From: a virus | DNA: 64,000 bases | Reading direction: 5' to 3' (one strand) | IMG/VR virus record: IMGVR_UViG_3300017788_000011 | Span: 1-64,000 of that record | In this document: one piece after another, positions 1-64,000 of the stretch | Position numbering within the stretch: the first letter of the stretch is position 1 | Layout of the letters: each line of letters begins with the position of its first letter | Notes under the pieces: generated by a model | Databases searched by the model: none | What the model was told of the DNA's origin: nothing | What the model saw: only the letters and a program-made list of their open reading frames with translations | Program-made: the position numbers and the translations under genes

Positions 1-331
1 AGATAAAAATATGTTATGGTCGGCTTGGCAAGGATTATTCGGTCGAGACGAGCAGGGCAAAAAAGGTGGTTTCATCACAGACGACCTTGACGAAATTGCA
101 AAAATGCTAATCGGCCAGGGTGCTAATGCCAACGATTTACGATCTGTAGAAGCAATATTATCTGCCTTACCAAAAGAACAGTCAGCGGCTTTGTTAAAAA
201 GAGCCAAAGAAGATCCAGCATGGAAAGAACAACCTACGGAATCTTTTGTTCAAGAAAGTGTTGCTCGTGTATCAACCGAGGGAACATCCGCTTGGTTTAG
301 AGATATGATTAATATTGCGAGTGTCAGATGA
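1..331 (+). CDS. C-terminal part of a hypothetical, probably head-associated protein (truncated by window edge)
   Basis: Frame is open to the window start; stop TGA overlaps the next ATG (ATGA); PTE-S/VQE-S motifs near the C-terminus resemble those of neighbouring genes. Confidence 0.6.
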   Translation, partial: DKNMLWSAWQGLFGRDEQGKKGGFITDDLDEIAKMLIGQGANANDLRSVEAILSALPKEQSAALLKRAKEDPAWKEQPTESFVQESVARVSTEGTSAWFRDMINIASVR

Positions 332-1443
332 GAGCCAAAGAGTTTTTAACAGAGGCCGCAGCCAAGGTTGGCAGAGATTTTCAACATCTCGAAGACCTTG
401 TATTTGTTGATGGCAGTAAAGGTGCTCAACAGGCATTAAAATATCTGGAAAGTTTTGGTCGCAGTGCTAAAAATATTTCAGTTAAATGGGACGGTAACCC
501 CACAGTGTTTTGGGGTAGAGAACCAGACGGCAGTTTTATTCTTGTAGGTAAGAATAATTGGGACAAAGAAGCACAGGGAGGTAAGGCCCGTTCACCCGAA
601 GAATTAGAACAATTTATTAACAGTAGAGGCAAAGGCGAAGATTGGCGTGCCAAGTTTGCCACAGATATGTCAGCTCTTTGGCCCATATTTGAAGCAGCCA
701 CTCCCAAAGGTTTTAGAGGTTATATATTCGGCGATCTACTTTTTCATCCTGGTAAACCTTTTACACAGGACAAAAATTCTGTAGACTTTACACCTAATCA
801 AACAACCTATCATGTTAAGACAGACAGTAGTATAGGTAAAAAAATTGTAGATGCCAAAGTTGCCGTGGCCGCACACTTAAAGTTAGACACATTTGGTCAG
901 CCTTTGCAAGAAGGTGAAGCATTTAAAGATGTCAACGATTTTAACAACACAGAATCATTGATTGTACTTGGACAGACCTATGTAACACATCAACCTAAAG
1001 TTGATACTTCACGTGTTACACAACTTGAACAGTTTGTCAAAAGACACAGTCAAGAAATTGATCAGTTTTTACAGCCGGTGGCTGGCCTCAGTGATTTAAA
1101 AAATATCATTTACACGTATATCAATAATATGAGTAGAGAGAAAAAATTAGATCAAATCAACACAGAATTTTTCAATTGGTTACAGAACAGCAAAGTATCT
1201 GCATCTAAGCAGGCAAAGATTGTTGAATTACACAAACAACTGCCCACAGCACTGCCCAGTATTTTAACTCTTGTAGAGGAAATCATGCAGGTCAAGAATG
1301 ATATAATTGCACAACTTGATCAGGCAGAAGCAGATATAACTGCATCAACTGGTGGCAAAGCCGGTGGAGAAGGTTATGTAAGTCAGCAAGACTTCATTAA
1401 ACTTGTTCCACGAGATCGTTGGACACCTTTTAGGGCAGACTAA
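328..1443 (+). CDS. DUF6267-like phage protein with KxDG nucleotidyltransferase/ligase-like motif
   Basis: HLEDLVF, SVKWDGNP, GYIFGDLLF, GGEGYV, KLVPR resemble ligase-superfamily motifs I, III, IV, V; leader MRAKEFLTE. Confidence 0.6.
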   Translation: MRAKEFLTEAAAKVGRDFQHLEDLVFVDGSKGAQQALKYLESFGRSAKNISVKWDGNPTVFWGREPDGSFILVGKNNWDKEAQGGKARSPEELEQFINSRGKGEDWRAKFATDMSALWPIFEAATPKGFRGYIFGDLLFHPGKPFTQDKNSVDFTPNQTTYHVKTDSSIGKKIVDAKVAVAAHLKLDTFGQPLQEGEAFKDVNDFNNTESLIVLGQTYVTHQPKVDTSRVTQLEQFVKRHSQEIDQFLQPVAGLSDLKNIIYTYINNMSREKKLDQINTEFFNWLQNSKVSASKQAKIVELHKQLPTALPSILTLVEEIMQVKNDIIAQLDQAEADITASTGGKAGGEGYVSQQDFIKLVPRDRWTPFRAD

Positions 1444-1444
1444 A

Positions 1445-2578
1445 ATGTTATTAAGAGAAATATTTGAAGCCGCTGGCAAAACCGCAGTTATAATTTACGG
1501 TCGTATGAATCCTCCTACTATCGGTCACAAAAGATTAATGGAAGAATTAAAGTCTGTGGCTGCTAAAAACAAAGCAGATGCTGTGGTATTTTTATCGCAT
1601 ACACAGAATAAAAAAACAGATCCGCTGACATTTGATCAAAAAGTTATGTATGCTCATCAGATGTTTCCAGATGTGAAATTTGCCGAAGGTGAAAATTCAA
1701 AGACATTTCCTTCCGCACTGCAATATCTACAGCAATCGGGATATACCAAAGTTGTACACCTTGTAGGCAGTGATAGACTAATGGGTTTCAAGGCTATCAT
1801 TGATTCTTATAACGGTAAACCAGACAAAAGCGGCACCATACCTTTTAAATTTGACGAATATGAATTTGTAAGTTTAGACAGAGATCCTGATGCAGAAGGC
1901 GCCACCGGAATGAGCGCCAGTAAAGCCAGAGCATTGGCGGTGGCTGGAGATGTAGAATCTTTTAAATTGGCCATACCTGGTGACGATACATTGACTATGG
2001 CATTGTACAGAGATGTTAGAGAAGGCATGGGTATCAAAGAAACTGTGCCTGCAGAAAGTGTAACAGAAGATGCTGCCGGTGTAGGTATTATTACTAAGCA
2101 AAACACAACCAAAGATGTAAACAAAGGTACGCTTCGTAAAATGATGAAGGCATATCATCTTATCGACAGTATGCACCGTAAATTAACTGATCTCAGTGAA
2201 GCACCGATAGATATGGATCCTACAGATCCAATGGATCCTATGATCTATGGTTACAATAAAGCCAATCCTGGTAAACTAAAGTATCGTATGTTACGGGCCA
2301 GTAAGCAATTAAAAGATCTTGCAGATCGTGCTAAAGACGCAAGTCCATTCGAATGGCAATTAATCACTAAGCAATTCAGCGAACTGATCATAAATATTGA
2401 ACAAATTAAGCACGGATTAGAAGAACTTGCCAAGGTTAGACGCAAAGGTGGTATTAAATCTCGTGGTATTGATCCTATGATCGATAGTATTGACGAAGGA
2501 TGTAAGTACGGAAAATATTACTGTTCTACTGATAAAAAATGGAAGTGTCGAACAGGTCCTAAGCAGTCAAGGAAATAA
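1445..2578 (+). CDS. HIGH-family cytidylyltransferase-like nucleotidyltransferase with C-terminal accessory modules
   Basis: GRMNPPTIGH, VGSDR, MSASKAR motifs; likely start ATG 1445 (MLLREIFE) just after upstream TAA. Confidence 0.8.
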   Translation: MLLREIFEAAGKTAVIIYGRMNPPTIGHKRLMEELKSVAAKNKADAVVFLSHTQNKKTDPLTFDQKVMYAHQMFPDVKFAEGENSKTFPSALQYLQQSGYTKVVHLVGSDRLMGFKAIIDSYNGKPDKSGTIPFKFDEYEFVSLDRDPDAEGATGMSASKARALAVAGDVESFKLAIPGDDTLTMALYRDVREGMGIKETVPAESVTEDAAGVGIITKQNTTKDVNKGTLRKMMKAYHLIDSMHRKLTDLSEAPIDMDPTDPMDPMIYGYNKANPGKLKYRMLRASKQLKDLADRAKDASPFEWQLITKQFSELIINIEQIKHGLEELAKVRRKGGIKSRGIDPMIDSIDEGCKYGKYYCSTDKKWKCRTGPKQSRK

Positions 2579-2580
2579 TC

Positions 2581-2814
2581 ATGGACGATATTGCACGTTT
2601 AAAACATCTCGCTGGTATTACTCCCTTTCAAGGATATAAGCCTGTAGAAATAGAAAATATCAGTCACACTGGTACTGAAAAACGAGAACTTGAACGTAAA
2701 CACAATATCAAACCTGGCACACCGGAATGGTTTCAACTATGGTTTAGTTTACCTAAACTAACAGGAGAACGTGCTGTTAGTGTTCCGCCCAGTTTTAGAG
2801 GACGCAAAAAATGA
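2581..2814 (+). CDS. hypothetical phage protein
   Basis: 77 aa, tightly packed; N-terminal LKHLAGI motif; IKPGTPEWFQLWF. Confidence 0.7.
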   Translation: MDDIARLKHLAGITPFQGYKPVEIENISHTGTEKRELERKHNIKPGTPEWFQLWFSLPKLTGERAVSVPPSFRGRKK

Positions 2815-2882
2815 ATCCATATCCAGTGTATCCCGAAGACGACGGTTACGATCGTCCAAAAAATCCTTATAGCCCAGTATGA
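2811..2882 (+). CDS. 23-aa microprotein MNPYPVYPEDDGYDRPKNPYSPV
   Basis: ATGA overlaps with both the upstream stop and the downstream start; fills the gap exactly. Confidence 0.6.
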   Translation: MNPYPVYPEDDGYDRPKNPYSPV

Positions 2883-3979
2883 AAGCCCACGAATTCGTCA
2901 CTGAAAAGAAGAAAAAACGTAGAAACAAATACGGTTTAGCCGCATGGGGACCGGGTCCTTACGGGGGCTACGGATATCTTGCAGGTTATAGCGGTGACAG
3001 CGGAGCACCTTCTGGAGGAGACGGGGGCGGTGTAGGGGAAGGCAAAGTAAAATTATATACAGACCCTGATTACTTTGGTGCAGAAGTAGATGACAGTGGG
3101 TTTGACAGTTTGCCGGTGGTAAACATTCCGGCCGATCAATTGGTAGGCTTTGAACCTGATGACAAAATGAATCAATCTAAAAGCAAAGCCAATGTTAAAA
3201 AGATTGTTGCTGGCTTAGAAAAAGGCGAAAAACTGCCTCCAATACTGGTTCGCAAATACAAATAAGGTTATCAAGTTTTAGATGGTCATCACAGATTCTG
3301 GGCCTACAAATTACTGAAGATAAAATCAATACCAGCACAAATTGTGCCTGCCAAAGACATAGAAGAAATATCAAAGCAAGGTGTGGCGGAAGCCTCATAC
3401 CCAGGAAATCTCGGTGTTATAGAATTAATACAATTTTTCAGAGAGCATCCTAATTTAATAACAGATTATAAAATACTTAAACAAAAAAAGGGTTCAGAAA
3501 CTGCGCTAAAATGGGCATTGTCCAAGATGCAGTTAGAATTAGAACCTGTAATTCAAGACAGTGCAATCAACGAATTAAAAACAAAAATCACAGATAACGA
3601 TATAAGACGCATTATCAAAGACAAATTAGCCATAGATGCAGAAACCGGTGAAGAGGCCATGCGCAGAGCTATAGATAAAATGACAGAATTACCCAGTACT
3701 TTATATGTAAAAACTCAGGCAGCACAATTAATGATGCTGTACAAGGCAGCAAAAATGAGTATCGGTGGGGAACATTATCGTAAATTAAGTAAATTAACTG
3801 AAAATTTTGCTGACGGGCGTAATCCTAAAGATAAGGGAGATTCTGCCAGGCACGGAATTCCTAAAAAAGCATCTATAGCGCAACTTAAAAAAATACGTAG
3901 CAGTGACACAGCAAGTCCACGTAAGAAGCAGTTAGCCCATTGGCAAATTAACATGCGTCAAGGTCGTAAAAAGAAATAA
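2879..3979 (+). pseudogene. multi-module head protein with a ParB/Srx-like domain interrupted by in-frame TAA (3263-3265)
   Basis: ORFs 2879-3265 and 3344-3979 share a frame; read-through gives LPPILVRKYK*GYQVLDGHHRFWAYKLLKIKSIPAQIV, a ParB N-terminal-like signature. Confidence 0.7.
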
Positions 3980-3982
3980 ATA
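3976..3982 (+). promoter_or_regulatory. putative late promoter core ATAAATA
   Basis: Resembles T4 late TATAAATA; recurs at 6232, 31106, 36946 (+) and 45085, 49662 (-) ahead of gene starts. Confidence 0.5.
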
Positions 3983-4019
3983 CGACATCGGGAATTAACC
4001 CGTTTTTAAAGGGACTATT

Positions 4020-4655
4020 ATGAGCTTTGAATTTAATTTTACTGCTGAGAAATTAGCACACTGCTTACATAAAAATAAAAATCCTAATGCGTGGTTCGAA
4101 GCATTAGAAAAGCATTTACCGTCATTTGAGATTGTTACTCCTTCAAGAGTAGCAGGTTTTGTAGCACAATGTCAACACGAATCTGCTGATTTTACTGTGC
4201 TAACAGAAAACTTAAATTACAGCGCAGATGCATTAAACAAACTTTTCCCCAAATACTTTATTAATGCAGGACGTGATGCACAGGAATATCATCGTCAGCC
4301 TGAGAAAATTGCCAACGTAATTTATGCAAGTCGTATGGGCAACGGAGACACAGCATCAGGCGATGGCTGGAAATTTCGCGGACGTGGAATTCTTCAAATC
4401 ACTGGTAGGTCAAACTATACCCAGTGTTCAAGAGACTTATTTCAAGACGATACTTTAGTAGAAAATCCCGAATATCTTCTTGATCCAGAATATGCTATAC
4501 TCAGTGCCTGCTGGTTCTGGCACAAAAATAATTTAAATCAATTCTGCGACAGTGGTGATGTTGTAACTCTGTCAAAGCGAATTAACGGTGGTACTATAGG
4601 ATTAGACGACCGTGTTAAGCATTGGAACATTTGTTTAGAGACCTTCGAATCATGA
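4020..4655 (+). CDS. glycoside hydrolase family 19 (chitinase-like) endolysin
   Basis: FVAQCQHES, ENLNYS, DGWKFRGRGILQITGRSNY, SACWFW, INGGTIGLDDR. Confidence 0.92.
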   Translation: MSFEFNFTAEKLAHCLHKNKNPNAWFEALEKHLPSFEIVTPSRVAGFVAQCQHESADFTVLTENLNYSADALNKLFPKYFINAGRDAQEYHRQPEKIANVIYASRMGNGDTASGDGWKFRGRGILQITGRSNYTQCSRDLFQDDTLVENPEYLLDPEYAILSACWFWHKNNLNQFCDSGDVVTLSKRINGGTIGLDDRVKHWNICLETFES

Positions 4656-5572
4656 AAATTAGAGAAATCTGTGAATCATTAATCAACGAAAAAACTGCAT
4701 CATCAGTTGATCAACTATTTGATCCCACCGCAACAGAAATCAAACAGGGGTCAACTGGTCCCATAGTTAAAGCATTTCAATGGACATTGGATCAACTTGG
4801 TTATAATCCCGGCAGCATTGACGGACATTTTGGTCCGCGTACTACTAACACAACTAAAAAATATCAAAAAGACAACGGTATTGAAGCAGACGGTGTAGTA
4901 GGTAAATCTACCTATTCTTTATTGAACACAGATTTAGATGAAAAAGGCATCGACGAATTTCCTGCAGGCATAGGATTGAAACCAAAAAAACCATCATTCA
5001 GCATAGATCCTGAAAAAAGCGGGTTCGGTATAAAAGTTCCCGAGCCTACAGATACATCAGCAATAGGTGGCGTTGAAGGCAAAGTACTGGATTGGATTTC
5101 TCAATTCGAATCTGGCGGTTATTATGATAAAATGTACGGTGGCAAACGTTATCCCGAAATTCTCGATATGACTCTACGCGAATTAGTGGAATTTCAAAAG
5201 AAACACATCAACAAATTAAGACGTAGAGGTAATAGAAATGCCACATCGGCTTCGGGTAGATATCAATTTGTCACAAAAACATTAGTGGCCACAGCCAAGG
5301 ACATGGGTCTTGATCCCGATAGTACACGGTTTTCACCTAAGACACAGGATGAGATGATTGTACATGTGTTGAAAAAATATCGAGGTCTTGATCGCTGGTT
5401 GGCGGGGAAATTACCTACCTCTGCTTTCTTAAAAAATCTTTCTCAGGAATTTGCTTCATTGCCGGACCCCGAAACTGGTGTTTCTTTTTACCAAGGTGTA
5501 GGCGATAACAAGGCAGGAACTACCACAAGCAAAGCAGTGGCACAACTTGCACAAATAAGGAAATTGGCTTAA
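4652..5572 (+). CDS. peptidoglycan-binding domain plus lysozyme-like domain (virion-associated muramidase)
   Basis: GSIDGHFGPRT...DGVVGKST PG-binding repeat; ISQFESGGYY, ASGRYQF, FSPKTQD, LSQEFASLP; ATGA overlap at 4652. Confidence 0.8.
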   Translation: MKIREICESLINEKTASSVDQLFDPTATEIKQGSTGPIVKAFQWTLDQLGYNPGSIDGHFGPRTTNTTKKYQKDNGIEADGVVGKSTYSLLNTDLDEKGIDEFPAGIGLKPKKPSFSIDPEKSGFGIKVPEPTDTSAIGGVEGKVLDWISQFESGGYYDKMYGGKRYPEILDMTLRELVEFQKKHINKLRRRGNRNATSASGRYQFVTKTLVATAKDMGLDPDSTRFSPKTQDEMIVHVLKKYRGLDRWLAGKLPTSAFLKNLSQEFASLPDPETGVSFYQGVGDNKAGTTTSKAVAQLAQIRKLA

Positions 5573-6235
5573 ATGTATATCTACGAATTACACGAGTCTA
5601 AATCATCTAAGGCACCTAAGCCAAGAAACTTTGTGGCAAAAAATGCTCCTAAGGCAGGAGCAGGTGCGCACAAAGATAAAAAGAAGGCAGCCAAACAAGG
5701 CGATGTAAAACACAAAGGTAAAGTGGCGGAAGGCTCATTAGAAGAATACGGTGATACTGCTAAGGGTCAAAAGATGTTGACCAAAGTTCAGAAACGTGCT
5801 GTAGATAGAGTAGTATCTAAGAAAGCAGATACTGATCCTAAGTATGCTAAAAAGAATCAAGACACTGCTAATCGTGCTTGGGACAGAATGACGGATGTTG
5901 ACGAAGGATTAAAAGATCCCAAGGATAATCCTTGCTGGAAGGGCTACAAGCCTGTAGGTACTAAAAAGAAGAATGGCAAAACTGTGCCTAACTGTGTGCC
6001 CAAGGAAAGTGTGAGAGAAACAGCCACTCCAGGTGCGACCTCTGCAGGCAGCGTTGCTACTGTGGTCAGTCCACATTTGGCCATAGGAAAACCTAATAAA
6101 TCCTACACTGGTAGTCCTGGAAAATCAGGTACCAAAGCACCTAATGCACCCAAAGTTAAAATGCAAAAGCCCAGCGATAATGCTTTAAATATGAAGACCA
6201 ATATTTTTGGTGAAGGCAATGCTATAAAGCGATAA
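5573..6235 (+). CDS. basic modular putative head internal protein
   Basis: Leader MYIYELHE; CWKGYKPVGTKKKNGKTVPNCVP module; VAE/VDE/VRE sites. Confidence 0.65.
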   Translation: MYIYELHESKSSKAPKPRNFVAKNAPKAGAGAHKDKKKAAKQGDVKHKGKVAEGSLEEYGDTAKGQKMLTKVQKRAVDRVVSKKADTDPKYAKKNQDTANRAWDRMTDVDEGLKDPKDNPCWKGYKPVGTKKKNGKTVPNCVPKESVRETATPGATSAGSVATVVSPHLAIGKPNKSYTGSPGKSGTKAPNAPKVKMQKPSDNALNMKTNIFGEGNAIKR

Positions 6236-6238
6236 ATA
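6232..6238 (+). promoter_or_regulatory. putative late promoter core ATAAATA
   Basis: Upstream of GGAG RBS and ATG 6262. Confidence 0.5.
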
Positions 6239-6261
6239 TAACAATACAACGGAGATTTGAA

Positions 6262-7158
6262 ATGCATGACGATCACGAAGCAATGATGGCCAGAGCCGAA
6301 CTGTACAAGGCCGCCAAATATGCGATGAAACTATTTAAAATGATTCGCGAGGGCGACGAACTTGAAGGTTGGGTATCTGCTAAAATTACCAAAGCGGCTG
6401 ACTATCTTGATTCGGTAGCGCATTACATGGAATATCATCAAGAAGTTAAACACGAATTTGAAGCATTAGATTACAAAGGTAGTCTAAGAGAAGCTCTTGA
6501 CCGTACTCTTGTAGAAGCCAAGAAAAAGGTCGAGATGAAGAAAAAACTCGAAAAGAAAAAAGCAGAAATTGACGAATCACTAAACGAAAACGATGATGCT
6601 ATCAAAGCACACGAAAAACAAGGTCGCAGAGTTAAGCGCCACAGTGACGGTTCTTATACTTGGTATGATGACAAAGATAAAATTGCCCGCAAAGTGAAAA
6701 AAGGCGGCAAGGGTGGGGAATCAGTAAAATACACACCTAAGGGTAAAAAAGAAGACGATCCGGATCTCGACGAATCCAGAGAACTTGTCAGTCCGCCAGA
6801 CGGAGCCACTGCTCCTCCCCCAAAAGGCAAAGACGGAAAGTATCCTATTGTAACTTCCGGGCCACACAAAGGCAAGCGTTGGAGTCCACAAACACCTGGT
6901 CCGACAAATCCTAATTTTAAAGAATCTAAATCTAAACCAGATTTCCTCGATGTAGACAAAGATGGTGATAAAAAAGAGCCAATGAAAAAGGCACTGAAAG
7001 ATAAAAAAGTCAAAGAAAGTGCTAAACTGGAGGTAGATCCTAAAGACAAAGATCTTGAGGTTAAAAAAAATAAAGGTAAAACCACAGTAACTTCTAAAAC
7101 TGGTCGCGTTACAACAGTAATAGACAAAGACAAAATGAAAGTAGCCTCGGGAAAATAG
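6262..7158 (+). CDS. charged modular putative head protein with EF-hand-like DxDxDG loop
   Basis: LEGWVSAKITKAADYL segment; DFLDVDKDGDKKE; repeated xxE-S sites. Confidence 0.65.
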   Translation: MHDDHEAMMARAELYKAAKYAMKLFKMIREGDELEGWVSAKITKAADYLDSVAHYMEYHQEVKHEFEALDYKGSLREALDRTLVEAKKKVEMKKKLEKKKAEIDESLNENDDAIKAHEKQGRRVKRHSDGSYTWYDDKDKIARKVKKGGKGGESVKYTPKGKKEDDPDLDESRELVSPPDGATAPPPKGKDGKYPIVTSGPHKGKRWSPQTPGPTNPNFKESKSKPDFLDVDKDGDKKEPMKKALKDKKVKESAKLEVDPKDKDLEVKKNKGKTTVTSKTGRVTTVIDKDKMKVASGK

Positions 7159-7162
7159 TATC

Positions 7163-8626
7163 ATGGACATGAAAAAATTACTATCAATTGTCGACGGTCA
7201 GGCAAAATCAACGACCACTGCATCTGCATCTGGAGATATGAAAAAGTTTATGTCTATAGTCAGCGGGGCTAAAACTACACAGGAAAAAACTGTTATCAAA
7301 GAATCTGCTATCAATTCTTATGTCAATCAAGTAAAGGAAGACATTAAAGAACAAAAACAGATCATCGATGAAGAAGTTGCTGCCAAGGCAAGACGTGTAG
7401 CAAATAAGCTCAAAGAAAAATATGGCCTCAAAAAGAAAGAGCAGAAACAAGGTTACGAAAAACAGAAAAATAAAGTTAGAGAAAATAATCAGTTAGTTGA
7501 AAAGTTTGAATATTCTTCTGGTACTAAATTAGGTGATGAAGAACTGAGGAAAATAGCCAAAGATCAGGGATGGGAAGTCGACAAAAATATAGAATTCGTT
7601 GACCCGGATTCGCCATCAGGACTAAAAGCATCATTTAAACACACACCCCACGCGATGCTGTTAGATCCCGATTGGGTACAACCTCATGGAGGTCTCGATC
7701 TGCGAGACCCAGAGGCCATAAGAAGAAGCCTTGACGCACAGATGAAAACACAAGATTGGCAGAGCAAATCTGATTTTGACAAGGCCGGATTACAAGCATT
7801 GAGGGCACAACAAATAATTGATGCTGAAAAGTATCAATCAATAATTAGAAATCCTTCTCTAAAAAGAGCACCCGCTAAAAAAGATCCTGCTGTACTGGCA
7901 CGTCAACAAGAATTAATTAAGGCTGGTGCTAAAATTAAAGCAGACGGCATTATGGGACCACAAACACAAAAAGCCGAAAAAGAATTTGGTGCTAAAGTTC
8001 CTAAAGCAGTAATGGCCAGTCAAACAAACGATCCAGGCGCAAAGCACAAATCAGGTATGCAACAGTTGATGCCGAAAATTTCTCAAGCCAAGGAACTATT
8101 AGCAAAAATGCCTGATTCTCCAGGCAAAGCCAAAGCAGGAGAACATATTGCGGCCGCCGAAGAAAATATCAATGCTGGTAATTCTTTCAAAGCATTATAT
8201 CATATTGCACAGTTTTCAAGATATGCAGGAACCACAGAAGGCCGTGTAATTGAAAGCATTAATATTGAAGCAATGAAACATTATCTCAGCCGATTAGACG
8301 AACGTGTAACTATTGGTCCAGATGGTCAGATACAAGGCGGATTTAAACCATCCAGACCAGCCGATCCTGCGGCAGCACCTGCAGATGCTCCTGTACAGGA
8401 GCCAAAGAAATCATCTGTTGAAAGATATACTCCAGGTGTAACATATCCGGCGGCTTACACAATTTCATATAACGGTAAAGAATATAAATTTGCAGGCCGA
8501 GAGAAAACAGGTCCTGGAACTGGAGAAAAAATCGTTGTAGGTGCCGGGGCAGTCGGTATTAGAGGCTTGGCTCCTACAAATGTTGAATTAGGTAATGACG
8601 GTATGTATTACATTGCTGGAAAATAA
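7163..8626 (+). CDS. modular putative virion protein with PG-binding-like motif
   Basis: DPAVLARQQELIKAGAKIKADGIMGPQT; duplicated N-terminal DMKKLLSIV/DMKKFMSIV. Confidence 0.6.
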   Translation: MDMKKLLSIVDGQAKSTTTASASGDMKKFMSIVSGAKTTQEKTVIKESAINSYVNQVKEDIKEQKQIIDEEVAAKARRVANKLKEKYGLKKKEQKQGYEKQKNKVRENNQLVEKFEYSSGTKLGDEELRKIAKDQGWEVDKNIEFVDPDSPSGLKASFKHTPHAMLLDPDWVQPHGGLDLRDPEAIRRSLDAQMKTQDWQSKSDFDKAGLQALRAQQIIDAEKYQSIIRNPSLKRAPAKKDPAVLARQQELIKAGAKIKADGIMGPQTQKAEKEFGAKVPKAVMASQTNDPGAKHKSGMQQLMPKISQAKELLAKMPDSPGKAKAGEHIAAAEENINAGNSFKALYHIAQFSRYAGTTEGRVIESINIEAMKHYLSRLDERVTIGPDGQIQGGFKPSRPADPAAAPADAPVQEPKKSSVERYTPGVTYPAAYTISYNGKEYKFAGREKTGPGTGEKIVVGAGAVGIRGLAPTNVELGNDGMYYIAGK

Positions 8627-8628
8627 AA

Positions 8629-8724
8629 ACACCTACCTTAGGACGTTATCGTTACATAGGTGTGCCCGGCTGCTGGGCAGAGCGTTATGGGAGTCGTGCC
8701 CCGGAATGGCGCACTAAAGTGAGC
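8629..8724 (+). ncRNA. candidate structured RNA (three stem-loops), family unidentified
   Basis: GC-rich intergenic segment: ACACCTA/TAGGTGT, TGCCCGG/CTGGGCA, GCGTTAT/ATGGCGC with inner GGG/CCC; strand assumed from flanking genes and G-U pairs. Confidence 0.5.
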
Positions 8725-8745
8725 ATGAACAATTAAGGATATGAC

Positions 8746-9702
8746 ATGGATATTAGATCGTTACTTGACACTCTAACACAGTTAGATACTTCCATTGAGG
8801 AAGCACCAAAACAGCGACAAGGCGGTGGTGGTAAAAGACAAAGAGATTATCAGTTAGCACAACAACAGATGGCTAATCTGGAAAAGGCCGCACAATACAC
8901 TGGCGACGATCCTATTGTTCGTCAACGTATGGGTTTACCAGCAAAATTACCGTCCATCGACCAATGGGATGGAAAAATGCCTGAACCCACAGGACAGCCC
9001 GACTGGCTGGCTAAATTAGGCAGTGGATTTAAACTTGATCGGGATGCACAGGGAAATATTGCAGGTGCAACCAGTAATGCTACCACAGCACAGCAACAGG
9101 CCGTGGCACAGAATAAAGGTTTGTCAACATCAGCAAAATTTGTTGATCAGATTCTTCCTAAAATCAAAGCAATTTTACACAAAGCAGATGGCAAAGGGGA
9201 TGGCACAGGATCTGGCAGACGTAAAACTATGGCGGCAGCACCAGGTGCTGGCGGTTATACTGGATTTGGTGGCGCAGAAGAAAGTTACGGCAGTATTGCT
9301 TCTGAATTAGTGCGTGAATTTGGTTACGACGAATTTGAAATGCCAATAGTTGAAGCAGAATTAACACCGCAAGAAGAAAAAGAACTTGCTGACTTAATGT
9401 CACAGATTTCAGATATCGAAGATCCGAGAATCCAACGTGTTCAAAAACGTTATCAAAATTATTTGAAAAATATCAAAGGTAAGGCTGCACCGGCAGCAGG
9501 TGCGGCAAAACCAGGAGCAGTATCTGCTCAAGGAGATCAAGAGTTTAGCAAAGATCTTGATACAATACTACAGTTATTACAAAAGAAAAGCGGCGGGGCC
9601 GCACAAACTCGAGCGGCAGCACCTGCGGCAGCACCGGCTGGTCCTACAACTATAACTAATCCTGCTCAGGCCAAACAGGCAGCAGCACCTGCTAAATCCT
9701 AA
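8746..9702 (+). CDS. Ala/Gly/Gln-rich putative virion internal protein
   Basis: RBS AAGGA; IEE-A and IVE-A sites; shares segments with the next gene. Confidence 0.65.
   Translation: MDIRSLLDTLTQLDTSIEEAPKQRQGGGGKRQRDYQLAQQQMANLEKAAQYTGDDPIVRQRMGLPAKLPSIDQWDGKMPEPTGQPDWLAKLGSGFKLDRDAQGNIAGATSNATTAQQQAVAQNKGLSTSAKFVDQILPKIKAILHKADGKGDGTGSGRRKTMAAAPGAGGYTGFGGAEESYGSIASELVREFGYDEFEMPIVEAELTPQEEKELADLMSQISDIEDPRIQRVQKRYQNYLKNIKGKAAPAAGAAKPGAVSAQGDQEFSKDLDTILQLLQKKSGGAAQTRAAAPAAAPAGPTTITNPAQAKQAAAPAKS
9613..9692 (+). repeat. 80-bp direct repeat, copy 1
   Basis: 79/80 identical to 10893-10972 (A9652 vs T10932). Confidence 0.95.
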
Positions 9703-9713
9703 GAGAGAAAATT

Positions 9714-11003
9714 ATGCAAAATAAAATGTTAGATACAATTCAAAGATTAAGATTAATCGAAAGCCGACAGGTAATGTTTGAAGCATTAAGTCCTGAAGAG
9801 GAAAAGCAGTTAGCAGACTTAATGGCCAAACACAAAGCCAAATTTGACGATATCGAATTTATGGCCAGTATGCCTAAAGAAATACAAGATAAAGCCGGTA
9901 AAGTGTTTACTCTACAGAAACAGGCTCCAACGGCACCTGCAGGTGATAAAGCCGCAGATGCTAAACCAGCAGCCGCAGGAGCAGATCCAAAAGTTAAAGC
10001 AGTACAAGAAAAACTCGTTGCTCTGGGATTTCAAGTGGGTAAAACTGGTGCAGATGGAAAAATGGGTCCTGCTACTATTGGCGCAATCAAAGCCTTTGAA
10101 AAATTTGCAGGCAAAACACCTACTGGAAAAATTACTCCGGAATTAGAACAACTATTAGCCAATGGCGAACAAGTTAAATCAAACAATGAAGTAGTTAAAG
10201 CACTGACAGCATTAGAGGCATTGGTTAAGAAACATTCTAAGACTCCTCAAACACAGAGCGTTGACGTATCGGATATCGACTCAATGACTGAGAGTGAATT
10301 AAGATCGTTTGTTCTCAGAAATTTAAAACATTTTACACTGTCAGAACAGATGACAATTATGTCTTTGGTATTAACCGAAGCACCGCTGCCTTCATCAGCA
10401 GCCGCGGCATTTAATCGATTTGGAGTTAATCCCCCAGGAGTATTACCTACACAGGCACAGGCAGCGGCTGCAAGATTTCCGGCAGGCACTACACCACCAG
10501 CAGGCACTACACCAGCGGCACCAGGTGCATTAGACAAATTAAAAACGTTTGGTAAAAATCTCGCGGGACGCATGACCGGAGTTAAGCCGGGATCTGCCGC
10601 ACCGGCCGGTACTGCGGCTGTAAAAGCAGGGGCCAAGGCCACTGGTAAACTGGCTCTAAGACTTATTCCTGGACTCGGGTGGGGGCTACTTGCATTTGAC
10701 ATTATTGGTGCTGTTTCGGATACACTAAAAGATTCAGGAATACCTGATGCTGATAAACAGGCCATTACAAAGAATCTCGAAATAATCAAAAAATTCTCTG
10801 CTGATAAAGATGCGGCATCATCTATGCCTGCTGATATTCAGAAAAGAATCACTGATGTGTTGAAGGCAGCAGAAACATTAGGTCCTGCACCTGCGGCAGC
10901 ACCTGCGGCAGCACCGGCTGGTCCTACAACTTTAACTAATCCTGCTCAGGCCAAACAGGCAGCAGCACCTGCGTCGGGAATGGGTAATGTTGTTGCACCA
11001 TAA
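9714..11003 (+). CDS. putative virion protein with peptidoglycan-binding domain and a hydrophobic segment
   Basis: DPKVKAVQEKLVALGF..GADGKMGPATIGAIKAFEK; LALRLIPGLGWGLLAFDII. Confidence 0.7.
   Translation: MQNKMLDTIQRLRLIESRQVMFEALSPEEEKQLADLMAKHKAKFDDIEFMASMPKEIQDKAGKVFTLQKQAPTAPAGDKAADAKPAAAGADPKVKAVQEKLVALGFQVGKTGADGKMGPATIGAIKAFEKFAGKTPTGKITPELEQLLANGEQVKSNNEVVKALTALEALVKKHSKTPQTQSVDVSDIDSMTESELRSFVLRNLKHFTLSEQMTIMSLVLTEAPLPSSAAAAFNRFGVNPPGVLPTQAQAAAARFPAGTTPPAGTTPAAPGALDKLKTFGKNLAGRMTGVKPGSAAPAGTAAVKAGAKATGKLALRLIPGLGWGLLAFDIIGAVSDTLKDSGIPDADKQAITKNLEIIKKFSADKDAASSMPADIQKRITDVLKAAETLGPAPAAAPAAAPAGPTTLTNPAQAKQAAAPASGMGNVVAP
10893..10972 (+). repeat. 80-bp direct repeat, copy 2
   Basis: 79/80 identical to 9613-9692; encodes AAAPAAAPAGPTTLTNPAQAKQAAAPA. 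Confidence 0.95.
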
Positions 11004-11005
11004 TA

Positions 11006-11326
11006 ATGTTTATCAGAGAAATAACAGAAGCCAAGCCGCAATTTTCGAACGAAGATAAACTTCGTATAACAATTCGACAAGCGGCTGATGCTCTAAACAT
11101 TAGAACTGCTAATATAGATTCGGCAGAATTCAAACAGGGCAGATTAGTGGCTATCAAACTCAAAGACGGTGGCTCTATACCTGTTCCACCAGATTGGGAT
11201 AAAAAATGGGTTAAGAATCCCAAATCTGATAAATGGGAAAAGACTGGTACCAATGAACCAGAAACTCCAAAAGATAAAAAAGATCCCAGCCTCTGGGATA
11301 AACTAACAACAAAATCTGAAAAATAA
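11006..11326 (+). CDS. hypothetical protein with capsid-targeting-like leader
   Basis: Leader MFIREITE. Confidence 0.65.
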   Translation: MFIREITEAKPQFSNEDKLRITIRQAADALNIRTANIDSAEFKQGRLVAIKLKDGGSIPVPPDWDKKWVKNPKSDKWEKTGTNEPETPKDKKDPSLWDKLTTKSEK

Positions 11327-11329
11327 TTC

Positions 11330-11358
11330 TTGACTTCTGAAATTTTGTTAAGTATAAT
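11330..11358 (+). promoter_or_regulatory. sigma70-type promoter
   Basis: TTGACT-17 nt-TATAAT upstream of AGGAG RBS. Confidence 0.8.
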
Positions 11359-11384
11359 ACTTAATAAATTTACAGGAGATTTTT

Positions 11385-11645
11385 ATGAGTTCAAGAACCT
11401 ACGGACCCGAAGAAAAAGCCAAACTTGAAAGAATTGTCAACGAAGGTGTACAAGTTATGTACGAAGTTGAAAGTCTTCAAGAGGGTCTTAAAGAAACTAT
11501 CAAAGCCATTGCCGACGAACTCGAAGTTAAACCGGCACTGATTACCAAAGTCATTAAAATCGCACACAAAGGAAACTGGAACCAAGTGTTCAGTGAATTT
11601 GATGATCTCGAAACATTGATCGTCACCGTTGGCAAAGACAAATAA
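11385..11645 (+). CDS. T4 DsbA-like double-stranded DNA-binding protein
   Basis: 86 aa helical; LKETIKAIADELEVKPALITKVIKIAHK resembles DsbA/GapR; precedes DNA polymerase. Confidence 0.6.
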   Translation: MSSRTYGPEEKAKLERIVNEGVQVMYEVESLQEGLKETIKAIADELEVKPALITKVIKIAHKGNWNQVFSEFDDLETLIVTVGKDK

Positions 11646-11935
11646 TGTTAGATGTATTAAATGGAACTGTCGATTGGATCAAGCAAGATTACCAAAGTCA
11701 TAGAATACGTTTTTGTCTTGAGGTCCTTGCTTGGGCTATTAGCATTGGTTGTTCTATCACTATGGCACTCACCGTACCAACACCTCCTCTCATCATACTT
11801 TACCCAATCTGGATTGCTGGTTGTGCTATATATGCTGGGTGCGCTCTTAGTCGTGGTTCCTTTGGTATGTTGGCTAATTACCTACTTCTTGTCGCAATTG
11901 ACGCAGTAGGGTTAGTGAGAATGCTAATTAATTAA
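11645..11935 (+). CDS. small membrane protein
   Basis: About three hydrophobic segments; TAATG coupling. Confidence 0.7.
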   Translation: MLDVLNGTVDWIKQDYQSHRIRFCLEVLAWAISIGCSITMALTVPTPPLIILYPIWIAGCAIYAGCALSRGSFGMLANYLLLVAIDAVGLVRMLIN

Positions 11936-11941
11936 GAACAA

Positions 11942-11993
11942 GGTTTGATCAGCCATAAATGATCCGTTAGGTATTTGCAGGCCACAAACTGCA
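11942..11993 (+). promoter_or_regulatory. tandem hairpin/pseudoknot element immediately upstream of DNA polymerase RBS
   Basis: GGTTT-GATCA-GCCATAAA-TGATC and GGTATT-TGCAG-GCCACAAA-CTGCA, then TAAGGAG. Confidence 0.6.
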
Positions 11994-12004
11994 TAAGGAG
12001 AAAA

Positions 12005-14671
12005 ATGAGTTACGTCGATGCATACTTCGACCGCGACAATGATATCATCAAAATTGTCGAACGGTCAAAAGCAGGAAAAAGAGAATACAGAGATATTCCT
12101 GTAAAATATACCTTTTATTACGAAGATCAAAGAGGTAAATTTCAATCCATTTACAGCACACCTCTCAGCAGAGTGGTCTGTAAAAACTCCAAAGAGTTTC
12201 GCAAAGAATTAGCAATACATTCAAATAAAAAACTCTACGAATCAGATATCAATCCCATATTCACTTGTTTAAGTGAAAACTATCTTAATCAAGACGCACC
12301 AAATCTACACATTTGCTTTTTTGACATCGAGGTCGACTTTGATCCAGAGCGTGGTTATGCATCACCGGATGATCCTTTCATGCCAATTACGGCAATCACT
12401 GTTTACTTAAAATGGTTAGATAGTTTAGTTACATTGGCGTTGCCTCCGAAGACCTTAACCATAGATCGAGCCAAAGAACTCTGTGCTGACATTCCCAACG
12501 TTTATTTGTTCGACAAAGAAGCAGATCTATTAGAAACATTTATCGACTTAATTCAAGATGCTGATATTATCAGTGGATGGAACAGCGAAGGTTTTGACGT
12601 ACCTTATACTGTGAACAGAACTGCTAAGATTCTCAGCAAAGAAGATACTCGTAGATTTTGCCTGTTTGATCAGTTTCCCAAACGCAGAGAATACGAAAAA
12701 TATGGTAGGCAACAGGAAACCTATGACTTTGTAGGTCGTGTGCATCTTGACAGTCTCGAACTGTATCGTAAGTACACCTATGAAGAAAGACACACTTACC
12801 GACTGGACGCCATTGGTGAAATGGAGATTGGTGAGAATAAAACTGTTTACGAAGGTACTCTCGATCAATTATACAACAACGACTTTAGAACGTTCATTGA
12901 ATACAATCGACAGGACGTTGCACTGTTAAACAAACTGGATGAGAAATTAAAATTCATCGATCTTGCCAACACCCTGGCACATGAATGTACTGTACTACTA
13001 CAAACAACCATGGGAGCCGTGGCTGTTACTGAACAGGCCATTATCAATGAAGCACATCGTAGAAACATGCAGGTTCCTAACAGAACCAAAATGGATGAAC
13101 GAGAAGATACACAGGCCGCCGGGGCGTATGTGGCATATCCCAAAGAAGGACTACAAGATTGGGTTGGGTCGTTAGATATTAACTCACTGTACCCTTCTGC
13201 TATTAGAGCCTTGAACATGGGCCCAGAAACTATCATCGGGCAATTACGTCCGGATTACACAAAACAACACATAGAAGAACAGATAGCCAAAGGCAAAAGT
13301 TTTGCCGCGTCTTGGGAGGGTAAATTCGGATCAGACGAATACGAAGCAGTAATAGCACAGCGCATCGACACTGAGATAACCATAGAATGGGAACACGGAG
13401 AAAAGACTGTACACAGTGCCGCAGAAGTATACCGAATAATTTTTGAAAGTAATCAACCTTGGATGATTTCAGCCAACGGCACTATCTTTACCTATGAAAA
13501 AGAAGGCGTCATTCCTGGACTGCTAAAACGTTGGTATGCTGAACGCAAAGAGATGCAGGGCAAACTCAAAGATAGTATCAAGGCAGGAAATAAAGTAGAA
13601 GAAGAATACTGGGACAAACGTCAGCTCGTTAAAAAGATTAATCTTAACTCACTGTACGGTGCTATTCTTAATCCTGGCTGTAGGTTCTTTGATAAACGTA
13701 TCGGACAGTCAACTACGTTAACAGGTCGACAGATTGCCAAACACATGGCCAGTAAGGTAAATGAGATTGTTGCAGGAGAATATATTCACGTTGGTAAAGC
13801 CATTATCTATGGCGACACAGACTCTTGTTATTTTAGTGCTTATAAAACTTTACAGAAAGATATTGATTCGGGCGTTATTCCTTGGACCAAAGAAAATGTA
13901 GTTGCTCTATATGATCAAATTGGTGAAGAAGTAAACAGTACCTTTCCTAAATTCATGGAAGACGCATTTCATTGTCCTAAATCGCGGGGCGAAGTTATCA
14001 AAGCAGGACGAGAGATTGTTGGATCAAAGGCTCTGTTTATCACGAAGAAACGTTATGCTGTATTGTATTATGACAAAGAAGGCAAGCGCACAGACGTCGA
14101 TGGTAAACCAGGTAAGATCAAAGCCATGGGACTTGATCTTAAACGTTCAGATACTCCAGAATTTATTCAAAATTTCCTAAGCGATATTCTCGAACGTGTA
14201 CTAACTGGTTCTACTGAGGAAGAAGTATTAGACTTTATCTCTGCGTTTAGAACAGAATTTAAATCAAGGCCGGGTTGGGAAAAAGGATCGCCTAAGCGAG
14301 CCAACAACATCACTGAATACGAAGCCAAAGAAAAGAAACAGGGCAAGGCTAATATGCCGGGGCATGTCCGTGCCAGTATCAATTGGAATACTTTGAAGCG
14401 TATGTATGGTGACAAATATTCTATGAATATAGTTGACGGTATGAAAGTCATTGTCTGTAAACTCAAAGATAATCCATTGGGCTTTACATCTGTGGCTTAC
14501 CCCACAGACGAACTTAGATTACCTAAGTGGTTTATGGAACTGCCGTTTGACGATGCAGAAATGGAAACTACTATTATCGATAACAAGTTAGAAAACTTAA
14601 TCGGTGTTCTTAAATGGGATATTAAGAGTACCGAACAGAACAATACATTTAACAAACTGTTCGAGTTTTAA
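12005..14671 (+). CDS. family B DNA polymerase (T4 gp43-like)
   Basis: Exo FDIE, GWNSEGFD, YNRQDV; Pol DINSLYPS, KINLNSLYG, YGDTDS, KKRY; RBS AAGGAG. Confidence 0.97.
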   Translation: MSYVDAYFDRDNDIIKIVERSKAGKREYRDIPVKYTFYYEDQRGKFQSIYSTPLSRVVCKNSKEFRKELAIHSNKKLYESDINPIFTCLSENYLNQDAPNLHICFFDIEVDFDPERGYASPDDPFMPITAITVYLKWLDSLVTLALPPKTLTIDRAKELCADIPNVYLFDKEADLLETFIDLIQDADIISGWNSEGFDVPYTVNRTAKILSKEDTRRFCLFDQFPKRREYEKYGRQQETYDFVGRVHLDSLELYRKYTYEERHTYRLDAIGEMEIGENKTVYEGTLDQLYNNDFRTFIEYNRQDVALLNKLDEKLKFIDLANTLAHECTVLLQTTMGAVAVTEQAIINEAHRRNMQVPNRTKMDEREDTQAAGAYVAYPKEGLQDWVGSLDINSLYPSAIRALNMGPETIIGQLRPDYTKQHIEEQIAKGKSFAASWEGKFGSDEYEAVIAQRIDTEITIEWEHGEKTVHSAAEVYRIIFESNQPWMISANGTIFTYEKEGVIPGLLKRWYAERKEMQGKLKDSIKAGNKVEEEYWDKRQLVKKINLNSLYGAILNPGCRFFDKRIGQSTTLTGRQIAKHMASKVNEIVAGEYIHVGKAIIYGDTDSCYFSAYKTLQKDIDSGVIPWTKENVVALYDQIGEEVNSTFPKFMEDAFHCPKSRGEVIKAGREIVGSKALFITKKRYAVLYYDKEGKRTDVDGKPGKIKAMGLDLKRSDTPEFIQNFLSDILERVLTGSTEEEVLDFISAFRTEFKSRPGWEKGSPKRANNITEYEAKEKKQGKANMPGHVRASINWNTLKRMYGDKYSMNIVDGMKVIVCKLKDNPLGFTSVAYPTDELRLPKWFMELPFDDAEMETTIIDNKLENLIGVLKWDIKSTEQNNTFNKLFEF

Positions 14672-14672
14672 A

Positions 14673-15452
14673 ATGCAGATAACTATTGCAGGACATGGAT
14701 TTGTAGGTTCAACTGTTGCTTCAGCCATAGATGCTGCCGGCATCGAATGTTGGGTAGTTGATCCTAAATATAATCAAAATAAAATCAGCGATTGTCCAGA
14801 TGCTGATGGAATTATAGTCACAGTAAACACACCCACTGTTGATGGCAAATGCGATCCTACTAATTTATACAACGTGCTTGATCAAATTCCCGAAATCATG
14901 CCTGTCTGTATTAAAAGTACAATTACACCAGATATTGTCGAACATATCTGTAGAAAATACAAAAATCACTATATTGTAATATATCCCGAATTTCTCAGAG
15001 AGCGTTGTGCCAAGGAAGATTTTGAAAATCAAAGATCCATTATCCTTGGCGGTGATATTCGATTCTTTTGGCAAGACGTATTTAAAAAAGTGTTGCCCAA
15101 TGTTAAATTATTTCATCACTGTTCTCCAGTTGAGGCAATGCTGGTAAAATATTTCAGAAACAGTTACTTGGCTGTTAAAAGTTCGTATTTCAATCATGTT
15201 TCAGATATCTGTAAAGAGTTAGGAACAAATTTTGACAATGTTCGAAATCTTGTTTGCCAAGATACACGAATCGGGTCAGGACAAACATTAGTTCCAGGTC
15301 CCGACGGACAAGAGGGATGGGGAGGAAATTGTTTGCCCAAAGACACAGAAGCATTTTTATTTTGGTGTGGAATATACGAAATATCATTTGATGTATTACA
15401 AGCCGCAGTAGAATATAATAAAACGAAAAGAAATAATGTTGACAAAACCTAA
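14673..15452 (+). CDS. UDP-glucose/GDP-mannose 6-dehydrogenase family protein (short form)
   Basis: GHGFVG Rossmann, VNTP, IKSTI, PEFLRE, KYFRNSYLAVK, GWGGNCLPKD. Confidence 0.88.
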   Translation: MQITIAGHGFVGSTVASAIDAAGIECWVVDPKYNQNKISDCPDADGIIVTVNTPTVDGKCDPTNLYNVLDQIPEIMPVCIKSTITPDIVEHICRKYKNHYIVIYPEFLRERCAKEDFENQRSIILGGDIRFFWQDVFKKVLPNVKLFHHCSPVEAMLVKYFRNSYLAVKSSYFNHVSDICKELGTNFDNVRNLVCQDTRIGSGQTLVPGPDGQEGWGGNCLPKDTEAFLFWCGIYEISFDVLQAAVEYNKTKRNNVDKT

Positions 15453-15467
15453 AAACCTAAATATAAT
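15439..15467 (+). promoter_or_regulatory. sigma70 consensus promoter
   Basis: TTGACA-17 nt-TATAAT. Confidence 0.85.
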
Positions 15468-15488
15468 CAATCTAAGGAGATCTCACAA

Positions 15489-16217
15489 ATGAAAGATATT
15501 TTACAAGACATCGTAGCACATACACACAGCCTGGGCTTTCTACCTTTGGTAAAAGTAACCAACGAAGAAGGAACCTTTGTTGAGTCAATGGCTGAAGATC
15601 GTTCAGTTATTCTAAGTGCTAAAACACATAATTCCGTTGACGAGTTCGAAGGAACGTTTGGTATGCCAAACTTGAATAAACTGGATTTGCATTTGAAATG
15701 TCCGGAGTACAAAGAAAATGCAAAAATCAATGTAGTGACTGCAGAACGCAACGGTAACACAGTGCCAACAGGTATTCATTTTGAAAATGCCGCAGGCGAC
15801 TTTGTTAATGATTATAGATTTATGAGCAGTGAAATCATTAACGAAAAGTTAAAAACAGTAAAGTTCAAAGGAGCCAAATGGGACATTGAGTTTGAACCTA
15901 CTTTGGCTGCTATTCAACGTTTGAAATTTCAAGCACAGGCTCACTCTGAAGAGAACACATTTCAAGTCAAAACTGAAGACGGTAATCTTGTAATCAGTTT
16001 CGGTGATGCATCTACTCACGCAGGATCTTTTGTATTTCAACCAGAAGTGTCCGGCAAACTAAAACAGGTATGGAGTTGGCCTGTTAACGCTGTCATTAGT
16101 ATTCTTAATTTGCCGGGTGATAAGAAAATGATGATTGCAGATGCAGGTGCTCTGCAAATCACAGTAAATTCTGGTCTTGCAGAATACAACTATATTTTAC
16201 CGGCACAAAGTAAGTAA
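15489..16217 (+). CDS. probable DNA polymerase sliding clamp (gp45-like)
   Basis: 242 aa, beta-rich two-fold pattern, FGMPNL and C-terminal YILPA; near DNA polymerase. Confidence 0.6.
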   Translation: MKDILQDIVAHTHSLGFLPLVKVTNEEGTFVESMAEDRSVILSAKTHNSVDEFEGTFGMPNLNKLDLHLKCPEYKENAKINVVTAERNGNTVPTGIHFENAAGDFVNDYRFMSSEIINEKLKTVKFKGAKWDIEFEPTLAAIQRLKFQAQAHSEENTFQVKTEDGNLVISFGDASTHAGSFVFQPEVSGKLKQVWSWPVNAVISILNLPGDKKMMIADAGALQITVNSGLAEYNYILPAQSK

Positions 16218-16219
16218 TA

Positions 16220-17764
16220 ATGAATAAAAATTTAACCGCTACACAAAACGATTACGCATACTTTCTTCCGGCTACTTCGGGTTTCTACGCTACCTTTATC
16301 GGAAAACAGCGTTATAATAATTACGTCGATCCGGCAAGAATTCCTGCTTCGTTTACTGCTGGTGTAGAATCGTTAAATTATCTCGAACCCGAAAAAGGTC
16401 TATTCTATTACGATCACTGTCTTTACTCGGCAGGCCATGCTAATCTCGATCTTAACAAACAAGACGACAGCGAAGACATGTTCCGTAATCGCGATCGAAC
16501 AACATCATGGGTATTGGGAGATTCGGGAGGATTTCAAATTGGTAAAGGTGTTTGGGAAGCCGATTGGAAAGACCCTAATTGTCCTAAAGCCGCTAAAAAA
16601 CGTAGTCAGGTTTTAACTTGGATGGATACGTTAATGGACTATGGAATGTGTCTTGATATTCCGGCGTGGGTGGCTCGAAGTCCTGCTGGTCGTGCCGCTA
16701 CTAAAATCAACACCTATGCAGAAGCAGTTCAAGGCACTTATATCAACAATGACTATTTCATCAAAAATCGCAATGGCAACTGTAAATTCTTAAATGTATT
16801 ACAGGGAGAAAATCACACCGATGCCGAAGATTGGTATCAACGTATGAAAAAATACTGTGATCCAAAACAATACCCAGATGCACATTTCAACGGATGGTCA
16901 ATGGGTGGACAGAATATGTGTGATATTCATCTTGTTCTCAAACGATTAGTGGCATTGAGATTTGATGGATTGCTGGAACAAGGCAAACAGGATTGGATGC
17001 ACTTTCTCGGTACTTCTAAACTTGAATGGGCAGTGTTGCTCACTGATATTCAACGTGCTGTTCGTAAATATCACAATCCTAACTTTACAATCAGTTTTGA
17101 TTGTGCAAGTCCATTCTTAGCAACCGCTAACGGACAGATCTATATCCAAACTGAAACTGAAGATAGAACCAAATGGGTTTATCGAATGGTTCCTTCAGCA
17201 GATGACAAAAAATATGCCACAGACACAAGATTGTTTAAGGATGCTGTGATACAAGACGGTATCTTCAACAACTTTCAAAGTTCACCAATTATTGATCAAT
17301 GCTCAATCAAAGACATCTGTGTCTATAAGCCCGGAGACTTAAATAAAATTGGTAAAGAAGGCAAGACTTCCTGGGATTCGTTTAGTTATGCTATCATGAT
17401 GGGACACAATGTTTGGATGCATGTCAATGCCGTTCAAGAAGCCAATCGTCAATATGATTCTGGTAAATTTCCTTCGATGCTTGTAGAAGAAAAATTTGAT
17501 AGACTGTTTTTCAAAGACGTTGTTGAGGCAATATTTGCCGCTCCAAATCGAGCTATCGCGGATGCAGTAGTCGAAGAATACAGTAGATTTTGGATGAGTA
17601 TTATTGGCACTCGCGGTGCTACTGGAAAGAAAACGGTTAATGCTTCAACTATGTTTGCCAATTTGTTTGACGAAGTAGACTCAGAACCTGTACAATTAGA
17701 ACACGGTGAGGAGTTTACCGAAGAAGAAACTCAGAAACTTAACGATTTGGAGGCATCATTGTGA
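16220..17764 (+). CDS. tRNA-guanine transglycosylase-fold protein, DpdA-like (deazaguanine DNA insertase candidate)
   Basis: LGDSGGFQ, LDIP, NVLQG, GWSMGG, HFLG, SFDCASP, HN motifs; folE and queE nearby. Confidence 0.75.
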   Translation: MNKNLTATQNDYAYFLPATSGFYATFIGKQRYNNYVDPARIPASFTAGVESLNYLEPEKGLFYYDHCLYSAGHANLDLNKQDDSEDMFRNRDRTTSWVLGDSGGFQIGKGVWEADWKDPNCPKAAKKRSQVLTWMDTLMDYGMCLDIPAWVARSPAGRAATKINTYAEAVQGTYINNDYFIKNRNGNCKFLNVLQGENHTDAEDWYQRMKKYCDPKQYPDAHFNGWSMGGQNMCDIHLVLKRLVALRFDGLLEQGKQDWMHFLGTSKLEWAVLLTDIQRAVRKYHNPNFTISFDCASPFLATANGQIYIQTETEDRTKWVYRMVPSADDKKYATDTRLFKDAVIQDGIFNNFQSSPIIDQCSIKDICVYKPGDLNKIGKEGKTSWDSFSYAIMMGHNVWMHVNAVQEANRQYDSGKFPSMLVEEKFDRLFFKDVVEAIFAAPNRAIADAVVEEYSRFWMSIIGTRGATGKKTVNASTMFANLFDEVDSEPVQLEHGEEFTEEETQKLNDLEASL

Positions 17765-17958
17765 TTGCAACAACAGCGGCATCATATGTAGTAGCCATTG
17801 TATTTTCCAGCGGCCGTGTTATGGCTCTTTCCGACCCTTACGTTACCAAACAAGAATGTGAACAATCCGTTGTATATACTGTAATGACAGAAAAGTCTAA
17901 AGTCAGTCAATACAAACGCCCGATTATTTGCACAGACAAACCCGATCTAAAACTATGA
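17761..17958 (+). CDS. hypothetical protein
   Basis: 65 aa, GTGA overlap, two Cys. Confidence 0.55.
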   Translation: MIATTAASYVVAIVFSSGRVMALSDPYVTKQECEQSVVYTVMTEKSKVSQYKRPIICTDKPDLKL

Positions 17959-18224
17959 CATTGCCGGATGAAAGGTACCGTGCAGTTAAGATGGCTGAAC
18001 AGTTATTGAAAGATCTCTGTGATTCATCTGTAACTCCGAGAATTCCTAAAATTATTAGACAACGTGCCTCTGGCTGTCTTAGACATTATCCTTCTACTTG
18101 GGATCTTCAACGTGCTTCACAGGCAGCACCTGATGTATTCCAAGAACGTATGGAACCAGTGACACGTTTATTCAAACAGTATGAGGAGCAAAAGAATGTA
18201 CGAGAATCGAATAGCACACCTTGA
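17955..18224 (+). CDS. hypothetical phage protein
   Basis: MTLPDERYRAV...LRHYP; ATGA overlap. Confidence 0.7.
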   Translation: MTLPDERYRAVKMAEQLLKDLCDSSVTPRIPKIIRQRASGCLRHYPSTWDLQRASQAAPDVFQERMEPVTRLFKQYEEQKNVRESNSTP

Positions 18225-18405
18225 AGAAGCACACCGAGCGTTAGACAAACAAATTGAAACATTAGAAAAAAACGGTAAGTTCGACGATAATCAACTTCAC
18301 AGTTTAAAAAAGAAAAAATTACAGTTAAAAGATGAAATTGCCAATCTCAAGAAAAAGCAATGGGAACATGACCACGAAAGCGTAGACTTTGATGACGACC
18401 GATAA
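18196..18405 (+). CDS. DUF465/YdcH-like coiled-coil protein
   Basis: LEEAHRALDKQI...LKKKKLQLKDEI; RBS GAGGAG. Confidence 0.7.
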   Translation: MYENRIAHLEEAHRALDKQIETLEKNGKFDDNQLHSLKKKKLQLKDEIANLKKKQWEHDHESVDFDDDR

Positions 18406-18598
18406 TATAATTTTGCACAGAGCCAACATCGAAAGAATTACAGATGTTTTGAAAAAATTTCCTGATGTTGAAATATTCGAACTTGAGCAACAAGGCGGTA
18501 ACGGAATTGGTACTGTGCTAACAATGACATTTAAAGAAAACATTAACAATCTGCAAGGAAGTTTTACTGTGGAAATTTCAGGCGTTGAAAGTTGGTAA
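18389..18598 (+). CDS. hypothetical protein
   Basis: 69 aa; GNGIG, VEISGVESW. Confidence 0.65.
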   Translation: MMTTDNIILHRANIERITDVLKKFPDVEIFELEQQGGNGIGTVLTMTFKENINNLQGSFTVEISGVESW

Positions 18599-18699
18599 TG
18601 GAAAAATTATATCGTATTACTCCGTTGGAAAAGAAATCAGTTGAATATTTTGTCGATGTTATTGAAGAAAATGTGGAGACTTATGACGATGAAGCGTGA
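18598..18699 (+). CDS. 33-aa small ORF MEKLYRITPLEKKSVEYFVDVIEENVETYDDEA (possible remnant)
   Basis: TAATG coupling to upstream gene; overlaps the next start. Confidence 0.5.
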   Translation: MEKLYRITPLEKKSVEYFVDVIEENVETYDDEA

Positions 18700-19231
18700 T
18701 TATACACAAGGTGTTGCTGATAGCATTACATTCTTTATTGGCGATGAAGTTGAACACACACCTGCCCACGGCATGAAGACACTGTTTGTCACTGGTGTAC
18801 AACCAACCGATGCTATTGACAGTATTTTGAACGATCAAAATTCTTACACAGACAAAAGCAAACACATTCGTCATATTTTCTTTGGTGCTAATCATAGTTT
18901 TAATCCCCATGGTTACGAAGAACACAAATTATGGGAAGATATGATCACGTATTTTTTAGAAAAAGATTATCTCTGTTCTTTAGATATTCCTCTCAATCAA
19001 GTGGAAGAATTCAATGACGGCGGATTAAATGAACACGATAATTTTATTCCGCAGATTCGTGTGCCGATTCCGTATATTAAATTATGGAATTATAATACAA
19101 TGCTTAAAATTGATGACCGAGATTTTAAAGCCACTAACCCAGGTGTATGGAGTCATAGCCTACACACACTAATGGACCGTTCAAAATTTACAGATTGGTC
19201 TCTGTACAAAAATGATGAGATTATCAAATGA
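18689..19231 (+). CDS. conserved phage hypothetical protein in the modification cluster
   Basis: GDEVEHTPAHGMKTLFV, HIFFGANHSF, KIDDRDFKATNPGVW; start may be 18683. Confidence 0.7.
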   Translation: MKRDYTQGVADSITFFIGDEVEHTPAHGMKTLFVTGVQPTDAIDSILNDQNSYTDKSKHIRHIFFGANHSFNPHGYEEHKLWEDMITYFLEKDYLCSLDIPLNQVEEFNDGGLNEHDNFIPQIRVPIPYIKLWNYNTMLKIDDRDFKATNPGVWSHSLHTLMDRSKFTDWSLYKNDEIIK

Positions 19232-19608
19232 TTATTAAACAAGACATTCGGCCACGCAGAGAAACTTTTATCAAAATTCGTACAGAATTCGAAGGGTTTC
19301 ATTTCTATCCCAATGCCGGAACAATCGATCCACGTATTAAGTTTCTTGAAAATGAGCATCGCCACATGTTCAAAGTAGAAGTTAAAATTTCAGTTACACA
19401 CCTTGATCGTGAATTGGAGTTTTTTCTGGTGAAATGGGCCTTGCAAGATTTTATTAAATCAGGTAAAATGAATCACAAGAGTTGCGAGATGATCGCAACA
19501 GATATCTTGGAACAGCATCTCCTACCTAAATACGGTGAGAGATACTACCAGATCGTTGTCTCGGAGGATGGGGAATCCGATGGCATCGTTGAATACTTCC
19601 CCGGTTAA
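19228..19608 (+). CDS. QueD-like T-fold protein with LxxxHRHxF motif (DpdL-like)
   Basis: EGFHFY, LENEHRHMF, SCEMIA, VSEDGE; lacks the CxxxHGH motif of canonical QueD. Confidence 0.7.
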   Translation: MIIKQDIRPRRETFIKIRTEFEGFHFYPNAGTIDPRIKFLENEHRHMFKVEVKISVTHLDRELEFFLVKWALQDFIKSGKMNHKSCEMIATDILEQHLLPKYGERYYQIVVSEDGESDGIVEYFPG

Positions 19609-19634
19609 CTTTATTTTAAGGAAATAAAAATAAA

Positions 19635-19883
19635 ATGGCTCGTAATTACAACGACTACAAATACTTCGAAAACCGTCCCGACGTTGTAAAAGTTTGGAAC
19701 GACCTTGAGGCGTATCTCGATTGGTGTAGATTCGAACTTCGAGATTTTAACCCTGCGGAACTTTATCGCAAGGATGCACCTAATTACGGTGCATACTTGG
19801 CCAGTAAGCGTCCGCGAAACAGTAACTATCGTGGAAATAAACCACGTTGGAACAACAACAATGGCTCATTTAGACAACGGTAA
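19635..19883 (+). CDS. hypothetical protein
   Basis: RBS AAGGA; DLEAYLDWCRFE; Asn/Arg-rich tail. Confidence 0.7.
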   Translation: MARNYNDYKYFENRPDVVKVWNDLEAYLDWCRFELRDFNPAELYRKDAPNYGAYLASKRPRNSNYRGNKPRWNNNNGSFRQR

Positions 19884-20994
19884 ACCAACGGTTTATGTTG
19901 TTGACCTCGAGGCAGTAGAAACACGATATACTGCCCAATGGAAAACTCATTTACCTGAGACTCTAAAAGAAAGGGGCATCAATGTTCAAGTTATCAGCGG
20001 CCCTGAAGATATTCCTCGTGCCACTACTCCTGGCGCCTTTCTTAATTTTGGTGGCACTAATATCTATAAGTCTCGCCAAGTTGAAAGTATTAGCCGTTTA
20101 TTTTGCTCCGGAGCAGTTAGCCCTGGTGATCATTTTTTGTTTACTGACGCTTGGCATCCTGGTATTATAAATTTAAAATACATGAGTGAACTGTTACAGA
20201 TTCCTGTGACAATTCACGCACTGTGGCATGCTGGTTCGTATGATCCTCAAGATTTTCTTGGTAGATTGATCGGGGCAGCCACTTGGGTCAGAGATGCTGA
20301 AAAAAGTTTCTTTGGTGCCATCGATCATAACTATTTTGCCACAGACTTTCATATCGATATGTTTGCTGTTAATCTTCTTGGCTATGACAGAAACATTAAC
20401 AATTTTGCTGGCACTGGCAAAAAAGACACTTATTCCCACACTCTCAGTAAAAAGATCATTCGATCTGGCTGGCCTATGGAATATCTTGAGAATACACTGG
20501 CACCTTACAAAGGCATGACTAAACGTGACCTCATTCTATTCCCCCATCGTATTGCTCCAGAAAAACAAGTTGATATTTTTCGAGATTTAAAAGAACATTT
20601 ACCTCAATATGAATTTGTTGTTTGTCAAGATCAAGAACTATCAAAAAACGAATATCACAATCTGTTGGGAGAAAGTAAATTGGTGTTCTCAGCAAATCTT
20701 CAAGAAACATTAGGCATCTCTTGTTACGAAGGTGCGTTGGTAGATGCTATTCCTATGGTTCCTGATCGACTTAGTTACAAAGAAATGTATTTCGATACCT
20801 TTAAATATCCATCACAGTGGACTGAGAGTTTTGAAACATATACAGTGTATCGACAAGATTTATGTAAAAAAATTATCGAACATATGGAATTTTACGAAAC
20901 ACGATTGTCTGTGTTGAAAAAACAAACACAGAGTCTTTCGGAGAATTTTTTCAACGGTGGAATTCTCTATGAGCAATTTAAACAACGAAAATAA
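19861..20994 (+). CDS. GT-B fold glycosyltransferase (GT4-like)
   Basis: WHAGSYD, FPHRIAPEKQ, QETLGISCYEG, PDRLSYKEMY (ExxGxxxxE-type motif). Confidence 0.78.
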   Translation: MAHLDNGKPTVYVVDLEAVETRYTAQWKTHLPETLKERGINVQVISGPEDIPRATTPGAFLNFGGTNIYKSRQVESISRLFCSGAVSPGDHFLFTDAWHPGIINLKYMSELLQIPVTIHALWHAGSYDPQDFLGRLIGAATWVRDAEKSFFGAIDHNYFATDFHIDMFAVNLLGYDRNINNFAGTGKKDTYSHTLSKKIIRSGWPMEYLENTLAPYKGMTKRDLILFPHRIAPEKQVDIFRDLKEHLPQYEFVVCQDQELSKNEYHNLLGESKLVFSANLQETLGISCYEGALVDAIPMVPDRLSYKEMYFDTFKYPSQWTESFETYTVYRQDLCKKIIEHMEFYETRLSVLKKQTQSLSENFFNGGILYEQFKQRK

Positions 20995-21349
20995 TATTAC
21001 TATAGGTAACATAGAAAGTTACGACACTGTTAGCATTACCGGAGATACCATAGTTCTCAACATTTCGAATTGTGGTGCGGCCCAGTCAGTTTATACTATG
21101 AGCGATACTATAAACGTCAGTGGTATATCTGTATCTACTTTAGATAATCTCACCATTGGAAACATTAGTACTGATTCATTTAACTGGGCATTTACTACTA
21201 CACCGTTCGAAGATGGATTTCCTGAATGGGCTGATTTCAAAGACATGTGTAAGGAATATCCAGGTCTTCAAATAACATTTGAAAAAATGAAAGAGTTTTA
21301 TAATCTCTGTAAAAGCGATTGGGAAGGTAAAAAGAGAAGTGAGGAATGA
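20969..21349 (+). CDS. hypothetical protein
   Basis: Thr/Ile/Ser-rich N-half; C-terminal MCKEYPGL. Confidence 0.6.
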   Translation: MSNLNNENNITIGNIESYDTVSITGDTIVLNISNCGAAQSVYTMSDTINVSGISVSTLDNLTIGNISTDSFNWAFTTTPFEDGFPEWADFKDMCKEYPGLQITFEKMKEFYNLCKSDWEGKKRSEE

Positions 21350-21428
21350 AATCTTTTTCAAACAAAATTATGCAGTAGAACCCACAGACAAAGAACTAAA
21401 ACGCTACTTAGCAGAGGAAGTCTTATAA
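21339..21428 (+). CDS. possible 29-aa small ORF
   Basis: GTG start; its TAA overlaps ATG 21428 (TAATG); fills an apparent gap. Confidence 0.3.
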   Translation: MRNEIFFKQNYAVEPTDKELKRYLAEEVL

Positions 21429-21673
21429 TGATAGAATTAGCAACGATTTTTATCCCGATAGCGATAGTCTGCAGAAATCTCCGGGCAGAAAGTTGCGAAC
21501 TGATACAATATGAAGGATATTTTTCTACACAACAACAGTGTTTTGACACGATAAACAGCACACTCAAATCTAAACTCACTCCCGGCGATCGTAGTCGTAT
21601 ACATGTTGATGCCTGGTGCATAGACTTAAAGATCGAAAGGGTAGATAAAAAATATCTTCCTAAACCTATTTGA
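21428..21673 (+). CDS. hypothetical Cys-containing protein
   Basis: 81 aa, hydrophobic N-terminus, four Cys. Confidence 0.55.
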   Translation: MIELATIFIPIAIVCRNLRAESCELIQYEGYFSTQQQCFDTINSTLKSKLTPGDRSRIHVDAWCIDLKIERVDKKYLPKPI

Positions 21674-21900
21674 TAGAAACCAAGATGAACATAAACGATA
21701 TGCTAAAACATCAGATGGAAACTGCCTCGATGCTGTACATGGTGTTGAAAGATGGTGATATGGAAACACTGTATCGATATCCTCATAAAGACGCAGATCA
21801 AGTTATGCTGATGCTTAAAGATTATCGATACGTAGATACTCGCATTGGAATACCGCGATTTGAAAAGAAAGCGAAGAAAAATGTTGCTAAGACTGCTTGA
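21670..21900 (+). CDS. hypothetical protein
   Basis: 76 aa, packed in operon. Confidence 0.55.
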   Translation: MIETKMNINDMLKHQMETASMLYMVLKDGDMETLYRYPHKDADQVMLMLKDYRYVDTRIGIPRFEKKAKKNVAKTA

Positions 21901-22372
21901 ACGATTAGGTCGTAAACGAATTATTATGGATCGACAAAGTGACGAGCCTTATCTCGAGCGTTACTATCTTTTTCTCAAAGAAAGAAATCGATTCCCTTTC
22001 AACGTATTTTTGCACAAATTTTTAAAAGGCGATCCAGACGATGTTCACGATCATCCTTGGCCCTACGCTACATTAATTTTACAAGGTGGTTATTATGAAT
22101 GGGTTCCTCAGTTTAACGAACAAGGCGTCAAGACCTATGAAGTTAGACACTGGCGTGGTCCCGGTCATTTTCGTATTTGCCATCCTAATAGTTACCATCG
22201 TATCGAATTAAAAGAAGGTGTGACTGCATGGACTCTGTTTATGCCAGGACCACACAAACGAGAATGGGGTTTTCTCGTTAATAATAAATGGATTAAACAC
22301 GATGAGTATCTCCAACACAAATATAACGAATATCGCCTCAGCAGACCAAGTATAAAACTTGGGAAACATTAA
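21881..22372 (+). CDS. cupin-fold phage protein
   Basis: LHKFLKGDPDDVHDHPW...GGYYE...HRIEL...WTLF. Confidence 0.65.
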   Translation: MLLRLLERLGRKRIIMDRQSDEPYLERYYLFLKERNRFPFNVFLHKFLKGDPDDVHDHPWPYATLILQGGYYEWVPQFNEQGVKTYEVRHWRGPGHFRICHPNSYHRIELKEGVTAWTLFMPGPHKREWGFLVNNKWIKHDEYLQHKYNEYRLSRPSIKLGKH

Positions 22373-22382
22373 AGGAATCTAA

Positions 22383-23057
22383 ATGAATGTTCGTCTACTA
22401 TCCTACTCCCAGCCAACAAGCGAATTTGCAGATTTGGGCATCGCAGATGCGCAGGAACTTATCGCGTATTGTGCCCGTGTGTCAAATCCTTCGAACCAAT
22501 TTAATACAGAGACAAGCGAAAAACTCATCAGATACTTGGTCAAACACAAACACTGGAGTCCTTTGGAAATGGTCTCAGCCTGTATCGAAATTACCACAAC
22601 CAGAGATATCGCAAGACAAATCTTGCGACATAGAAGTTTCTCATTCCAAGAGTTCAGTCAGCGATATGCTGACCCTACTAAAGATCTCTCGTTTGTACTG
22701 CGAGAAGCACGACTTCAAGATCCAAAAAATAGACAGAACAGTGTCGAAACAGATGATCAACGTCTACAGAGAGAATGGGAACTTAGACAAAACAATGTCA
22801 TCTCAGAAGTCAGAATGGCCTACCAGTGGGCTATCGATAATGGCATAGCCAAAGAACAAGCTCGTGCTGTGCTGCCAGAAGGTCTAATTGAAAGCAGAGT
22901 CTATATGAATGGTACACTACGGTCTTGGGTTCATTTTATTGAACTACGTTCAGGAAACGGTACTCAAAAAGAGCACCAAGAAGTTGCCAAGGCTTGCGCT
23001 GAAGTGATTGCCAAAGTGTTCCCGATGGTTGCAGATTTTGTTGACAACGGCGAATAA
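22383..23057 (+). CDS. thyX: flavin-dependent thymidylate synthase
   Basis: HWSPLE, RQILRHRSFSFQEFSQRY ThyX motif, ARAVLP. Confidence 0.96.
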   Translation: MNVRLLSYSQPTSEFADLGIADAQELIAYCARVSNPSNQFNTETSEKLIRYLVKHKHWSPLEMVSACIEITTTRDIARQILRHRSFSFQEFSQRYADPTKDLSFVLREARLQDPKNRQNSVETDDQRLQREWELRQNNVISEVRMAYQWAIDNGIAKEQARAVLPEGLIESRVYMNGTLRSWVHFIELRSGNGTQKEHQEVAKACAEVIAKVFPMVADFVDNGE

Positions 23058-23069
23058 AGACACTATAAT
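23041..23069 (+). promoter_or_regulatory. sigma70 consensus promoter
   Basis: TTGACA-17 nt-TATAAT. Confidence 0.85.
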
Positions 23070-23088
23070 ATCATTTTAGGAAATAATA

Positions 23089-23931
23089 ATGGCACAACGT
23101 TATAATTATTGGTCATGCTCAAATTTTGCAGATCGGATCCGTGGCATCAAAAAAGGTGATGCTAAAACTGGTCGCGGTTGGAGGGAATGGGAACAAGAAG
23201 GCAAAGCCAAATATCCTATTCGTTTTTGGATTGCAGAAGAAGCATTAGATGCCATCCAGAATTTTATCTGGTGGCCATTGGATAAAATTTATGACATCAA
23301 GTATTATATTAATAATCGCTGGGTTAGCCGTACTCATTCCCTTACTGCTGACCCTAAAGACATTAGACCCGGTCAGTGGTGTGATGTTGGCAATCGTTTC
23401 CTGCCTTGTCTTTTTAATGAACTTGTTGATTTTGTCGAAATCGAATTAGCATGGTGGCACATTGCCTGGGCAGACAAAGATGAAAAGAAAAAATATGAAG
23501 CACCTTTCTGGGCCAGTGGTTGGTTCCGTTGGCGTACATGGCGATGTCCGCAAGCCGGTCTCGATAACCTCGATTGGCAAAGCAAACTTCGCCACACAGT
23601 AAACGATGGTTGGGCTGAAGATGATCCAAACCTTGGCGAACTTACACCGCAAGCAAAGAACGCATTGGAAATTTTAGCACTTTACAAGTGGTGGACTGAA
23701 GTGTATCGTAGTCGCCCAGACCCACACGATGCTGGCGGTTGGACTGCTTATTGCGATATGCGTAGAGCCAAAGGATATAATCTTTTAGACATGGACGATA
23801 AGACCCCAGAAGAAGCAAAGATGGCTAAAACTGCTCTCGATAAAACTCAAGAAATTGAGGAAGCATACAACAAAGAAGATGAAGAAATGATGATTCGTCT
23901 TATTAAAATTCGTCAATCACTGTGGACCTAA
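23089..23931 (+). CDS. Trp-rich conserved hypothetical phage protein
   Basis: 280 aa; LVDFVEIE, LYKWWTE, RLIKIRQSLWT. Confidence 0.75.
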   Translation: MAQRYNYWSCSNFADRIRGIKKGDAKTGRGWREWEQEGKAKYPIRFWIAEEALDAIQNFIWWPLDKIYDIKYYINNRWVSRTHSLTADPKDIRPGQWCDVGNRFLPCLFNELVDFVEIELAWWHIAWADKDEKKKYEAPFWASGWFRWRTWRCPQAGLDNLDWQSKLRHTVNDGWAEDDPNLGELTPQAKNALEILALYKWWTEVYRSRPDPHDAGGWTAYCDMRRAKGYNLLDMDDKTPEEAKMAKTALDKTQEIEEAYNKEDEEMMIRLIKIRQSLWT

Positions 23932-23932
23932 T

Positions 23933-24526
23933 ATGAAAAAAGTTTATTATAATTGGAATCATATAGAAGGAGCCTGTTTAGAGTTAGCCAAACAGATTAA
24001 TAATTCAGGATGGCGTCCTGACTATATTGTTGGCATCACCAGAGGTGGTGCCATTCCTGCTGTGTTGCTTAGTCAATACTTAGAAATTCCTATGAGACCG
24101 TTAGAAGTCAGTCTTAGAGACGGTGGTCAGGCCGTCAGCGATCTTGCCATGGCAGAAGATGCATTTGGCTATAATACCGAACGCTATGTCGAGGACGAAA
24201 ATGACGTAGGCGGTGTTTTAGAGGCTGCCAGTGACCTATTAGAACAAGGTGAAAGTTATAAAAATATTCTAATAGTAGACGATATCAACGACACAGGTGC
24301 TACGTTTAATTGGATCAAAAAAGACTGGCGCAGTGGTTGTCTGTCTAACGATCCAAGTTGGGACAACGATATTTGGCATTGTAACGTAAAGTTTGCTGTG
24401 ATAACCAATAACTTGGCCAGTAATGCTGACGTGGATTTTTATGCTTACGAAGTAAACAAGGCAGAAGAAGATTGCTGGCTTGTATATCCCTGGGAGGAAT
24501 TTTGGAAAAATGATAACAGATCTTGA
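23933..24526 (+). CDS. type I phosphoribosyltransferase (xanthine/guanine PRT-like)
   Basis: IVGITRGG, ILIVDDINDTGAT PRPP loop, WLVYPWE. Confidence 0.9.
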   Translation: MKKVYYNWNHIEGACLELAKQINNSGWRPDYIVGITRGGAIPAVLLSQYLEIPMRPLEVSLRDGGQAVSDLAMAEDAFGYNTERYVEDENDVGGVLEAASDLLEQGESYKNILIVDDINDTGATFNWIKKDWRSGCLSNDPSWDNDIWHCNVKFAVITNNLASNADVDFYAYEVNKAEEDCWLVYPWEEFWKNDNRS

Positions 24527-24893
24527 AAGGGCATTAAATGAAAAACAGGCGCCGTGGACCGAAATCGAATATCGAACCAAAGACTTTTGGGTCTTCAGAG
24601 ATGCCTATGCCGTTACGGAAGGACATCTGTTGTTTGTGCCAACCTTTGAAAAATTTGACAATGTCATGGAATGCTACCGAGCGGCCTATAAATTCGGTTA
24701 CGAGGGAGTCGTCTCGAAAAAATGGGATGCTTTTAACATCGGGCAAAACTGTGGCGAGGCTGCTGGCCAAACCGTGATGTATCCCCACATACATATGATC
24801 CCTCGTAGAAAAGGTGATATGGAAGATCCACGCGGTGGGGTTCGTCATGTTATACCAAGTAAAGGAAATTATAAAAATGCAAGTAAGAGCTAA
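24510..24893 (+). CDS. HIT family nucleotide hydrolase
   Basis: GHLLFVP, NCGEAAGQTVMYPHIHMIPR (first triad His replaced by Tyr). Confidence 0.88.
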   Translation: MITDLERALNEKQAPWTEIEYRTKDFWVFRDAYAVTEGHLLFVPTFEKFDNVMECYRAAYKFGYEGVVSKKWDAFNIGQNCGEAAGQTVMYPHIHMIPRRKGDMEDPRGGVRHVIPSKGNYKNASKS

Positions 24894-25074
24894 TCCAGAA
24901 GGAAAAATCGGAACCTGCGGCTGTGGTCGCTCTCCCACAGGAGATTGTATTGGCTGGCATGGATTGTCAGAAGACCTGTATCAAAAGAAAAAAACAGAAT
25001 GGGAATTAGCCGAATATAAGCGTCAAGCACAGGACTTATGGAATGATTCTTGCACATCAGGGAGATCAGAATGA
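24877..25074 (+). CDS. CDGSH-type iron-sulfur domain protein
   Basis: CGCGRSPTGDCIGWH (C-x-C...C-x-G-x-H). Confidence 0.75.
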   Translation: MQVRANPEGKIGTCGCGRSPTGDCIGWHGLSEDLYQKKKTEWELAEYKRQAQDLWNDSCTSGRSE

Positions 25075-25274
25075 GAAAAGAAATGATCAGTGTACTTAAA
25101 CAACATTTTGAAGCACATATTCAAAAACATAAAATGAACGTAGACATTATGTTAGCCAATCCAATGGCTATACATGATCATACTGATCTCATGGATGCCA
25201 TTGAAAAAGAAGTTGCACAGATTGCCGAGTATATGGATAAACTCGAAGTCATGGAAAAATATTTCAGTGAATGA
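25071..25274 (+). CDS. hypothetical protein
   Basis: 67 aa helical; NPMAIHDH. Confidence 0.65.
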   Translation: MRKEMISVLKQHFEAHIQKHKMNVDIMLANPMAIHDHTDLMDAIEKEVAQIAEYMDKLEVMEKYFSE

Positions 25275-25464
25275 AATTTGCGTTCACTGGAAACGAGGAG
25301 ACACTCTATCAAGTTGGAGTGATCTTTGTGCAAAAATTATAGAGCAGTTCGGTCTGCCAGGTGGCAGATATTCCACAGAAGTATGCGCAGAATTTATGAG
25401 TTTCAAATTTGAAAACGAAAAAGATGCTTTTCTTTGTAAAATATTGTTGAGTGAATCCTTATGA
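25267..25464 (+). CDS. hypothetical protein
   Basis: GTG start; EQFGLPGGRY. Confidence 0.55.
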   Translation: MNEICVHWKRGDTLSSWSDLCAKIIEQFGLPGGRYSTEVCAEFMSFKFENEKDAFLCKILLSESL

Positions 25465-25835
25465 ACGACCCGATTATAACTGTGATTTTTCTTTTAATCG
25501 GATTTGGTGTTAAACACTTCATCTGTGATTTTCTTTTACAGTTTAATTACATGGTAAAGGAAAAAGGCATCTATGGCGCATATGGAGGATTGCATCACGC
25601 AGGATTACATGGTTTCTTTACATTTGTAGTTTTACTGCCTTATGCACCTGGTATTGCACTTCATGCGGCATTTGTTGATTTTGTTCTACACTATCATATT
25701 GATTGGACTAAACAAAAACTCAACAAAGGACTGACTCCTGCAGATCGAAAATTTTGGATCTGGCTGGGTTTAGATCAGGCGCTACATTATCTAACTTACA
25801 TTGGTTTTATTTTATGGTGGTATTTGGCCAAATGA
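25461..25835 (+). CDS. DUF3307-like membrane protein
   Basis: KHFICDF, HAGLHG, HYHIDW, GLDQALH. Confidence 0.75.
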   Translation: MNDPIITVIFLLIGFGVKHFICDFLLQFNYMVKEKGIYGAYGGLHHAGLHGFFTFVVLLPYAPGIALHAAFVDFVLHYHIDWTKQKLNKGLTPADRKFWIWLGLDQALHYLTYIGFILWWYLAK

Positions 25836-26032
25836 AACATCTCAGTATCGCTGTCATTATTTCATTGATTGCAATCTTGGTATTGATTTTCAGCGACTTT
25901 GGTAAAGGAAATGTCATAGTCTATGACTGCGGTATGGCAGAATGGCATCCAGATATTCCTATACAAGCCAAGGAAGAATGTCGTAAACTACGTCGAGAAC
26001 AATTAAAAAATGAAAAAGGAATTACGACGTGA
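25832..26032 (+). CDS. small membrane-anchored protein
   Basis: N-terminal TM; YDCGMAEWHPDIP..C. Confidence 0.6.
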   Translation: MKHLSIAVIISLIAILVLIFSDFGKGNVIVYDCGMAEWHPDIPIQAKEECRKLRREQLKNEKGITT

Positions 26033-26301
26033 TCGATTTAAATTTTCGTATATCTAATCCCTGGTCTACCAGATTTAGAAATATCTGCATTAAATCTGGA
26101 CCTGGTTTTATCAAAAACAAATATTGGGAATTCAATATTCATAAAAGTTCCGATATTATTAGTGTTTCTGTCAGCATAACTACCAAACGCGATCATTCGG
26201 GGGTTTATCTATCTGCTGGGTTATTTGGATATAACGTAGAATTCAATTTTTATGATACCAGACATTGGGATTATAAAAGAAATCGATGGCATTACTATTG
26301 A
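26029..26301 (+). CDS. hypothetical protein
   Basis: 90 aa; FYDTRHW. Confidence 0.6.
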   Translation: MIDLNFRISNPWSTRFRNICIKSGPGFIKNKYWEFNIHKSSDIISVSVSITTKRDHSGVYLSAGLFGYNVEFNFYDTRHWDYKRNRWHYY

Positions 26302-26326
26302 CATTTGCCTAAATAACCTTTATAAT
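26298..26326 (+). promoter_or_regulatory. sigma70 consensus promoter
   Basis: TTGACA-17 nt-TATAAT upstream of folE. Confidence 0.85.
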
Positions 26327-26363
26327 ATACAGACATTCACGTCTATAACTCGGAGAAATAATA

Positions 26364-27128
26364 ATGGTAGTGAAGTTCAATGAATATGCAGGAAAGAAAG
26401 AAACCGCCGTGGACGCGATGGCAGACAAAGGCTACGAAGAAGCGTACCTTGCAGATGTAATTCGCTTTAAAATGAAACGTGATAATAAGCGTTTTTGGGC
26501 CGGTGACAACATCAGTGATTATGTCACTGAGGAAATGAAACATAAACTAATCGACGAAGCAACAGAAGCATTTGAATTAGTTCTTGATCGATTGCTGATT
26601 GACAGAGAAACCGATCCTAATAGTCAAGGCACAGCACGTAGATTGGCTAAGATGTACTTTAACGAGATAATGAGTGGTAGATATGAACAAGCCCCAGATT
26701 GCACAGCGTTCCCAAATGATTCGGAGGACCGTTACGAAGGTATGTTGGTTGTTCGCAGTGAGCTTCGCAGTATGTGTAGCCATCATCACCAACCCGTTAG
26801 TGGCGTTGCTTATATTGGTATTATTGCGGCTTCCAAGCTCATTGGCCTCTCAAAGTACACCCGTATCGCACAGTGGTGCGCCAGACGTGGTACTCTCCAG
26901 GAGGAACTTGCTAATGATATTGCTCGCGAGATCGCCAAGGCCACAGGAGCCCAAGATGTAGGTGTATACATTCAAGCGGTTCATGGCTGTTGCGAAAATA
27001 GGGGCATTATGGCTCACTCCAGTCTCACACAGACCACAGTATTAAAAGGTTCGTTCAAAGATGACGCAGGTACAAAGAAAGAGTTCTTTGATAACATCAA
27101 ACTGCAACAAGATTTCGCCCCACGATAA
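26364..27128 (+). CDS. folE: GTP cyclohydrolase I
   Basis: TARRLAKMY, SMCSHHHQP, IGLSKY, LQEEL, HGCCENRG. Confidence 0.95.
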   Translation: MVVKFNEYAGKKETAVDAMADKGYEEAYLADVIRFKMKRDNKRFWAGDNISDYVTEEMKHKLIDEATEAFELVLDRLLIDRETDPNSQGTARRLAKMYFNEIMSGRYEQAPDCTAFPNDSEDRYEGMLVVRSELRSMCSHHHQPVSGVAYIGIIAASKLIGLSKYTRIAQWCARRGTLQEELANDIAREIAKATGAQDVGVYIQAVHGCCENRGIMAHSSLTQTTVLKGSFKDDAGTKKEFFDNIKLQQDFAPR

Positions 27129-27138
27129 GGAGATTAAC

Positions 27139-27330
27139 ATGGCAAAATTAAACAAATTGGTAAAAGTAAACGAATCTATCACTATCAATCGTTATGACAA
27201 CGGATGGATGGTAGAAATCGGTGGCCGCAATAAGAAAGAAGATTGGGCCAATACGAAAACTCTTTGCAACACCGAAGAAGAACTGTTGGCATTGATCAAA
27301 GAATATAACACAATGGAGTTAGATCAATAA
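27139..27330 (+). CDS. hypothetical protein
   Basis: RBS AAGGAG; INRYDNGWMVEIGG. Confidence 0.7.
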   Translation: MAKLNKLVKVNESITINRYDNGWMVEIGGRNKKEDWANTKTLCNTEEELLALIKEYNTMELDQ

Positions 27331-27740
27331 TGGCTACTTGGAAAATTTCAACTACAGAAAGAAAGTCCTGCGAAGAACGTGAAATCTGGACTAAGGATGA
27401 TTTGACCATTGTACGCATCAACGGATATCGCTGGGGTACATTCATTGTAGAAACATCCGACGATAACCCGCCCGAGGATATTGATCCAGAAAATCCAGAA
27501 GGCATTAATATGTATGATTATTTCAGCGACAATGCAGAAAACGGGGCTGAACTGGATTCTATGGATGATGGCTGGCTTGGAGATTGGGAATTTCCCGACG
27601 ACATGGATAAAGATGAACAACAGCGCATCATGGATGGATGGGATGAAGAATCATACGAATTTATGGAAAACGAAGGTTGGTACAACAGTGAAACCGAAGC
27701 ATGGTTGTTTGGACCCTTAAGTATTGAAAAGGTAGATTAA
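27330..27740 (+). CDS. acidic hypothetical protein
   Basis: 136 aa; GYRWG; Asp/Glu-rich. Confidence 0.7.
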   Translation: MATWKISTTERKSCEEREIWTKDDLTIVRINGYRWGTFIVETSDDNPPEDIDPENPEGINMYDYFSDNAENGAELDSMDDGWLGDWEFPDDMDKDEQQRIMDGWDEESYEFMENEGWYNSETEAWLFGPLSIEKVD

Positions 27741-27741
27741 A

Positions 27742-28089
27742 ATGAAGCCACAAACGCCCGCAGAAGGTATTCTTAAAAAAAATGATTGGGGAGACTCAAA
27801 GGTCTATGATGTCGTCTGCGGCTGTGGAGATCCTGATCACAATCACAGTGTTTGGATAGAATCGGACGAGACTGGTGTTAATGTTACCCTTTATACCAAT
27901 GTAAAATCAGCCTTTTGGTCTATGAATAGGTTTAAACAGATATGGACTTTAATTACCAAAGGTTATTTACAACACGAGGCAACAATTTTCATGAGTCCAC
28001 AACAGGCATTTAATTATGCCGAAACTCTTAAGTCTGCTGTCAATGATGTAGTACAATTTAGAAAAAATAGAAATCATGAGCAAAATTAA
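27742..28089 (+). CDS. hypothetical protein with CxC...H motif
   Basis: VVCGCGDPDHNH. Confidence 0.7.
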   Translation: MKPQTPAEGILKKNDWGDSKVYDVVCGCGDPDHNHSVWIESDETGVNVTLYTNVKSAFWSMNRFKQIWTLITKGYLQHEATIFMSPQQAFNYAETLKSAVNDVVQFRKNRNHEQN

Positions 28090-28948
28090 AATCGCAGAAT
28101 TATTTTATTCAATACAAGGCGAAGGACGGTACATGGGGGTCCCGTCTGTTTTCTTACGTACATTTGGCTGTAACTTTAAGTGTGCCGGATTTGGCATGCC
28201 CAACGGCGAAGTCAGTAAAGAAGTGGATGTTATTGCTGAGAAAATTTCACAGTTTAAATCATATGAAGAATTGCCGTTGGTCAGTACCGGCTGTGACAGT
28301 TACGCAAGTTGGGATCCAAGATTTAAAAATCTCAGTCCTATGCTTACTACCGATGCTATCGCTGATCGTATAATGGAAATACTTCCCTACAATAAATGGG
28401 AAAGTGAACATCTTGTGATCACCGGTGGAGAACCGTTACTGGGATGGCAACGTGCTTACCCTGATTTATTGCAACACGAAAAGATGCAACCATTAAAAGA
28501 AATTACTTTCGAAACCAATGGTACACAAAAACTAACTCCAGATTTTCGACATGTACTGTTAGATTGGACATTAAATCCCAGAGGTACGCCTGGTGGAAAA
28601 AGAGGATATGATTCTCTGACATTTTCAGTCAGTGCTAAATTGAGTTGCAGTGGTGAAAGCAGAGAAGAAGCAATTCGACCAGACATTGTCTGCGAATATC
28701 AAGAAGTAGGATATACATATCTTAAATTTGTAGTGGCCACAGAAGATGATGCCGAAGAAGCGTTAGAAACATTAGACATTTATCGAGCAGAAGGTTTTGA
28801 AGGACCTTGCTATCTAATGCCCGTGGGCGGTGTCGAAAGTGTCTACACACTTAATAATCGTCGTGTAGCAGAATTGGCTATGAAAATGGGTCTACGATAC
28901 AGCGACCGATTACAAGTGCCGCTATTTAAAAATGAATGGGGAACCTAA
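28076..28948 (+). CDS. queE: 7-carboxy-7-deazaguanine synthase (radical SAM)
   Basis: ELFYSIQGEG, FLRTFGCNFKC...CDS (extended cluster motif), ITGGEP, ETNGT, YSDRLQ. Confidence 0.9.
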   Translation: MSKIKIAELFYSIQGEGRYMGVPSVFLRTFGCNFKCAGFGMPNGEVSKEVDVIAEKISQFKSYEELPLVSTGCDSYASWDPRFKNLSPMLTTDAIADRIMEILPYNKWESEHLVITGGEPLLGWQRAYPDLLQHEKMQPLKEITFETNGTQKLTPDFRHVLLDWTLNPRGTPGGKRGYDSLTFSVSAKLSCSGESREEAIRPDIVCEYQEVGYTYLKFVVATEDDAEEALETLDIYRAEGFEGPCYLMPVGGVESVYTLNNRRVAELAMKMGLRYSDRLQVPLFKNEWGT

Positions 28949-29388
28949 TGAATTTTATTAAAAAACTCATGGGCTTGGATAAAATCGAACAGTCCATTGC
29001 CAAAGCAGAAGAACAGTTAGTTGAAGCCAATAAAAAACTTGAAGAGGCAGAAAAAGCATCAAAACTTGCCGCTGAACAAGAAGAATTGGCAAAGTTAACT
29101 CCCAAAGAACGAGCAACTCGTAAAAAAGAACCGTGGGTAGGTGTTTTGAATACTCACGTAAACAAAGAGAATGTAAGAAACGGATTTTTTGAGCTTGACT
29201 GGAACGATGATTTTATTGTACAATTAAAGCAAGCCGGATACGGTTTTGATGGAGATCCCGACGAAGAAATTGTGGATCGTTGGTTTAAAGAACTCTGTAG
29301 AAATGTCTTAACCGAAGAAGGAATAAGTCCCGACAGAGCTGCCGGGTACATTAACAGTGATGTAATCAATAAATCAAGGATGCAATGA
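28948..29388 (+). CDS. hypothetical phage protein
   Basis: Coiled-coil N-terminus; NGFFELDWN. Confidence 0.7.
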   Translation: MNFIKKLMGLDKIEQSIAKAEEQLVEANKKLEEAEKASKLAAEQEELAKLTPKERATRKKEPWVGVLNTHVNKENVRNGFFELDWNDDFIVQLKQAGYGFDGDPDEEIVDRWFKELCRNVLTEEGISPDRAAGYINSDVINKSRMQ

Positions 29389-30380
29389 GTTATATTATCG
29401 TAGACACAGCGAATACTTTCTTCAGAGCAAGACACGTTGTCAGAGGTGACAGTGATACCAAACTTGGTATGGCTCTTCACATCACTTTCAACAGCATTAA
29501 AAAAGCATGGCAAGACTTTAAAGGTACTCATGTGGTGTTCTGTCTCGAAGGACGTTCGTGGCGTAAAGATTACTACGAGCCCTACAAGCGTAACCGCAGT
29601 GATGCCCGTGCTGCCTTGACAGAGCGAGAACAAGAAGAAGATCAACTGTTCTGGGAAGCCTTTGATAAGTTTAAAGAATTCGTCATAGACAAAACCAACT
29701 GTACTGTACTGCAACATCCCCTCCTCGAAGCAGACGATTTAATCGCAGGCTGGATTCAAAGTCACCCCGATGACAATCATATTATTATTAGTACAGACAG
29801 CGATTTTGCACAATTAATTGCACCCAATGTCAAGCAATATAATGGCGTTACAAACACACTTAGTACTGACTATGGTATTTTTGACGATAAAGGCAAAGTC
29901 ATAATAGACAACAAAACTAAAGAGCCAAAAACCGTTCCAGATCCGCAATGGCTGTTGTTTGAAAAGTGTATTCGAGGCGACAGCAGTGATAATGTATTTT
30001 CTGCATATCCCAAGGTTCGTAAAAATAAACTTGAAGAAGCGTTCAATGACAAAGACAAAAAAGGATTTGCGTGGAACAATCTCATGTTACAACGTTGGGT
30101 AGACCACGAAGGTCAAGAACATCGAGTATTGGACGACTACGAAAGAAACAAAGTATTAATTGACTTGACACAACAGCCAGAAGATGTTAAAAAAATAATC
30201 AAAGAAACAATTGAAAAAAATGCTGTGCAAAAACAAATCGATCAAGTAGGTATTAGAATGTTGAAGTTTTGTAATCTGTTTGACATGCAACGAATTGCTG
30301 ATAACATTCAACAATATGCCGAACCATTTCAAGCGAAGTATCCCAAATGCAGTGTGAATACAAAAGAACTTGTTCATTAA
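29385..30380 (+). CDS. T4 RNase H-like 5'-3' exonuclease (FEN family)
   Basis: IIVDTAN, SWRKDYYEPYKRNR, EADDLIA, ISTDSDFAQL, GDSSDNV. Confidence 0.92.
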   Translation: MSYIIVDTANTFFRARHVVRGDSDTKLGMALHITFNSIKKAWQDFKGTHVVFCLEGRSWRKDYYEPYKRNRSDARAALTEREQEEDQLFWEAFDKFKEFVIDKTNCTVLQHPLLEADDLIAGWIQSHPDDNHIIISTDSDFAQLIAPNVKQYNGVTNTLSTDYGIFDDKGKVIIDNKTKEPKTVPDPQWLLFEKCIRGDSSDNVFSAYPKVRKNKLEEAFNDKDKKGFAWNNLMLQRWVDHEGQEHRVLDDYERNKVLIDLTQQPEDVKKIIKETIEKNAVQKQIDQVGIRMLKFCNLFDMQRIADNIQQYAEPFQAKYPKCSVNTKELVH

Positions 30381-30406
30381 GAACAGCAAATTGCAAGGAG
30401 AGATGT

Positions 30407-30877
30407 ATGAATTTTCGAGCCAAACCGGTCATCGACGGAAAGTTTTGGATCGTTGAAGACAACGGTATCAAGGTTGGTATCTTACAAAAAAATGAATTTA
30501 ATAAATTTGTATTGAGTTCGAAGACCGGTTCAAATTTTTATAATAAGAAAGAAGAACTAACTAAACAATTTGGATCTGACTTCTTTGAAAAAATTACAAT
30601 CAGCAAAACAGAAAATCCGATAGAATATGAAGTTCATGGATATCCAACTTCTTCTAAACCATTTAACCCCATGTTCAATGTACAAAAGAAACTTCCTCTG
30701 TTTACCAAGAGTAAACAATCAAAAAGTATCTATTGTGCAGGTTATTATTTGATTAAATTTGACAAAGGTTGGGTTCGAAGTTTTTGTCCAAAACTGATTA
30801 CAGTCGAACGCTACAGTTATCAAGGACCTTTCAAAACTGAGATTGAACAAAAGGCTGTGCTATCCAATGCCAAATGA
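30407..30877 (+). CDS. hypothetical phage protein
   Basis: RBS AAGGAG; YCAGYY, FCPKLIT. Confidence 0.7.
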   Translation: MNFRAKPVIDGKFWIVEDNGIKVGILQKNEFNKFVLSSKTGSNFYNKKEELTKQFGSDFFEKITISKTENPIEYEVHGYPTSSKPFNPMFNVQKKLPLFTKSKQSKSIYCAGYYLIKFDKGWVRSFCPKLITVERYSYQGPFKTEIEQKAVLSNAK

Positions 30878-31100
30878 TCCTATCAATACTGCGCCGATAC
30901 AAAATTTTATCAATCAGGTCAAAGCCGCGGACATAAGTAATCAACGAGAAATTAAAATTGATACAAAAACAGCCAAGGCATTGGCATTTTGTCTAACACA
31001 ACTGTTGGCTAAAAACGTTCAAGACTATGAAAACCTACTCAAAAATCTTGAAAAAACCGAAGATGTTATAACTGTTAAGATGGACGGCGGCGCACTATAA
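30867..31100 (+). CDS. hypothetical protein
   Basis: 77 aa; C-terminal MDGG. Confidence 0.65.
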   Translation: MPNDPINTAPIQNFINQVKAADISNQREIKIDTKTAKALAFCLTQLLAKNVQDYENLLKNLEKTEDVITVKMDGGAL

Positions 31101-31105
31101 AAATG

Positions 31106-31139
31106 ATAAATATATGCGTACATTTGGAGTACGTATATG
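31106..31139 (+). promoter_or_regulatory. late promoter followed by RBS/start-sequestering hairpin
   Basis: ATAAATA 31106-31112; ATATGCGTAC/GTACGTATAT stem encloses GGAG and includes the start codon. Confidence 0.7.
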
Positions 31140-31418
31140 AGTCGGCCAAAGCCACAAGTTATATTAGAACACGTTAATAAAAAGAATTACAAAAGCGAGC
31201 AGGTATTAGAGGCCGAGGCAATCTGGGCTGTCTTCTACAAAGGTAAGCCTTTTAATCTCAAGAGTGCTAACAGCATTAGTCCCTTGCCTGCCCCCAAGTA
31301 TAAAAAGGTTTCATTCTCGAATCCCGGACACGCACATAACCTTGCTAAAAAATTGAACACTATGTTTCACTGTGAAGACTTCAAAGTGGTCAAATTAACC
31401 CAAGGCGAGGAACTGTGA
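31137..31418 (+). CDS. conserved hypothetical phage protein (probably late)
   Basis: MSRPKP, KYKKVSFSNPGHAHNLAKKLN. Confidence 0.75.
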   Translation: MSRPKPQVILEHVNKKNYKSEQVLEAEAIWAVFYKGKPFNLKSANSISPLPAPKYKKVSFSNPGHAHNLAKKLNTMFHCEDFKVVKLTQGEEL

Positions 31419-31804
31419 ATCTCCGCGATGCTTATACAAAAATTTTTTTAAAAGAACAAAATCAAAGCACGGCCAAGGCTAATGTCAAACAGGCCACATT
31501 AGACATTTGGCAAAATTCTCGAACAAAAAATCTCGGTGGACTACGATTATCCGATTTTGGTTATAAATTTTTAACTGAAAAAATGGAACTGGCTTCTTAC
31601 GAAGTTCCGTTTCCTCCAGAACTCGAAATGACTGCTCAGGTCATAATATTTTTGGATAGATTTTTAGATTGCCCATATTATCTTACCAAAAATTCTATCA
31701 TTGTATTCAAAGAGCGCAAGGCCTTTGATCTCCATTTATTCAACGGAGATGTCCGAAAATATGGACTAACAAAGGCAATGTCCAATCAAAAAGTTCCAAA
31801 ATAG
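31415..31804 (+). CDS. hypothetical phage protein
   Basis: GGLRLSDFG, LDRFLDCPYY; GTGA overlap. Confidence 0.7.
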   Translation: MNLRDAYTKIFLKEQNQSTAKANVKQATLDIWQNSRTKNLGGLRLSDFGYKFLTEKMELASYEVPFPPELEMTAQVIIFLDRFLDCPYYLTKNSIIVFKERKAFDLHLFNGDVRKYGLTKAMSNQKVPK

Positions 31805-31806
31805 AG

Positions 31807-31835
31807 TTGACAACAAATGAAAACTGTCGTATAAT
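31807..31835 (+). promoter_or_regulatory. sigma70 consensus promoter
   Basis: TTGACA-17 nt-TATAAT. Confidence 0.85.
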
Positions 31836-31884
31836 AGATACATAGTAAATTATTTCTTCAACGCTTTTTTACAAAGGAACTGAA

Positions 31885-32973
31885 ATGAGCGACATCAATA
31901 CCCGTCAACTTAGCCCGAGCGCCGCAAAACGCTCAATTACTCATGCGCTTAACAAGAAGCGTCCAATCTTCTTGTGGGGTCCTCCGGGTATTGGTAAGTC
32001 TGACATTGTTCATCAGATTGCCAAAGACAACGATGCTCATGTTATCGACATTCGTTTGAGTCTTTGGGAACCCACTGACATTAAAGGTATTCCGTTTTTT
32101 AACTCCACTGAAAATAAAATGCAGTGGGCGCCTCCGGCAGAATTGCCCGATGAGGAAATGGCTGCCAAACATAAGACTATTATCCTGTTCATGGATGAAA
32201 TGAACTCTGCGGCTCCCAGTGTTCAGGCCGCGGCTTATCAGTTAGTTTTGAATCGTCGTGTTGGTACTTATCGTTTGCCCGATAATGTTGTAATGGTTGC
32301 CGCAGGTAACCGTGAAACTGACAAAGGTGTTACTTATCGTATGCCTGCTCCGTTGGCTAACCGTTTCCTGCACTTGGAAATGAAAGTGGATTTTGAAGAC
32401 TGGTTTACCTGGGCCACTGAGAACCGTGTACACAAAGATGTAGTGGGTTTTATCAGTTTCAGCAAAAAAGACCTCTACGACTTTGATCCAAAATCATCAA
32501 GCCGTAGTTTTGCTACTCCCCGTTCTTGGATGTTTGTCAGCGAATTGCTGGACGACGATTTGGATCAAAATACCCTAACTGATCTTATTTCGGGTGCTGT
32601 GGGCGAAGGACTTGCTGTGAAGTTTATGGCACATCGCAAGGTTTCTTCTAAACTGCCAAAACCCGAAGACATTTTGGCTGGCAAAGTTAAAAAACTGGAG
32701 GTCAAAGAGATTTCTGCGATGTATTCGTTGACTGTGAGTCTCTGCTACGAACTCAAAGAAGCGTCCGATAAAAATGCTAAAAATTGGAATGATCAAGTCA
32801 ATAACTTCTTCCAATTTATGATGGATAACTTCGAAACTGAGTTGGTTATCATGGGTACTAAACTGGCTCTGACTCAATACAATTTGCCGTTGGATCCGGA
32901 CGAAATTAAGTGTTTTGACGACTTCCACGAGAAGTTTGGCAAATACATTTCGGCGGCTACTGATAAGAATTAA
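31885..32973 (+). CDS. MoxR-like AAA+ ATPase
   Basis: Walker A GPPGIGKS, Walker B LFMDEMN, AAGNR, PLANRF, TPRSW. Confidence 0.92.
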   Translation: MSDINTRQLSPSAAKRSITHALNKKRPIFLWGPPGIGKSDIVHQIAKDNDAHVIDIRLSLWEPTDIKGIPFFNSTENKMQWAPPAELPDEEMAAKHKTIILFMDEMNSAAPSVQAAAYQLVLNRRVGTYRLPDNVVMVAAGNRETDKGVTYRMPAPLANRFLHLEMKVDFEDWFTWATENRVHKDVVGFISFSKKDLYDFDPKSSSRSFATPRSWMFVSELLDDDLDQNTLTDLISGAVGEGLAVKFMAHRKVSSKLPKPEDILAGKVKKLEVKEISAMYSLTVSLCYELKEASDKNAKNWNDQVNNFFQFMMDNFETELVIMGTKLALTQYNLPLDPDEIKCFDDFHEKFGKYISAATDKN

Positions 32974-32988
32974 GCCAAAATAAACCAC

Positions 32989-33017
32989 TTGACACCGCCT
33001 AAGGGCGGTGTTATAAT
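32989..33017 (+). promoter_or_regulatory. sigma70 consensus promoter with a GC-rich inverted repeat filling its spacer
   Basis: TTGACA-17 nt-TATAAT; ACACCGCC-TAAG-GGCGGTGT at 32992-33011. Confidence 0.85.
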
Positions 33018-33049
33018 ATATACATACAGTAAACTATCAGGAGCAGAAT

Positions 33050-34219
33050 ATGAGTGTAAACAGCGACATCATTGACAAAATTATTGTAGCACGAGTTGGA
33101 CTACTGCTACGTCATCCGTTTTTTGGCAATATGGCCACTCGCTTAAAAATTCAAGAAGTAGATTGGTTGCCTACTGCGGCTACAGACGGTCGTGCTCTGT
33201 ATTTTAATCGTGAGTTTTTCTCAGATCTCACTACTAAAGAAATCGAATTTGTTGTTGCACACGAAATTCTTCACGTGGTATTTGATCACATGAGTCGTAA
33301 AGAAGGTCGCGATCCGCAAATTTGGAACATTGCCGCTGACTATTGTGTCAACGGTACTTTGACCAAAGATCGAATTGGTGTTATGCCTGCCAAAGTAAAA
33401 GGGTTTCATGATACCAAATACTACGGCTGGGGTGCTGAAAGTGTCTACGATGATATCTATGAAAAATTTGACGAGGATGAATTAAAGGCACTTGGAGAAC
33501 TGCTCGACGAACATCTGGAGTGGGACAAACAAGATCCTAATAATCCCAATCGTCCAGTTCATTCAAAAGAGGAACTTAAAAAGATTCGAGATGAAATTAA
33601 GGAAGCAATGATTCAGGCAGCCAATGCCGCAGGTGCCGGAAACGTTCCTGCTGGTATTCAGCGTATGATTAAAGATATGACTGAATCTAAAATGAACTGG
33701 CGCGAATTATTGCGTCAACAGATTCAAAGTACTATCAAAGATGATTACACATGGATGCGTCCCAGCAGAAAAGGCTGGCACACTGGTGCTGTACTTCCAG
33801 GTATGAACTTTGCTCAAACCATTGACATTGCCGTGAGCCTTGACATGAGTGGATCTATCTCAGATGCCATGAGTGCAGATTTTATCAGCGAAATCAAAGG
33901 TATCATGGATGAGTTCAAAGACTATAAAGTTAAGATCTGGTGCTTTGATACCAAAGTCTACAACGAACAAAATTTTACTTCGGAATCTGGCTTAGACATT
34001 TCTGAGTATGAAATTATGGGTGGTGGCGGTACTGACTTCATGTGCAACTGGGAATACATGAAAGATCAAGGTATTGAACCTAAAAAATTCATCATGTTTA
34101 CTGATGGCTATCCCTGGGATAGTTGGGGTGACGAATCCTACTGCGAAACTGTATTCATCATTCACGGAAACAAAGAAATTGTTCCACCGTTCGGTACTCA
34201 TGCCTACTATGAAAAATGA
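33050..34219 (+). CDS. DUF2201-type metallopeptidase-like plus VWA domain protein
   Basis: TAATDG, HEILH zincin, WNIAADY; MIDAS DMSGS, GGGGTDF, FTDG. Confidence 0.88.
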   Translation: MSVNSDIIDKIIVARVGLLLRHPFFGNMATRLKIQEVDWLPTAATDGRALYFNREFFSDLTTKEIEFVVAHEILHVVFDHMSRKEGRDPQIWNIAADYCVNGTLTKDRIGVMPAKVKGFHDTKYYGWGAESVYDDIYEKFDEDELKALGELLDEHLEWDKQDPNNPNRPVHSKEELKKIRDEIKEAMIQAANAAGAGNVPAGIQRMIKDMTESKMNWRELLRQQIQSTIKDDYTWMRPSRKGWHTGAVLPGMNFAQTIDIAVSLDMSGSISDAMSADFISEIKGIMDEFKDYKVKIWCFDTKVYNEQNFTSESGLDISEYEIMGGGGTDFMCNWEYMKDQGIEPKKFIMFTDGYPWDSWGDESYCETVFIIHGNKEIVPPFGTHAYYEK

Positions 34220-34794
34220 ACGTTCATCCGGATAGTTTTAGCAGTGGACAAGTAGGCAGTAAAATTTGGTGTGCTGAAGAACTGGAATCGGCATGCCAAT
34301 ATTACGAAAGTCAAAATAGAATTACTGCACCGTATCGAATCCTTATGTTAGGAGGATGGTACGGTGTTCTTAATTTAATTCTAAGATCACGAGATAATAT
34401 AAAAATTCAGCGGGTGCGGTCGTTAGACATCGATCAAGAAGTTTGCGACATAGCAGACTTAGTAAACAATTATTGGGTATGGCAAGAATGGCAGTTTAAA
34501 TCTGTTCATGGTGATGCCAACACTTATCAATATACCGCCGACGATTTTAATATCGTAATTAATACCGCAACTGAACACATGGAGTCAAGAGATTGGTTTA
34601 ACAACATTCCCAAAGGTACATTAGTAGTATTGCAGTCTAACAATATGAAACACGATGATCACTGTGCCAATCACGAATCCTGGATGGATTTTGACGAGGA
34701 TTATTTTTTAACAGAAACGTATTCAGTTACACAAAAAGAATTCAAATACCCGGAATGGTCATTTAGACGTTTTATGAAGATTGGAATAAAATGA
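34216..34794 (+). CDS. class I SAM-dependent methyltransferase-like protein
   Basis: ILMLGGWYG, SLDID, GDAN, INTATEHM, LQSNN. Confidence 0.65.
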   Translation: MNVHPDSFSSGQVGSKIWCAEELESACQYYESQNRITAPYRILMLGGWYGVLNLILRSRDNIKIQRVRSLDIDQEVCDIADLVNNYWVWQEWQFKSVHGDANTYQYTADDFNIVINTATEHMESRDWFNNIPKGTLVVLQSNNMKHDDHCANHESWMDFDEDYFLTETYSVTQKEFKYPEWSFRRFMKIGIK

Positions 34795-35069
34795 GTTTAA
34801 AAGCGGGAAATCCTAATCCGTTAAATGTGTTTGGTTTAAGAAAAGTTAGTTTTCCTCCTCCTCATTTTGAGTATGTTTTTATCAACCAAACCTCCCTATA
34901 TCAAGTTGAAGAAATTCGAGAATGGATCGAATACAATTGCAATAATAGGTACTATGTTGGCAAAGCCATGTCTTTGGATGCTAACAATGCGTTTATTAAT
35001 GGATACAAAATTGGTTTTGAAGATCCCAAGGAATTAACCTTCTTCAAAATAGCCTGCCCTCTAATTTAA
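34791..35069 (+). CDS. hypothetical phage protein
   Basis: NPLNVFGLRK..PPPHF; IGFEDPKE. Confidence 0.7.
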   Translation: MSLKAGNPNPLNVFGLRKVSFPPPHFEYVFINQTSLYQVEEIREWIEYNCNNRYYVGKAMSLDANNAFINGYKIGFEDPKELTFFKIACPLI

Positions 35070-35075
35070 AGAGAT

Positions 35076-35114
35076 TAAATATACGTATATTACTTTTTAG
35101 GAGATATACGTATG
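35076..35114 (+). promoter_or_regulatory. late promoter followed by RBS/start-sequestering hairpin
   Basis: TAAATA 35076-35081; perfect 10-bp ATACGTATAT/ATATACGTAT enclosing AGGAG and overlapping ATG. Confidence 0.72.
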
Positions 35115-35342
35115 ACCCAAGAAACACAGGCTGCCGAAACTGCTCAAGCCGCTCCGGCACAAGAAGCTCAACAGCAACAACCCGATCTTACCCTTGCTGA
35201 TCTTGCAGGATTGAAATCAATCATCGATGTGGCTGCTCAACGAGGTGCATTTAAACCCAACGAAATGCAGGCTGTTGGAACAGTATACAACAAACTATCT
35301 TCATTCCTTTCAGCCGCAAGTGGGAATAAAGGAGAACAATAA
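35112..35342 (+). CDS. hypothetical phage protein
   Basis: IIDVAAQRGAFKPNEM..VG..YNKL. Confidence 0.75.
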   Translation: MTQETQAAETAQAAPAQEAQQQQPDLTLADLAGLKSIIDVAAQRGAFKPNEMQAVGTVYNKLSSFLSAASGNKGEQ

Positions 35343-35929
35343 TGGCCGAAATTAAACACGTAGGCCGTGTAATTGCCACTGGAAGAAAATGTTTAGTGGC
35401 ATTTAGAACACTGCCAGGAGATGCTTTTAGTTGTCTAATTATACCCACTGAAGCATTGTCAGATGTTTATCATAACTCTTTAATGACATTAGTGGAAAGC
35501 ACAGCCGGACAAGATTCGTTTGAATTCGCAGATGTTATGGCTCGCAGTCTATTTCCCGATGGCGAAAACATGTTAGAAGTTCTACATAAAACAGGAAAGT
35601 TAGTAAAAGTATCTACCAGCGAAGTAGACATGCTACCTACTACAAACTTTAAAATTAACCTGTCCGAACTCAACCAACTGATTGCAGAACAGAGAAATAT
35701 TTCTGTTGATGATCTTTCAATGTTGCAAAATCAACAGCCAATTACTCCGCAAACAGAAATTCAAGAAGTTGCAACAGTTTCTGATATTAGTCCGCCAATG
35801 GGAGACGAGAATTTAACTGCTGATCAACGTGCCTCAAAACTTCGCAGTGAAGCCGATCGTCTTTATAAAGAAGCCGCAAAACTTCGTAAGCAAGCAGAAG
35901 AACTGAGTCCAACAAAGAAAAAGTCTTAA
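35342..35929 (+). CDS. hypothetical phage protein
   Basis: KHVGR, FRTLPGD; C-terminal coiled coil. Confidence 0.75.
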   Translation: MAEIKHVGRVIATGRKCLVAFRTLPGDAFSCLIIPTEALSDVYHNSLMTLVESTAGQDSFEFADVMARSLFPDGENMLEVLHKTGKLVKVSTSEVDMLPTTNFKINLSELNQLIAEQRNISVDDLSMLQNQQPITPQTEIQEVATVSDISPPMGDENLTADQRASKLRSEADRLYKEAAKLRKQAEELSPTKKKS

Positions 35930-35935
35930 ACTATC

Positions 35936-36250
35936 GTGGGCGGTAAAAATTTGCCCGAAGACATTGTCAGTCTGTGGCCAGAAGTCTTCGGTGATGTAGT
36001 GTTGAACTCAGTGCCTTATCCATATCTTGAATCTATTATCATCACGTTTGAAAATGGAAAAATATGGAATGTAGAAGCGCCTGAAGAAAAAAATCAAGAC
36101 TCTTGGGATCAGATCGAATCTAATCTAAAAATATTAATGCGTGACTATGGTGATCAAATCAACAATATTGATTTTAAATTAGACACTGCAAAAATTAAAA
36201 AAGATGTGATTAGACAAACTAAGAAATTTCTCAAACAGCAGAAATTATGA
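35936..36250 (+). CDS. hypothetical protein
   Basis: WPEVFGDV; last gene of the plus-strand block. Confidence 0.65.
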   Translation: MGGKNLPEDIVSLWPEVFGDVVLNSVPYPYLESIIITFENGKIWNVEAPEEKNQDSWDQIESNLKILMRDYGDQINNIDFKLDTAKIKKDVIRQTKKFLKQQKL

Positions 36251-36916
36251 TATCTTACTGAATTCGTGTTGCAGCCACGCCCAGTCGTTGATTTTAGCAA
36301 TATCCTGCGGGTGCGTATTTACAAAGTTTTTTCCGGCATTAGAGCCAATGATAGTTTCTTTTCCGAACTGGGCTGTTTCTCCCACTGTACACCATGTCTG
36401 TAGTCTTCGCTCAGTTTCTAAATCATTTTGACGTTTGATAATTTTGCTGGCCAGTTTGGCAGATTCTCTAAAACCACTTTTCCAAGCATTAAACGGATCT
36501 GTATTAAAATGTGTTATATTGCTGACTTGATCGATTGATTTAAAACTCGAGGATATGCTGGTTGTAAAATCCACAGAGGATTTATCTACTTCGATAGTTT
36601 TAAATTTAGGTAGCAATTTAATTCCGCCATAACCGTATTCAAGATCGTTAACAGGATTACGACTTTTCCAAACATGAACAGTTTCTAAATCCCAGTTAGA
36701 TACTTTGAAACGAAAATCAAAATTATCAAGTACTTCTGCATCTGCGTCAACTACCCAGAACATTTTTGTCAAGGATTTTTTTGCCGCGGCAATGTGAGCA
36801 TTGTGTATGCCTTCAACATTAAGTATGCGCTTGGCCATTGGAAAACGTTTTTTCAGTTGGCGCCAATGTTTTTCAGCGTTAGGTTCGAAAAAGGAAATAA
36901 AAAAGATATCGTACAT
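36245..36916 (-). CDS. GT-A-like glycosyltransferase
   Basis: DIFFISFFEPNA, WVVDADA (DxD), NDLEYGYGGIKL, AWKSGFRE; paralog of 38983-39885. Confidence 0.65.
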   Translation of the reverse strand: MYDIFFISFFEPNAEKHWRQLKKRFPMAKRILNVEGIHNAHIAAAKKSLTKMFWVVDADAEVLDNFDFRFKVSNWDLETVHVWKSRNPVNDLEYGYGGIKLLPKFKTIEVDKSSVDFTTSISSSFKSIDQVSNITHFNTDPFNAWKSGFRESAKLASKIIKRQNDLETERRLQTWCTVGETAQFGKETIIGSNAGKNFVNTHPQDIAKINDWAWLQHEFSKIS

Positions 36917-36935
36917 GATTTTATTTAACACTACT

Positions 36936-36964
36936 ATTATAGCAAATAAATATTCCGAGAACAA
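36936..36964 (-). promoter_or_regulatory. sigma70-like promoter, variant -35
   Basis: TTGTTC-17 nt-TATAAT on minus strand; overlaps a divergent ATAAATA (+, 36946-36952). Confidence 0.55.
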
Positions 36965-36969
36965 ACATT

Positions 36970-38046
36970 ATGGCATTAGAACCCATTGACTTCAGTGATA
37001 TTACTCCAGGTAAACCTATTCGAACCTACGACGAAACTGGCAAATGGCGAGACTGGTCAACTGACGAAATAGTTGCTCAAAAATTAAATTTCTATCGAGG
37101 TTGGTATTGTGGAGCAGGTGTTGAAAACTTGTCTATCAACATGGACGGAGATGTGTTTGTTGCTACCTGTCAAAATCATGGAAAGTTAGGTAACATATTC
37201 GAAGATTTTACCATTCCCGACGATTGGACTGTTTGTTATAAACCGGTGTGTTCTTGTGGGGCTGATCTGTTTATACCAAAAGCCAAAACAAAAAGACAGA
37301 CAATTTTTTTAAGAAAACATCACGGACAGCCCACACATACTGCTCTTCAAGACAGTTCTCAAACAGAGTTTGTGGCCGCAGAAAGAACTCATTCTACTAA
37401 TGTAAAACAAGTATATTGGGAAGTGGGTCGTAGATGCAATTACGACTGTGGTTATTGCTTGCCTTGGATTCATAACAACACTGACCCGCATAAAAGTCTC
37501 GAAGTGCTTATGGAAGCAACAAAAAAACTTGAAGCAAAGTTTATCAAAGGCAGCAAAGTTAATTTTATCATCAGCGGAGGGGAGCCTACTGCTAACAAGC
37601 ATTTTCTCGATTGGGTTAGGTATCTAAATTCCCAAGGTCATCATATCAGTTTACATTCAAACGGTAGTAGATTACCTAAATACTATAAAGAGATAATTCA
37701 CTACGGTGATTTAAATCTTTCAGTGCATTTTGAATTTTACGATAAAGAAAAATTTATAAAAGTAGTGGAGGCAGTGGTATTAGAAAAAATGGGTACTGTT
37801 GAACGAACCGGTCATTTGGAAATCAAAGTAATGACGCCAGCAGGCTGTCTCGACCAAGCATTAGATTTAGAGGATTCTTTGAAAAAGATTCCTGGATTTG
37901 TAAATTACTGTACCTGGGCATTTGTTCCGATACGGGGAACTATGGACAATAAAAACTTCAAGAGACACCAATCAAAATTTGTCGACGAAATCATGCCCGA
38001 TTATACCGAACATGAAATTAAATTCTTTGGTGCAAGAAACCCTTAA
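36970..38046 (+). CDS. radical SAM protein with N-terminal SPASM/twitch-like domain
   Basis: N-terminal CGAG...DGDVFVATC...LGNI...CYKPVCSC; core CNYDCGYC, SGGEP, SNG, SVH. Confidence 0.85.
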   Translation: MALEPIDFSDITPGKPIRTYDETGKWRDWSTDEIVAQKLNFYRGWYCGAGVENLSINMDGDVFVATCQNHGKLGNIFEDFTIPDDWTVCYKPVCSCGADLFIPKAKTKRQTIFLRKHHGQPTHTALQDSSQTEFVAAERTHSTNVKQVYWEVGRRCNYDCGYCLPWIHNNTDPHKSLEVLMEATKKLEAKFIKGSKVNFIISGGEPTANKHFLDWVRYLNSQGHHISLHSNGSRLPKYYKEIIHYGDLNLSVHFEFYDKEKFIKVVEAVVLEKMGTVERTGHLEIKVMTPAGCLDQALDLEDSLKKIPGFVNYCTWAFVPIRGTMDNKNFKRHQSKFVDEIMPDYTEHEIKFFGARNP

Positions 38047-38996
38047 ATCTTTATCTTAGTAGACATAATGTCATAGTTACAATGACACATAGTTTTAGTA
38101 CAGACTATAGGATCTACTTCTAACAGTTGTTCTTGTTCTATATGTCCGATCGGACCGCCAACTTTACACCAGCCTCTATAAATTCGACCATCCATATCAA
38201 CAATTAACTGTTCGACACCTGCGAAACATTTCCACCCGCTCCAGTCATTAGTTTTTTCTGCGATAAATCGATGAGCACTTTTTACCTGACTGGTGCCGTC
38301 TGTATATACTTCACGCATGGCTCCTCTATAATATTGAACCTTTTTGGTAAATTTAATTTTTTTAGAAAAAAGTTCGTGTTGCTTATCAAAAATTTCTTGT
38401 TGTTCCGCAGTGTATTCGTATAGTGTATCACCAAAATCGACTATCAAAGGCTGTAATGCCATGGAAATATTATCAATTTCAGTTACACGATTAGCCACAG
38501 AACAGCAAGCATCAAACTTTTCAGGACTCATCATAATATTAACATGAGTTCTAACAGTGTCATGCAATAATTTTACTACACTGATAAAATGTTCAACATC
38601 GGAAAATTCAGGATGATAACTTAGGCAGACATGATCAAGATATTGCGTATGTTCTTCCCAGAATCTGATAGTGCGGGATCCGTTGCTGATAATGCCAACT
38701 CGTACATCGTTGTCGTTGCAAAATTTGCACAGATCAGTGAAGTGTTTGTATAAAGTAACTTCGCCGCCGGTAAATTCAAAATAGATTTTCTTATTAGGAT
38801 GTTGTTGTTTTAATTTCAGAACAAAACGTTTTACAACATCTATGTCCGGCCACCGTTTGGAGCCATCGTGTAACCCCGACGGACAATAACTGCATTTAAA
38901 ATTGCAGGTATTTCCAAGACACCAATTGACTACAAACCAATTATTATGATCTTGATTAGAGTGTACTAATCTAATAGGAATATTAATCGGCTCCAC
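38043..38996 (-). CDS. radical SAM protein with C-terminal SPASM/twitch-like domain
   Basis: CNFKCSYC, TGGE, SNGSR, SYH; C-terminal CFAG...DGRIYRGWC...IGHI...CTKTMCHC. Confidence 0.88.
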   Translation of the reverse strand: MEPINIPIRLVHSNQDHNNWFVVNWCLGNTCNFKCSYCPSGLHDGSKRWPDIDVVKRFVLKLKQQHPNKKIYFEFTGGEVTLYKHFTDLCKFCNDNDVRVGIISNGSRTIRFWEEHTQYLDHVCLSYHPEFSDVEHFISVVKLLHDTVRTHVNIMMSPEKFDACCSVANRVTEIDNISMALQPLIVDFGDTLYEYTAEQQEIFDKQHELFSKKIKFTKKVQYYRGAMREVYTDGTSQVKSAHRFIAEKTNDWSGWKCFAGVEQLIVDMDGRIYRGWCKVGGPIGHIEQEQLLEVDPIVCTKTMCHCNYDIMSTKIKI

Positions 38997-39885
38997 CTTT
39001 TAACCTTCTTGGAATATGAGTAACTGTGGATTTAAAAAACTTAGAACCATTGGCATCGAGATCTGCTATTTCTAATCTAAGACTACTGCGAATAATATCA
39101 CCGAGCCTTACAATTTCATTGTTTAGATCACTGTCAGTGTTAGGTTTTGTCTCGTCAAACAATGTTTTAAGATATTCAAAGTCTCTGACATTTGCGTAAT
39201 CCCAATCAGTACAATATGCCATATGCAAGCCTTGTCTGGCTCCATACACTGACCAAAGCCCATTCTTAACGTCAGCGCCGATGGTGCACCAAATTAACAA
39301 TCTGCGATAATTCTGTCTCCAAACTTTTCTAAGGTCATCAACTTTGAATCCCTGATCAAGACCCATTTTAACACCCTCACGAAACCCTGCTCGCCATGCT
39401 TGAAAAGGTGTTGAGTTAGTAAAACTTTCAGAATATCGTTCGTTGAATTGATAATATCGTTGATCAAAACAAAATTCGACTTTATTTCTCTCATCGTGCG
39501 GCAACGCATTTTCGTGTGTTTTCATATTATTAACAAATTCTCTTGTCCATAATTTTAAACCACCGTTTCCATATTCGAGACCGTTAACATGGATTCTTCC
39601 GCACCAACTGAACACATAAGATTCGTCTAATCCAAGTTCGTCGAAATCAATTTCTACATTAAGATAATCAGGTTCAATGATGTTATCTGCATCTACTGTG
39701 GTAAAATATTCGGTGTCGCTGATGGCGGCACAGGCTTTGTGTGCGGCATCCGAACCTTTGACTCCATGTACACGTTTAGCCCAGGGCACTTTGTTTAATA
39801 AGTCTACATAATTTTCTTCAGCATTGGGTTCATCGTAACTTAAAAATACAATGTCTTGGTCTATAATTTTAATTTTTTTATTCAT
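38983..39885 (-). CDS. GT-A-like glycosyltransferase
   Basis: DIVFLSYDEPNA, TVDADN, NGLEYGNGGLKLW, AWRAGFREG. Confidence 0.65.
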   Translation of the reverse strand: MNKKIKIIDQDIVFLSYDEPNAEENYVDLLNKVPWAKRVHGVKGSDAAHKACAAISDTEYFTTVDADNIIEPDYLNVEIDFDELGLDESYVFSWCGRIHVNGLEYGNGGLKLWTREFVNNMKTHENALPHDERNKVEFCFDQRYYQFNERYSESFTNSTPFQAWRAGFREGVKMGLDQGFKVDDLRKVWRQNYRRLLIWCTIGADVKNGLWSVYGARQGLHMAYCTDWDYANVRDFEYLKTLFDETKPNTDSDLNNEIVRLGDIIRSSLRLEIADLDANGSKFFKSTVTHIPRRLKGGAD

Positions 39886-40495
39886 GTGTTTCTATTAAAG
39901 TATAAAAGTTAAATCCTCGGCGCACAGTAACTACATCCGTTGGATGTTTCTCAACATCTGATTCAAAAGAAAATCCTATACGTTCTTCCTGAGCAAGTTC
40001 GTATATATTAATGCTGAAACTTCTGTACAAAATATTAGGATCGTTAGATTTAACTATGAAAAAATCATGATTGTACTTTGCACCATTAGCATCTATAACC
40101 GACTGTCTACTTTCTTTGGAAATCCTAAAATACCAGCATCGATCTTTTAGATTTTTTTCTACAATAACTTCAGACTGTTCAGTTAGGGGATCTCTGGGAA
40201 TTATAAAAAGGCGGCCACCGTCTGAGGAAATATCCTCTCGTTTGTTTACAATCAGCGATTGTTTATTATTTAAAAAAACAATCTTAAAATCTGAGGGAAT
40301 TTTTTTACCGGTAAGGAAATCTTCAACCATGATTAACGGCATAGGAACCATACCGTCTTCACCGGGATCCATCTGCTCGTTTGAAATAGTTTTTACAGTA
40401 CCATCTACTTTATCAAAGTAGAGATACATTTGATTAGATACAGTGTCGTTAAAATCAGGAACTAAGTCTTCATCTTCATCTATTATGTTTTTCAT
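39878..40495 (-). CDS. hypothetical protein
   Basis: GAGG RBS before ATG 40495; lies in the GT operon. Confidence 0.7.
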   Translation of the reverse strand: MKNIIDEDEDLVPDFNDTVSNQMYLYFDKVDGTVKTISNEQMDPGEDGMVPMPLIMVEDFLTGKKIPSDFKIVFLNNKQSLIVNKREDISSDGGRLFIIPRDPLTEQSEVIVEKNLKDRCWYFRISKESRQSVIDANGAKYNHDFFIVKSNDPNILYRSFSINIYELAQEERIGFSFESDVEKHPTDVVTVRRGFNFYTLIETHE

Positions 40496-41324
40496 ACTTT
40501 TCCTCAATCATTTTAACAACACTCTTGGTTAAAAATTCTTCTTCGACGTAATGAAAAATTCCAGTCTGGCTGCAATTACCTATTTTTAATCTACAATCTT
40601 CATCCATGGAAACATTAACAAAATCAGACCATTTGCCTGGAGGATTTTTCCATCCTTGAATTGCCGGCTTCATATGAACAAATGTTGGTATTGGTATTGT
40701 AGATGCAACTGTGTCAGAAACATTTAGTATTTTTGCAGTAATAGCACTGCTGACATCCATGCTCATCCATTTTTGAGTATCTTTGGGTGTAACTTTTTGA
40801 TATATTTCTTGCCAATTTTTGCAAACTGTTTCTAACATAGAGTAAAATTCTAATGCAAAATCAGATTTTTTAAAGTAATGAAATCCAAAATATAAATTAG
40901 GAAGACCGTTGTTTAAAAAAGTTTTTCTATACACTGCATCTTCTACTGGTTTGTTTCTATAAGTTTTAACCTGAGAGGCAAACAATAAGTCATGCTGTTC
41001 TAAAAAATTCCATTGGTGTTCTACGCTGTCGAGAAACAGCATGTCAGCATCAAGTACCACAGTTTCTTCATAAGGACTTACATGAAACAGTTTCCATCTG
41101 TTTTCAACTTTCCATTCTGATCCTACTGCCAAGTCACTCCACGGTATACGAATAATATGATCAAATAGATGTTGATACTTTTCAGGGATAACATCATTAG
41201 TTACCAATGATACAGAATTTATCGTTGGTTGAGTGAGTTTTATTGTCATAGCCAGGACAACTGCCTGCATGACATAGTTAACTTTTAAACTATTCTGGGC
41301 TAAGATTAGGTAACCGCGATTCAT
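40476..41324 (-). CDS. GT-A (GT8-like) glycosyltransferase
   Basis: SPYEETVVLDADMLF, FHYFKK, FVHMK. Confidence 0.75.
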   Translation of the reverse strand: MNRGYLILAQNSLKVNYVMQAVVLAMTIKLTQPTINSVSLVTNDVIPEKYQHLFDHIIRIPWSDLAVGSEWKVENRWKLFHVSPYEETVVLDADMLFLDSVEHQWNFLEQHDLLFASQVKTYRNKPVEDAVYRKTFLNNGLPNLYFGFHYFKKSDFALEFYSMLETVCKNWQEIYQKVTPKDTQKWMSMDVSSAITAKILNVSDTVASTIPIPTFVHMKPAIQGWKNPPGKWSDFVNVSMDEDCRLKIGNCSQTGIFHYVEEEFLTKSVVKMIEEKYEKHNR

Positions 41325-42160
41325 TGATTATACATCCTGATTAAACTTTGCTTATTCATTACGTGAACATCAAGCCCTTGTGTTTTTATCAATGTATAAC
41401 AGCCGAGACTTTCTTGTTTTTCAACAAGGAAACGCATTTTGTCGTTTTTTATTTCCCATAAAATATCTCTATCTGTTATATAATACATTCTTCCTGGAAG
41501 ATTTTTTGCAAAATCACCGTCGGTTAATCCGTTCATATAATGAATGGCAATGCTGAAGGCATGATCATTTCTAAATAAAGAACTCTCAAATTCAAATAAC
41601 AATTTAAAGTATGTCCAGTTTTCGTGAATATGTTTTATATAATCAAAGAATATTTCAGTGGCAGCAGTTTTTCTAAAATAAAAAACTGTGGCCCAATAAA
41701 AGTCAATGCTTTTATCACTAAGAACTTGAAACTCTGAGGGCTTCCTCCATACTGCTAAGTCTACAGAGTCTTTGTAAATTAAAAAATCATCTGGGGATCC
41801 CCAACATCCGTTTAATACATCTGAACAGATCAAATAATCTGCATCAATTACCAATGTTTCTTTGTACGGACTGATATCAAACGATCTAACTCTTAATTGA
41901 TTTTTCCAGGACATTGATCTGTATACTATTGATCCGTCATAAAATCGCTTTTGTTGTTTGGTTAGATCTTTTCCTTCAATTATTTTATCAAATAATGTTG
42001 AACTATCTGGATGAAGTTCTAACAGACTTTTTTTATCGTTGGTAACTATAGTAACCGGTTTATCTAAATATCGTTTGGCACGTTTGGCTGCTTCGACGGC
42101 TAATTGATTATAATCAATACTACCGTTGTTCTGTGCAAAAATTAAAATTCCTTGACTCAT
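41321..42160 (-). CDS. GT-A (GT8-like) glycosyltransferase
   Basis: SPYKETLVIDADY, WATVFYFRK, FRNDHAFSIA, HVMNK; paralog of the adjacent gene. Confidence 0.75.
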   Translation of the reverse strand: MSQGILIFAQNNGSIDYNQLAVEAAKRAKRYLDKPVTIVTNDKKSLLELHPDSSTLFDKIIEGKDLTKQQKRFYDGSIVYRSMSWKNQLRVRSFDISPYKETLVIDADYLICSDVLNGCWGSPDDFLIYKDSVDLAVWRKPSEFQVLSDKSIDFYWATVFYFRKTAATEIFFDYIKHIHENWTYFKLLFEFESSLFRNDHAFSIAIHYMNGLTDGDFAKNLPGRMYYITDRDILWEIKNDKMRFLVEKQESLGCYTLIKTQGLDVHVMNKQSLIRMYNQ

Positions 42161-42504
42161 ATTGCAGTTAATTTATCAATCGATCGAGTTTTAATTTGTT
42201 GAGATTTAGTATGGTACTCGTTTGATGCTGAAGTATATTTGTCAAGTATATCAGTTAAGAAAGTTTTAATGTTACCTATTTGTATAGGATTGTTATTTTT
42301 ATCAATCAGTACAAATTCGCTGTCATATCCCATGTCAACTACTGTTTTAACAAATGTAATTAACTCGGGCTGTGCTGAAAATACGCCACCGTTTTGGTAA
42401 TGCACTGTTGCCTGCTGAAATTCTTCAAAAAATATCTGCTTTTGATTAGATATTGTTGTCATTAGATTTATAGATTCTAATGCTTTTTCGAAACGATCGT
42501 CCAT
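42157..42504 (-). CDS. hypothetical phage protein
   Basis: 115 aa; NGGVF, LIDKNNNPI. Confidence 0.7.
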   Translation of the reverse strand: MDDRFEKALESINLMTTISNQKQIFFEEFQQATVHYQNGGVFSAQPELITFVKTVVDMGYDSEFVLIDKNNNPIQIGNIKTFLTDILDKYTSASNEYHTKSQQIKTRSIDKLTAI

Positions 42505-42517
42505 AGATACTCCAAGG

Positions 42518-42555
42518 TAAAATAGTATTATACTATTTTATCCTTTAAAGAACAA
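42518..42555 (-). promoter_or_regulatory. sigma70-like promoter with palindrome centred on the -10 box
   Basis: TTGTTC-17 nt-TATAAT; TAAAATAGTA-3 nt-TACTATTTTA perfect 10-bp inverted repeat. Confidence 0.6.
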
Positions 42556-42569
42556 GAGGTTTTGGTTTT

Positions 42570-43574
42570 TTAAGTTAAATTAGAACCCGGGCCCAATGAA
42601 GCACCGAGGCCGCGAACATTGACATTAGGGCCAGATGGTCTAAACGCTTGAACATAACTGGTAAAGGGACTAACCAATTCGTCATTTCTTATTCGAGGTG
42701 GATTAAACACACCCACAGAATCATCTCGATACTCAATTCTAAAAGTTATTAATGTAGCACCGCCTTGAAAATTGTCTGCAACATTACATTTGGCTTTAAT
42801 AACTAAATCGTTTTCCGCATAAACACCTGCTTCTGCTTCTTTACCAAATATAAATTGATACGTATCTGTTAAATCATAAAATCCAACTGTGGAATTGTTA
42901 CCGGTTGGGGCTGTAGTATCGGCATAGTCAAAGATAACCACGTTAGGTCTTAGTGCGCCGCCGTAGTATGATGTGTAAAATGGATCATCATTTGAAAAAA
43001 TCTTTTCCCAAGAGGCGTTCTTTGCCACACTTGCGGCCGGTTCGCCTGTGCGATTCAATACAGAGTAAAAACGAAGTTGTCCGCCAGCATTGAAAAAATA
43101 TCTAAAGTTGGCTGCTTTTCCTGCGCCGTCTGCAGACGATATTACTCTAATTTCATGAATTTTAACTGCTCTCCACTGAACGGTCTGACTGGCAGTGTGT
43201 ATTGTGGATAATGTTCCCTGACTTGGGGCACAAACATATCTGTCATCTCTTATCAATCTACGCATATTGTCATATTGGTTGCGTAGTTCCTCTGTGATAA
43301 GATCAGCAGTAGTAGGTCTTAAAAGATTTAAACCGTCAAGAGAATTAGATTCGCCAATACCTTGTCCAGTCTGATGTCTTCGAATACGAATCATATCGTT
43401 GCGTAATCGTAACCAGTCATTTAGAAGAATACGCTGGGCGACTGTTCTCGGAGTACTTTGACGATCTCCCTGGCCGTAGCCATCTCTACCAGCACCCGGT
43501 CCCAGAGTTAATTCAATTCTACTTTGGATTTGGTTATAATCCGCTGCTAATATTTTGTTGCCTACACCAGCCAT
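42570..43574 (-). CDS. putative tail/baseplate structural protein
   Basis: ILAADYNQIQ..GYGQ, RYFFNAGGQLR; follows the tail fibre genes. Confidence 0.6.
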   Translation of the reverse strand: MAGVGNKILAADYNQIQSRIELTLGPGAGRDGYGQGDRQSTPRTVAQRILLNDWLRLRNDMIRIRRHQTGQGIGESNSLDGLNLLRPTTADLITEELRNQYDNMRRLIRDDRYVCAPSQGTLSTIHTASQTVQWRAVKIHEIRVISSADGAGKAANFRYFFNAGGQLRFYSVLNRTGEPAASVAKNASWEKIFSNDDPFYTSYYGGALRPNVVIFDYADTTAPTGNNSTVGFYDLTDTYQFIFGKEAEAGVYAENDLVIKAKCNVADNFQGGATLITFRIEYRDDSVGVFNPPRIRNDELVSPFTSYVQAFRPSGPNVNVRGLGASLGPGSNLT

Positions 43575-43586
43575 TTTTGTCCCTTA

Positions 43587-45059
43587 TTATAATATAACTG
43601 ATTCAATTAATTTTACACTGGTGTCGTCACTTGTGTCAAGTGCCACTCCAAAAACTTCAGTATAGTTATGGGGTTCTGCCCGAACTGCACATCCATTATT
43701 GGTTGGGACAAGTCTATCTCCTTTTCGAATCTTTCCAATTATTTTTACAGGAACTCGACCTTTAAGTGCCACATACTGGCCGCCTTCAAGGTCACTGTTC
43801 ATTTTGAAAGCAGGCTTACCGGAAATTACACCTATGGCCTTATCTCCCGACATTGATTCACGAACTTCGGCCGATCCGCCAACTGAAACTACTGTACCGA
43901 TATCATAATCCTGATCTGTTAAATATTTTTCTGCTAAGTCGGCGTATCTTGCTGACGTTGCTGTTCCCTCAAAGAGGTTAGCGGAAATATTTCCGGATCC
44001 GTCTCTACCAGCAATAGTATTAGCAGTTGCCGCTGTAGAGGCTGTTCGATAAGTTCCGCCGAGATTCAACGCATCAGAGCGTGTTGCAGTTCCATCGAAT
44101 CCGTAGGCGTAGATAGTTTTAAACTTGGCCACTGGAGAGCCAATATCATGAACATTATCTGAACCTGGTAAAACATGATTACCTACCAATCGCAAAGGAG
44201 TAGTAGAGGCTGTTCCGCCGACGGTAGTTCTAAATTCAATTGTAGTTCCAATTTGATTTTGAATTACTGGAGTATTACCACCAACAACAGAAACTTTTAA
44301 GTCATCGTCATCACCAACTGTAAAACCAAAATCTGTAAAGGAAGCCAGACCTTGAAACGCCGCATTTACACTGGTAATGTACTCTAAGGCTAATTTTCCG
44401 CCGAGACGTAGCGAATCCGATGCTGTGCCCCAATATACAAATTCTGAACCGACGTTTGCTACACCAGTTACATCATTGGTATAGGCCAGTGTGGTTCCTT
44501 TTTTAATTTTTGTAAAACCGGTTATCGGATTTACTGCGGAATCAAGAATAAATTCATCTTTGCTGATGACAAAAATTACAGCATCATCTGCAACTGCTTC
44601 AATACAGGGATGATCAACACCAAATACATCACGCAGATTACGTGAACGCATTTGAGTAGTACCTGCGCCTTGAACACCCTGCGGGCCAACAAGGATAAAT
44701 TCTGTTCCGTTCCAAACACTTATTTGATCGTTAGCAGTGTCAAACCAAAGGTCGCCGGATGTAAGTCCAGTAGGGGCTGTGGCTGAAACTTCTGCGCCAC
44801 CTGTGGTTCTGAATTTTGCACCATCGTAAAATTTTAGTTTTTTAGAACTACTATCAAACCAAACTTGTCCGCTGATTTTTTTACCGGGTGGGTTTGGTCC
44901 GGCGAAATTTTCCAGCAAAAATACAAAATTTTCGTTTTGTATTTCACCGTAACCCGCATAGTTTTTACCGATTAACTTAATATCGAGCGTACTATCAACT
45001 GTACCGTCCTCAACAACCGCTATCGGTGTACCATCATAACGATCAATATTATAAGCCAT
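43587..45059 (-). CDS. tail fibre protein with C-terminal autocleaving chaperone-like domain
   Basis: Shared N-terminal LIGKNYAGYG..NENF..LLENFA; ARYADLAEKY and VALKGRVPVK chaperone motifs. Confidence 0.75.
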   Translation of the reverse strand: MAYNIDRYDGTPIAVVEDGTVDSTLDIKLIGKNYAGYGEIQNENFVFLLENFAGPNPPGKKISGQVWFDSSSKKLKFYDGAKFRTTGGAEVSATAPTGLTSGDLWFDTANDQISVWNGTEFILVGPQGVQGAGTTQMRSRNLRDVFGVDHPCIEAVADDAVIFVISKDEFILDSAVNPITGFTKIKKGTTLAYTNDVTGVANVGSEFVYWGTASDSLRLGGKLALEYITSVNAAFQGLASFTDFGFTVGDDDDLKVSVVGGNTPVIQNQIGTTIEFRTTVGGTASTTPLRLVGNHVLPGSDNVHDIGSPVAKFKTIYAYGFDGTATRSDALNLGGTYRTASTAATANTIAGRDGSGNISANLFEGTATSARYADLAEKYLTDQDYDIGTVVSVGGSAEVRESMSGDKAIGVISGKPAFKMNSDLEGGQYVALKGRVPVKIIGKIRKGDRLVPTNNGCAVRAEPHNYTEVFGVALDTSDDTSVKLIESVIL

Positions 45060-45084
45060 TTGCTAAAGCCCCTTGTTCCTTTTA

Positions 45085-45091
45085 TATTTAT
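45085..45091 (-). promoter_or_regulatory. putative late promoter core ATAAATA
   Basis: Minus strand, upstream of the tail fibre gene. Confidence 0.5.
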
Positions 45092-46929
45092 TAAACTAAA
45101 CTTGCTATGTCTGACTGGTAAACCCAGGATCCTGCCACTACTTGATAGCGTTTTATTACCCTTGTAACCGTTATTATCGCATCTCCTGCATTAATCGGGT
45201 TAGTTTGAATGTTTTGTATCACATTCTGATTGTTTGTACCACCATTTTTATCCACCAATACTGTGGTATATTCGATACTGTAATCATCAGGATCTAATGC
45301 ACTGCCAATAGTTAGTGGAATCGCACTGTAACTGACTGCTGTAACGGTGCAATGAATATTTGCGTTAGTGCCGTTGGCAAAGGTACTTGACGGGGCTATT
45401 TGATTTAATGCTACAGCAATCTGCGAGTTATTCAACCCTGTAATATCCATGGTTAGCGCAATATTTCTGGCGCTGATGGCCAAATCAACATAACCTTTGT
45501 TTGCAATTACTGCGGCAGTGCCAGAGTTCGCATTGGCTGTATATGTAGTGGCATTTGAAACTTGCAGTACTCCGGTTCCAGTAGTGGAAAAGGTGATGGT
45601 TCCATTAGATGCTGTATTACTTATAGTGCTGCCGTCAATGTTAATATCATCAACTTGCAAAGATAACATATTGCCTACAGAACGCAATCCTGGTGCTGAA
45701 ACTACGCTGGTACCTAATGCTGTTTCTGATAAAACCTCAACATCATTAACCTTGTAAGTTTTTCCTGTGGCTAAATTTAAATGCTCTGAAGATTTCCAAC
45801 TTTGACTGCTGTTATTAAACAAGAAAGATTTGTTTGAAGAGCTTTCAAGAATAATTCCGCCGTTATTGGCTGCAGAATCGCTGACAGTGCCCTGTCCTAC
45901 TATTATGTTCTTGTCTTTGATAGTTAAATTGTTTGACGAAATAGTAGTAGTTGTTCCTTCAACTGTTAGGTTTCCACCAATGATAACATTGCCATCAACG
46001 TCAAGTGTAGCAGAAGGTGCTGTATTAAAAATACCGATTCGTCGGGTTTCTGAGTCAATGAATAACACAGATTCGGGCTGTCCTGGAACAGCCGCATTAG
46101 AACTTCTTATTTTAAAATTATAATTTTGATTAGTGATATTAGTGGCAAATTCTATATTTTCATCAACAATAGATACTGATGCATCGTTTAAGTTTCCGAT
46201 AGTAATACCACTGTTGCTCTGTACGTTTAGTCTAAATCTTGTTGTGCCTTCTTTATAAGTAGGCAAAAAGGAATCCGCATTACGGGCTACACCACCTGTA
46301 TCGACCAAGGATTCAGCCGCAGAAACTGTGGTATATATTTTAAAGTTTGCCAACGCAATATTAAGACCTATCTTAATATCACTGTTTTGTAATCCCGGAA
46401 TAGGATCTTTAACTGTAAATTCTTCTTTGGCTATAACTCCAAGTAAAACATTTCCTAAATAAAGTTTTAAAATGTTATGTGAAACGCCGTTAGTGTCGAC
46501 TTCAGTAGTTGTTAAGAATCCCGAACGACCCTGTAATGCAGTGTATACAGGACCTGCTAAAATATCATCTCGTCCATCATAAAACCAAACTTGATCGAGT
46601 CTACTGTCGATCCAGATATCTCCAGCAACCATGTCTTGCGGACGGGAAGGAGATACAATAGGAGCACCGCTGGTTCTAAAAATATTTCCGTCGTAGATTT
46701 TTAATCTGGATTCATTAGTATCATACCACAACTGTCCTCTAAGGGGATTAGTTGGACGAGCATCGCTGGCAAAATTTTCAAGTAACTTTACAAAATTTTC
46801 ATTGATATATTCACCAAAGCCGCTGAAATTTTTGCCTATTAAAGTTATGTCAGTTGACAACTGATCAATAGTACCATCTACTAATTCAGTTAAGAGCGTG
46901 GCATCTGTTTTATTAATTTTATATGTCAT
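45091..46929 (-). CDS. tail fibre/baseplate-anchored fibre protein
   Basis: Same N-terminal module (GQLWYD); RIGIFNTAPSATLDVDGN; ANKGYVD. Confidence 0.72.
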   Translation of the reverse strand: MTYKINKTDATLLTELVDGTIDQLSTDITLIGKNFSGFGEYINENFVKLLENFASDARPTNPLRGQLWYDTNESRLKIYDGNIFRTSGAPIVSPSRPQDMVAGDIWIDSRLDQVWFYDGRDDILAGPVYTALQGRSGFLTTTEVDTNGVSHNILKLYLGNVLLGVIAKEEFTVKDPIPGLQNSDIKIGLNIALANFKIYTTVSAAESLVDTGGVARNADSFLPTYKEGTTRFRLNVQSNSGITIGNLNDASVSIVDENIEFATNITNQNYNFKIRSSNAAVPGQPESVLFIDSETRRIGIFNTAPSATLDVDGNVIIGGNLTVEGTTTTISSNNLTIKDKNIIVGQGTVSDSAANNGGIILESSSNKSFLFNNSSQSWKSSEHLNLATGKTYKVNDVEVLSETALGTSVVSAPGLRSVGNMLSLQVDDINIDGSTISNTASNGTITFSTTGTGVLQVSNATTYTANANSGTAAVIANKGYVDLAISARNIALTMDITGLNNSQIAVALNQIAPSSTFANGTNANIHCTVTAVSYSAIPLTIGSALDPDDYSIEYTTVLVDKNGGTNNQNVIQNIQTNPINAGDAIITVTRVIKRYQVVAGSWVYQSDIASLV

Positions 46930-49034
46930 ACCTCAACTCCGGTGTAAATGATATAGTTAATAGTTTGATACGGCGGTAATGTTTGAAACGGTGTGGCCAG
47001 TGTTGCATTTGTTTTGATTCCACCGGAGTTATTTAAATATTGTCCCTGTAATGCGCCAGTTGGGCCGTTGCCAGCAATAGCATCGGTGTCTGTTGGGGAT
47101 CCTGAAACATTTCTAAAACCATAATACTGGTTACCTGCATCGCCCTTTAAATCATGGGAGTGGTCTGGCAAATTGGCTTCTGTTAGTGTCACTGTTTCAA
47201 ATCCGCCAGTCAATCCAACTGTGTCAGCAGTGATAGAAGTAACACGATTGGCAGCACCGCCGCCGGCATCAATAATATCAAGCGGATTATCTCTGTTAGG
47301 CATTTCAAGACCGTTGTCCATATTGTCTCTGCCTAATGGAAATCTACCACGCAAGTCGGGCAAGGCAAATGTAGCACCCCCTAACAACAGTGAGGGATCT
47401 TTGTAAGTGTATCCAATTATGTTGAACAATGCTGTATATGTTGAAGTTAATACTTCTCCGCCGTCACACAACAGATAACCAGCAGGCGGTGTAGGACCAG
47501 CATACGGAAAAATAGCACCTATGGGCACCACTGGTATATTGGCTTTTATACTTCTTAATTTTGTTTTTCTAATGCCGGTTAACGGCCTGAAAATAATAAA
47601 CTCGTCTGCATCCTCAACATCAGTGACTTCAGTTTTAGTTGTAATGTATGTAGGGTCAATAGTTGTTGTGAACGTCAACGTTGAGGACTCAGGTGCACCA
47701 TCAAATGTAATTGTGTTGCTTGAAATATCACCTTCTAATTTAAAATTAGTAGGCTGTGTTAATCTTGTGGCTGAACCGGAAATGTTACCGTTTAAGAAAC
47801 CAGTAAATTGTGTAGATACAATTATGTCGGCGTCGACTCTCTGTGCAAACACGTTATTCCATCGATTGCCGCCGGATGAAGGATTTGTTCCGAGATTATA
47901 CAAATTATTTGTCTGAGGGGCGATATCTCCTGTAACTGCAGAACCATCCACAGTTAAATCGCCACCAACGTTTAATTTTTTGTTTATAGCAACACCGCCA
48001 GATATTACTGCACTACCAGTGGCCAATGAGATTGAATCTGCGGTATTAGTTAAAATTAACTGGCCGCTGGCTTGAACGTTCCCAATTATATCCAATGCCT
48101 CTTGAGGGTCAGTTTTATTAACACCCACACGACCATTTGAAGTTACTTTTAAAACATTAGTAGGTGTACCATTGTTGTTCAATCTCAATTCAATGCTACT
48201 GCCTGCTGTTTTATTATAGACTACAGTTGATCCTTCTTCGATACCGATCGTAGTACTTAGATCTAATCCAATAGCAAGTCCAGCATTGTTTCTAATATTA
48301 ATGTTACTATCACTGGTACTGGATACATCACTTCTAACAAAATTAGCCGCAGGAACAGCAACGCCATTTATTACCAATGCTTCGGCTTTTTCTGCTGTGC
48401 CGGTAAATCTATTTGGTATCTGCCCTGCTGTGTAAATATTTTTTGTAGATAGGTTCACCCCCGGCTGTATTGACTCAAAACCGTCAATTACAGACCTTGG
48501 AATAAACTGAGCATTGGAGAAAATTGCTAATCGAATGCCGCCAACATAGTTAGATAAAATTGTTCTACTATTATTCTCAATGTCTGCAATTGTTTCTGTG
48601 ACAAAACCAGTTTTGTTTCCTGCGTTGAATTGCGGTCCTACTAAGACCCATGTTGAACCAGTAAACAAATATAACTGTTGTGCTGTAGTATCTACCCACA
48701 GGTCGCCTATTGTGCTGTTTATCGACAGGGGCTGTGTAGAACTTTTAATCACACTACCGGCCGCTGTCCAAGTAGTTCCGTCAAAAACTTTTAACTGTGG
48801 ACGAGCAGGTTCAACTGTGGTTCCTGTATCGTACCATAATTGTCCTCTTATCGGATTAGTAGGCGGAGTTGCTCTGGCGAAATTCTCAAGCAAATGTAAG
48901 AAATTTTCACCTACAACCTTACCGTAACCTGTTACGTTTTTACCTAAAAACGTTAAACTTGTTTCAGTATTAAAACTACCGTCTTCAACTGTGATTGGAT
49001 TTTCGTTGGCCGAATCGTAACGATTTAATTGCAT
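46926..49034 (-). CDS. tail fibre protein with tail collar domain
   Basis: Same N-terminal module; VPIGAIFPYAG..GYLLCDG..LPDLRGRF; LPDHSH; PPYQTINYII. Confidence 0.82.
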   Translation of the reverse strand: MQLNRYDSANENPITVEDGSFNTETSLTFLGKNVTGYGKVVGENFLHLLENFARATPPTNPIRGQLWYDTGTTVEPARPQLKVFDGTTWTAAGSVIKSSTQPLSINSTIGDLWVDTTAQQLYLFTGSTWVLVGPQFNAGNKTGFVTETIADIENNSRTILSNYVGGIRLAIFSNAQFIPRSVIDGFESIQPGVNLSTKNIYTAGQIPNRFTGTAEKAEALVINGVAVPAANFVRSDVSSTSDSNINIRNNAGLAIGLDLSTTIGIEEGSTVVYNKTAGSSIELRLNNNGTPTNVLKVTSNGRVGVNKTDPQEALDIIGNVQASGQLILTNTADSISLATGSAVISGGVAINKKLNVGGDLTVDGSAVTGDIAPQTNNLYNLGTNPSSGGNRWNNVFAQRVDADIIVSTQFTGFLNGNISGSATRLTQPTNFKLEGDISSNTITFDGAPESSTLTFTTTIDPTYITTKTEVTDVEDADEFIIFRPLTGIRKTKLRSIKANIPVVPIGAIFPYAGPTPPAGYLLCDGGEVLTSTYTALFNIIGYTYKDPSLLLGGATFALPDLRGRFPLGRDNMDNGLEMPNRDNPLDIIDAGGGAANRVTSITADTVGLTGGFETVTLTEANLPDHSHDLKGDAGNQYYGFRNVSGSPTDTDAIAGNGPTGALQGQYLNNSGGIKTNATLATPFQTLPPYQTINYIIYTGVEV

Positions 49035-49035
49035 C

Positions 49036-49644
49036 TTAGCCTCCGATCAATCCAGAAAGACTCTGTACTCTAACTGTGTAATCAACCTGAATTAGTCGAT
49101 TTAAAGATTTTTGTACTGGGTGGAAAATGACATGTGTTAACAATAAACCAGTGCCGCCGGAATCATAACTTCTCAGGCCAAGCTCATCAAACACATAGGA
49201 AGCATTTAAATCTGTGGCATTGTCAAACGCATCCTGATTTGAAGGTTCTCCGTAATCTAACAAACAAGTAACAAGAATGTCTGTGTAATTTGTACCAGTA
49301 ACGTGGCGTATTTCTACCTTATTTCTCGAAGCATCAAGGTTAGTAACTGATCGGTCATCTACTACCTTGCTGTATGTTTCGCTGTATAGTGTGGCATTTG
49401 TACCCGTAGAGTTAGGTGTGAGATAAGTGATTGTACCGGTAGGGTCAACCACAGTTCCACCGTTTCCAAAAACCATTTCATAAATGAATCCTTCACCGCT
49501 GTTGCCCAAGCTCTTGGCCAACGCTATACTCATATTTTCATAATGAATTGCGTTGCGTTTGTTGATCGCTATTTCGCCGGTTTCGGGATACCATATTTTA
49601 ATATGGCCTTCTACGTGAAATCCTGAATGTTCTTTATTCTGCAT
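49036..49644 (-). CDS. putative baseplate/tail structural protein
   Basis: NKRNAIH, FGNGG, FDELGL, THVIFHPVQKSLNR. Confidence 0.65.
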   Translation of the reverse strand: MQNKEHSGFHVEGHIKIWYPETGEIAINKRNAIHYENMSIALAKSLGNSGEGFIYEMVFGNGGTVVDPTGTITYLTPNSTGTNATLYSETYSKVVDDRSVTNLDASRNKVEIRHVTGTNYTDILVTCLLDYGEPSNQDAFDNATDLNASYVFDELGLRSYDSGGTGLLLTHVIFHPVQKSLNRLIQVDYTVRVQSLSGLIGG

Positions 49645-49661
49645 TTTTCTGTTCCAGTATA

Positions 49662-49668
49662 TATTTAT
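49662..49668 (-). promoter_or_regulatory. putative late promoter core ATAAATA
   Basis: Minus strand, 17 nt upstream of ATG 49644. Confidence 0.5.
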
Positions 49669-49676
49669 TCAAGTGT

Positions 49677-52600
49677 TTAACCACCCCTACGTAAAAATAG
49701 TGCAGGTTTAGTAATAGATTCAGTTAGTTGCTGGCCTGAATTTTGCCACATCTGTCCGACTTTTCGTGTTACAACAACTTTAGTTCCAGCAGGTATCGCC
49801 GAAGTCAATCTAATCCTACCTTCAGGAGCAGATATTGTTCCATAGTTAACTCCATCTACTGAAAACTCTGCTTCTACCTGAATAGTGTCACTTTCAAAGT
49901 CAGGTCCAACTGCTTTGTCGTATCGAACCAGCGGAGATTTTCTCAAATGACGGCCGGCAGCAAATACATCAACTTGGTTGCATTGGCCGTGTGTTAAAGG
50001 GATTGTGTCTCTGTACCAATCAGCAATCGCTGTTTTTACCGGAACAAACGGTAGTGTAAATTCTAATGTACTGCCGTCACTGACAAACTCATAAACTTCT
50101 GTGTTATCTCCGTAGGGCACTGTTTCAGAAATTCCAATATTGTTTATTACCTGACCAGAAAGGTGGACGTCCTTAACTCCAGTTCCCAACGTTCCACGTC
50201 GGATTTGCGATAGGAAGTTACCATTTTTAACAAAATATTCTACACGTTCTCCAGCAATTTCGATGACTCCGGGTTTATTTTTTGCTCTGCTTGGCTCGTC
50301 AAGCACTGCGCCATCTATAACTTCAATTACTCTGTCAAACGGACGTAGATCTGATGCTAACTGTGTGAATTTATAGTTAAGTCTGTAATAAGAATTTCTG
50401 TTTAAAATGTCTTTAAACTTAACAAAAGAAATAGGTATAGTTGATGACTTTCTATCATCAAACTGCATAACGTCTACTGTATCTGTTTGATCAATCTGTA
50501 TTGTTGGATTTAATTTAACAGTGATAGAATCTAATAAAATATAATCAACATTGGGTGTCAATAATGTTCTGTTCAACATTATCCAGGCTGCAGAAATATC
50601 AGTGACTGCCCGCTGTAGTTTCACTAATCCGCCCTTAAATTGACTAAACAAATAGTACTGTACTGTTTCTTGTACAATTGTTGAAGTAACAAATGTGTTT
50701 CTATATCTTAGAATATTTTGACTGTTATGATTGTAAAAACTCAACACTTCAATAGTATCACCGTAGGCAAGTAACGAAGAATTTTTTATCTTCAAGTAAA
50801 CGTTGCCTGGATTAGTTCCTGTTACTTCGTAATCTAAATCCTTGTTAATGATAATTGTAACTATATCGCCTACACTGACTGCGGTAACATTCATAGTTAC
50901 TCGATTTAGACCAAAGTCAACTGAGAAGTCAATACCATAATCTTTTTTGTCCCCGTTGACAAACACAGAAATTGTTGTAGGATCAAACGAGAACGGAGCA
51001 TACTTTTGACTTTCAATCCTATAAGAATAGTTGTCAGCGGTTATGGTAAATTCATATGAATCTGGGCCTTTTAATACTGTGTTACCTTTTTTAACTAAAA
51101 TTTTACCGTCATAAGGTAAAGACTCTCCCATGGGATTAGTTAATAGATAATCCATCAATGGTGGAACATAACGAATTTCCTGCAGAGAAGCAATAGAAAT
51201 TTCTTGGTCTGGGCCGTCATAGACCACATACTTGAGCACAGAGTTTGCTGCCGGTAGCACTATAAATCTAATACCCAATAGGCCTTCTGTAGCATAAGAA
51301 CTATCGGTTTCAAAAATTTCTGCGTTGTATTGCACACCATCAACAATCACCAACACGTTTTGTGTGTCAGTGTATGGTGCTTGAGTAATAAACTCTCGAG
51401 TTGATCCATCACCGATAAAGAAGTTATTATCATAGATAGATAGTCCGCTGAAATCAAAACTCCAAATACTGATAATAGATCCTTCCGGAGGAACTGTTAA
51501 AAATGTGATAGTACTATCGTAGAAATTGATATTATAATCTTGACCTAATTTTAATAGATCGTTGTCAAGTTTAACCATCACTGAGTTTTCAGTCGTTGGT
51601 TTTTGACCGATTAAAAATCTAAATGATACACCATCAGCATTGATAGTCTTTAATATAATTTTGCTGTTGGCCACAGACACATTATCCTGTACCTTTATAG
51701 ACAGTGTGTCAAAAACATGACCTGGCACTATTTCTTCAGGAGCATGACTGGTATTTGGTGTAACAAATCCATCACCGTCTAAAGAAATATCCGATGGACT
51801 AAAACCCGAAGCAGTATTGTAGGCAAGGTCTCCGCCCGACAATTGTGTATCATAACTGGTTTCTGATGGCAATCTACTACCATCTGACGTGGTCTTTCTA
51901 AAAATTATTTCATCGCCGTTGTTAATTTCTAACGGAGGATTGTCAGTTAAGTTAGGCAGAACAAATGTTTTTGTAATACCATCACAGACTATGGAAGACA
52001 TTACTGCTTCGATATTGGTTTGATCTTCAGTGCCAAAATTAGGATCATCTAATCGTTGACCGTTTTTATATATGTTTAAAACTACGCCTGCGGCAGGAGT
52101 GTATGGTAAAGTAAACTCGTAGGTACTGTCATCGACTGTGACTATGTAGTCATCAAAAGTTTCATCATAGTCATCCCATTGTTCTGATTCCCAAGCATCA
52201 GAATCGAATCCTCCAAGCAGTGTTAATGGAATAGATGTAACTTCAACGCCACCATAATCAACTCCCTTCATTAACTGACCTAAATCCTTGCCGAGTTTTC
52301 CAGGGGCTGTTTGATATGCGTGATAAATTCTGTCGGCAGCAGACATGAAGTTAAGATCAATTTTATATGAAACTTCAATAGTTGCACCAGTCGCCGGTGC
52401 AATTTCAAACTGCACTACTCCGTATTTCTTAGTGTAGTTACCCGAAGAATCTGTTTTATTGAAAACTGCATAATCAGTTTTTAATACTGCGATGCCATTA
52501 ATTTTTACTGTGTACGAATCTTGTGTTAAATCAATTGGCCAGATCAATGCAAACTGTACTCGATTTCCAAATCCTGAGAATTCTTCAACTTTATTAACTT

Positions 52601-55600
52601 CTACAAAATCGTATGAAGAAGTAATTCTATCAAACTTTAATCCTATGGTATTAGATCTAATAACATCATTTTCTATAACAGCAGAAACTCTTGCCGAAAC
52701 ACCGTCTTCTCTGAGGCCGCCATCTAATATGATTGTAGGAGCAGACACATATCCAGAGCCCGGATTTGTTATTTCAATTTTAAACACTCTACCGCTGGAA
52801 ATGTAGGCCTTTGCTGTGGCCCCTTGACCAAATCCGCCTTCAAATCTAACAATAGGAGCACTGATATAACCCGATCCGCCGTCTGTGATAACTATATCTT
52901 TGATATAAAATCCATAATTTTCAAACCACGATCTCCAAGGATATTCTAAGATCACGTTAGACGAAGAAATTAATTCACCTGTTGAAGATACCTTTACATC
53001 AACAGGTTGTGCTGATTTGTTTTCTACATAAGAAGGTAAATCAAAATCTGTTACAGCACTTTGAGTATTGTCAAAGGATTCGTAAAGGCTGATATATTCA
53101 CGAATCTGTGTTCTAAACGGTTTAACTTCTTCAACATAACCTTGATATGCTTCAAGACTGCTGGTCTTGTATGTTGGTGGCTGATCGAGTTCGCCGAGGT
53201 TATGTATTGCTGTGACTAAACTGGTTTTAAACACCCAATCAACTAAGGTCTGTTCGCTTAGTACATATCTAACTGAGGTAAAAAACAAATTGTTATATTC
53301 TTTACGTAGATCACTGATTAAAATCTCGTCTCGTATTGTTTCAAGAATAATTCGTAATTCAATGGCAGCAAATAAGTCATAACCTTCAACGTCATACAAA
53401 CTACTGCCATATCCAATATTACCGTCGGCAAAATCATAAAGATTAGTATTAAACTGAATCGTTCCGCTTTGTCTGCCAACCACCTGATAACTTTGTGTAT
53501 AATCAAAGGACTCAGATTCCTGATATTTTTTCAACAACAACCAGCCACCTGACCCAACAGACTTAACTCTGACTACCTGATCAATATTTGTATCTAAGAA
53601 AGTTAATTCATAAGTGTTGTTTACTTGATAATCAGGTTTGGTAAATTGATTGTATCCATCCGCATACCAATCGGCATAACTCCAGAATTTAGTAACATCA
53701 AATCTCTGTGTTTGAATTCTATTCCACAGCCTGTTTTCTTTATCCCATGTATAAAGACTCCATTTACCTGTGGTTGTTGAATCAATCTTAACTAAAACTG
53801 TAAATGGTCTTGCAGTTAATGTGGGATTAGTATAATTTTTTCCTCGGCGTCTAATGATAACATCGGTTACTCTTCCCTGTACATCAATCTCTGTTTTTAA
53901 CACAGCACCGGAGCCGCCTTCATCAACTATATCTATTCTCGGTGCAATTTTATAACCGCTACCAGGATTTAAAATAGTAATTCTAAAAAATCTTCCGTTA
54001 CGTAGCTCAACTGCGAATTTTGCAGTTTCTACATTTGATGTACCAACGAATCTCAGTTCTTCGTATGAATCTACAGCAACGTCATACTTGCCGTCTTTTT
54101 CAACAGGCACCGGATCAAACTGCTGTAGTCTTTCAAGATTAAAGTTATCGGTGATTAATTTGTTGATCAACACTCTGTTTAATCGTTCAACAAATTGTTT
54201 TGTTGCTTCTATTCTATTGATAAACATTCCCTGACGAGGAACATTTAGAATACCATATCTTAATTTTTTAGGTAAATCAGGATCGGGAACAATATTATTA
54301 TTTTGATCAAGACCAACAAGACTGTCAAACCACTTAGATTCTATGTACTTAGGTATTTCAAAGTTGTTAACACCTTCAGTAATTAATTGATACTGGTTAT
54401 GAATATTCAAATCAGTTTTATCAATACCCCAATATCGGATGTTAGCATTGATCTGTTTGTCAATTAAAATGTCTCCGCAATTTATAAAGGATACTGCGTT
54501 AGGAGCAATGAAATTAATAAATTTGTAACCTTGTGCTCGCGGATCGGCAATTAAATTAGCAACGTTCAATGCACTTAATGTTCTACCGTTCACTGATGGA
54601 ACCAATACTTTATTTTTTACCCAGAAATAATACGTTGGTCTAAATGATTGAGATATTACATCATATCGTTGTTCTACAGAATAGACTGCGTCACCGTAAC
54701 GACTCAGTCCACTGACACCCTCTGTTAGGCCTTCTTCGGTATCTGCTAAACTATCCCACACACTTGGTAGGTACGGAGACTCTACCCATTCATAAATGTC
54801 AATGCTGGCTCCATCGACTAATCTATTCCATACGTTTGCTCGATATAACAAATCTCCTTGATAAGGATTATAAAATCTTGCGTTTGTTAAATCCCACCAC
54901 AATTTTCCAACTTGTTTAACATCCCATGCTACAGTGGTATCGACCTGTTGGTCTGTTGTTCCAACATCATAAACTGCGGGGTCAAAATAAGTCTTATATG
55001 CTAATTCTTGCTCTGCAATTCCTGGTAACTTTCCTCGTAACACATCAACAAAGTCTATATTTCTAACTTTTTGATTTGTCACTGTGTTGTAAAGAAATGC
55101 AGAAACAAACTTTTCAGAATTAACTACTGGAGATTGTCGACTGGTTACTTCGTATGTCTTCTTGTTTTTTGGTCTTTCAAAGAACAACAGTTTTCCAACT
55201 CGACGATTATCAATGTTAAAATATTTGGCATTAAAAATTACAGTATCACGAGTAAATGCAATTTTTTCTCCAAGATCGCTGTTGGCACTCTCAGGAACGT
55301 CAAACGATTCGCCGTAAATAAATCTGTCAGCATATCTGTCAAAAACATAGACTCTGCCTGCGTCCTTGGTAGTAGTTTTAAAATTCAAACTCTGTCTGTC
55401 AAATGTAGTCGGGCGAGCGTTTGCCTCAGACTGTGTATCTGTTGCGTAAATCGAATTATATAAATCATTAGAGTCTTCTAACAAATTACCGTATTTGTCA
55501 AATGTAGTATATACATATTGATCTCCAAATTTTGCTGTGATAGCAACGCTGGTGGCATCGTTATTAAATTTCACTCTATATCCAAAGTTTTCATTTGGTT

Positions 55601-58600
55601 CTGCCAACGGATTTGATATTACATCTATCAATGTTAATTCAAAATCAACATATTCAAATATAAAAACTTTTCCTTGAACTTTATACTGACCATCTGCTCT
55701 GGCTGCGCCAACTGCAATATATCTGCCGTCTTTGGAAATGTCAACGCTGGACCCGAACTTTTCATAATAATTAATTTCGTTGACATAATTGTAATTTGCA
55801 GTGGAAATTAAACCATCTCTAATTTTGTCCACAGAAATGGTTTCTGCTAATTGATATCCGCCAGTAGTTTTCTTGTATAGGAAAACTTTACCGGTTCCTT
55901 GTTTAATCTTGGCTACAATCTGTTCCCATTTTGAGTTATCAAACGATCCGGAAGGATATGTTATATCTTCACCTTCTTTTAACTTGTAAAATTTATTATT
56001 GTAAGAAACTTCTGCTTGATCCTGATAATTCGATTGTTCGCTGTAAACTCCTTGATAATTTTCTAAATTAAGTTGATCTGCTTCTGGTGCAGAAGCAACA
56101 ATGAGTTCAGCACTATCAGAAACAGCGAACGATGCACCAAACAAATCACCTGATTGAACTGATGCTACATTGTATCCAAGAGTAGTGGAATCATCAGTTA
56201 TGTCATCATGTACAGTAAGTGGCAAGTAGCCGGCAATATTTTCAAAGCCAGCGGGTTCCCAGTCGGCAACTTCAAACGAAGTTCCGTCACCTAATCTATC
56301 CTGCGTTGCTTGATAAACTTGATTATTGTAGTAAACGATATCGCCCTGGGAATAATCTATCAGTGGACTAAAGCCTCCGCGGAATTTAGAATTTCTTACT
56401 AACTTCCAATTAAAGGTACTGTCATCTCCGGATTCATCAAACTTAAATGTGTAAATTCTTCCTTGATTTTGATTAGCGCCTGGAGCATTGATCAACAATG
56501 AATATTCTCCGGTTTCTTCGCCGGCAAACTTTAATTCCGTGCCAAAGTATTCATTGTTATCCGGTTTAGGACTACAGAATGTAGCAGACAGGGCAAAGTT
56601 TCCTCTGTCATCTTTTTCATATATAGAAACATATCCCTGATGTTGCAAATATAGGCCTGGTCCTGGCACTGATTCATAGGCTTCAACAGGAATAACATTG
56701 GTTATTTCCCATTCAGTTAAATCTTCACCGGGCACAGTTGTAGACGATGCGCTTATAAACTTTTTAGATTTCCATAATAATTGATTATACGAAACTATTC
56801 TACCTGCGTTATAAGATTGTATTGGACTAAACTTTCCTCTGTAAAAAGATTTAAATCCTGAAGCATCAGGAGCACCAATAGCCAAGTATCTACCATCCGA
56901 AGATATAGCCACAGATTTACTCCATCCCGTAGGTACAGATGAATCTGCATAGGTATCTACTGGCAAAATTGTCTGAATTGAAATTAAAGGATCTCCGGCT
57001 CTTACTCTGAGATATAATCTTACCTCTTTGTCTACTGATCCGACAGCGATCAATGATGAATCCGGTGTTATCGAAAATCCTGCACCAAATCTTAGATTTT
57101 CTGTGCGTCTTTCAGGCACTAATTCTGAAGAAGTGAATACAGGTTTTCTGGTATACACTGCCCATTTGCCTGTGCCGTCGGAGTTTGCATAGAATTTTTC
57201 AGAATCAGTGAATTTATAATCAATTGTATTGTCATTAATAGAATCAATAGAATCTATTCGAGCAGATACAAGTTTAAACATAACGATCGAAGAACTATCT
57301 TCACTGAACGTAATATCTTTATAGACATCTAATCCTTTGAGATCTTCAAGTGTTGTTTCTAATACAATCTTATCAAGTTCTATAGATTTAATTTTATAAA
57401 ATAATTCGTATTCTGCAGGCACTGAATATAGAGCAATGTAATCGCCAACTGCAATATCTTTGATGTTGTCGCAGATAATTTCTATGGTTTTAGATTTAGT
57501 TGTTAATTGTTTTACTGTCAATGTTGATCGAGTATATCTATAGATATTCCAATAAGAATTAACAAAATTAGGAACAAAGTCTTCTTTAAAAATCCAGATC
57601 AAATCACCGTCTGTGAGATCAGACACAGACTGTGTTAATAAGTTTTCCTTGACGTAGGTGCTGATTTTTACATCGCTCTGTTGAACGTATCCAGTATCTC
57701 TTAAAATTATTTCATTGTCATCTACAGTTGGCCAAAGGTTGATGTCAGCATCGTCAGGTTTGATATACAATTGATCAAATTCTTGTCTATAAACAAAATC
57801 TTTGACAGTATTGTCGATAACACTTACTACTTCAAACGGCTGAGGATTAATTAAAAATTGTTTTTCATCTAACTGTATTTCAACTTCTTTAAATGCTTGG
57901 CTGGCACCGTACTGTCCAACACGTACACCCCAATCTTCATAAAATTCAAGGCTGTCTCTGTTAGACTGGGATACTGCATCAAAAAATTTAATTAAGGAAT
58001 TTTTGGTTCCCTTTTCAATAATATAACCCTGATAAAACTTGTATTGACTTACTGGACTTGGAATTATTTGATTTAAATAGTCCCTTGTTTGATACCCAAT
58101 AGTATGCTGTGCTAATTGTTGTTGTGCTTTATCGAAGTTTGTAGAGTCAAGGTCGTAAAAGTCTCTGAATTGATCTGCTTTGTAATCCCAATTAGGTAAT
58201 AACTGTGATTCTGGTTTACTATCTAAAATAAACCATTCATTGCTGTCAAACTCAGCCTTACCAGGATTAAACTTGGCTGCGGTATAATAGAATTGTTTGT
58301 ATTTTACAATGTCACCAACATTGTAATCATTATAAGGTGACCAGTCAACTATCTTGGCTTGGTCATAGACGAAGCCAGGACTGTCAAAACTTCCTATCCA
58401 GGGGTAGGTTGTATATGCAACAATTTTAATTCGTTCTTGTCTGAAACCAGGTTTTTGGTCAAAGAGGATATCATTAAATTCTGAAACATTATCAAATATA
58501 ACTACGTGTTCTTTTTGCACAAGGTGCAGAGTCGCACCGTAAATTCCATTGTTGGTATTAACCGTTGTTAGCGTAAACTCGTTACCGTCCCTGCCAGTTG

Positions 58601-61600
58601 ATATAGTTTCTGCATCAATTAACGTACCGTCTTGCTGCCTTAGGGAATATCCGTTAAAGCCATCTTGTACATTATCGACTACAGCATAAGGATAATTTAA
58701 TTTTAATTTCTGTGCGGCCGGGCTCAGCGCCAACAAACTACCTGCACCAAACCCCTGAGTAGTCCAGAACAAAAATTCTTGGCTGCTGGTTTTCCAGTTT
58801 TGTATTAAACCAAGATTGTTGTCGTACTTGTCAAAAATAAATCCCTTGCTTTCAAGATACGCACCGTAGCCTAAAAGAAAATCAACAACATCTTGAATAG
58901 TTTTTAAAACACTACCGTATGGTAACCTACTTACAGTGTCTTCAAATGCCGTTCGAATATAGGCAGTTTTACCGCCAACTATTGGTAACTCAGGAATGCG
59001 AACAAATTTATCTGTGTCAAAGGATGCGGTTGCAGTGTGAGTCACCTTGACTCGATAAAAAGTATTTTGATAAAGAACAATTTTTCCCACTACATATAAA
59101 TTATTAGCAGTCCACTCGCTGTAGCCTTCGCTGATTCCGCCAACTCTAATTACTCTGTCTTTGTCTAAAACGATAGGATTAAAATATTCAAATACTGGTC
59201 TTTCAAAGTTATATCCTCGAATAACATATCCGGCTGGTTGTTTTTCTACGATAACGCCGCTGTAATATAAGGTTTCGACTGGGGATCCGGTGTTTAAGAA
59301 CAACAGATAATTTTCTTCGGGCAGTGTTAACAATGATCCACTGTTAGGACTCTTGCTGTCAAGATAAATTTTAAATTTGTCTTTGTCCGAAAAACCTTCA
59401 ACTCTGTAACTTAGGTTGTTGGTTATTTCTTTTAAATCTTTTCTGTATCTCTCAATGACTGATTTTTGATCGCTGGTGATATAATCACAGACATAATTTA
59501 CCAATCCAGAACAAAATGACTTGGCAGTGTCGAACCAAGCAGTAGGAGTAACTATGTCGTTTAACTTAATTCGTATTCCTGAATCTTTATAGATAAACTG
59601 ATTGTTAAGATTTTTTATCTGTCTAACACGATCAAACAGTACTGAAAAACTTTCAGCAGGTCTTGCTACCACTACAGACTTAATAAATTGAAATGGATAA
59701 TCACTGCTTCTTCTCCATGCCGTTTCAACCGGGCCGATATCGCCAAATGCAAATCTTTCGTTGGCAGTTAAAATGTTGAAGTTACCCACAAGATTTGCAG
59801 ACATCGGATCTATTAGATTGCCTTCAGCATCTACAGGAATGTTAGACGAAAGTCCGGGTCTACGGAATCTCACATCGTATTGAACAGTTTTTCCGGGCTG
59901 TCTAACTGCACCTTCTTCAAGGTCTTGCCATAATATTAAGTTGTCACTGGTATAGGGGGCAGGTCCATAGACTGTTTCCCACCAATCGGGTTTAATAGAA
60001 AATCCAAGACACTCCCAAGGGTGTGTATGTGGTCTATCTGTATCAAATTTTAATTTGAAAATACCTCTCCAATATCCCGGCAGCAACGATCCATCGTTAT
60101 CTAACGACAGGGAATAATTATAGGTAAATCTATTTTCAAAATCGTAAAATGTATTTTCAGTGGGATCTACGTCGGTGAATGATACCCATTTATAAAACGC
60201 TGGGGATAATAAATTATCTATCACTGACTTTGATACTTTAGACGTTCTTGCTCCGTTGGGAATGTAATCAAAAATATTAAAAATTGTAGGATCGTAATTT
60301 ACTTTGATATTATTAAAAATTCTAAGTTCTAATTCTAATAATAACTGATCTCTTGCATCACCGTAGGCTCTTAATATACTACCGTCGTGGCCCTGAATAA
60401 CCGAAGATGGAGTTATATATGTGTTATCTGTAAAAATGTGAGGAACATATTTTGGATATAAACCGAGTTTAGTCGGAGTTGGCGGCACAAAAGAATTGTC
60501 TGTGCTTACATATTCAAAAAATTCTAAAATGTCTCCTATGGCCAAAGTTCCAGTTACATTTACAAATCCTTCTTCAGTAAATGTATAATCTTTTTCGTAG
60601 ATAAGTTGAGTGTCGTTCAAATAAACTAATACTGCCTTGTCCGATGCGGTGGTGTTTGAATAAGTGTCTGTCAACGGATACAATTGAACTCTATTATCTA
60701 CCACAGGAATAGTAATCTTATTTGCGGCTCCGTTGGGAATCATGTCGCTGAATCTAAACGGCATTGATTCTGTTTTATTCTTAATTAAGTTGTTTAATAT
60801 TTGATCAACACGATCTTTAACTGTACCGTCTAAGGCAAGACTTGATGCTTCTTGAATAAATGCTCGCTTAAACTTTTGATATTCTGATGAAGCATATTCA
60901 AGCGCACGAATAACATTTGCAGATTTATCACAGAGATGATACAAGGGTAAATTTAAAGGAATTGAGTGTTGTAAAAATCTGGTTCCGTATTTAGATATTG
61001 CGCCGAGGTCTCTTAGGTTGCTTATACCTGGATATGTGCCTTTAAAGGAAGATACATTTTCAACAATTGACTGCACATGATCAACTACTTCGCCAAGTGT
61101 AAATTTATCCAACGACTCGTTTAAAGGATTATGTTTTAAACTGTAGGGAGAATCATAATATCCAGAAATCTTAATACCGTTATCACTGTAGGCTTTGATT
61201 ACAAGACTGTTGCCAGAAGTTAGGTCTTGATTAAATCTTACAAATTTATAAACAGTGTCTGTTAAAATTTCATAGTTTGTTGAATCAATAAACTGGCCGT
61301 TAACAAATACTTTAATTGTTAAATCTAATTGGCTGCTGTCTTTGAAACAATCAATTTTAAAATCGTTTGTGGTGTCAACAACATCATATTGTTTTACCAC
61401 ATACTGATAAACAGAATTTTCATTTTTTATCCAACCAGTTTCATAGGTATAATCAGTTCTTGAACTGTTTATTTTTAAAAAGCCGGTGTTGGTAGAAACT
61501 GAGATGATTCGTTCTACATCTCTATAACTAACCGATTCGCTTTCAAGATCAAAGTTAAAGACTATGTCACCGACGTTTTCAATATTTTGGTAGGTCAAAG

Positions 61601-63410
61601 GAAAACCTAATTCGGCGTCGTTTGACCCTGTTCCGGCTTTGTAAGTAAAAATTTTATTACCAACAAATGTTGTACCTTCGTACTTTAATTCATTGCTAAA
61701 ACTATCCCCATCAATATCATACAAATCAAATAAGGGATTTTGATTAACTGCTGTCTTCTGTTGACTGTATACCCACTGTGTTCCATTATAATGCCACATT
61801 GAGCCTTTATATGCAGTGCCATAGTTTACCAGTACACACTCCCCTTCGCTGGGTTCGGTGTCTACTTCTTCTTTTAAGGTGATCTGTTTACTACCTTGTA
61901 GATTAACAAAATCAACTTTGAAAATTCTACCATTAACCCGTTTGTCTGTATCGGCAGCAAACAGCACACGCATGCCTTTTACTAACAGTACACTATCTAC
62001 GAAATATCCCTGAGATCCTTCAATAATTGAAAATATATCAGTAGTCACTGTGTCAATTAAATCTACATTCTGCTTGGCCTGTCGACCAAAATTCAATAAC
62101 TGTACGTTTGGTTTGAATTCTATAATAGGTCTAATAGCACGAGTAGTTAAATCGATATCTGCTGGCACTCCCAGTGCTTCATAGGCTTTGTTGATGGCAT
62201 CAATGTGAAACCATCGATTGTGTCGACTCCAGGGATTTTTATCAATACTTTGTCGAGATACAGTGATATAATCTTGCTTGTCTGCTAAGGTCAGTGCCTC
62301 TGAAAAAGGTAATTTGTCAAATGGTTCGTCATCGAACAACACAATTGATTCAGAACTAAATGTTCCGGTGATTTCAAGATCTGCTTCTGCAACAAGATTA
62401 ATTTTATCCCCTACACCTTCAACATACCAAAAGCCTGTTGAATATTTTTCAGGTGTAACATTTCCAACAAATCTAACTTTCATACCGTTGGTTAGATCTA
62501 CGCCGTCGGCTGTTCTATATGTTTTCTTTCCTAAAATATCTTGATCAAGATCGAGGAATGAATTCTCAACAATATCGCTGATTTTAAAAACGCCGCCAAC
62601 GTCCACGTCCTTGGTGCTCATAAAATACAGTACGGATTCTGATCCTGCGTTGGGAGTAAATTCTATAACTCCTTGCTCGATTCCTTCAAACACTGTGTTA
62701 GTTTGATCTCCATCATAACTGATGAATCCATCCTGATCTAATGTTCGAACAGATTTAATTATTATAGGTTCCCCTGGAGAATTTACTTCGAATCTGTAGG
62801 TCTGGCCGCGATATAATCGTATTGTTGGATTTCTGGTTACTCCGTTTGGTGTTAGCACCACAGCCTTGTTGTCGCCATCGTCGACTAATGTCAATGTAAA
62901 AGTCGAAACAATTTCACGTTGCTGTCCAGCCACAGTATACACCGGAGGTCCATAGGGCAGCCAATAATAATTTCTGTAGTTAACAAATTTGTCCCAGTCG
63001 ATCTTTGGATCCCACGAATAAAATTCTTGTGCGTTGACTTTATTTTGATCTTTTTCTGCTGATCCAAAGTATTTTAACTGGTTAAGATAATCAATATAAT
63101 CTTTAAAAAAGGTTACATTATCGAACTGATCTGTGACTACTGTAGAGGAATCAAACTGGTAAAATTCTCTGTCGCTGTTGATCGCAGGAACATAGGTATC
63201 GTTGACCTTATAACTTTTTCCTACTTTTCTTCCGACATACCCGTTGCGAGATTTTACACCGCCTTTGCTGATTAATTGGTCAAGTGTAGCGTCTAAAAAC
63301 TTTTTGTTTGGTAAGGTTCTATAAAATCGAGGCAATAAGTCGCTTGACTTATTTTTTTTGCTACCTTCTCCAGGTAGATTAATTTCGTTTTGTTCGTCGC
63401 TGTATGCCAT
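49677..63410 (-). CDS. giant (4577 aa) baseplate wedge/adhesin-like structural protein
   Basis: Uninterrupted ORF; FG-GAP-like repeats, YxxGxxVxY carbohydrate-binding-like modules, xxGSGY repeats, DG[SV]xxxF repeats, EEVKPFRTQIR. Confidence 0.75.
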   Translation of the reverse strand: MAYSDEQNEINLPGEGSKKNKSSDLLPRFYRTLPNKKFLDATLDQLISKGGVKSRNGYVGRKVGKSYKVNDTYVPAINSDREFYQFDSSTVVTDQFDNVTFFKDYIDYLNQLKYFGSAEKDQNKVNAQEFYSWDPKIDWDKFVNYRNYYWLPYGPPVYTVAGQQREIVSTFTLTLVDDGDNKAVVLTPNGVTRNPTIRLYRGQTYRFEVNSPGEPIIIKSVRTLDQDGFISYDGDQTNTVFEGIEQGVIEFTPNAGSESVLYFMSTKDVDVGGVFKISDIVENSFLDLDQDILGKKTYRTADGVDLTNGMKVRFVGNVTPEKYSTGFWYVEGVGDKINLVAEADLEITGTFSSESIVLFDDEPFDKLPFSEALTLADKQDYITVSRQSIDKNPWSRHNRWFHIDAINKAYEALGVPADIDLTTRAIRPIIEFKPNVQLLNFGRQAKQNVDLIDTVTTDIFSIIEGSQGYFVDSVLLVKGMRVLFAADTDKRVNGRIFKVDFVNLQGSKQITLKEEVDTEPSEGECVLVNYGTAYKGSMWHYNGTQWVYSQQKTAVNQNPLFDLYDIDGDSFSNELKYEGTTFVGNKIFTYKAGTGSNDAELGFPLTYQNIENVGDIVFNFDLESESVSYRDVERIISVSTNTGFLKINSSRTDYTYETGWIKNENSVYQYVVKQYDVVDTTNDFKIDCFKDSSQLDLTIKVFVNGQFIDSTNYEILTDTVYKFVRFNQDLTSGNSLVIKAYSDNGIKISGYYDSPYSLKHNPLNESLDKFTLGEVVDHVQSIVENVSSFKGTYPGISNLRDLGAISKYGTRFLQHSIPLNLPLYHLCDKSANVIRALEYASSEYQKFKRAFIQEASSLALDGTVKDRVDQILNNLIKNKTESMPFRFSDMIPNGAANKITIPVVDNRVQLYPLTDTYSNTTASDKAVLVYLNDTQLIYEKDYTFTEEGFVNVTGTLAIGDILEFFEYVSTDNSFVPPTPTKLGLYPKYVPHIFTDNTYITPSSVIQGHDGSILRAYGDARDQLLLELELRIFNNIKVNYDPTIFNIFDYIPNGARTSKVSKSVIDNLLSPAFYKWVSFTDVDPTENTFYDFENRFTYNYSLSLDNDGSLLPGYWRGIFKLKFDTDRPHTHPWECLGFSIKPDWWETVYGPAPYTSDNLILWQDLEEGAVRQPGKTVQYDVRFRRPGLSSNIPVDAEGNLIDPMSANLVGNFNILTANERFAFGDIGPVETAWRRSSDYPFQFIKSVVVARPAESFSVLFDRVRQIKNLNNQFIYKDSGIRIKLNDIVTPTAWFDTAKSFCSGLVNYVCDYITSDQKSVIERYRKDLKEITNNLSYRVEGFSDKDKFKIYLDSKSPNSGSLLTLPEENYLLFLNTGSPVETLYYSGVIVEKQPAGYVIRGYNFERPVFEYFNPIVLDKDRVIRVGGISEGYSEWTANNLYVVGKIVLYQNTFYRVKVTHTATASFDTDKFVRIPELPIVGGKTAYIRTAFEDTVSRLPYGSVLKTIQDVVDFLLGYGAYLESKGFIFDKYDNNLGLIQNWKTSSQEFLFWTTQGFGAGSLLALSPAAQKLKLNYPYAVVDNVQDGFNGYSLRQQDGTLIDAETISTGRDGNEFTLTTVNTNNGIYGATLHLVQKEHVVIFDNVSEFNDILFDQKPGFRQERIKIVAYTTYPWIGSFDSPGFVYDQAKIVDWSPYNDYNVGDIVKYKQFYYTAAKFNPGKAEFDSNEWFILDSKPESQLLPNWDYKADQFRDFYDLDSTNFDKAQQQLAQHTIGYQTRDYLNQIIPSPVSQYKFYQGYIIEKGTKNSLIKFFDAVSQSNRDSLEFYEDWGVRVGQYGASQAFKEVEIQLDEKQFLINPQPFEVVSVIDNTVKDFVYRQEFDQLYIKPDDADINLWPTVDDNEIILRDTGYVQQSDVKISTYVKENLLTQSVSDLTDGDLIWIFKEDFVPNFVNSYWNIYRYTRSTLTVKQLTTKSKTIEIICDNIKDIAVGDYIALYSVPAEYELFYKIKSIELDKIVLETTLEDLKGLDVYKDITFSEDSSSIVMFKLVSARIDSIDSINDNTIDYKFTDSEKFYANSDGTGKWAVYTRKPVFTSSELVPERRTENLRFGAGFSITPDSSLIAVGSVDKEVRLYLRVRAGDPLISIQTILPVDTYADSSVPTGWSKSVAISSDGRYLAIGAPDASGFKSFYRGKFSPIQSYNAGRIVSYNQLLWKSKKFISASSTTVPGEDLTEWEITNVIPVEAYESVPGPGLYLQHQGYVSIYEKDDRGNFALSATFCSPKPDNNEYFGTELKFAGEETGEYSLLINAPGANQNQGRIYTFKFDESGDDSTFNWKLVRNSKFRGGFSPLIDYSQGDIVYYNNQVYQATQDRLGDGTSFEVADWEPAGFENIAGYLPLTVHDDITDDSTTLGYNVASVQSGDLFGASFAVSDSAELIVASAPEADQLNLENYQGVYSEQSNYQDQAEVSYNNKFYKLKEGEDITYPSGSFDNSKWEQIVAKIKQGTGKVFLYKKTTGGYQLAETISVDKIRDGLISTANYNYVNEINYYEKFGSSVDISKDGRYIAVGAARADGQYKVQGKVFIFEYVDFELTLIDVISNPLAEPNENFGYRVKFNNDATSVAITAKFGDQYVYTTFDKYGNLLEDSNDLYNSIYATDTQSEANARPTTFDRQSLNFKTTTKDAGRVYVFDRYADRFIYGESFDVPESANSDLGEKIAFTRDTVIFNAKYFNIDNRRVGKLLFFERPKNKKTYEVTSRQSPVVNSEKFVSAFLYNTVTNQKVRNIDFVDVLRGKLPGIAEQELAYKTYFDPAVYDVGTTDQQVDTTVAWDVKQVGKLWWDLTNARFYNPYQGDLLYRANVWNRLVDGASIDIYEWVESPYLPSVWDSLADTEEGLTEGVSGLSRYGDAVYSVEQRYDVISQSFRPTYYFWVKNKVLVPSVNGRTLSALNVANLIADPRAQGYKFINFIAPNAVSFINCGDILIDKQINANIRYWGIDKTDLNIHNQYQLITEGVNNFEIPKYIESKWFDSLVGLDQNNNIVPDPDLPKKLRYGILNVPRQGMFINRIEATKQFVERLNRVLINKLITDNFNLERLQQFDPVPVEKDGKYDVAVDSYEELRFVGTSNVETAKFAVELRNGRFFRITILNPGSGYKIAPRIDIVDEGGSGAVLKTEIDVQGRVTDVIIRRRGKNYTNPTLTARPFTVLVKIDSTTTGKWSLYTWDKENRLWNRIQTQRFDVTKFWSYADWYADGYNQFTKPDYQVNNTYELTFLDTNIDQVVRVKSVGSGGWLLLKKYQESESFDYTQSYQVVGRQSGTIQFNTNLYDFADGNIGYGSSLYDVEGYDLFAAIELRIILETIRDEILISDLRKEYNNLFFTSVRYVLSEQTLVDWVFKTSLVTAIHNLGELDQPPTYKTSSLEAYQGYVEEVKPFRTQIREYISLYESFDNTQSAVTDFDLPSYVENKSAQPVDVKVSSTGELISSSNVILEYPWRSWFENYGFYIKDIVITDGGSGYISAPIVRFEGGFGQGATAKAYISSGRVFKIEITNPGSGYVSAPTIILDGGLREDGVSARVSAVIENDVIRSNTIGLKFDRITSSYDFVEVNKVEEFSGFGNRVQFALIWPIDLTQDSYTVKINGIAVLKTDYAVFNKTDSSGNYTKKYGVVQFEIAPATGATIEVSYKIDLNFMSAADRIYHAYQTAPGKLGKDLGQLMKGVDYGGVEVTSIPLTLLGGFDSDAWESEQWDDYDETFDDYIVTVDDSTYEFTLPYTPAAGVVLNIYKNGQRLDDPNFGTEDQTNIEAVMSSIVCDGITKTFVLPNLTDNPPLEINNGDEIIFRKTTSDGSRLPSETSYDTQLSGGDLAYNTASGFSPSDISLDGDGFVTPNTSHAPEEIVPGHVFDTLSIKVQDNVSVANSKIILKTINADGVSFRFLIGQKPTTENSVMVKLDNDLLKLGQDYNINFYDSTITFLTVPPEGSIISIWSFDFSGLSIYDNNFFIGDGSTREFITQAPYTDTQNVLVIVDGVQYNAEIFETDSSYATEGLLGIRFIVLPAANSVLKYVVYDGPDQEISIASLQEIRYVPPLMDYLLTNPMGESLPYDGKILVKKGNTVLKGPDSYEFTITADNYSYRIESQKYAPFSFDPTTISVFVNGDKKDYGIDFSVDFGLNRVTMNVTAVSVGDIVTIIINKDLDYEVTGTNPGNVYLKIKNSSLLAYGDTIEVLSFYNHNSQNILRYRNTFVTSTIVQETVQYYLFSQFKGGLVKLQRAVTDISAAWIMLNRTLLTPNVDYILLDSITVKLNPTIQIDQTDTVDVMQFDDRKSSTIPISFVKFKDILNRNSYYRLNYKFTQLASDLRPFDRVIEVIDGAVLDEPSRAKNKPGVIEIAGERVEYFVKNGNFLSQIRRGTLGTGVKDVHLSGQVINNIGISETVPYGDNTEVYEFVSDGSTLEFTLPFVPVKTAIADWYRDTIPLTHGQCNQVDVFAAGRHLRKSPLVRYDKAVGPDFESDTIQVEAEFSVDGVNYGTISAPEGRIRLTSAIPAGTKVVVTRKVGQMWQNSGQQLTESITKPALFLRRGG

Positions 63411-63419
63411 ATTTTAAAA

Positions 63420-64000
63420 TTATGATGTAAACGGTGCGCTGGTTATTACGCCTGAGGTAGAGGAAACGGTGTTAGCAACTTCAATGTTACTGAGGATTGT
63501 AGTTCCTGTTAAGTTATCAACTATCTCAATATCATCTACTGTGGCTGAACTTACAAATATTTCGTCAGGATTAGATAAAATTTCAAATAGTCCGCCAAAG
63601 GGCTGATTGGTTTGTTTTGGAACTATTACAAAGTTAACTATTCTGGGACTTAGTTGCTGTACAACATAAGAACTTAATTCAGAGAAATAAAATGTTTCTC
63701 CAAAGTCCCAATTGTCTATGGTAAAAAATTGATTAATTGCTTGAACAATTGCTGTTTTAATCTCATTGTCACTGATAACTAAATCTTTGTTTTTTACAAC
63801 CTTAAATGTAGCTCTTAATGCTGGATCTGCTTTGGCGCCAAACAAGGGTTTGTATTTTGCAGGATTGTAAACAATTTCATCGCTGATAGATTTAATGTTG
63901 TTTAATTTTTGTCCGAACTGAATGTACAACTCATCAACACCCGGTGGTAAAGGTTTAGTAGTAACGGCGTTGGCTAACCATCTGCGATATTCGAGATCAT
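63420..64000 (-). CDS. C-terminal part of a baseplate wedge subunit (gp6-like), truncated by window edge
   Basis: Frame open to the window end; NWDFGETFYFSEL, PDEIFVS. Confidence 0.6.
   Translation of the reverse strand, partial: DLEYRRWLANAVTTKPLPPGVDELYIQFGQKLNNIKSISDEIVYNPAKYKPLFGAKADPALRATFKVVKNKDLVISDNEIKTAIVQAINQFFTIDNWDFGETFYFSELSSYVVQQLSPRIVNFVIVPKQTNQPFGGLFEILSNPDEIFVSSATVDDIEIVDNLTGTTILSNIEVANTVSSTSGVITSAPFTS

Follow-up and report, generated by a model that had tools for sequence, protein, structure and literature searches.

Introduction

In bacteriophage T4 the capsid targeting sequence MKTYQEFIAE receives a single cut, behind its final Glu (PMC8442874). The block analysed here, positions 328–11,326 of a 64,000-nucleotide stretch of viral DNA (the window), resembles the T4 internal proteins IPI–III and Alt with gp21 in its short N-terminal leaders (..EF[ILV]xE, with hydrophobic-x-Glu as the last three residues), a gp21-family protease, the order of the head genes, basic candidate cargo and the class of enzyme in that cargo (Alt in T4, nucleotidyltransferases here). 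It differs in that the putative leaders have 8–9 residues and two sub-types, the candidate cargo set is far larger, and in many cargo genes small modules with sites between them are strung into chains, whereas a single cut is described for each T4 internal protein (PMC8442874). The hypervariable internal-protein loci of T-even phages (Repoila 1994 and Comeau 2007, as cited in PMC2839356) share with it a fixed position, variable content and genes that have only the leader in common; here, shuffling also occurs within genes, at protease-site junctions, and the DUF6267 and cytidylyltransferase genes make up its conserved first part.

The inner-body and ejection proteins of the giant phages phiKZ, 201phi2-1 and SPN3US, as reported in PMC5694885 and PMC9026906, are likewise numerous and head-internal and are cut several times after Glu, at redundant sites, by a gp21-related protease. 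These proteases are described as preferring S/A/G or A at P3, whereas P3 is hydrophobic here, as in T4, and as removing propeptides of more than 100 residues, whereas here the leaders are short and what lies between the sites has the look of product, not waste. NMNAT/cytidylyltransferase-like proteins were reported by mass spectrometry in virions of the cyanophages S-CREM2 and S-SCSM1 (PMC10665884, PMC9602691), whose authors caution that co-purification with virions is possible for abundant proteins (PMC10665884). The enzyme is homologous to that of S-CREM2, S-SCSM1, S-SZBM1 and S-CBWM1 (29–38% identity in tblastn), and these phages have a counterpart locus, with genes for virion proteins next to the enzyme, and leader-like N-termini; the available text of the papers and supplement does not tie detection to a targeting leader or protease sites. 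A search of that supplement for peptide-level data returned none, and a full-text literature search for capsid targeting sequence with cyanophage returned a T4 review alone. By analogy, not homology, viral polyproteins cut by a virus protease also yield several proteins per translation product through a fixed motif, and encapsulin cargo-loading peptides are short peptides that send cargo to an HK97-fold shell; here the two principles would be combined inside a tailed-phage prohead.

We consider it probable, at roughly 65%, that the block is a hypervariable head-cargo (internal- or ejection-protein) locus of an uncultured phage with a T4 core, loaded through leaders and matured by protease. The source phage probably has about 350 kb and probably lives in fresh water.

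Results

Short leaders open six genes

The pattern M-x(2-3)-E-[FIL]-x(1-2)-E opens six ORFs within 328–11,326, each time at the first Met, as the sequence-only reading had claimed:

328–354, plus strand: leader MRAKEFLTE (9 residues) of the ORF at 328 (g2)
1445–1468, plus strand: leader MLLREIFE of the ORF at 1445 (g3)
2879–2905, plus strand: leader MKAHEFVTE of the ORF at 2879 (g5)
4652–4675, plus strand: leader MKIREICE of the ORF at 4652 (g8)
5573–5596, plus strand: leader MYIYELHE of the ORF at 5573 (g9)
11006–11029, plus strand: leader MFIREITE of the ORF at 11006 (g14)
77688 of the contig, outside the window and adjoining head genes: seventh leader MLLRELFE

The leaders end in EF[LV]TE or E[IL]xE and are acidic, as are the scaffold-like proteins, while the block proteins are basic (pI 9–10). 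T4 gp22 (MLKEQLIAE|A), gp24 (MAKINELLRE|S) and Alt (MELITELFDE|D; all NC_000866) start with the same pattern. The six leader genes fall within 13 consecutive genes (hypergeometric 3.5e-7), and in 160 related loci the motif opens 247 of the 3217 first-Met ORFs of the plus strand, compared with 1 of the 2240 of the minus strand. The leader is carried by 119 of the 120 best DUF6267 homologues and, as MxLxELFE, by inspection, by 118 of 120 cytidylyltransferase homologues; the DUF6267 proteins of P-HM2 and S-WAM1 and the P-HM2 cytidylyltransferase are without it. The leader is a portable element. Neither the leader DNA nor the DNA upstream was conserved on comparison, which places the signal at the protein level. 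The short leader is absent from g4 and from g10–g13, which speaks against the head-cargo reading.

A further point against it is that, within this contig alone, the excess over internal Met is modest: a loose regex matches the start of 6 of the 126 called genes and 8 of the 654 internal Met (Fisher p 0.016).

Head module and setting of the locus

The contig encodes a gp21-family prohead protease (PF03420, 1.1e-26; contig 85373–86005) within a head module in T4 order: portal, small ORFs, protease, scaffold-like protein, major capsid protein. The proposal of T4-type leaders is thereby strengthened: they resemble the T4 capsid targeting sequence, and protease and T4-type head module are both at hand. 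Motif sites lie in the protease itself (VLE|S at residue 19, LKE|S at residue 200 of its 210) and in the first 40 residues of the capsid protein (LLE|S, LLE|G, LVE|T). The late-promoter-like heptamer ATAAATA occurs 21 times in the contig, 17 of the copies no more than 60 nt ahead of the start of a gene on the same strand, in most cases a structural gene. Two copies lie in the block:

3976–3982, plus strand: ATAAATA, 38 nt upstream of g7
6232–6238, plus strand: ATAAATA, 24 nt upstream of g10

Could these be ordinary intracellular proteins, early or for host takeover, that stay outside the virion and whose shared N-terminus serves regulated turnover, translation efficiency or the assembly of cytoplasmic complexes? 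The block adjoins replication genes (a dsbA-like regulator and DNA polymerase), not head genes; ATAAATA is missing within 60 nt of g2–g6; and ligase-like, NMNAT-like and ParB-like enzymes are plausible in the cytoplasm too. T4 internal-protein genes, however, also lie away from the head genes, and the seventh leader gene adjoins the head module. The unconserved leader DNA argues against an mRNA signal, and no N-terminal hydrophobic stretch would fit a secretion signal. Leader-bearing homologues were, moreover, reported in purified cyanophage virions: those of S-CREM2 and S-SCSM1 start MKNFSSFLTE|A and MKSFLQFLKE|A, and ORF89–93 of the S-SCSM1 counterpart locus are annotated as virion proteins. 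We regard the intracellular reading as quite unlikely and head cargo as the better account.

Genes of the locus

The first genes are g2–g6:

328–1443, plus strand: g2, leader and DUF6267 ligase-like nucleotidyltransferase with KWDG motif (PF19782, 4e-27)
1445–2578, plus strand: g3, leader and multi-part cytidylyltransferase/NMNAT-like protein (phrog_3041, 5.7e-50)
1469–2065, plus strand: g3 cytidylyltransferase/NMNAT-like domain
2066–2200, plus strand: g3 variable linker
2201–2497, plus strand: g3 conserved helical domain
2498–2575, plus strand: g3 Cys-rich basic tail
2581–2814, plus strand: g4, small conserved protein starting MDDIARLKHLAGI, without an E-ended leader
2879–3979, plus strand: g5 and g6, one gene with an in-frame TAA at 3263–3265
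2906–3040, plus strand: g5 Lys/Gly-rich spacer to VGE54
3041–3391, plus strand: g5/g6 ParB_N-like module
3392–3802, plus strand: g6 middle part
3803–3976, plus strand: g6 basic C-terminal module NFADGRNP...

In g2, K53-W-D-G56 is invariant in 48 sequences and the leader site is the sole conserved boundary site; seven of the top eight VIA structure matches of its AF2 model (pLDDT 87.2; residues 1–16 below 50) are RNA/DNA ligases (Z 4.5–6.1). The g2 and g3 leaders are predicted to be disordered in both models. Homologues of g4 occur in 53 of 160 related loci, in the corresponding place behind the cytidylyltransferase, and the ParB_N match (3.4e-5) runs across the g5/g6 in-frame stop. The remaining genes are g7–g14:

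4020–4655, plus strand: g7, GH19-type endolysin-like, no leader (PF00182, 3.1e-6; phrog_181, 7e-77)
4652–5572, plus strand: g8, leader, PG_binding_1 and lysozyme-like C-terminal part (PF01471, 5e-16)
5573–6235, plus strand: g9, leader and four modules (motif sites at residues 8, 53, 111, 149)
5597–5731, plus strand: g9 basic module A
5732–5905, plus strand: g9 module B
5906–6019, plus strand: g9 Cys-pair module C
6020–6232, plus strand: g9 module D, start resembling the mature major-capsid-protein N-terminus
6262–7158, plus strand: g10, basic protein with 7 motif sites
6925–7017, plus strand: g10 module SKSKPDFLDVDKDGDKKEPMKK...
7163–8626, plus strand: g11, basic protein, N-terminus MDMKKLLSIVDG repeated once, no short leader
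8746–9702, plus strand: g12, acidic 19-residue N-terminal segment ending IEE|A (8746–8802), motif site IVE|A at residue 203
9714–11003, plus strand: g13, N-terminal segment ending LIE|S (9714–9761), PG_binding_1 (PF01471, 7e-10)
11006–11326, plus strand: g14, leader and 98-residue basic protein

No leader stands on g7, and its relatives likewise start MSFEFEF without one. In g8, residues 118–303 match phrog_90 endolysin, the match to lambda-lysozyme is weak (E 0.2) and the sole motif site is the leader end. Residues 129–164 of g9 align with residues 22–56 of the capsid protein (51% identity, E 0.006). The g11 N-terminus is conserved in relatives, and g11 has weak PG-binding-like matches. Relatives of g12 start MDIRSIL... 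and end this segment in LSE|A, IAE|A or LTE|A. Residues 313–331 of g13 form one borderline hydrophobic segment (Kyte-Doolittle 1.63), and relatives of g14 were found in 0 of 160 related loci.

Hydrophobic-x-Glu sites are enriched and conserved

Observed sites were compared with within-protein shuffles that keep composition, a comparison with non-virion ORFs having been proposed by the sequence-only reading. In g2–g14, [LIVM].E[AGSTDN] occurs 36 times against 16.2±3.8 (z 5.2) and [LIVMF].E[AGS] 30 times against 11.2, about 2.7-fold (z 6.0); block z exceeded 4 with each of five motif definitions tried. The 107 other genes show no enrichment (111 against 109, z 0.2), and the head-core genes g87, g89 and g91 have 15 against 5.7 (z 4.2). 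Ranked by enrichment among 126 genes, g10 (7 against 0.91 expected), scaffold, g9 and g3 come first. Applied to T4, with known cut sites as given in PMC5694885, the same regex recovers the end of the 65-residue gp23 propeptide, gp24 E10 and 10 gp22 scaffold sites.

All 12 internal sites named earlier are in the sequence. Each of the 9 that were compared gained comparative support (g3 207 region, 252 and 351; g5 54; g5/6 VAE-A; g6 LTE-N; g9 111 and 149; g12 203); the other three are g10 85, g10 171 and g13 222. Among 97 aligned g3 sequences, the site at residue 8 is kept in 80, at 252 in 89 and at 351 in 67, and in the AF2 model 201–270 and 336–351 have pLDDT below 50 whereas 11–200 and 275–334 are folded; conserved sites thus lie in predicted disordered linkers and non-conserved ones in the fold. 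The g3 protein is not the string of unrelated modules it was taken for: its multi-part architecture is conserved family-wide.

Chance or composition, that is, short Glu-rich motifs in Lys/Glu-rich low-complexity proteins, would be the simplest alternative; the motif is short, g9–g13 are compositionally biased, and the original set of 'small residues' was wide. We rejected this very improbable reading: composition-keeping shuffles still give z 5–6, the minus-strand leader control is 1 in 2240, g3 sites are conserved column by column in 67–89 of 97 homologues, and module borders coincide with sites in other contigs.

Individual matches are another matter. The motif over-predicts, with g3 81/193 and g2 122/195 in folded cores or unconserved; of the 97 homologues, 2 keep g3 81 and 4 keep g3 193, both inside the folded domain, and some matches, such as these, are chance. 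Amphipathic helices can also enrich hydrophobic-x-Glu without a protease.

Modules are exchanged at the same motif

The 160 related loci, examined for module order as had been suggested, show real module shuffling, and the earlier claim of modules bounded by the motif gains from it: modules recur in other proteins with the same motif at their borders. The block precedes the same dsbA-polymerase genes in 80 of these loci, where its cargo differs. Each of four small modules is found in 34–85 different protein contexts, many of which share ancestry and so are not independent events. Three are preceded by hydrophobic-x-Glu in 66–91% of contexts (baseline 1.3%, 0.0127 per position): [LIVMF]xE precedes g9 module C in 44 of 67, module D in 31 of 34 and the g6 C-terminal module in 34 of 44. 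Module D directly follows a leader in 19 contexts (small ORFs) and in 13 others is preceded by an internal [LIVMF]xE in 10, which suggests that internal junction and leader end are equivalent; a stand-alone ORF joins a leader to the g6 C-terminal module (MKSFKSFLDE|NFMDG). The module after g12 site 203 recurs after a g13 site, and the g12 and g13 C-termini are 96% identical across 27 residues. HSP starts in g9 cluster at 51, 103–111 and 144–149, and an aquatic-metagenome contig (run X4) lacks 5728–5901, 174 nt in frame corresponding to g9 module B; the missing 58 codons are exactly the stretch between VAE|G and VDE|G. In L082 one 1193-residue ORF fuses a cytidylyltransferase domain to ParB-like and 5'-nucleotidase domains, with motif sites separating the three, ISE|AKVKLY standing ahead of a ParB-like module homologous to that of g5/g6.

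The chains might instead enter the head or bind scaffold intact, leaders and junctions being uncut docking or linker elements and hydrophobic-x-Glu a binding helix or mere module end. Targeting and processing are separable in T4, where Asp at position 10 is reported to stop cutting, not loading (PMC9026906); leader-like N-termini in contig L007 (MLLRELLNQD, MRADEFINRD, MNIREFAKP) have no final Glu; and the cuts at the junctions are predicted ones. The g10 module (85 contexts; exact register before it in 19, after it in 25) and the g3 tail (exact in 1 of 11) also often have the motif out of register, with Glu frequently 1–2 residues away. For modules C, D and g6 C-terminal, however, P1 is Glu in nearly all contexts and P1' is fixed per module (G, T/S/A and N). 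Known T4 cut sites bear the same motif, as do both protease ends and the capsid-protein propeptide here, and the conserved g3 sites lie within disordered linkers. We hold intact chains to be unlikely and prefer cleaved head cargo.

T4-like leaders, together with modules joined at the head-protease motif, indicate that the products probably enter the capsid and undergo cleavage into their parts. Following the T4 model, the acidic leaders would act as capsid targeting sequences that bring proteins into the prohead scaffolding core, and the gp21-type protease would cut behind the leader Glu. The same protease would separate g3, g5/6, g9, g10 and probably g11–g13, putative module chains joined by hydrophobic-x-Glu|small, into enzymes, namely an NMNAT-like nucleotidyltransferase and a ParB-like domain, and a large number of small basic peptides; the basic pieces would remain with the packed DNA, like T4 internal proteins. 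By this analogy we infer that the proteins are loaded, cut, kept in the head and ejected into the host. As an overall account, the cargo-polyprotein reading draws support from leaders, protease, motif enrichment, module recurrence and virion homologues and is not supported as first worded for several genes; its polyprotein part would apply to the module chains g3, g5/6, g9, g10 and probably g11–g13, and g2, g8 and g14 are each a leader with a single protein.

Two further observations concern the basic chains. The g10 module is shared with S-SCSM1 ORF92, which carries a virion-protein annotation, and in an X4 contig 7423–8052 of g11 is swapped for 114 other letters.

Leaders of the block genes

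The block at 328..11326 contains genes g2 to g14:

328..1443, plus strand: g2, DUF6267 gene
1445..2578, plus strand: g3, putative cytidylyltransferase gene
2581..2814, plus strand: g4, small gene
2879..3979, plus strand: g5+g6, gene with a ParB_N-like domain
4020..4655, plus strand: g7, GH19-type gene
4652..5572, plus strand: g8, gene with a lysozyme-like part
5573..6235, plus strand: g9, modules B, C and D
6262..7158, plus strand: g10
7163..8626, plus strand: g11
8746..9702, plus strand: g12
9714..11003, plus strand: g13
11006..11326, plus strand: g14

The six N-termini that the sequence-only reading had quoted as a shared leader (MRAKEFLTE, MLLREIFE, MKAHEFVTE, MKIREICE, MYIYELHE and MFIREITE) each lie at the first Met of the ORFs at 328, 1445, 2879, 4652, 5573 and 11006. 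A seventh, MLLRELFE, opens a 324-residue ORF at contig position 77688, close to the head genes. The leaders (M-x(2-3)-E-[FIL]-x(1-2)-E) are 8-9 residues long, slightly shorter than those of T4, and are carried, as in T4, by otherwise unrelated proteins. All seven end in [FILVCHT]xE; Glu occupies P1 and either P3 or P4 is hydrophobic, as in T4-type processing. Within the contig, a loose leader pattern showed a modest excess at gene starts (6/126, against 8/654 internal Met; p 0.016), and all six leader genes fall within a run of 13 adjacent genes (3.5e-7). In 160 related loci the leader was found on 247 of 3217 first-Met ORFs of the plus strand and on one of 2240 of the minus strand.

Because the codons and the upstream DNA differ between leader copies, the leader is conserved at the protein level, and a role as an mRNA or DNA signal is ruled out by the same differences. 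A secretion signal was likewise rejected, as a fitting N-terminal hydrophobic stretch is lacking. The leader is present on 119 of the 120 best DUF6267 homologues and on 118 of the 120 best cytidylyltransferase homologues; in cyanophages P-HM2 and S-WAM1 the DUF6267 protein, and in P-HM2 also the cytidylyltransferase, begins at the domain itself. The leader is an add-on that is portable across protein families. In the OM43 phage Melnitz, five adjacent ORFs carry MKKFSEIIE/A (slash, predicted cut), MKKFSELTSE, MKNFKNHIAE and the like. AlphaFold confidence is low over the leaders (below 50 for g2 residues 1-16; mean 54 for g3 residues 1-10).

Enrichment and conservation of hydrophobic-x-Glu sites

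Motif counts (hydrophobic-x-Glu followed by a small residue) were compared with within-protein shuffles under five motif definitions. The proposal that such sites punctuate the block was borne out under all five, with 36 observed against 16.2+-3.8 expected for [LIVM].E[AGSTDN] and 30 against 11.2+-3.1 for [LIVMF].E[AGS]. Comparison with other ORFs, suggested along with that proposal, gave no enrichment in the 107 remaining genes (111 vs 109), while the head-core proteins were enriched (15 vs 5.7). Ranked by enrichment per gene, the top four of 126 were g10, the scaffold-like protein, g9 and g3. The same pattern applied to T4 recovered the end of the gp23 propeptide (E65), E10 of gp24 and 10 sites in the gp22 scaffold.

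Of 97 aligned cytidylyltransferases, 80 retain the g3 site at residue 8, 89 that at residue 252 and 67 that at residue 351; the sites at residues 81 and 193 are retained by only two and four. In the AlphaFold model, the conserved sites fall in stretches of pLDDT <50 between folded parts, and sites 81 and 193 lie within the Rossmann domain. The motif thus over-predicts sites. As the leader end is the only site at a boundary in the DUF6267 family, g2 is a leader plus one protein, and so are g8 and g14; the view that the leader genes encode polyproteins is therefore withdrawn for these three of the six.

Recurrence of modules in different contexts

Searches of viral contigs yielded 283 g9-related stretches and no fewer than 538 for g10; the best 80 loci of each set were used. 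Matches were piecewise, with alignment starts clustering at g9 residues 51, 103-111 and 144-149 and at g10 residues 218-224. The suggested comparison of module order in related phages showed that modules recur in differing contexts, often behind the motif.

Table. Contexts of recurring modules, after removal of duplicates by flank. The motif baseline is 0.0127 per position; contexts share ancestry, and counts are non-independent events.
Module; distinct contexts; site at the borders
g9 module C (GLKDPKDNPCWKGY...VPNCVPKE); 67; 44 preceded by [LIVMF]xE, 21 followed by the motif
g9 module D; 34; 31 preceded by [LIVMF]xE
g6 C-terminal module; 44; 34 preceded by [LIVMF]xE, one stand-alone as MKSFKSFLDE/NFMDG...
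g10 module 222-252; 85; 19 preceded by [LIVMF]xE, 25 followed, Glu often 1 or 2 residues off
g3 tail; 11; 1 preceded by [LIVMF]xE, Glu often 1 or 2 residues off

Module C is found anywhere from position 5 to position 1218 in ORFs that range from 124 to 1275 residues, many of which stop directly after it. In a second count of module D (32 contexts), 19 were small stand-alone ORFs directly behind a leader (e.g. MKISELFE/TATAG...), and 10 of the 13 others followed an internal site. One aquatic-metagenome contig lacks window 5728-5901, 174 nt in frame that correspond to module B between VAE/G and VDE/G. In one related locus (L082), a 1193-residue ORF joins cytidylyltransferase, DUF5661, the NFADG module of the g6 C-terminus, DUF6934, a ParB-like domain and a 5'-nucleotidase with motif sites between the domains, including ISE/AKVKLY where the window has VGE/GKVKLY. 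The deletion and the fusion both agree with module shuffling at motif sites. A literature search for the PCWKGY/VPNCV module motif returned one unrelated match only.

The first ~15 residues of module D (window 6020-6064, TATPGATSAGSVATV; in relatives TATAGATSAGNIATV) match the N-terminus predicted for the mature major capsid protein (TATAGATSAGNVATL, contig 87238-87285), and hydrophobic-x-Glu precedes both. The g10 module (window 6925-7017; also within 6943-8505 of related locus L012) contains D-x-D-x-D-G-x-x-x-E, a calcium-binding-loop-like sequence that we take to resemble Excalibur/EF-hand loops.

Predicted identities of the putative cargo

In g2 (DUF6267), K53-W54-D55-G56 is invariant in 48 sequences and corresponds to the KxDG of ligase-superfamily motif I. 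The model of g2 has a pLDDT of 87, and ligases account for seven of its top eight VIA-align matches (rmsd 3.4-6.0). At Z scores of 4.5-6.1, assignment of an RNA/DNA-ligase adenylyltransferase fold is only suggestive; Foldseek gave no match to the model at E<=1e-3, phmmer gave none for g2 among PDB sequences, and literature searches for DUF6267/PF19782 found no paper. Residues 25-28 of g3 read TIGH, in which G27 and H28 are invariant, and conform to the (H/T)xGH of the Rossmann-fold PF01467 family. Together with its profile matches (phrog_3041, 5.7e-50; Pfam, 20.4 bits against a cut-off of 21), this identifies g3, at the sequence level, as an NMNAT-like cytidylyltransferase. Relatives passing E<=1e-5 numbered 4059 for g3 and 1619 for g2.

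The ParB_N match (PF02195; 24.2 bits against a cut-off of 26.3), which includes LDGHHR, runs across an in-frame TAA at 3263-3265 (..ILVRKYK, stop, GYQVLDGHHR..). Because the TAA falls inside this domain, ORFs 2879-3265 and 3344-3979 were treated as one gene, g5+g6. The probable source run shows a break of its contigs between 3066 and 3363, a doubling of depth and variants at 3176, 3214 and 3218; the TAA may be a minor-variant stop. Peptidoglycan-binding domains are found in g8, next to a lysozyme-like part, and in g13, together with one borderline hydrophobic segment. The other pieces are small, basic ones. The pI is 9-10 for block proteins and 4.1 and 5.7 for the scaffold-like proteins; the leaders are acidic.

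The phage and its head genes

The window covers the initial 64 kb of a viral contig 131,485 bp long (CheckV completeness 37%), for which a freshwater metagenome may be the run of origin; wastewater and aquatic metagenomes contain near relatives. The family-B DNA polymerase of the contig shares 50% identity with that of Sinorhizobium phage Phosso and 44-46% with those of Atu_ph07 and GAP32-type giant phages; relatives whose polymerases are 80-83% identical to it are found on contigs as long as 383 kb. In Phosso, the nearest named polymerase relative, no cargo block was found upstream of the dsbA-polymerase genes, and megablast of the block against phage records gave no match.

Beyond the window, the contig carries a T4-ordered head module: portal, two small ORFs, an acidic protein, prohead protease, scaffold-like protein and major capsid protein. 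The phage encodes both the scaffold core, in the order portal, scaffold-like protein, major head protein, and a prohead protease of the gp21 family (PF03420, 1.1e-26, above cut-off; phrog_207), as expected of a T4-type system. The motif pattern has hits at either end of the protease and three within the first 40 residues of the 389-residue capsid protein. Residue 42 of the latter aligns with residue 77 of T4 gp23, and the maturation cut is therefore predicted at LVE40/T41.

Directly after the portal gene, in the T4 gene 67 position, a 79-residue ORF (contig 83597-83836) starts with MILRELFYYD, which is leader-like but has Tyr at the place of Glu. The C-terminus of the scaffold-like protein (contig 87073-87102) ends in ..IIDIRRLAGL, an instance of a second short motif, L-x-R/K-[IL]-x-x-[LI]-A-G-[LIV], which also opens the g4 family (window 2581-2620) and closes 12 long ORFs in related loci (..RIRELAGLR). 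This may be a second head-assembly docking motif.

Comparison with T4, phiKZ and cyanophages

The T4 capsid targeting sequence is given as MKTYQEFIAE in an excerpt of PMC8442874, and MRAKEFLTE and MKAHEFVTE share its EF[ILV]xE ending. Leader-type patterns occur in T4's own record on gp22, gp24, gp67 and Alt. According to a T4 review (PMC9026906), T4 propeptides span 10-19 residues; positions 4 and 7 matter to targeting and 8 and 10 to processing, and an Asp at position 10 prevents cleavage yet permits loading. Processing in the phiKZ-type inner body uses an S/A/G-x-Glu motif and long propeptides, as described in part of PMC5694885; unlike these, the conserved sites studied here have a hydrophobic P3 and the leaders comprise 8-19 residues.

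Source excerpts report homologues detected by mass spectrometry in S-CREM2 and S-SCSM1 virions, and the enzyme N-termini in the records of these phages are MKNFSSFLTE/A and MKSFLQFLKE/A. In S-SCSM1, the annotation lists ORF89-93, which surround the enzyme, as virion proteins; ORF92 has the g10 module KPDFLDLDKDGNKKEPMKKA. The authors note, in an excerpt of PMC10665884, that abundant proteins may co-purify with virions. A full-text literature search combining 'capsid targeting sequence' and 'cyanophage' found a T4 review alone, and one combining 'cytitidyltransferase', virion and cyanophage found no paper.

Interpretation

These data are best explained by a T4-type head-cargo system whose modules are delimited by protease sites, with a probability of roughly 0.65; loading, cutting and injection of the cargo are inferred. 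Held more tentatively, and with somewhat worse than even odds, is the joint claim that aquatic T4-core phages share a widespread combinatorial cargo-polyprotein system with junction shuffling, delivered enzymes and a module that mimics the capsid arm. On that claim, the protease-site junctions would be recombination joints too, at which small basic modules and whole enzymes would be shuffled, fused (as in the 1193-residue ORF) or split with function retained, since the prohead protease would free the pieces again. The enzymes of the conserved locus head (RNA-ligase-like and NMNAT-like) would enter with the DNA and forestall host defences based on tRNA cleavage or NAD+ depletion, and one conserved module would copy the N-terminal arm of the mature major capsid protein and might fill capsid-protein binding sites inside the shell.

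If true, a simple sequence rule would underlie the metabolic-looking enzymes that recur in cyanophage virion proteomes, the T4 internal-protein idea would come to cover thousands of environmental proteins instead of a few from coliphages, and the ejected protein set of uncultured phages would become predictable from sequence. A protease site serving as a shuffling joint would also be a trick of gene architecture. These predictions are directly testable in existing mass-spectrometry data.

Locus architecture and promoters

Gene order in the related loci is conserved, from a g1-like gene through leader-DUF6267, leader-cytidylyltransferase and a small MDELxQIKRLAGI protein to two to five variable leader proteins and then g10-like, g11-like and g12/13-like genes; downstream of 80 of the 160 loci lie the same dsbA-like gene, small membrane protein and polymerase. 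T-even phages have two hypervariable internal-protein loci with >30 variants (excerpt of PMC2839356). The cargo locus resembles these but differs in that variation also occurs within genes. For the g1-like gene upstream of DUF6267 (window 11-331, partial; 47-901 in related locus L056), no Pfam family and no PDB sequence match was found. A ferritin/Dps-like gene without a leader lies within the cargo locus of relatives (8749-9183 in both L056 and L068, 9849-10283 in L102), as does a lipoprotein-like gene. A Pfam search of 12 cargo-locus ORFs of relatives returned a ferritin-like domain only, in the leaderless ORF.

No copy of the T4 late-promoter octamer TATAAATA occurs in the window (5.4 expected); the heptamer ATAAATA was used instead. 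Of its 21 copies in the contig (window 3976, 6232, 31106 and 36946 included), 17 lie <=60 nt upstream of a same-strand gene start, mostly of structural genes, and within the block it occurs only before g7 and g10; it behaves as a late-promoter-like element. A perfect sigma-70-type promoter (window 11330-11358; TTGACT, 17 nt, TATAAT) lies directly upstream of the dsbA-like gene at 11385 and forms the border at which the cargo block ends and the replication genes begin. Further along, among tail-fibre-like genes, the minus strand carries a single ORF of 4577 residues (window 49677-63410).
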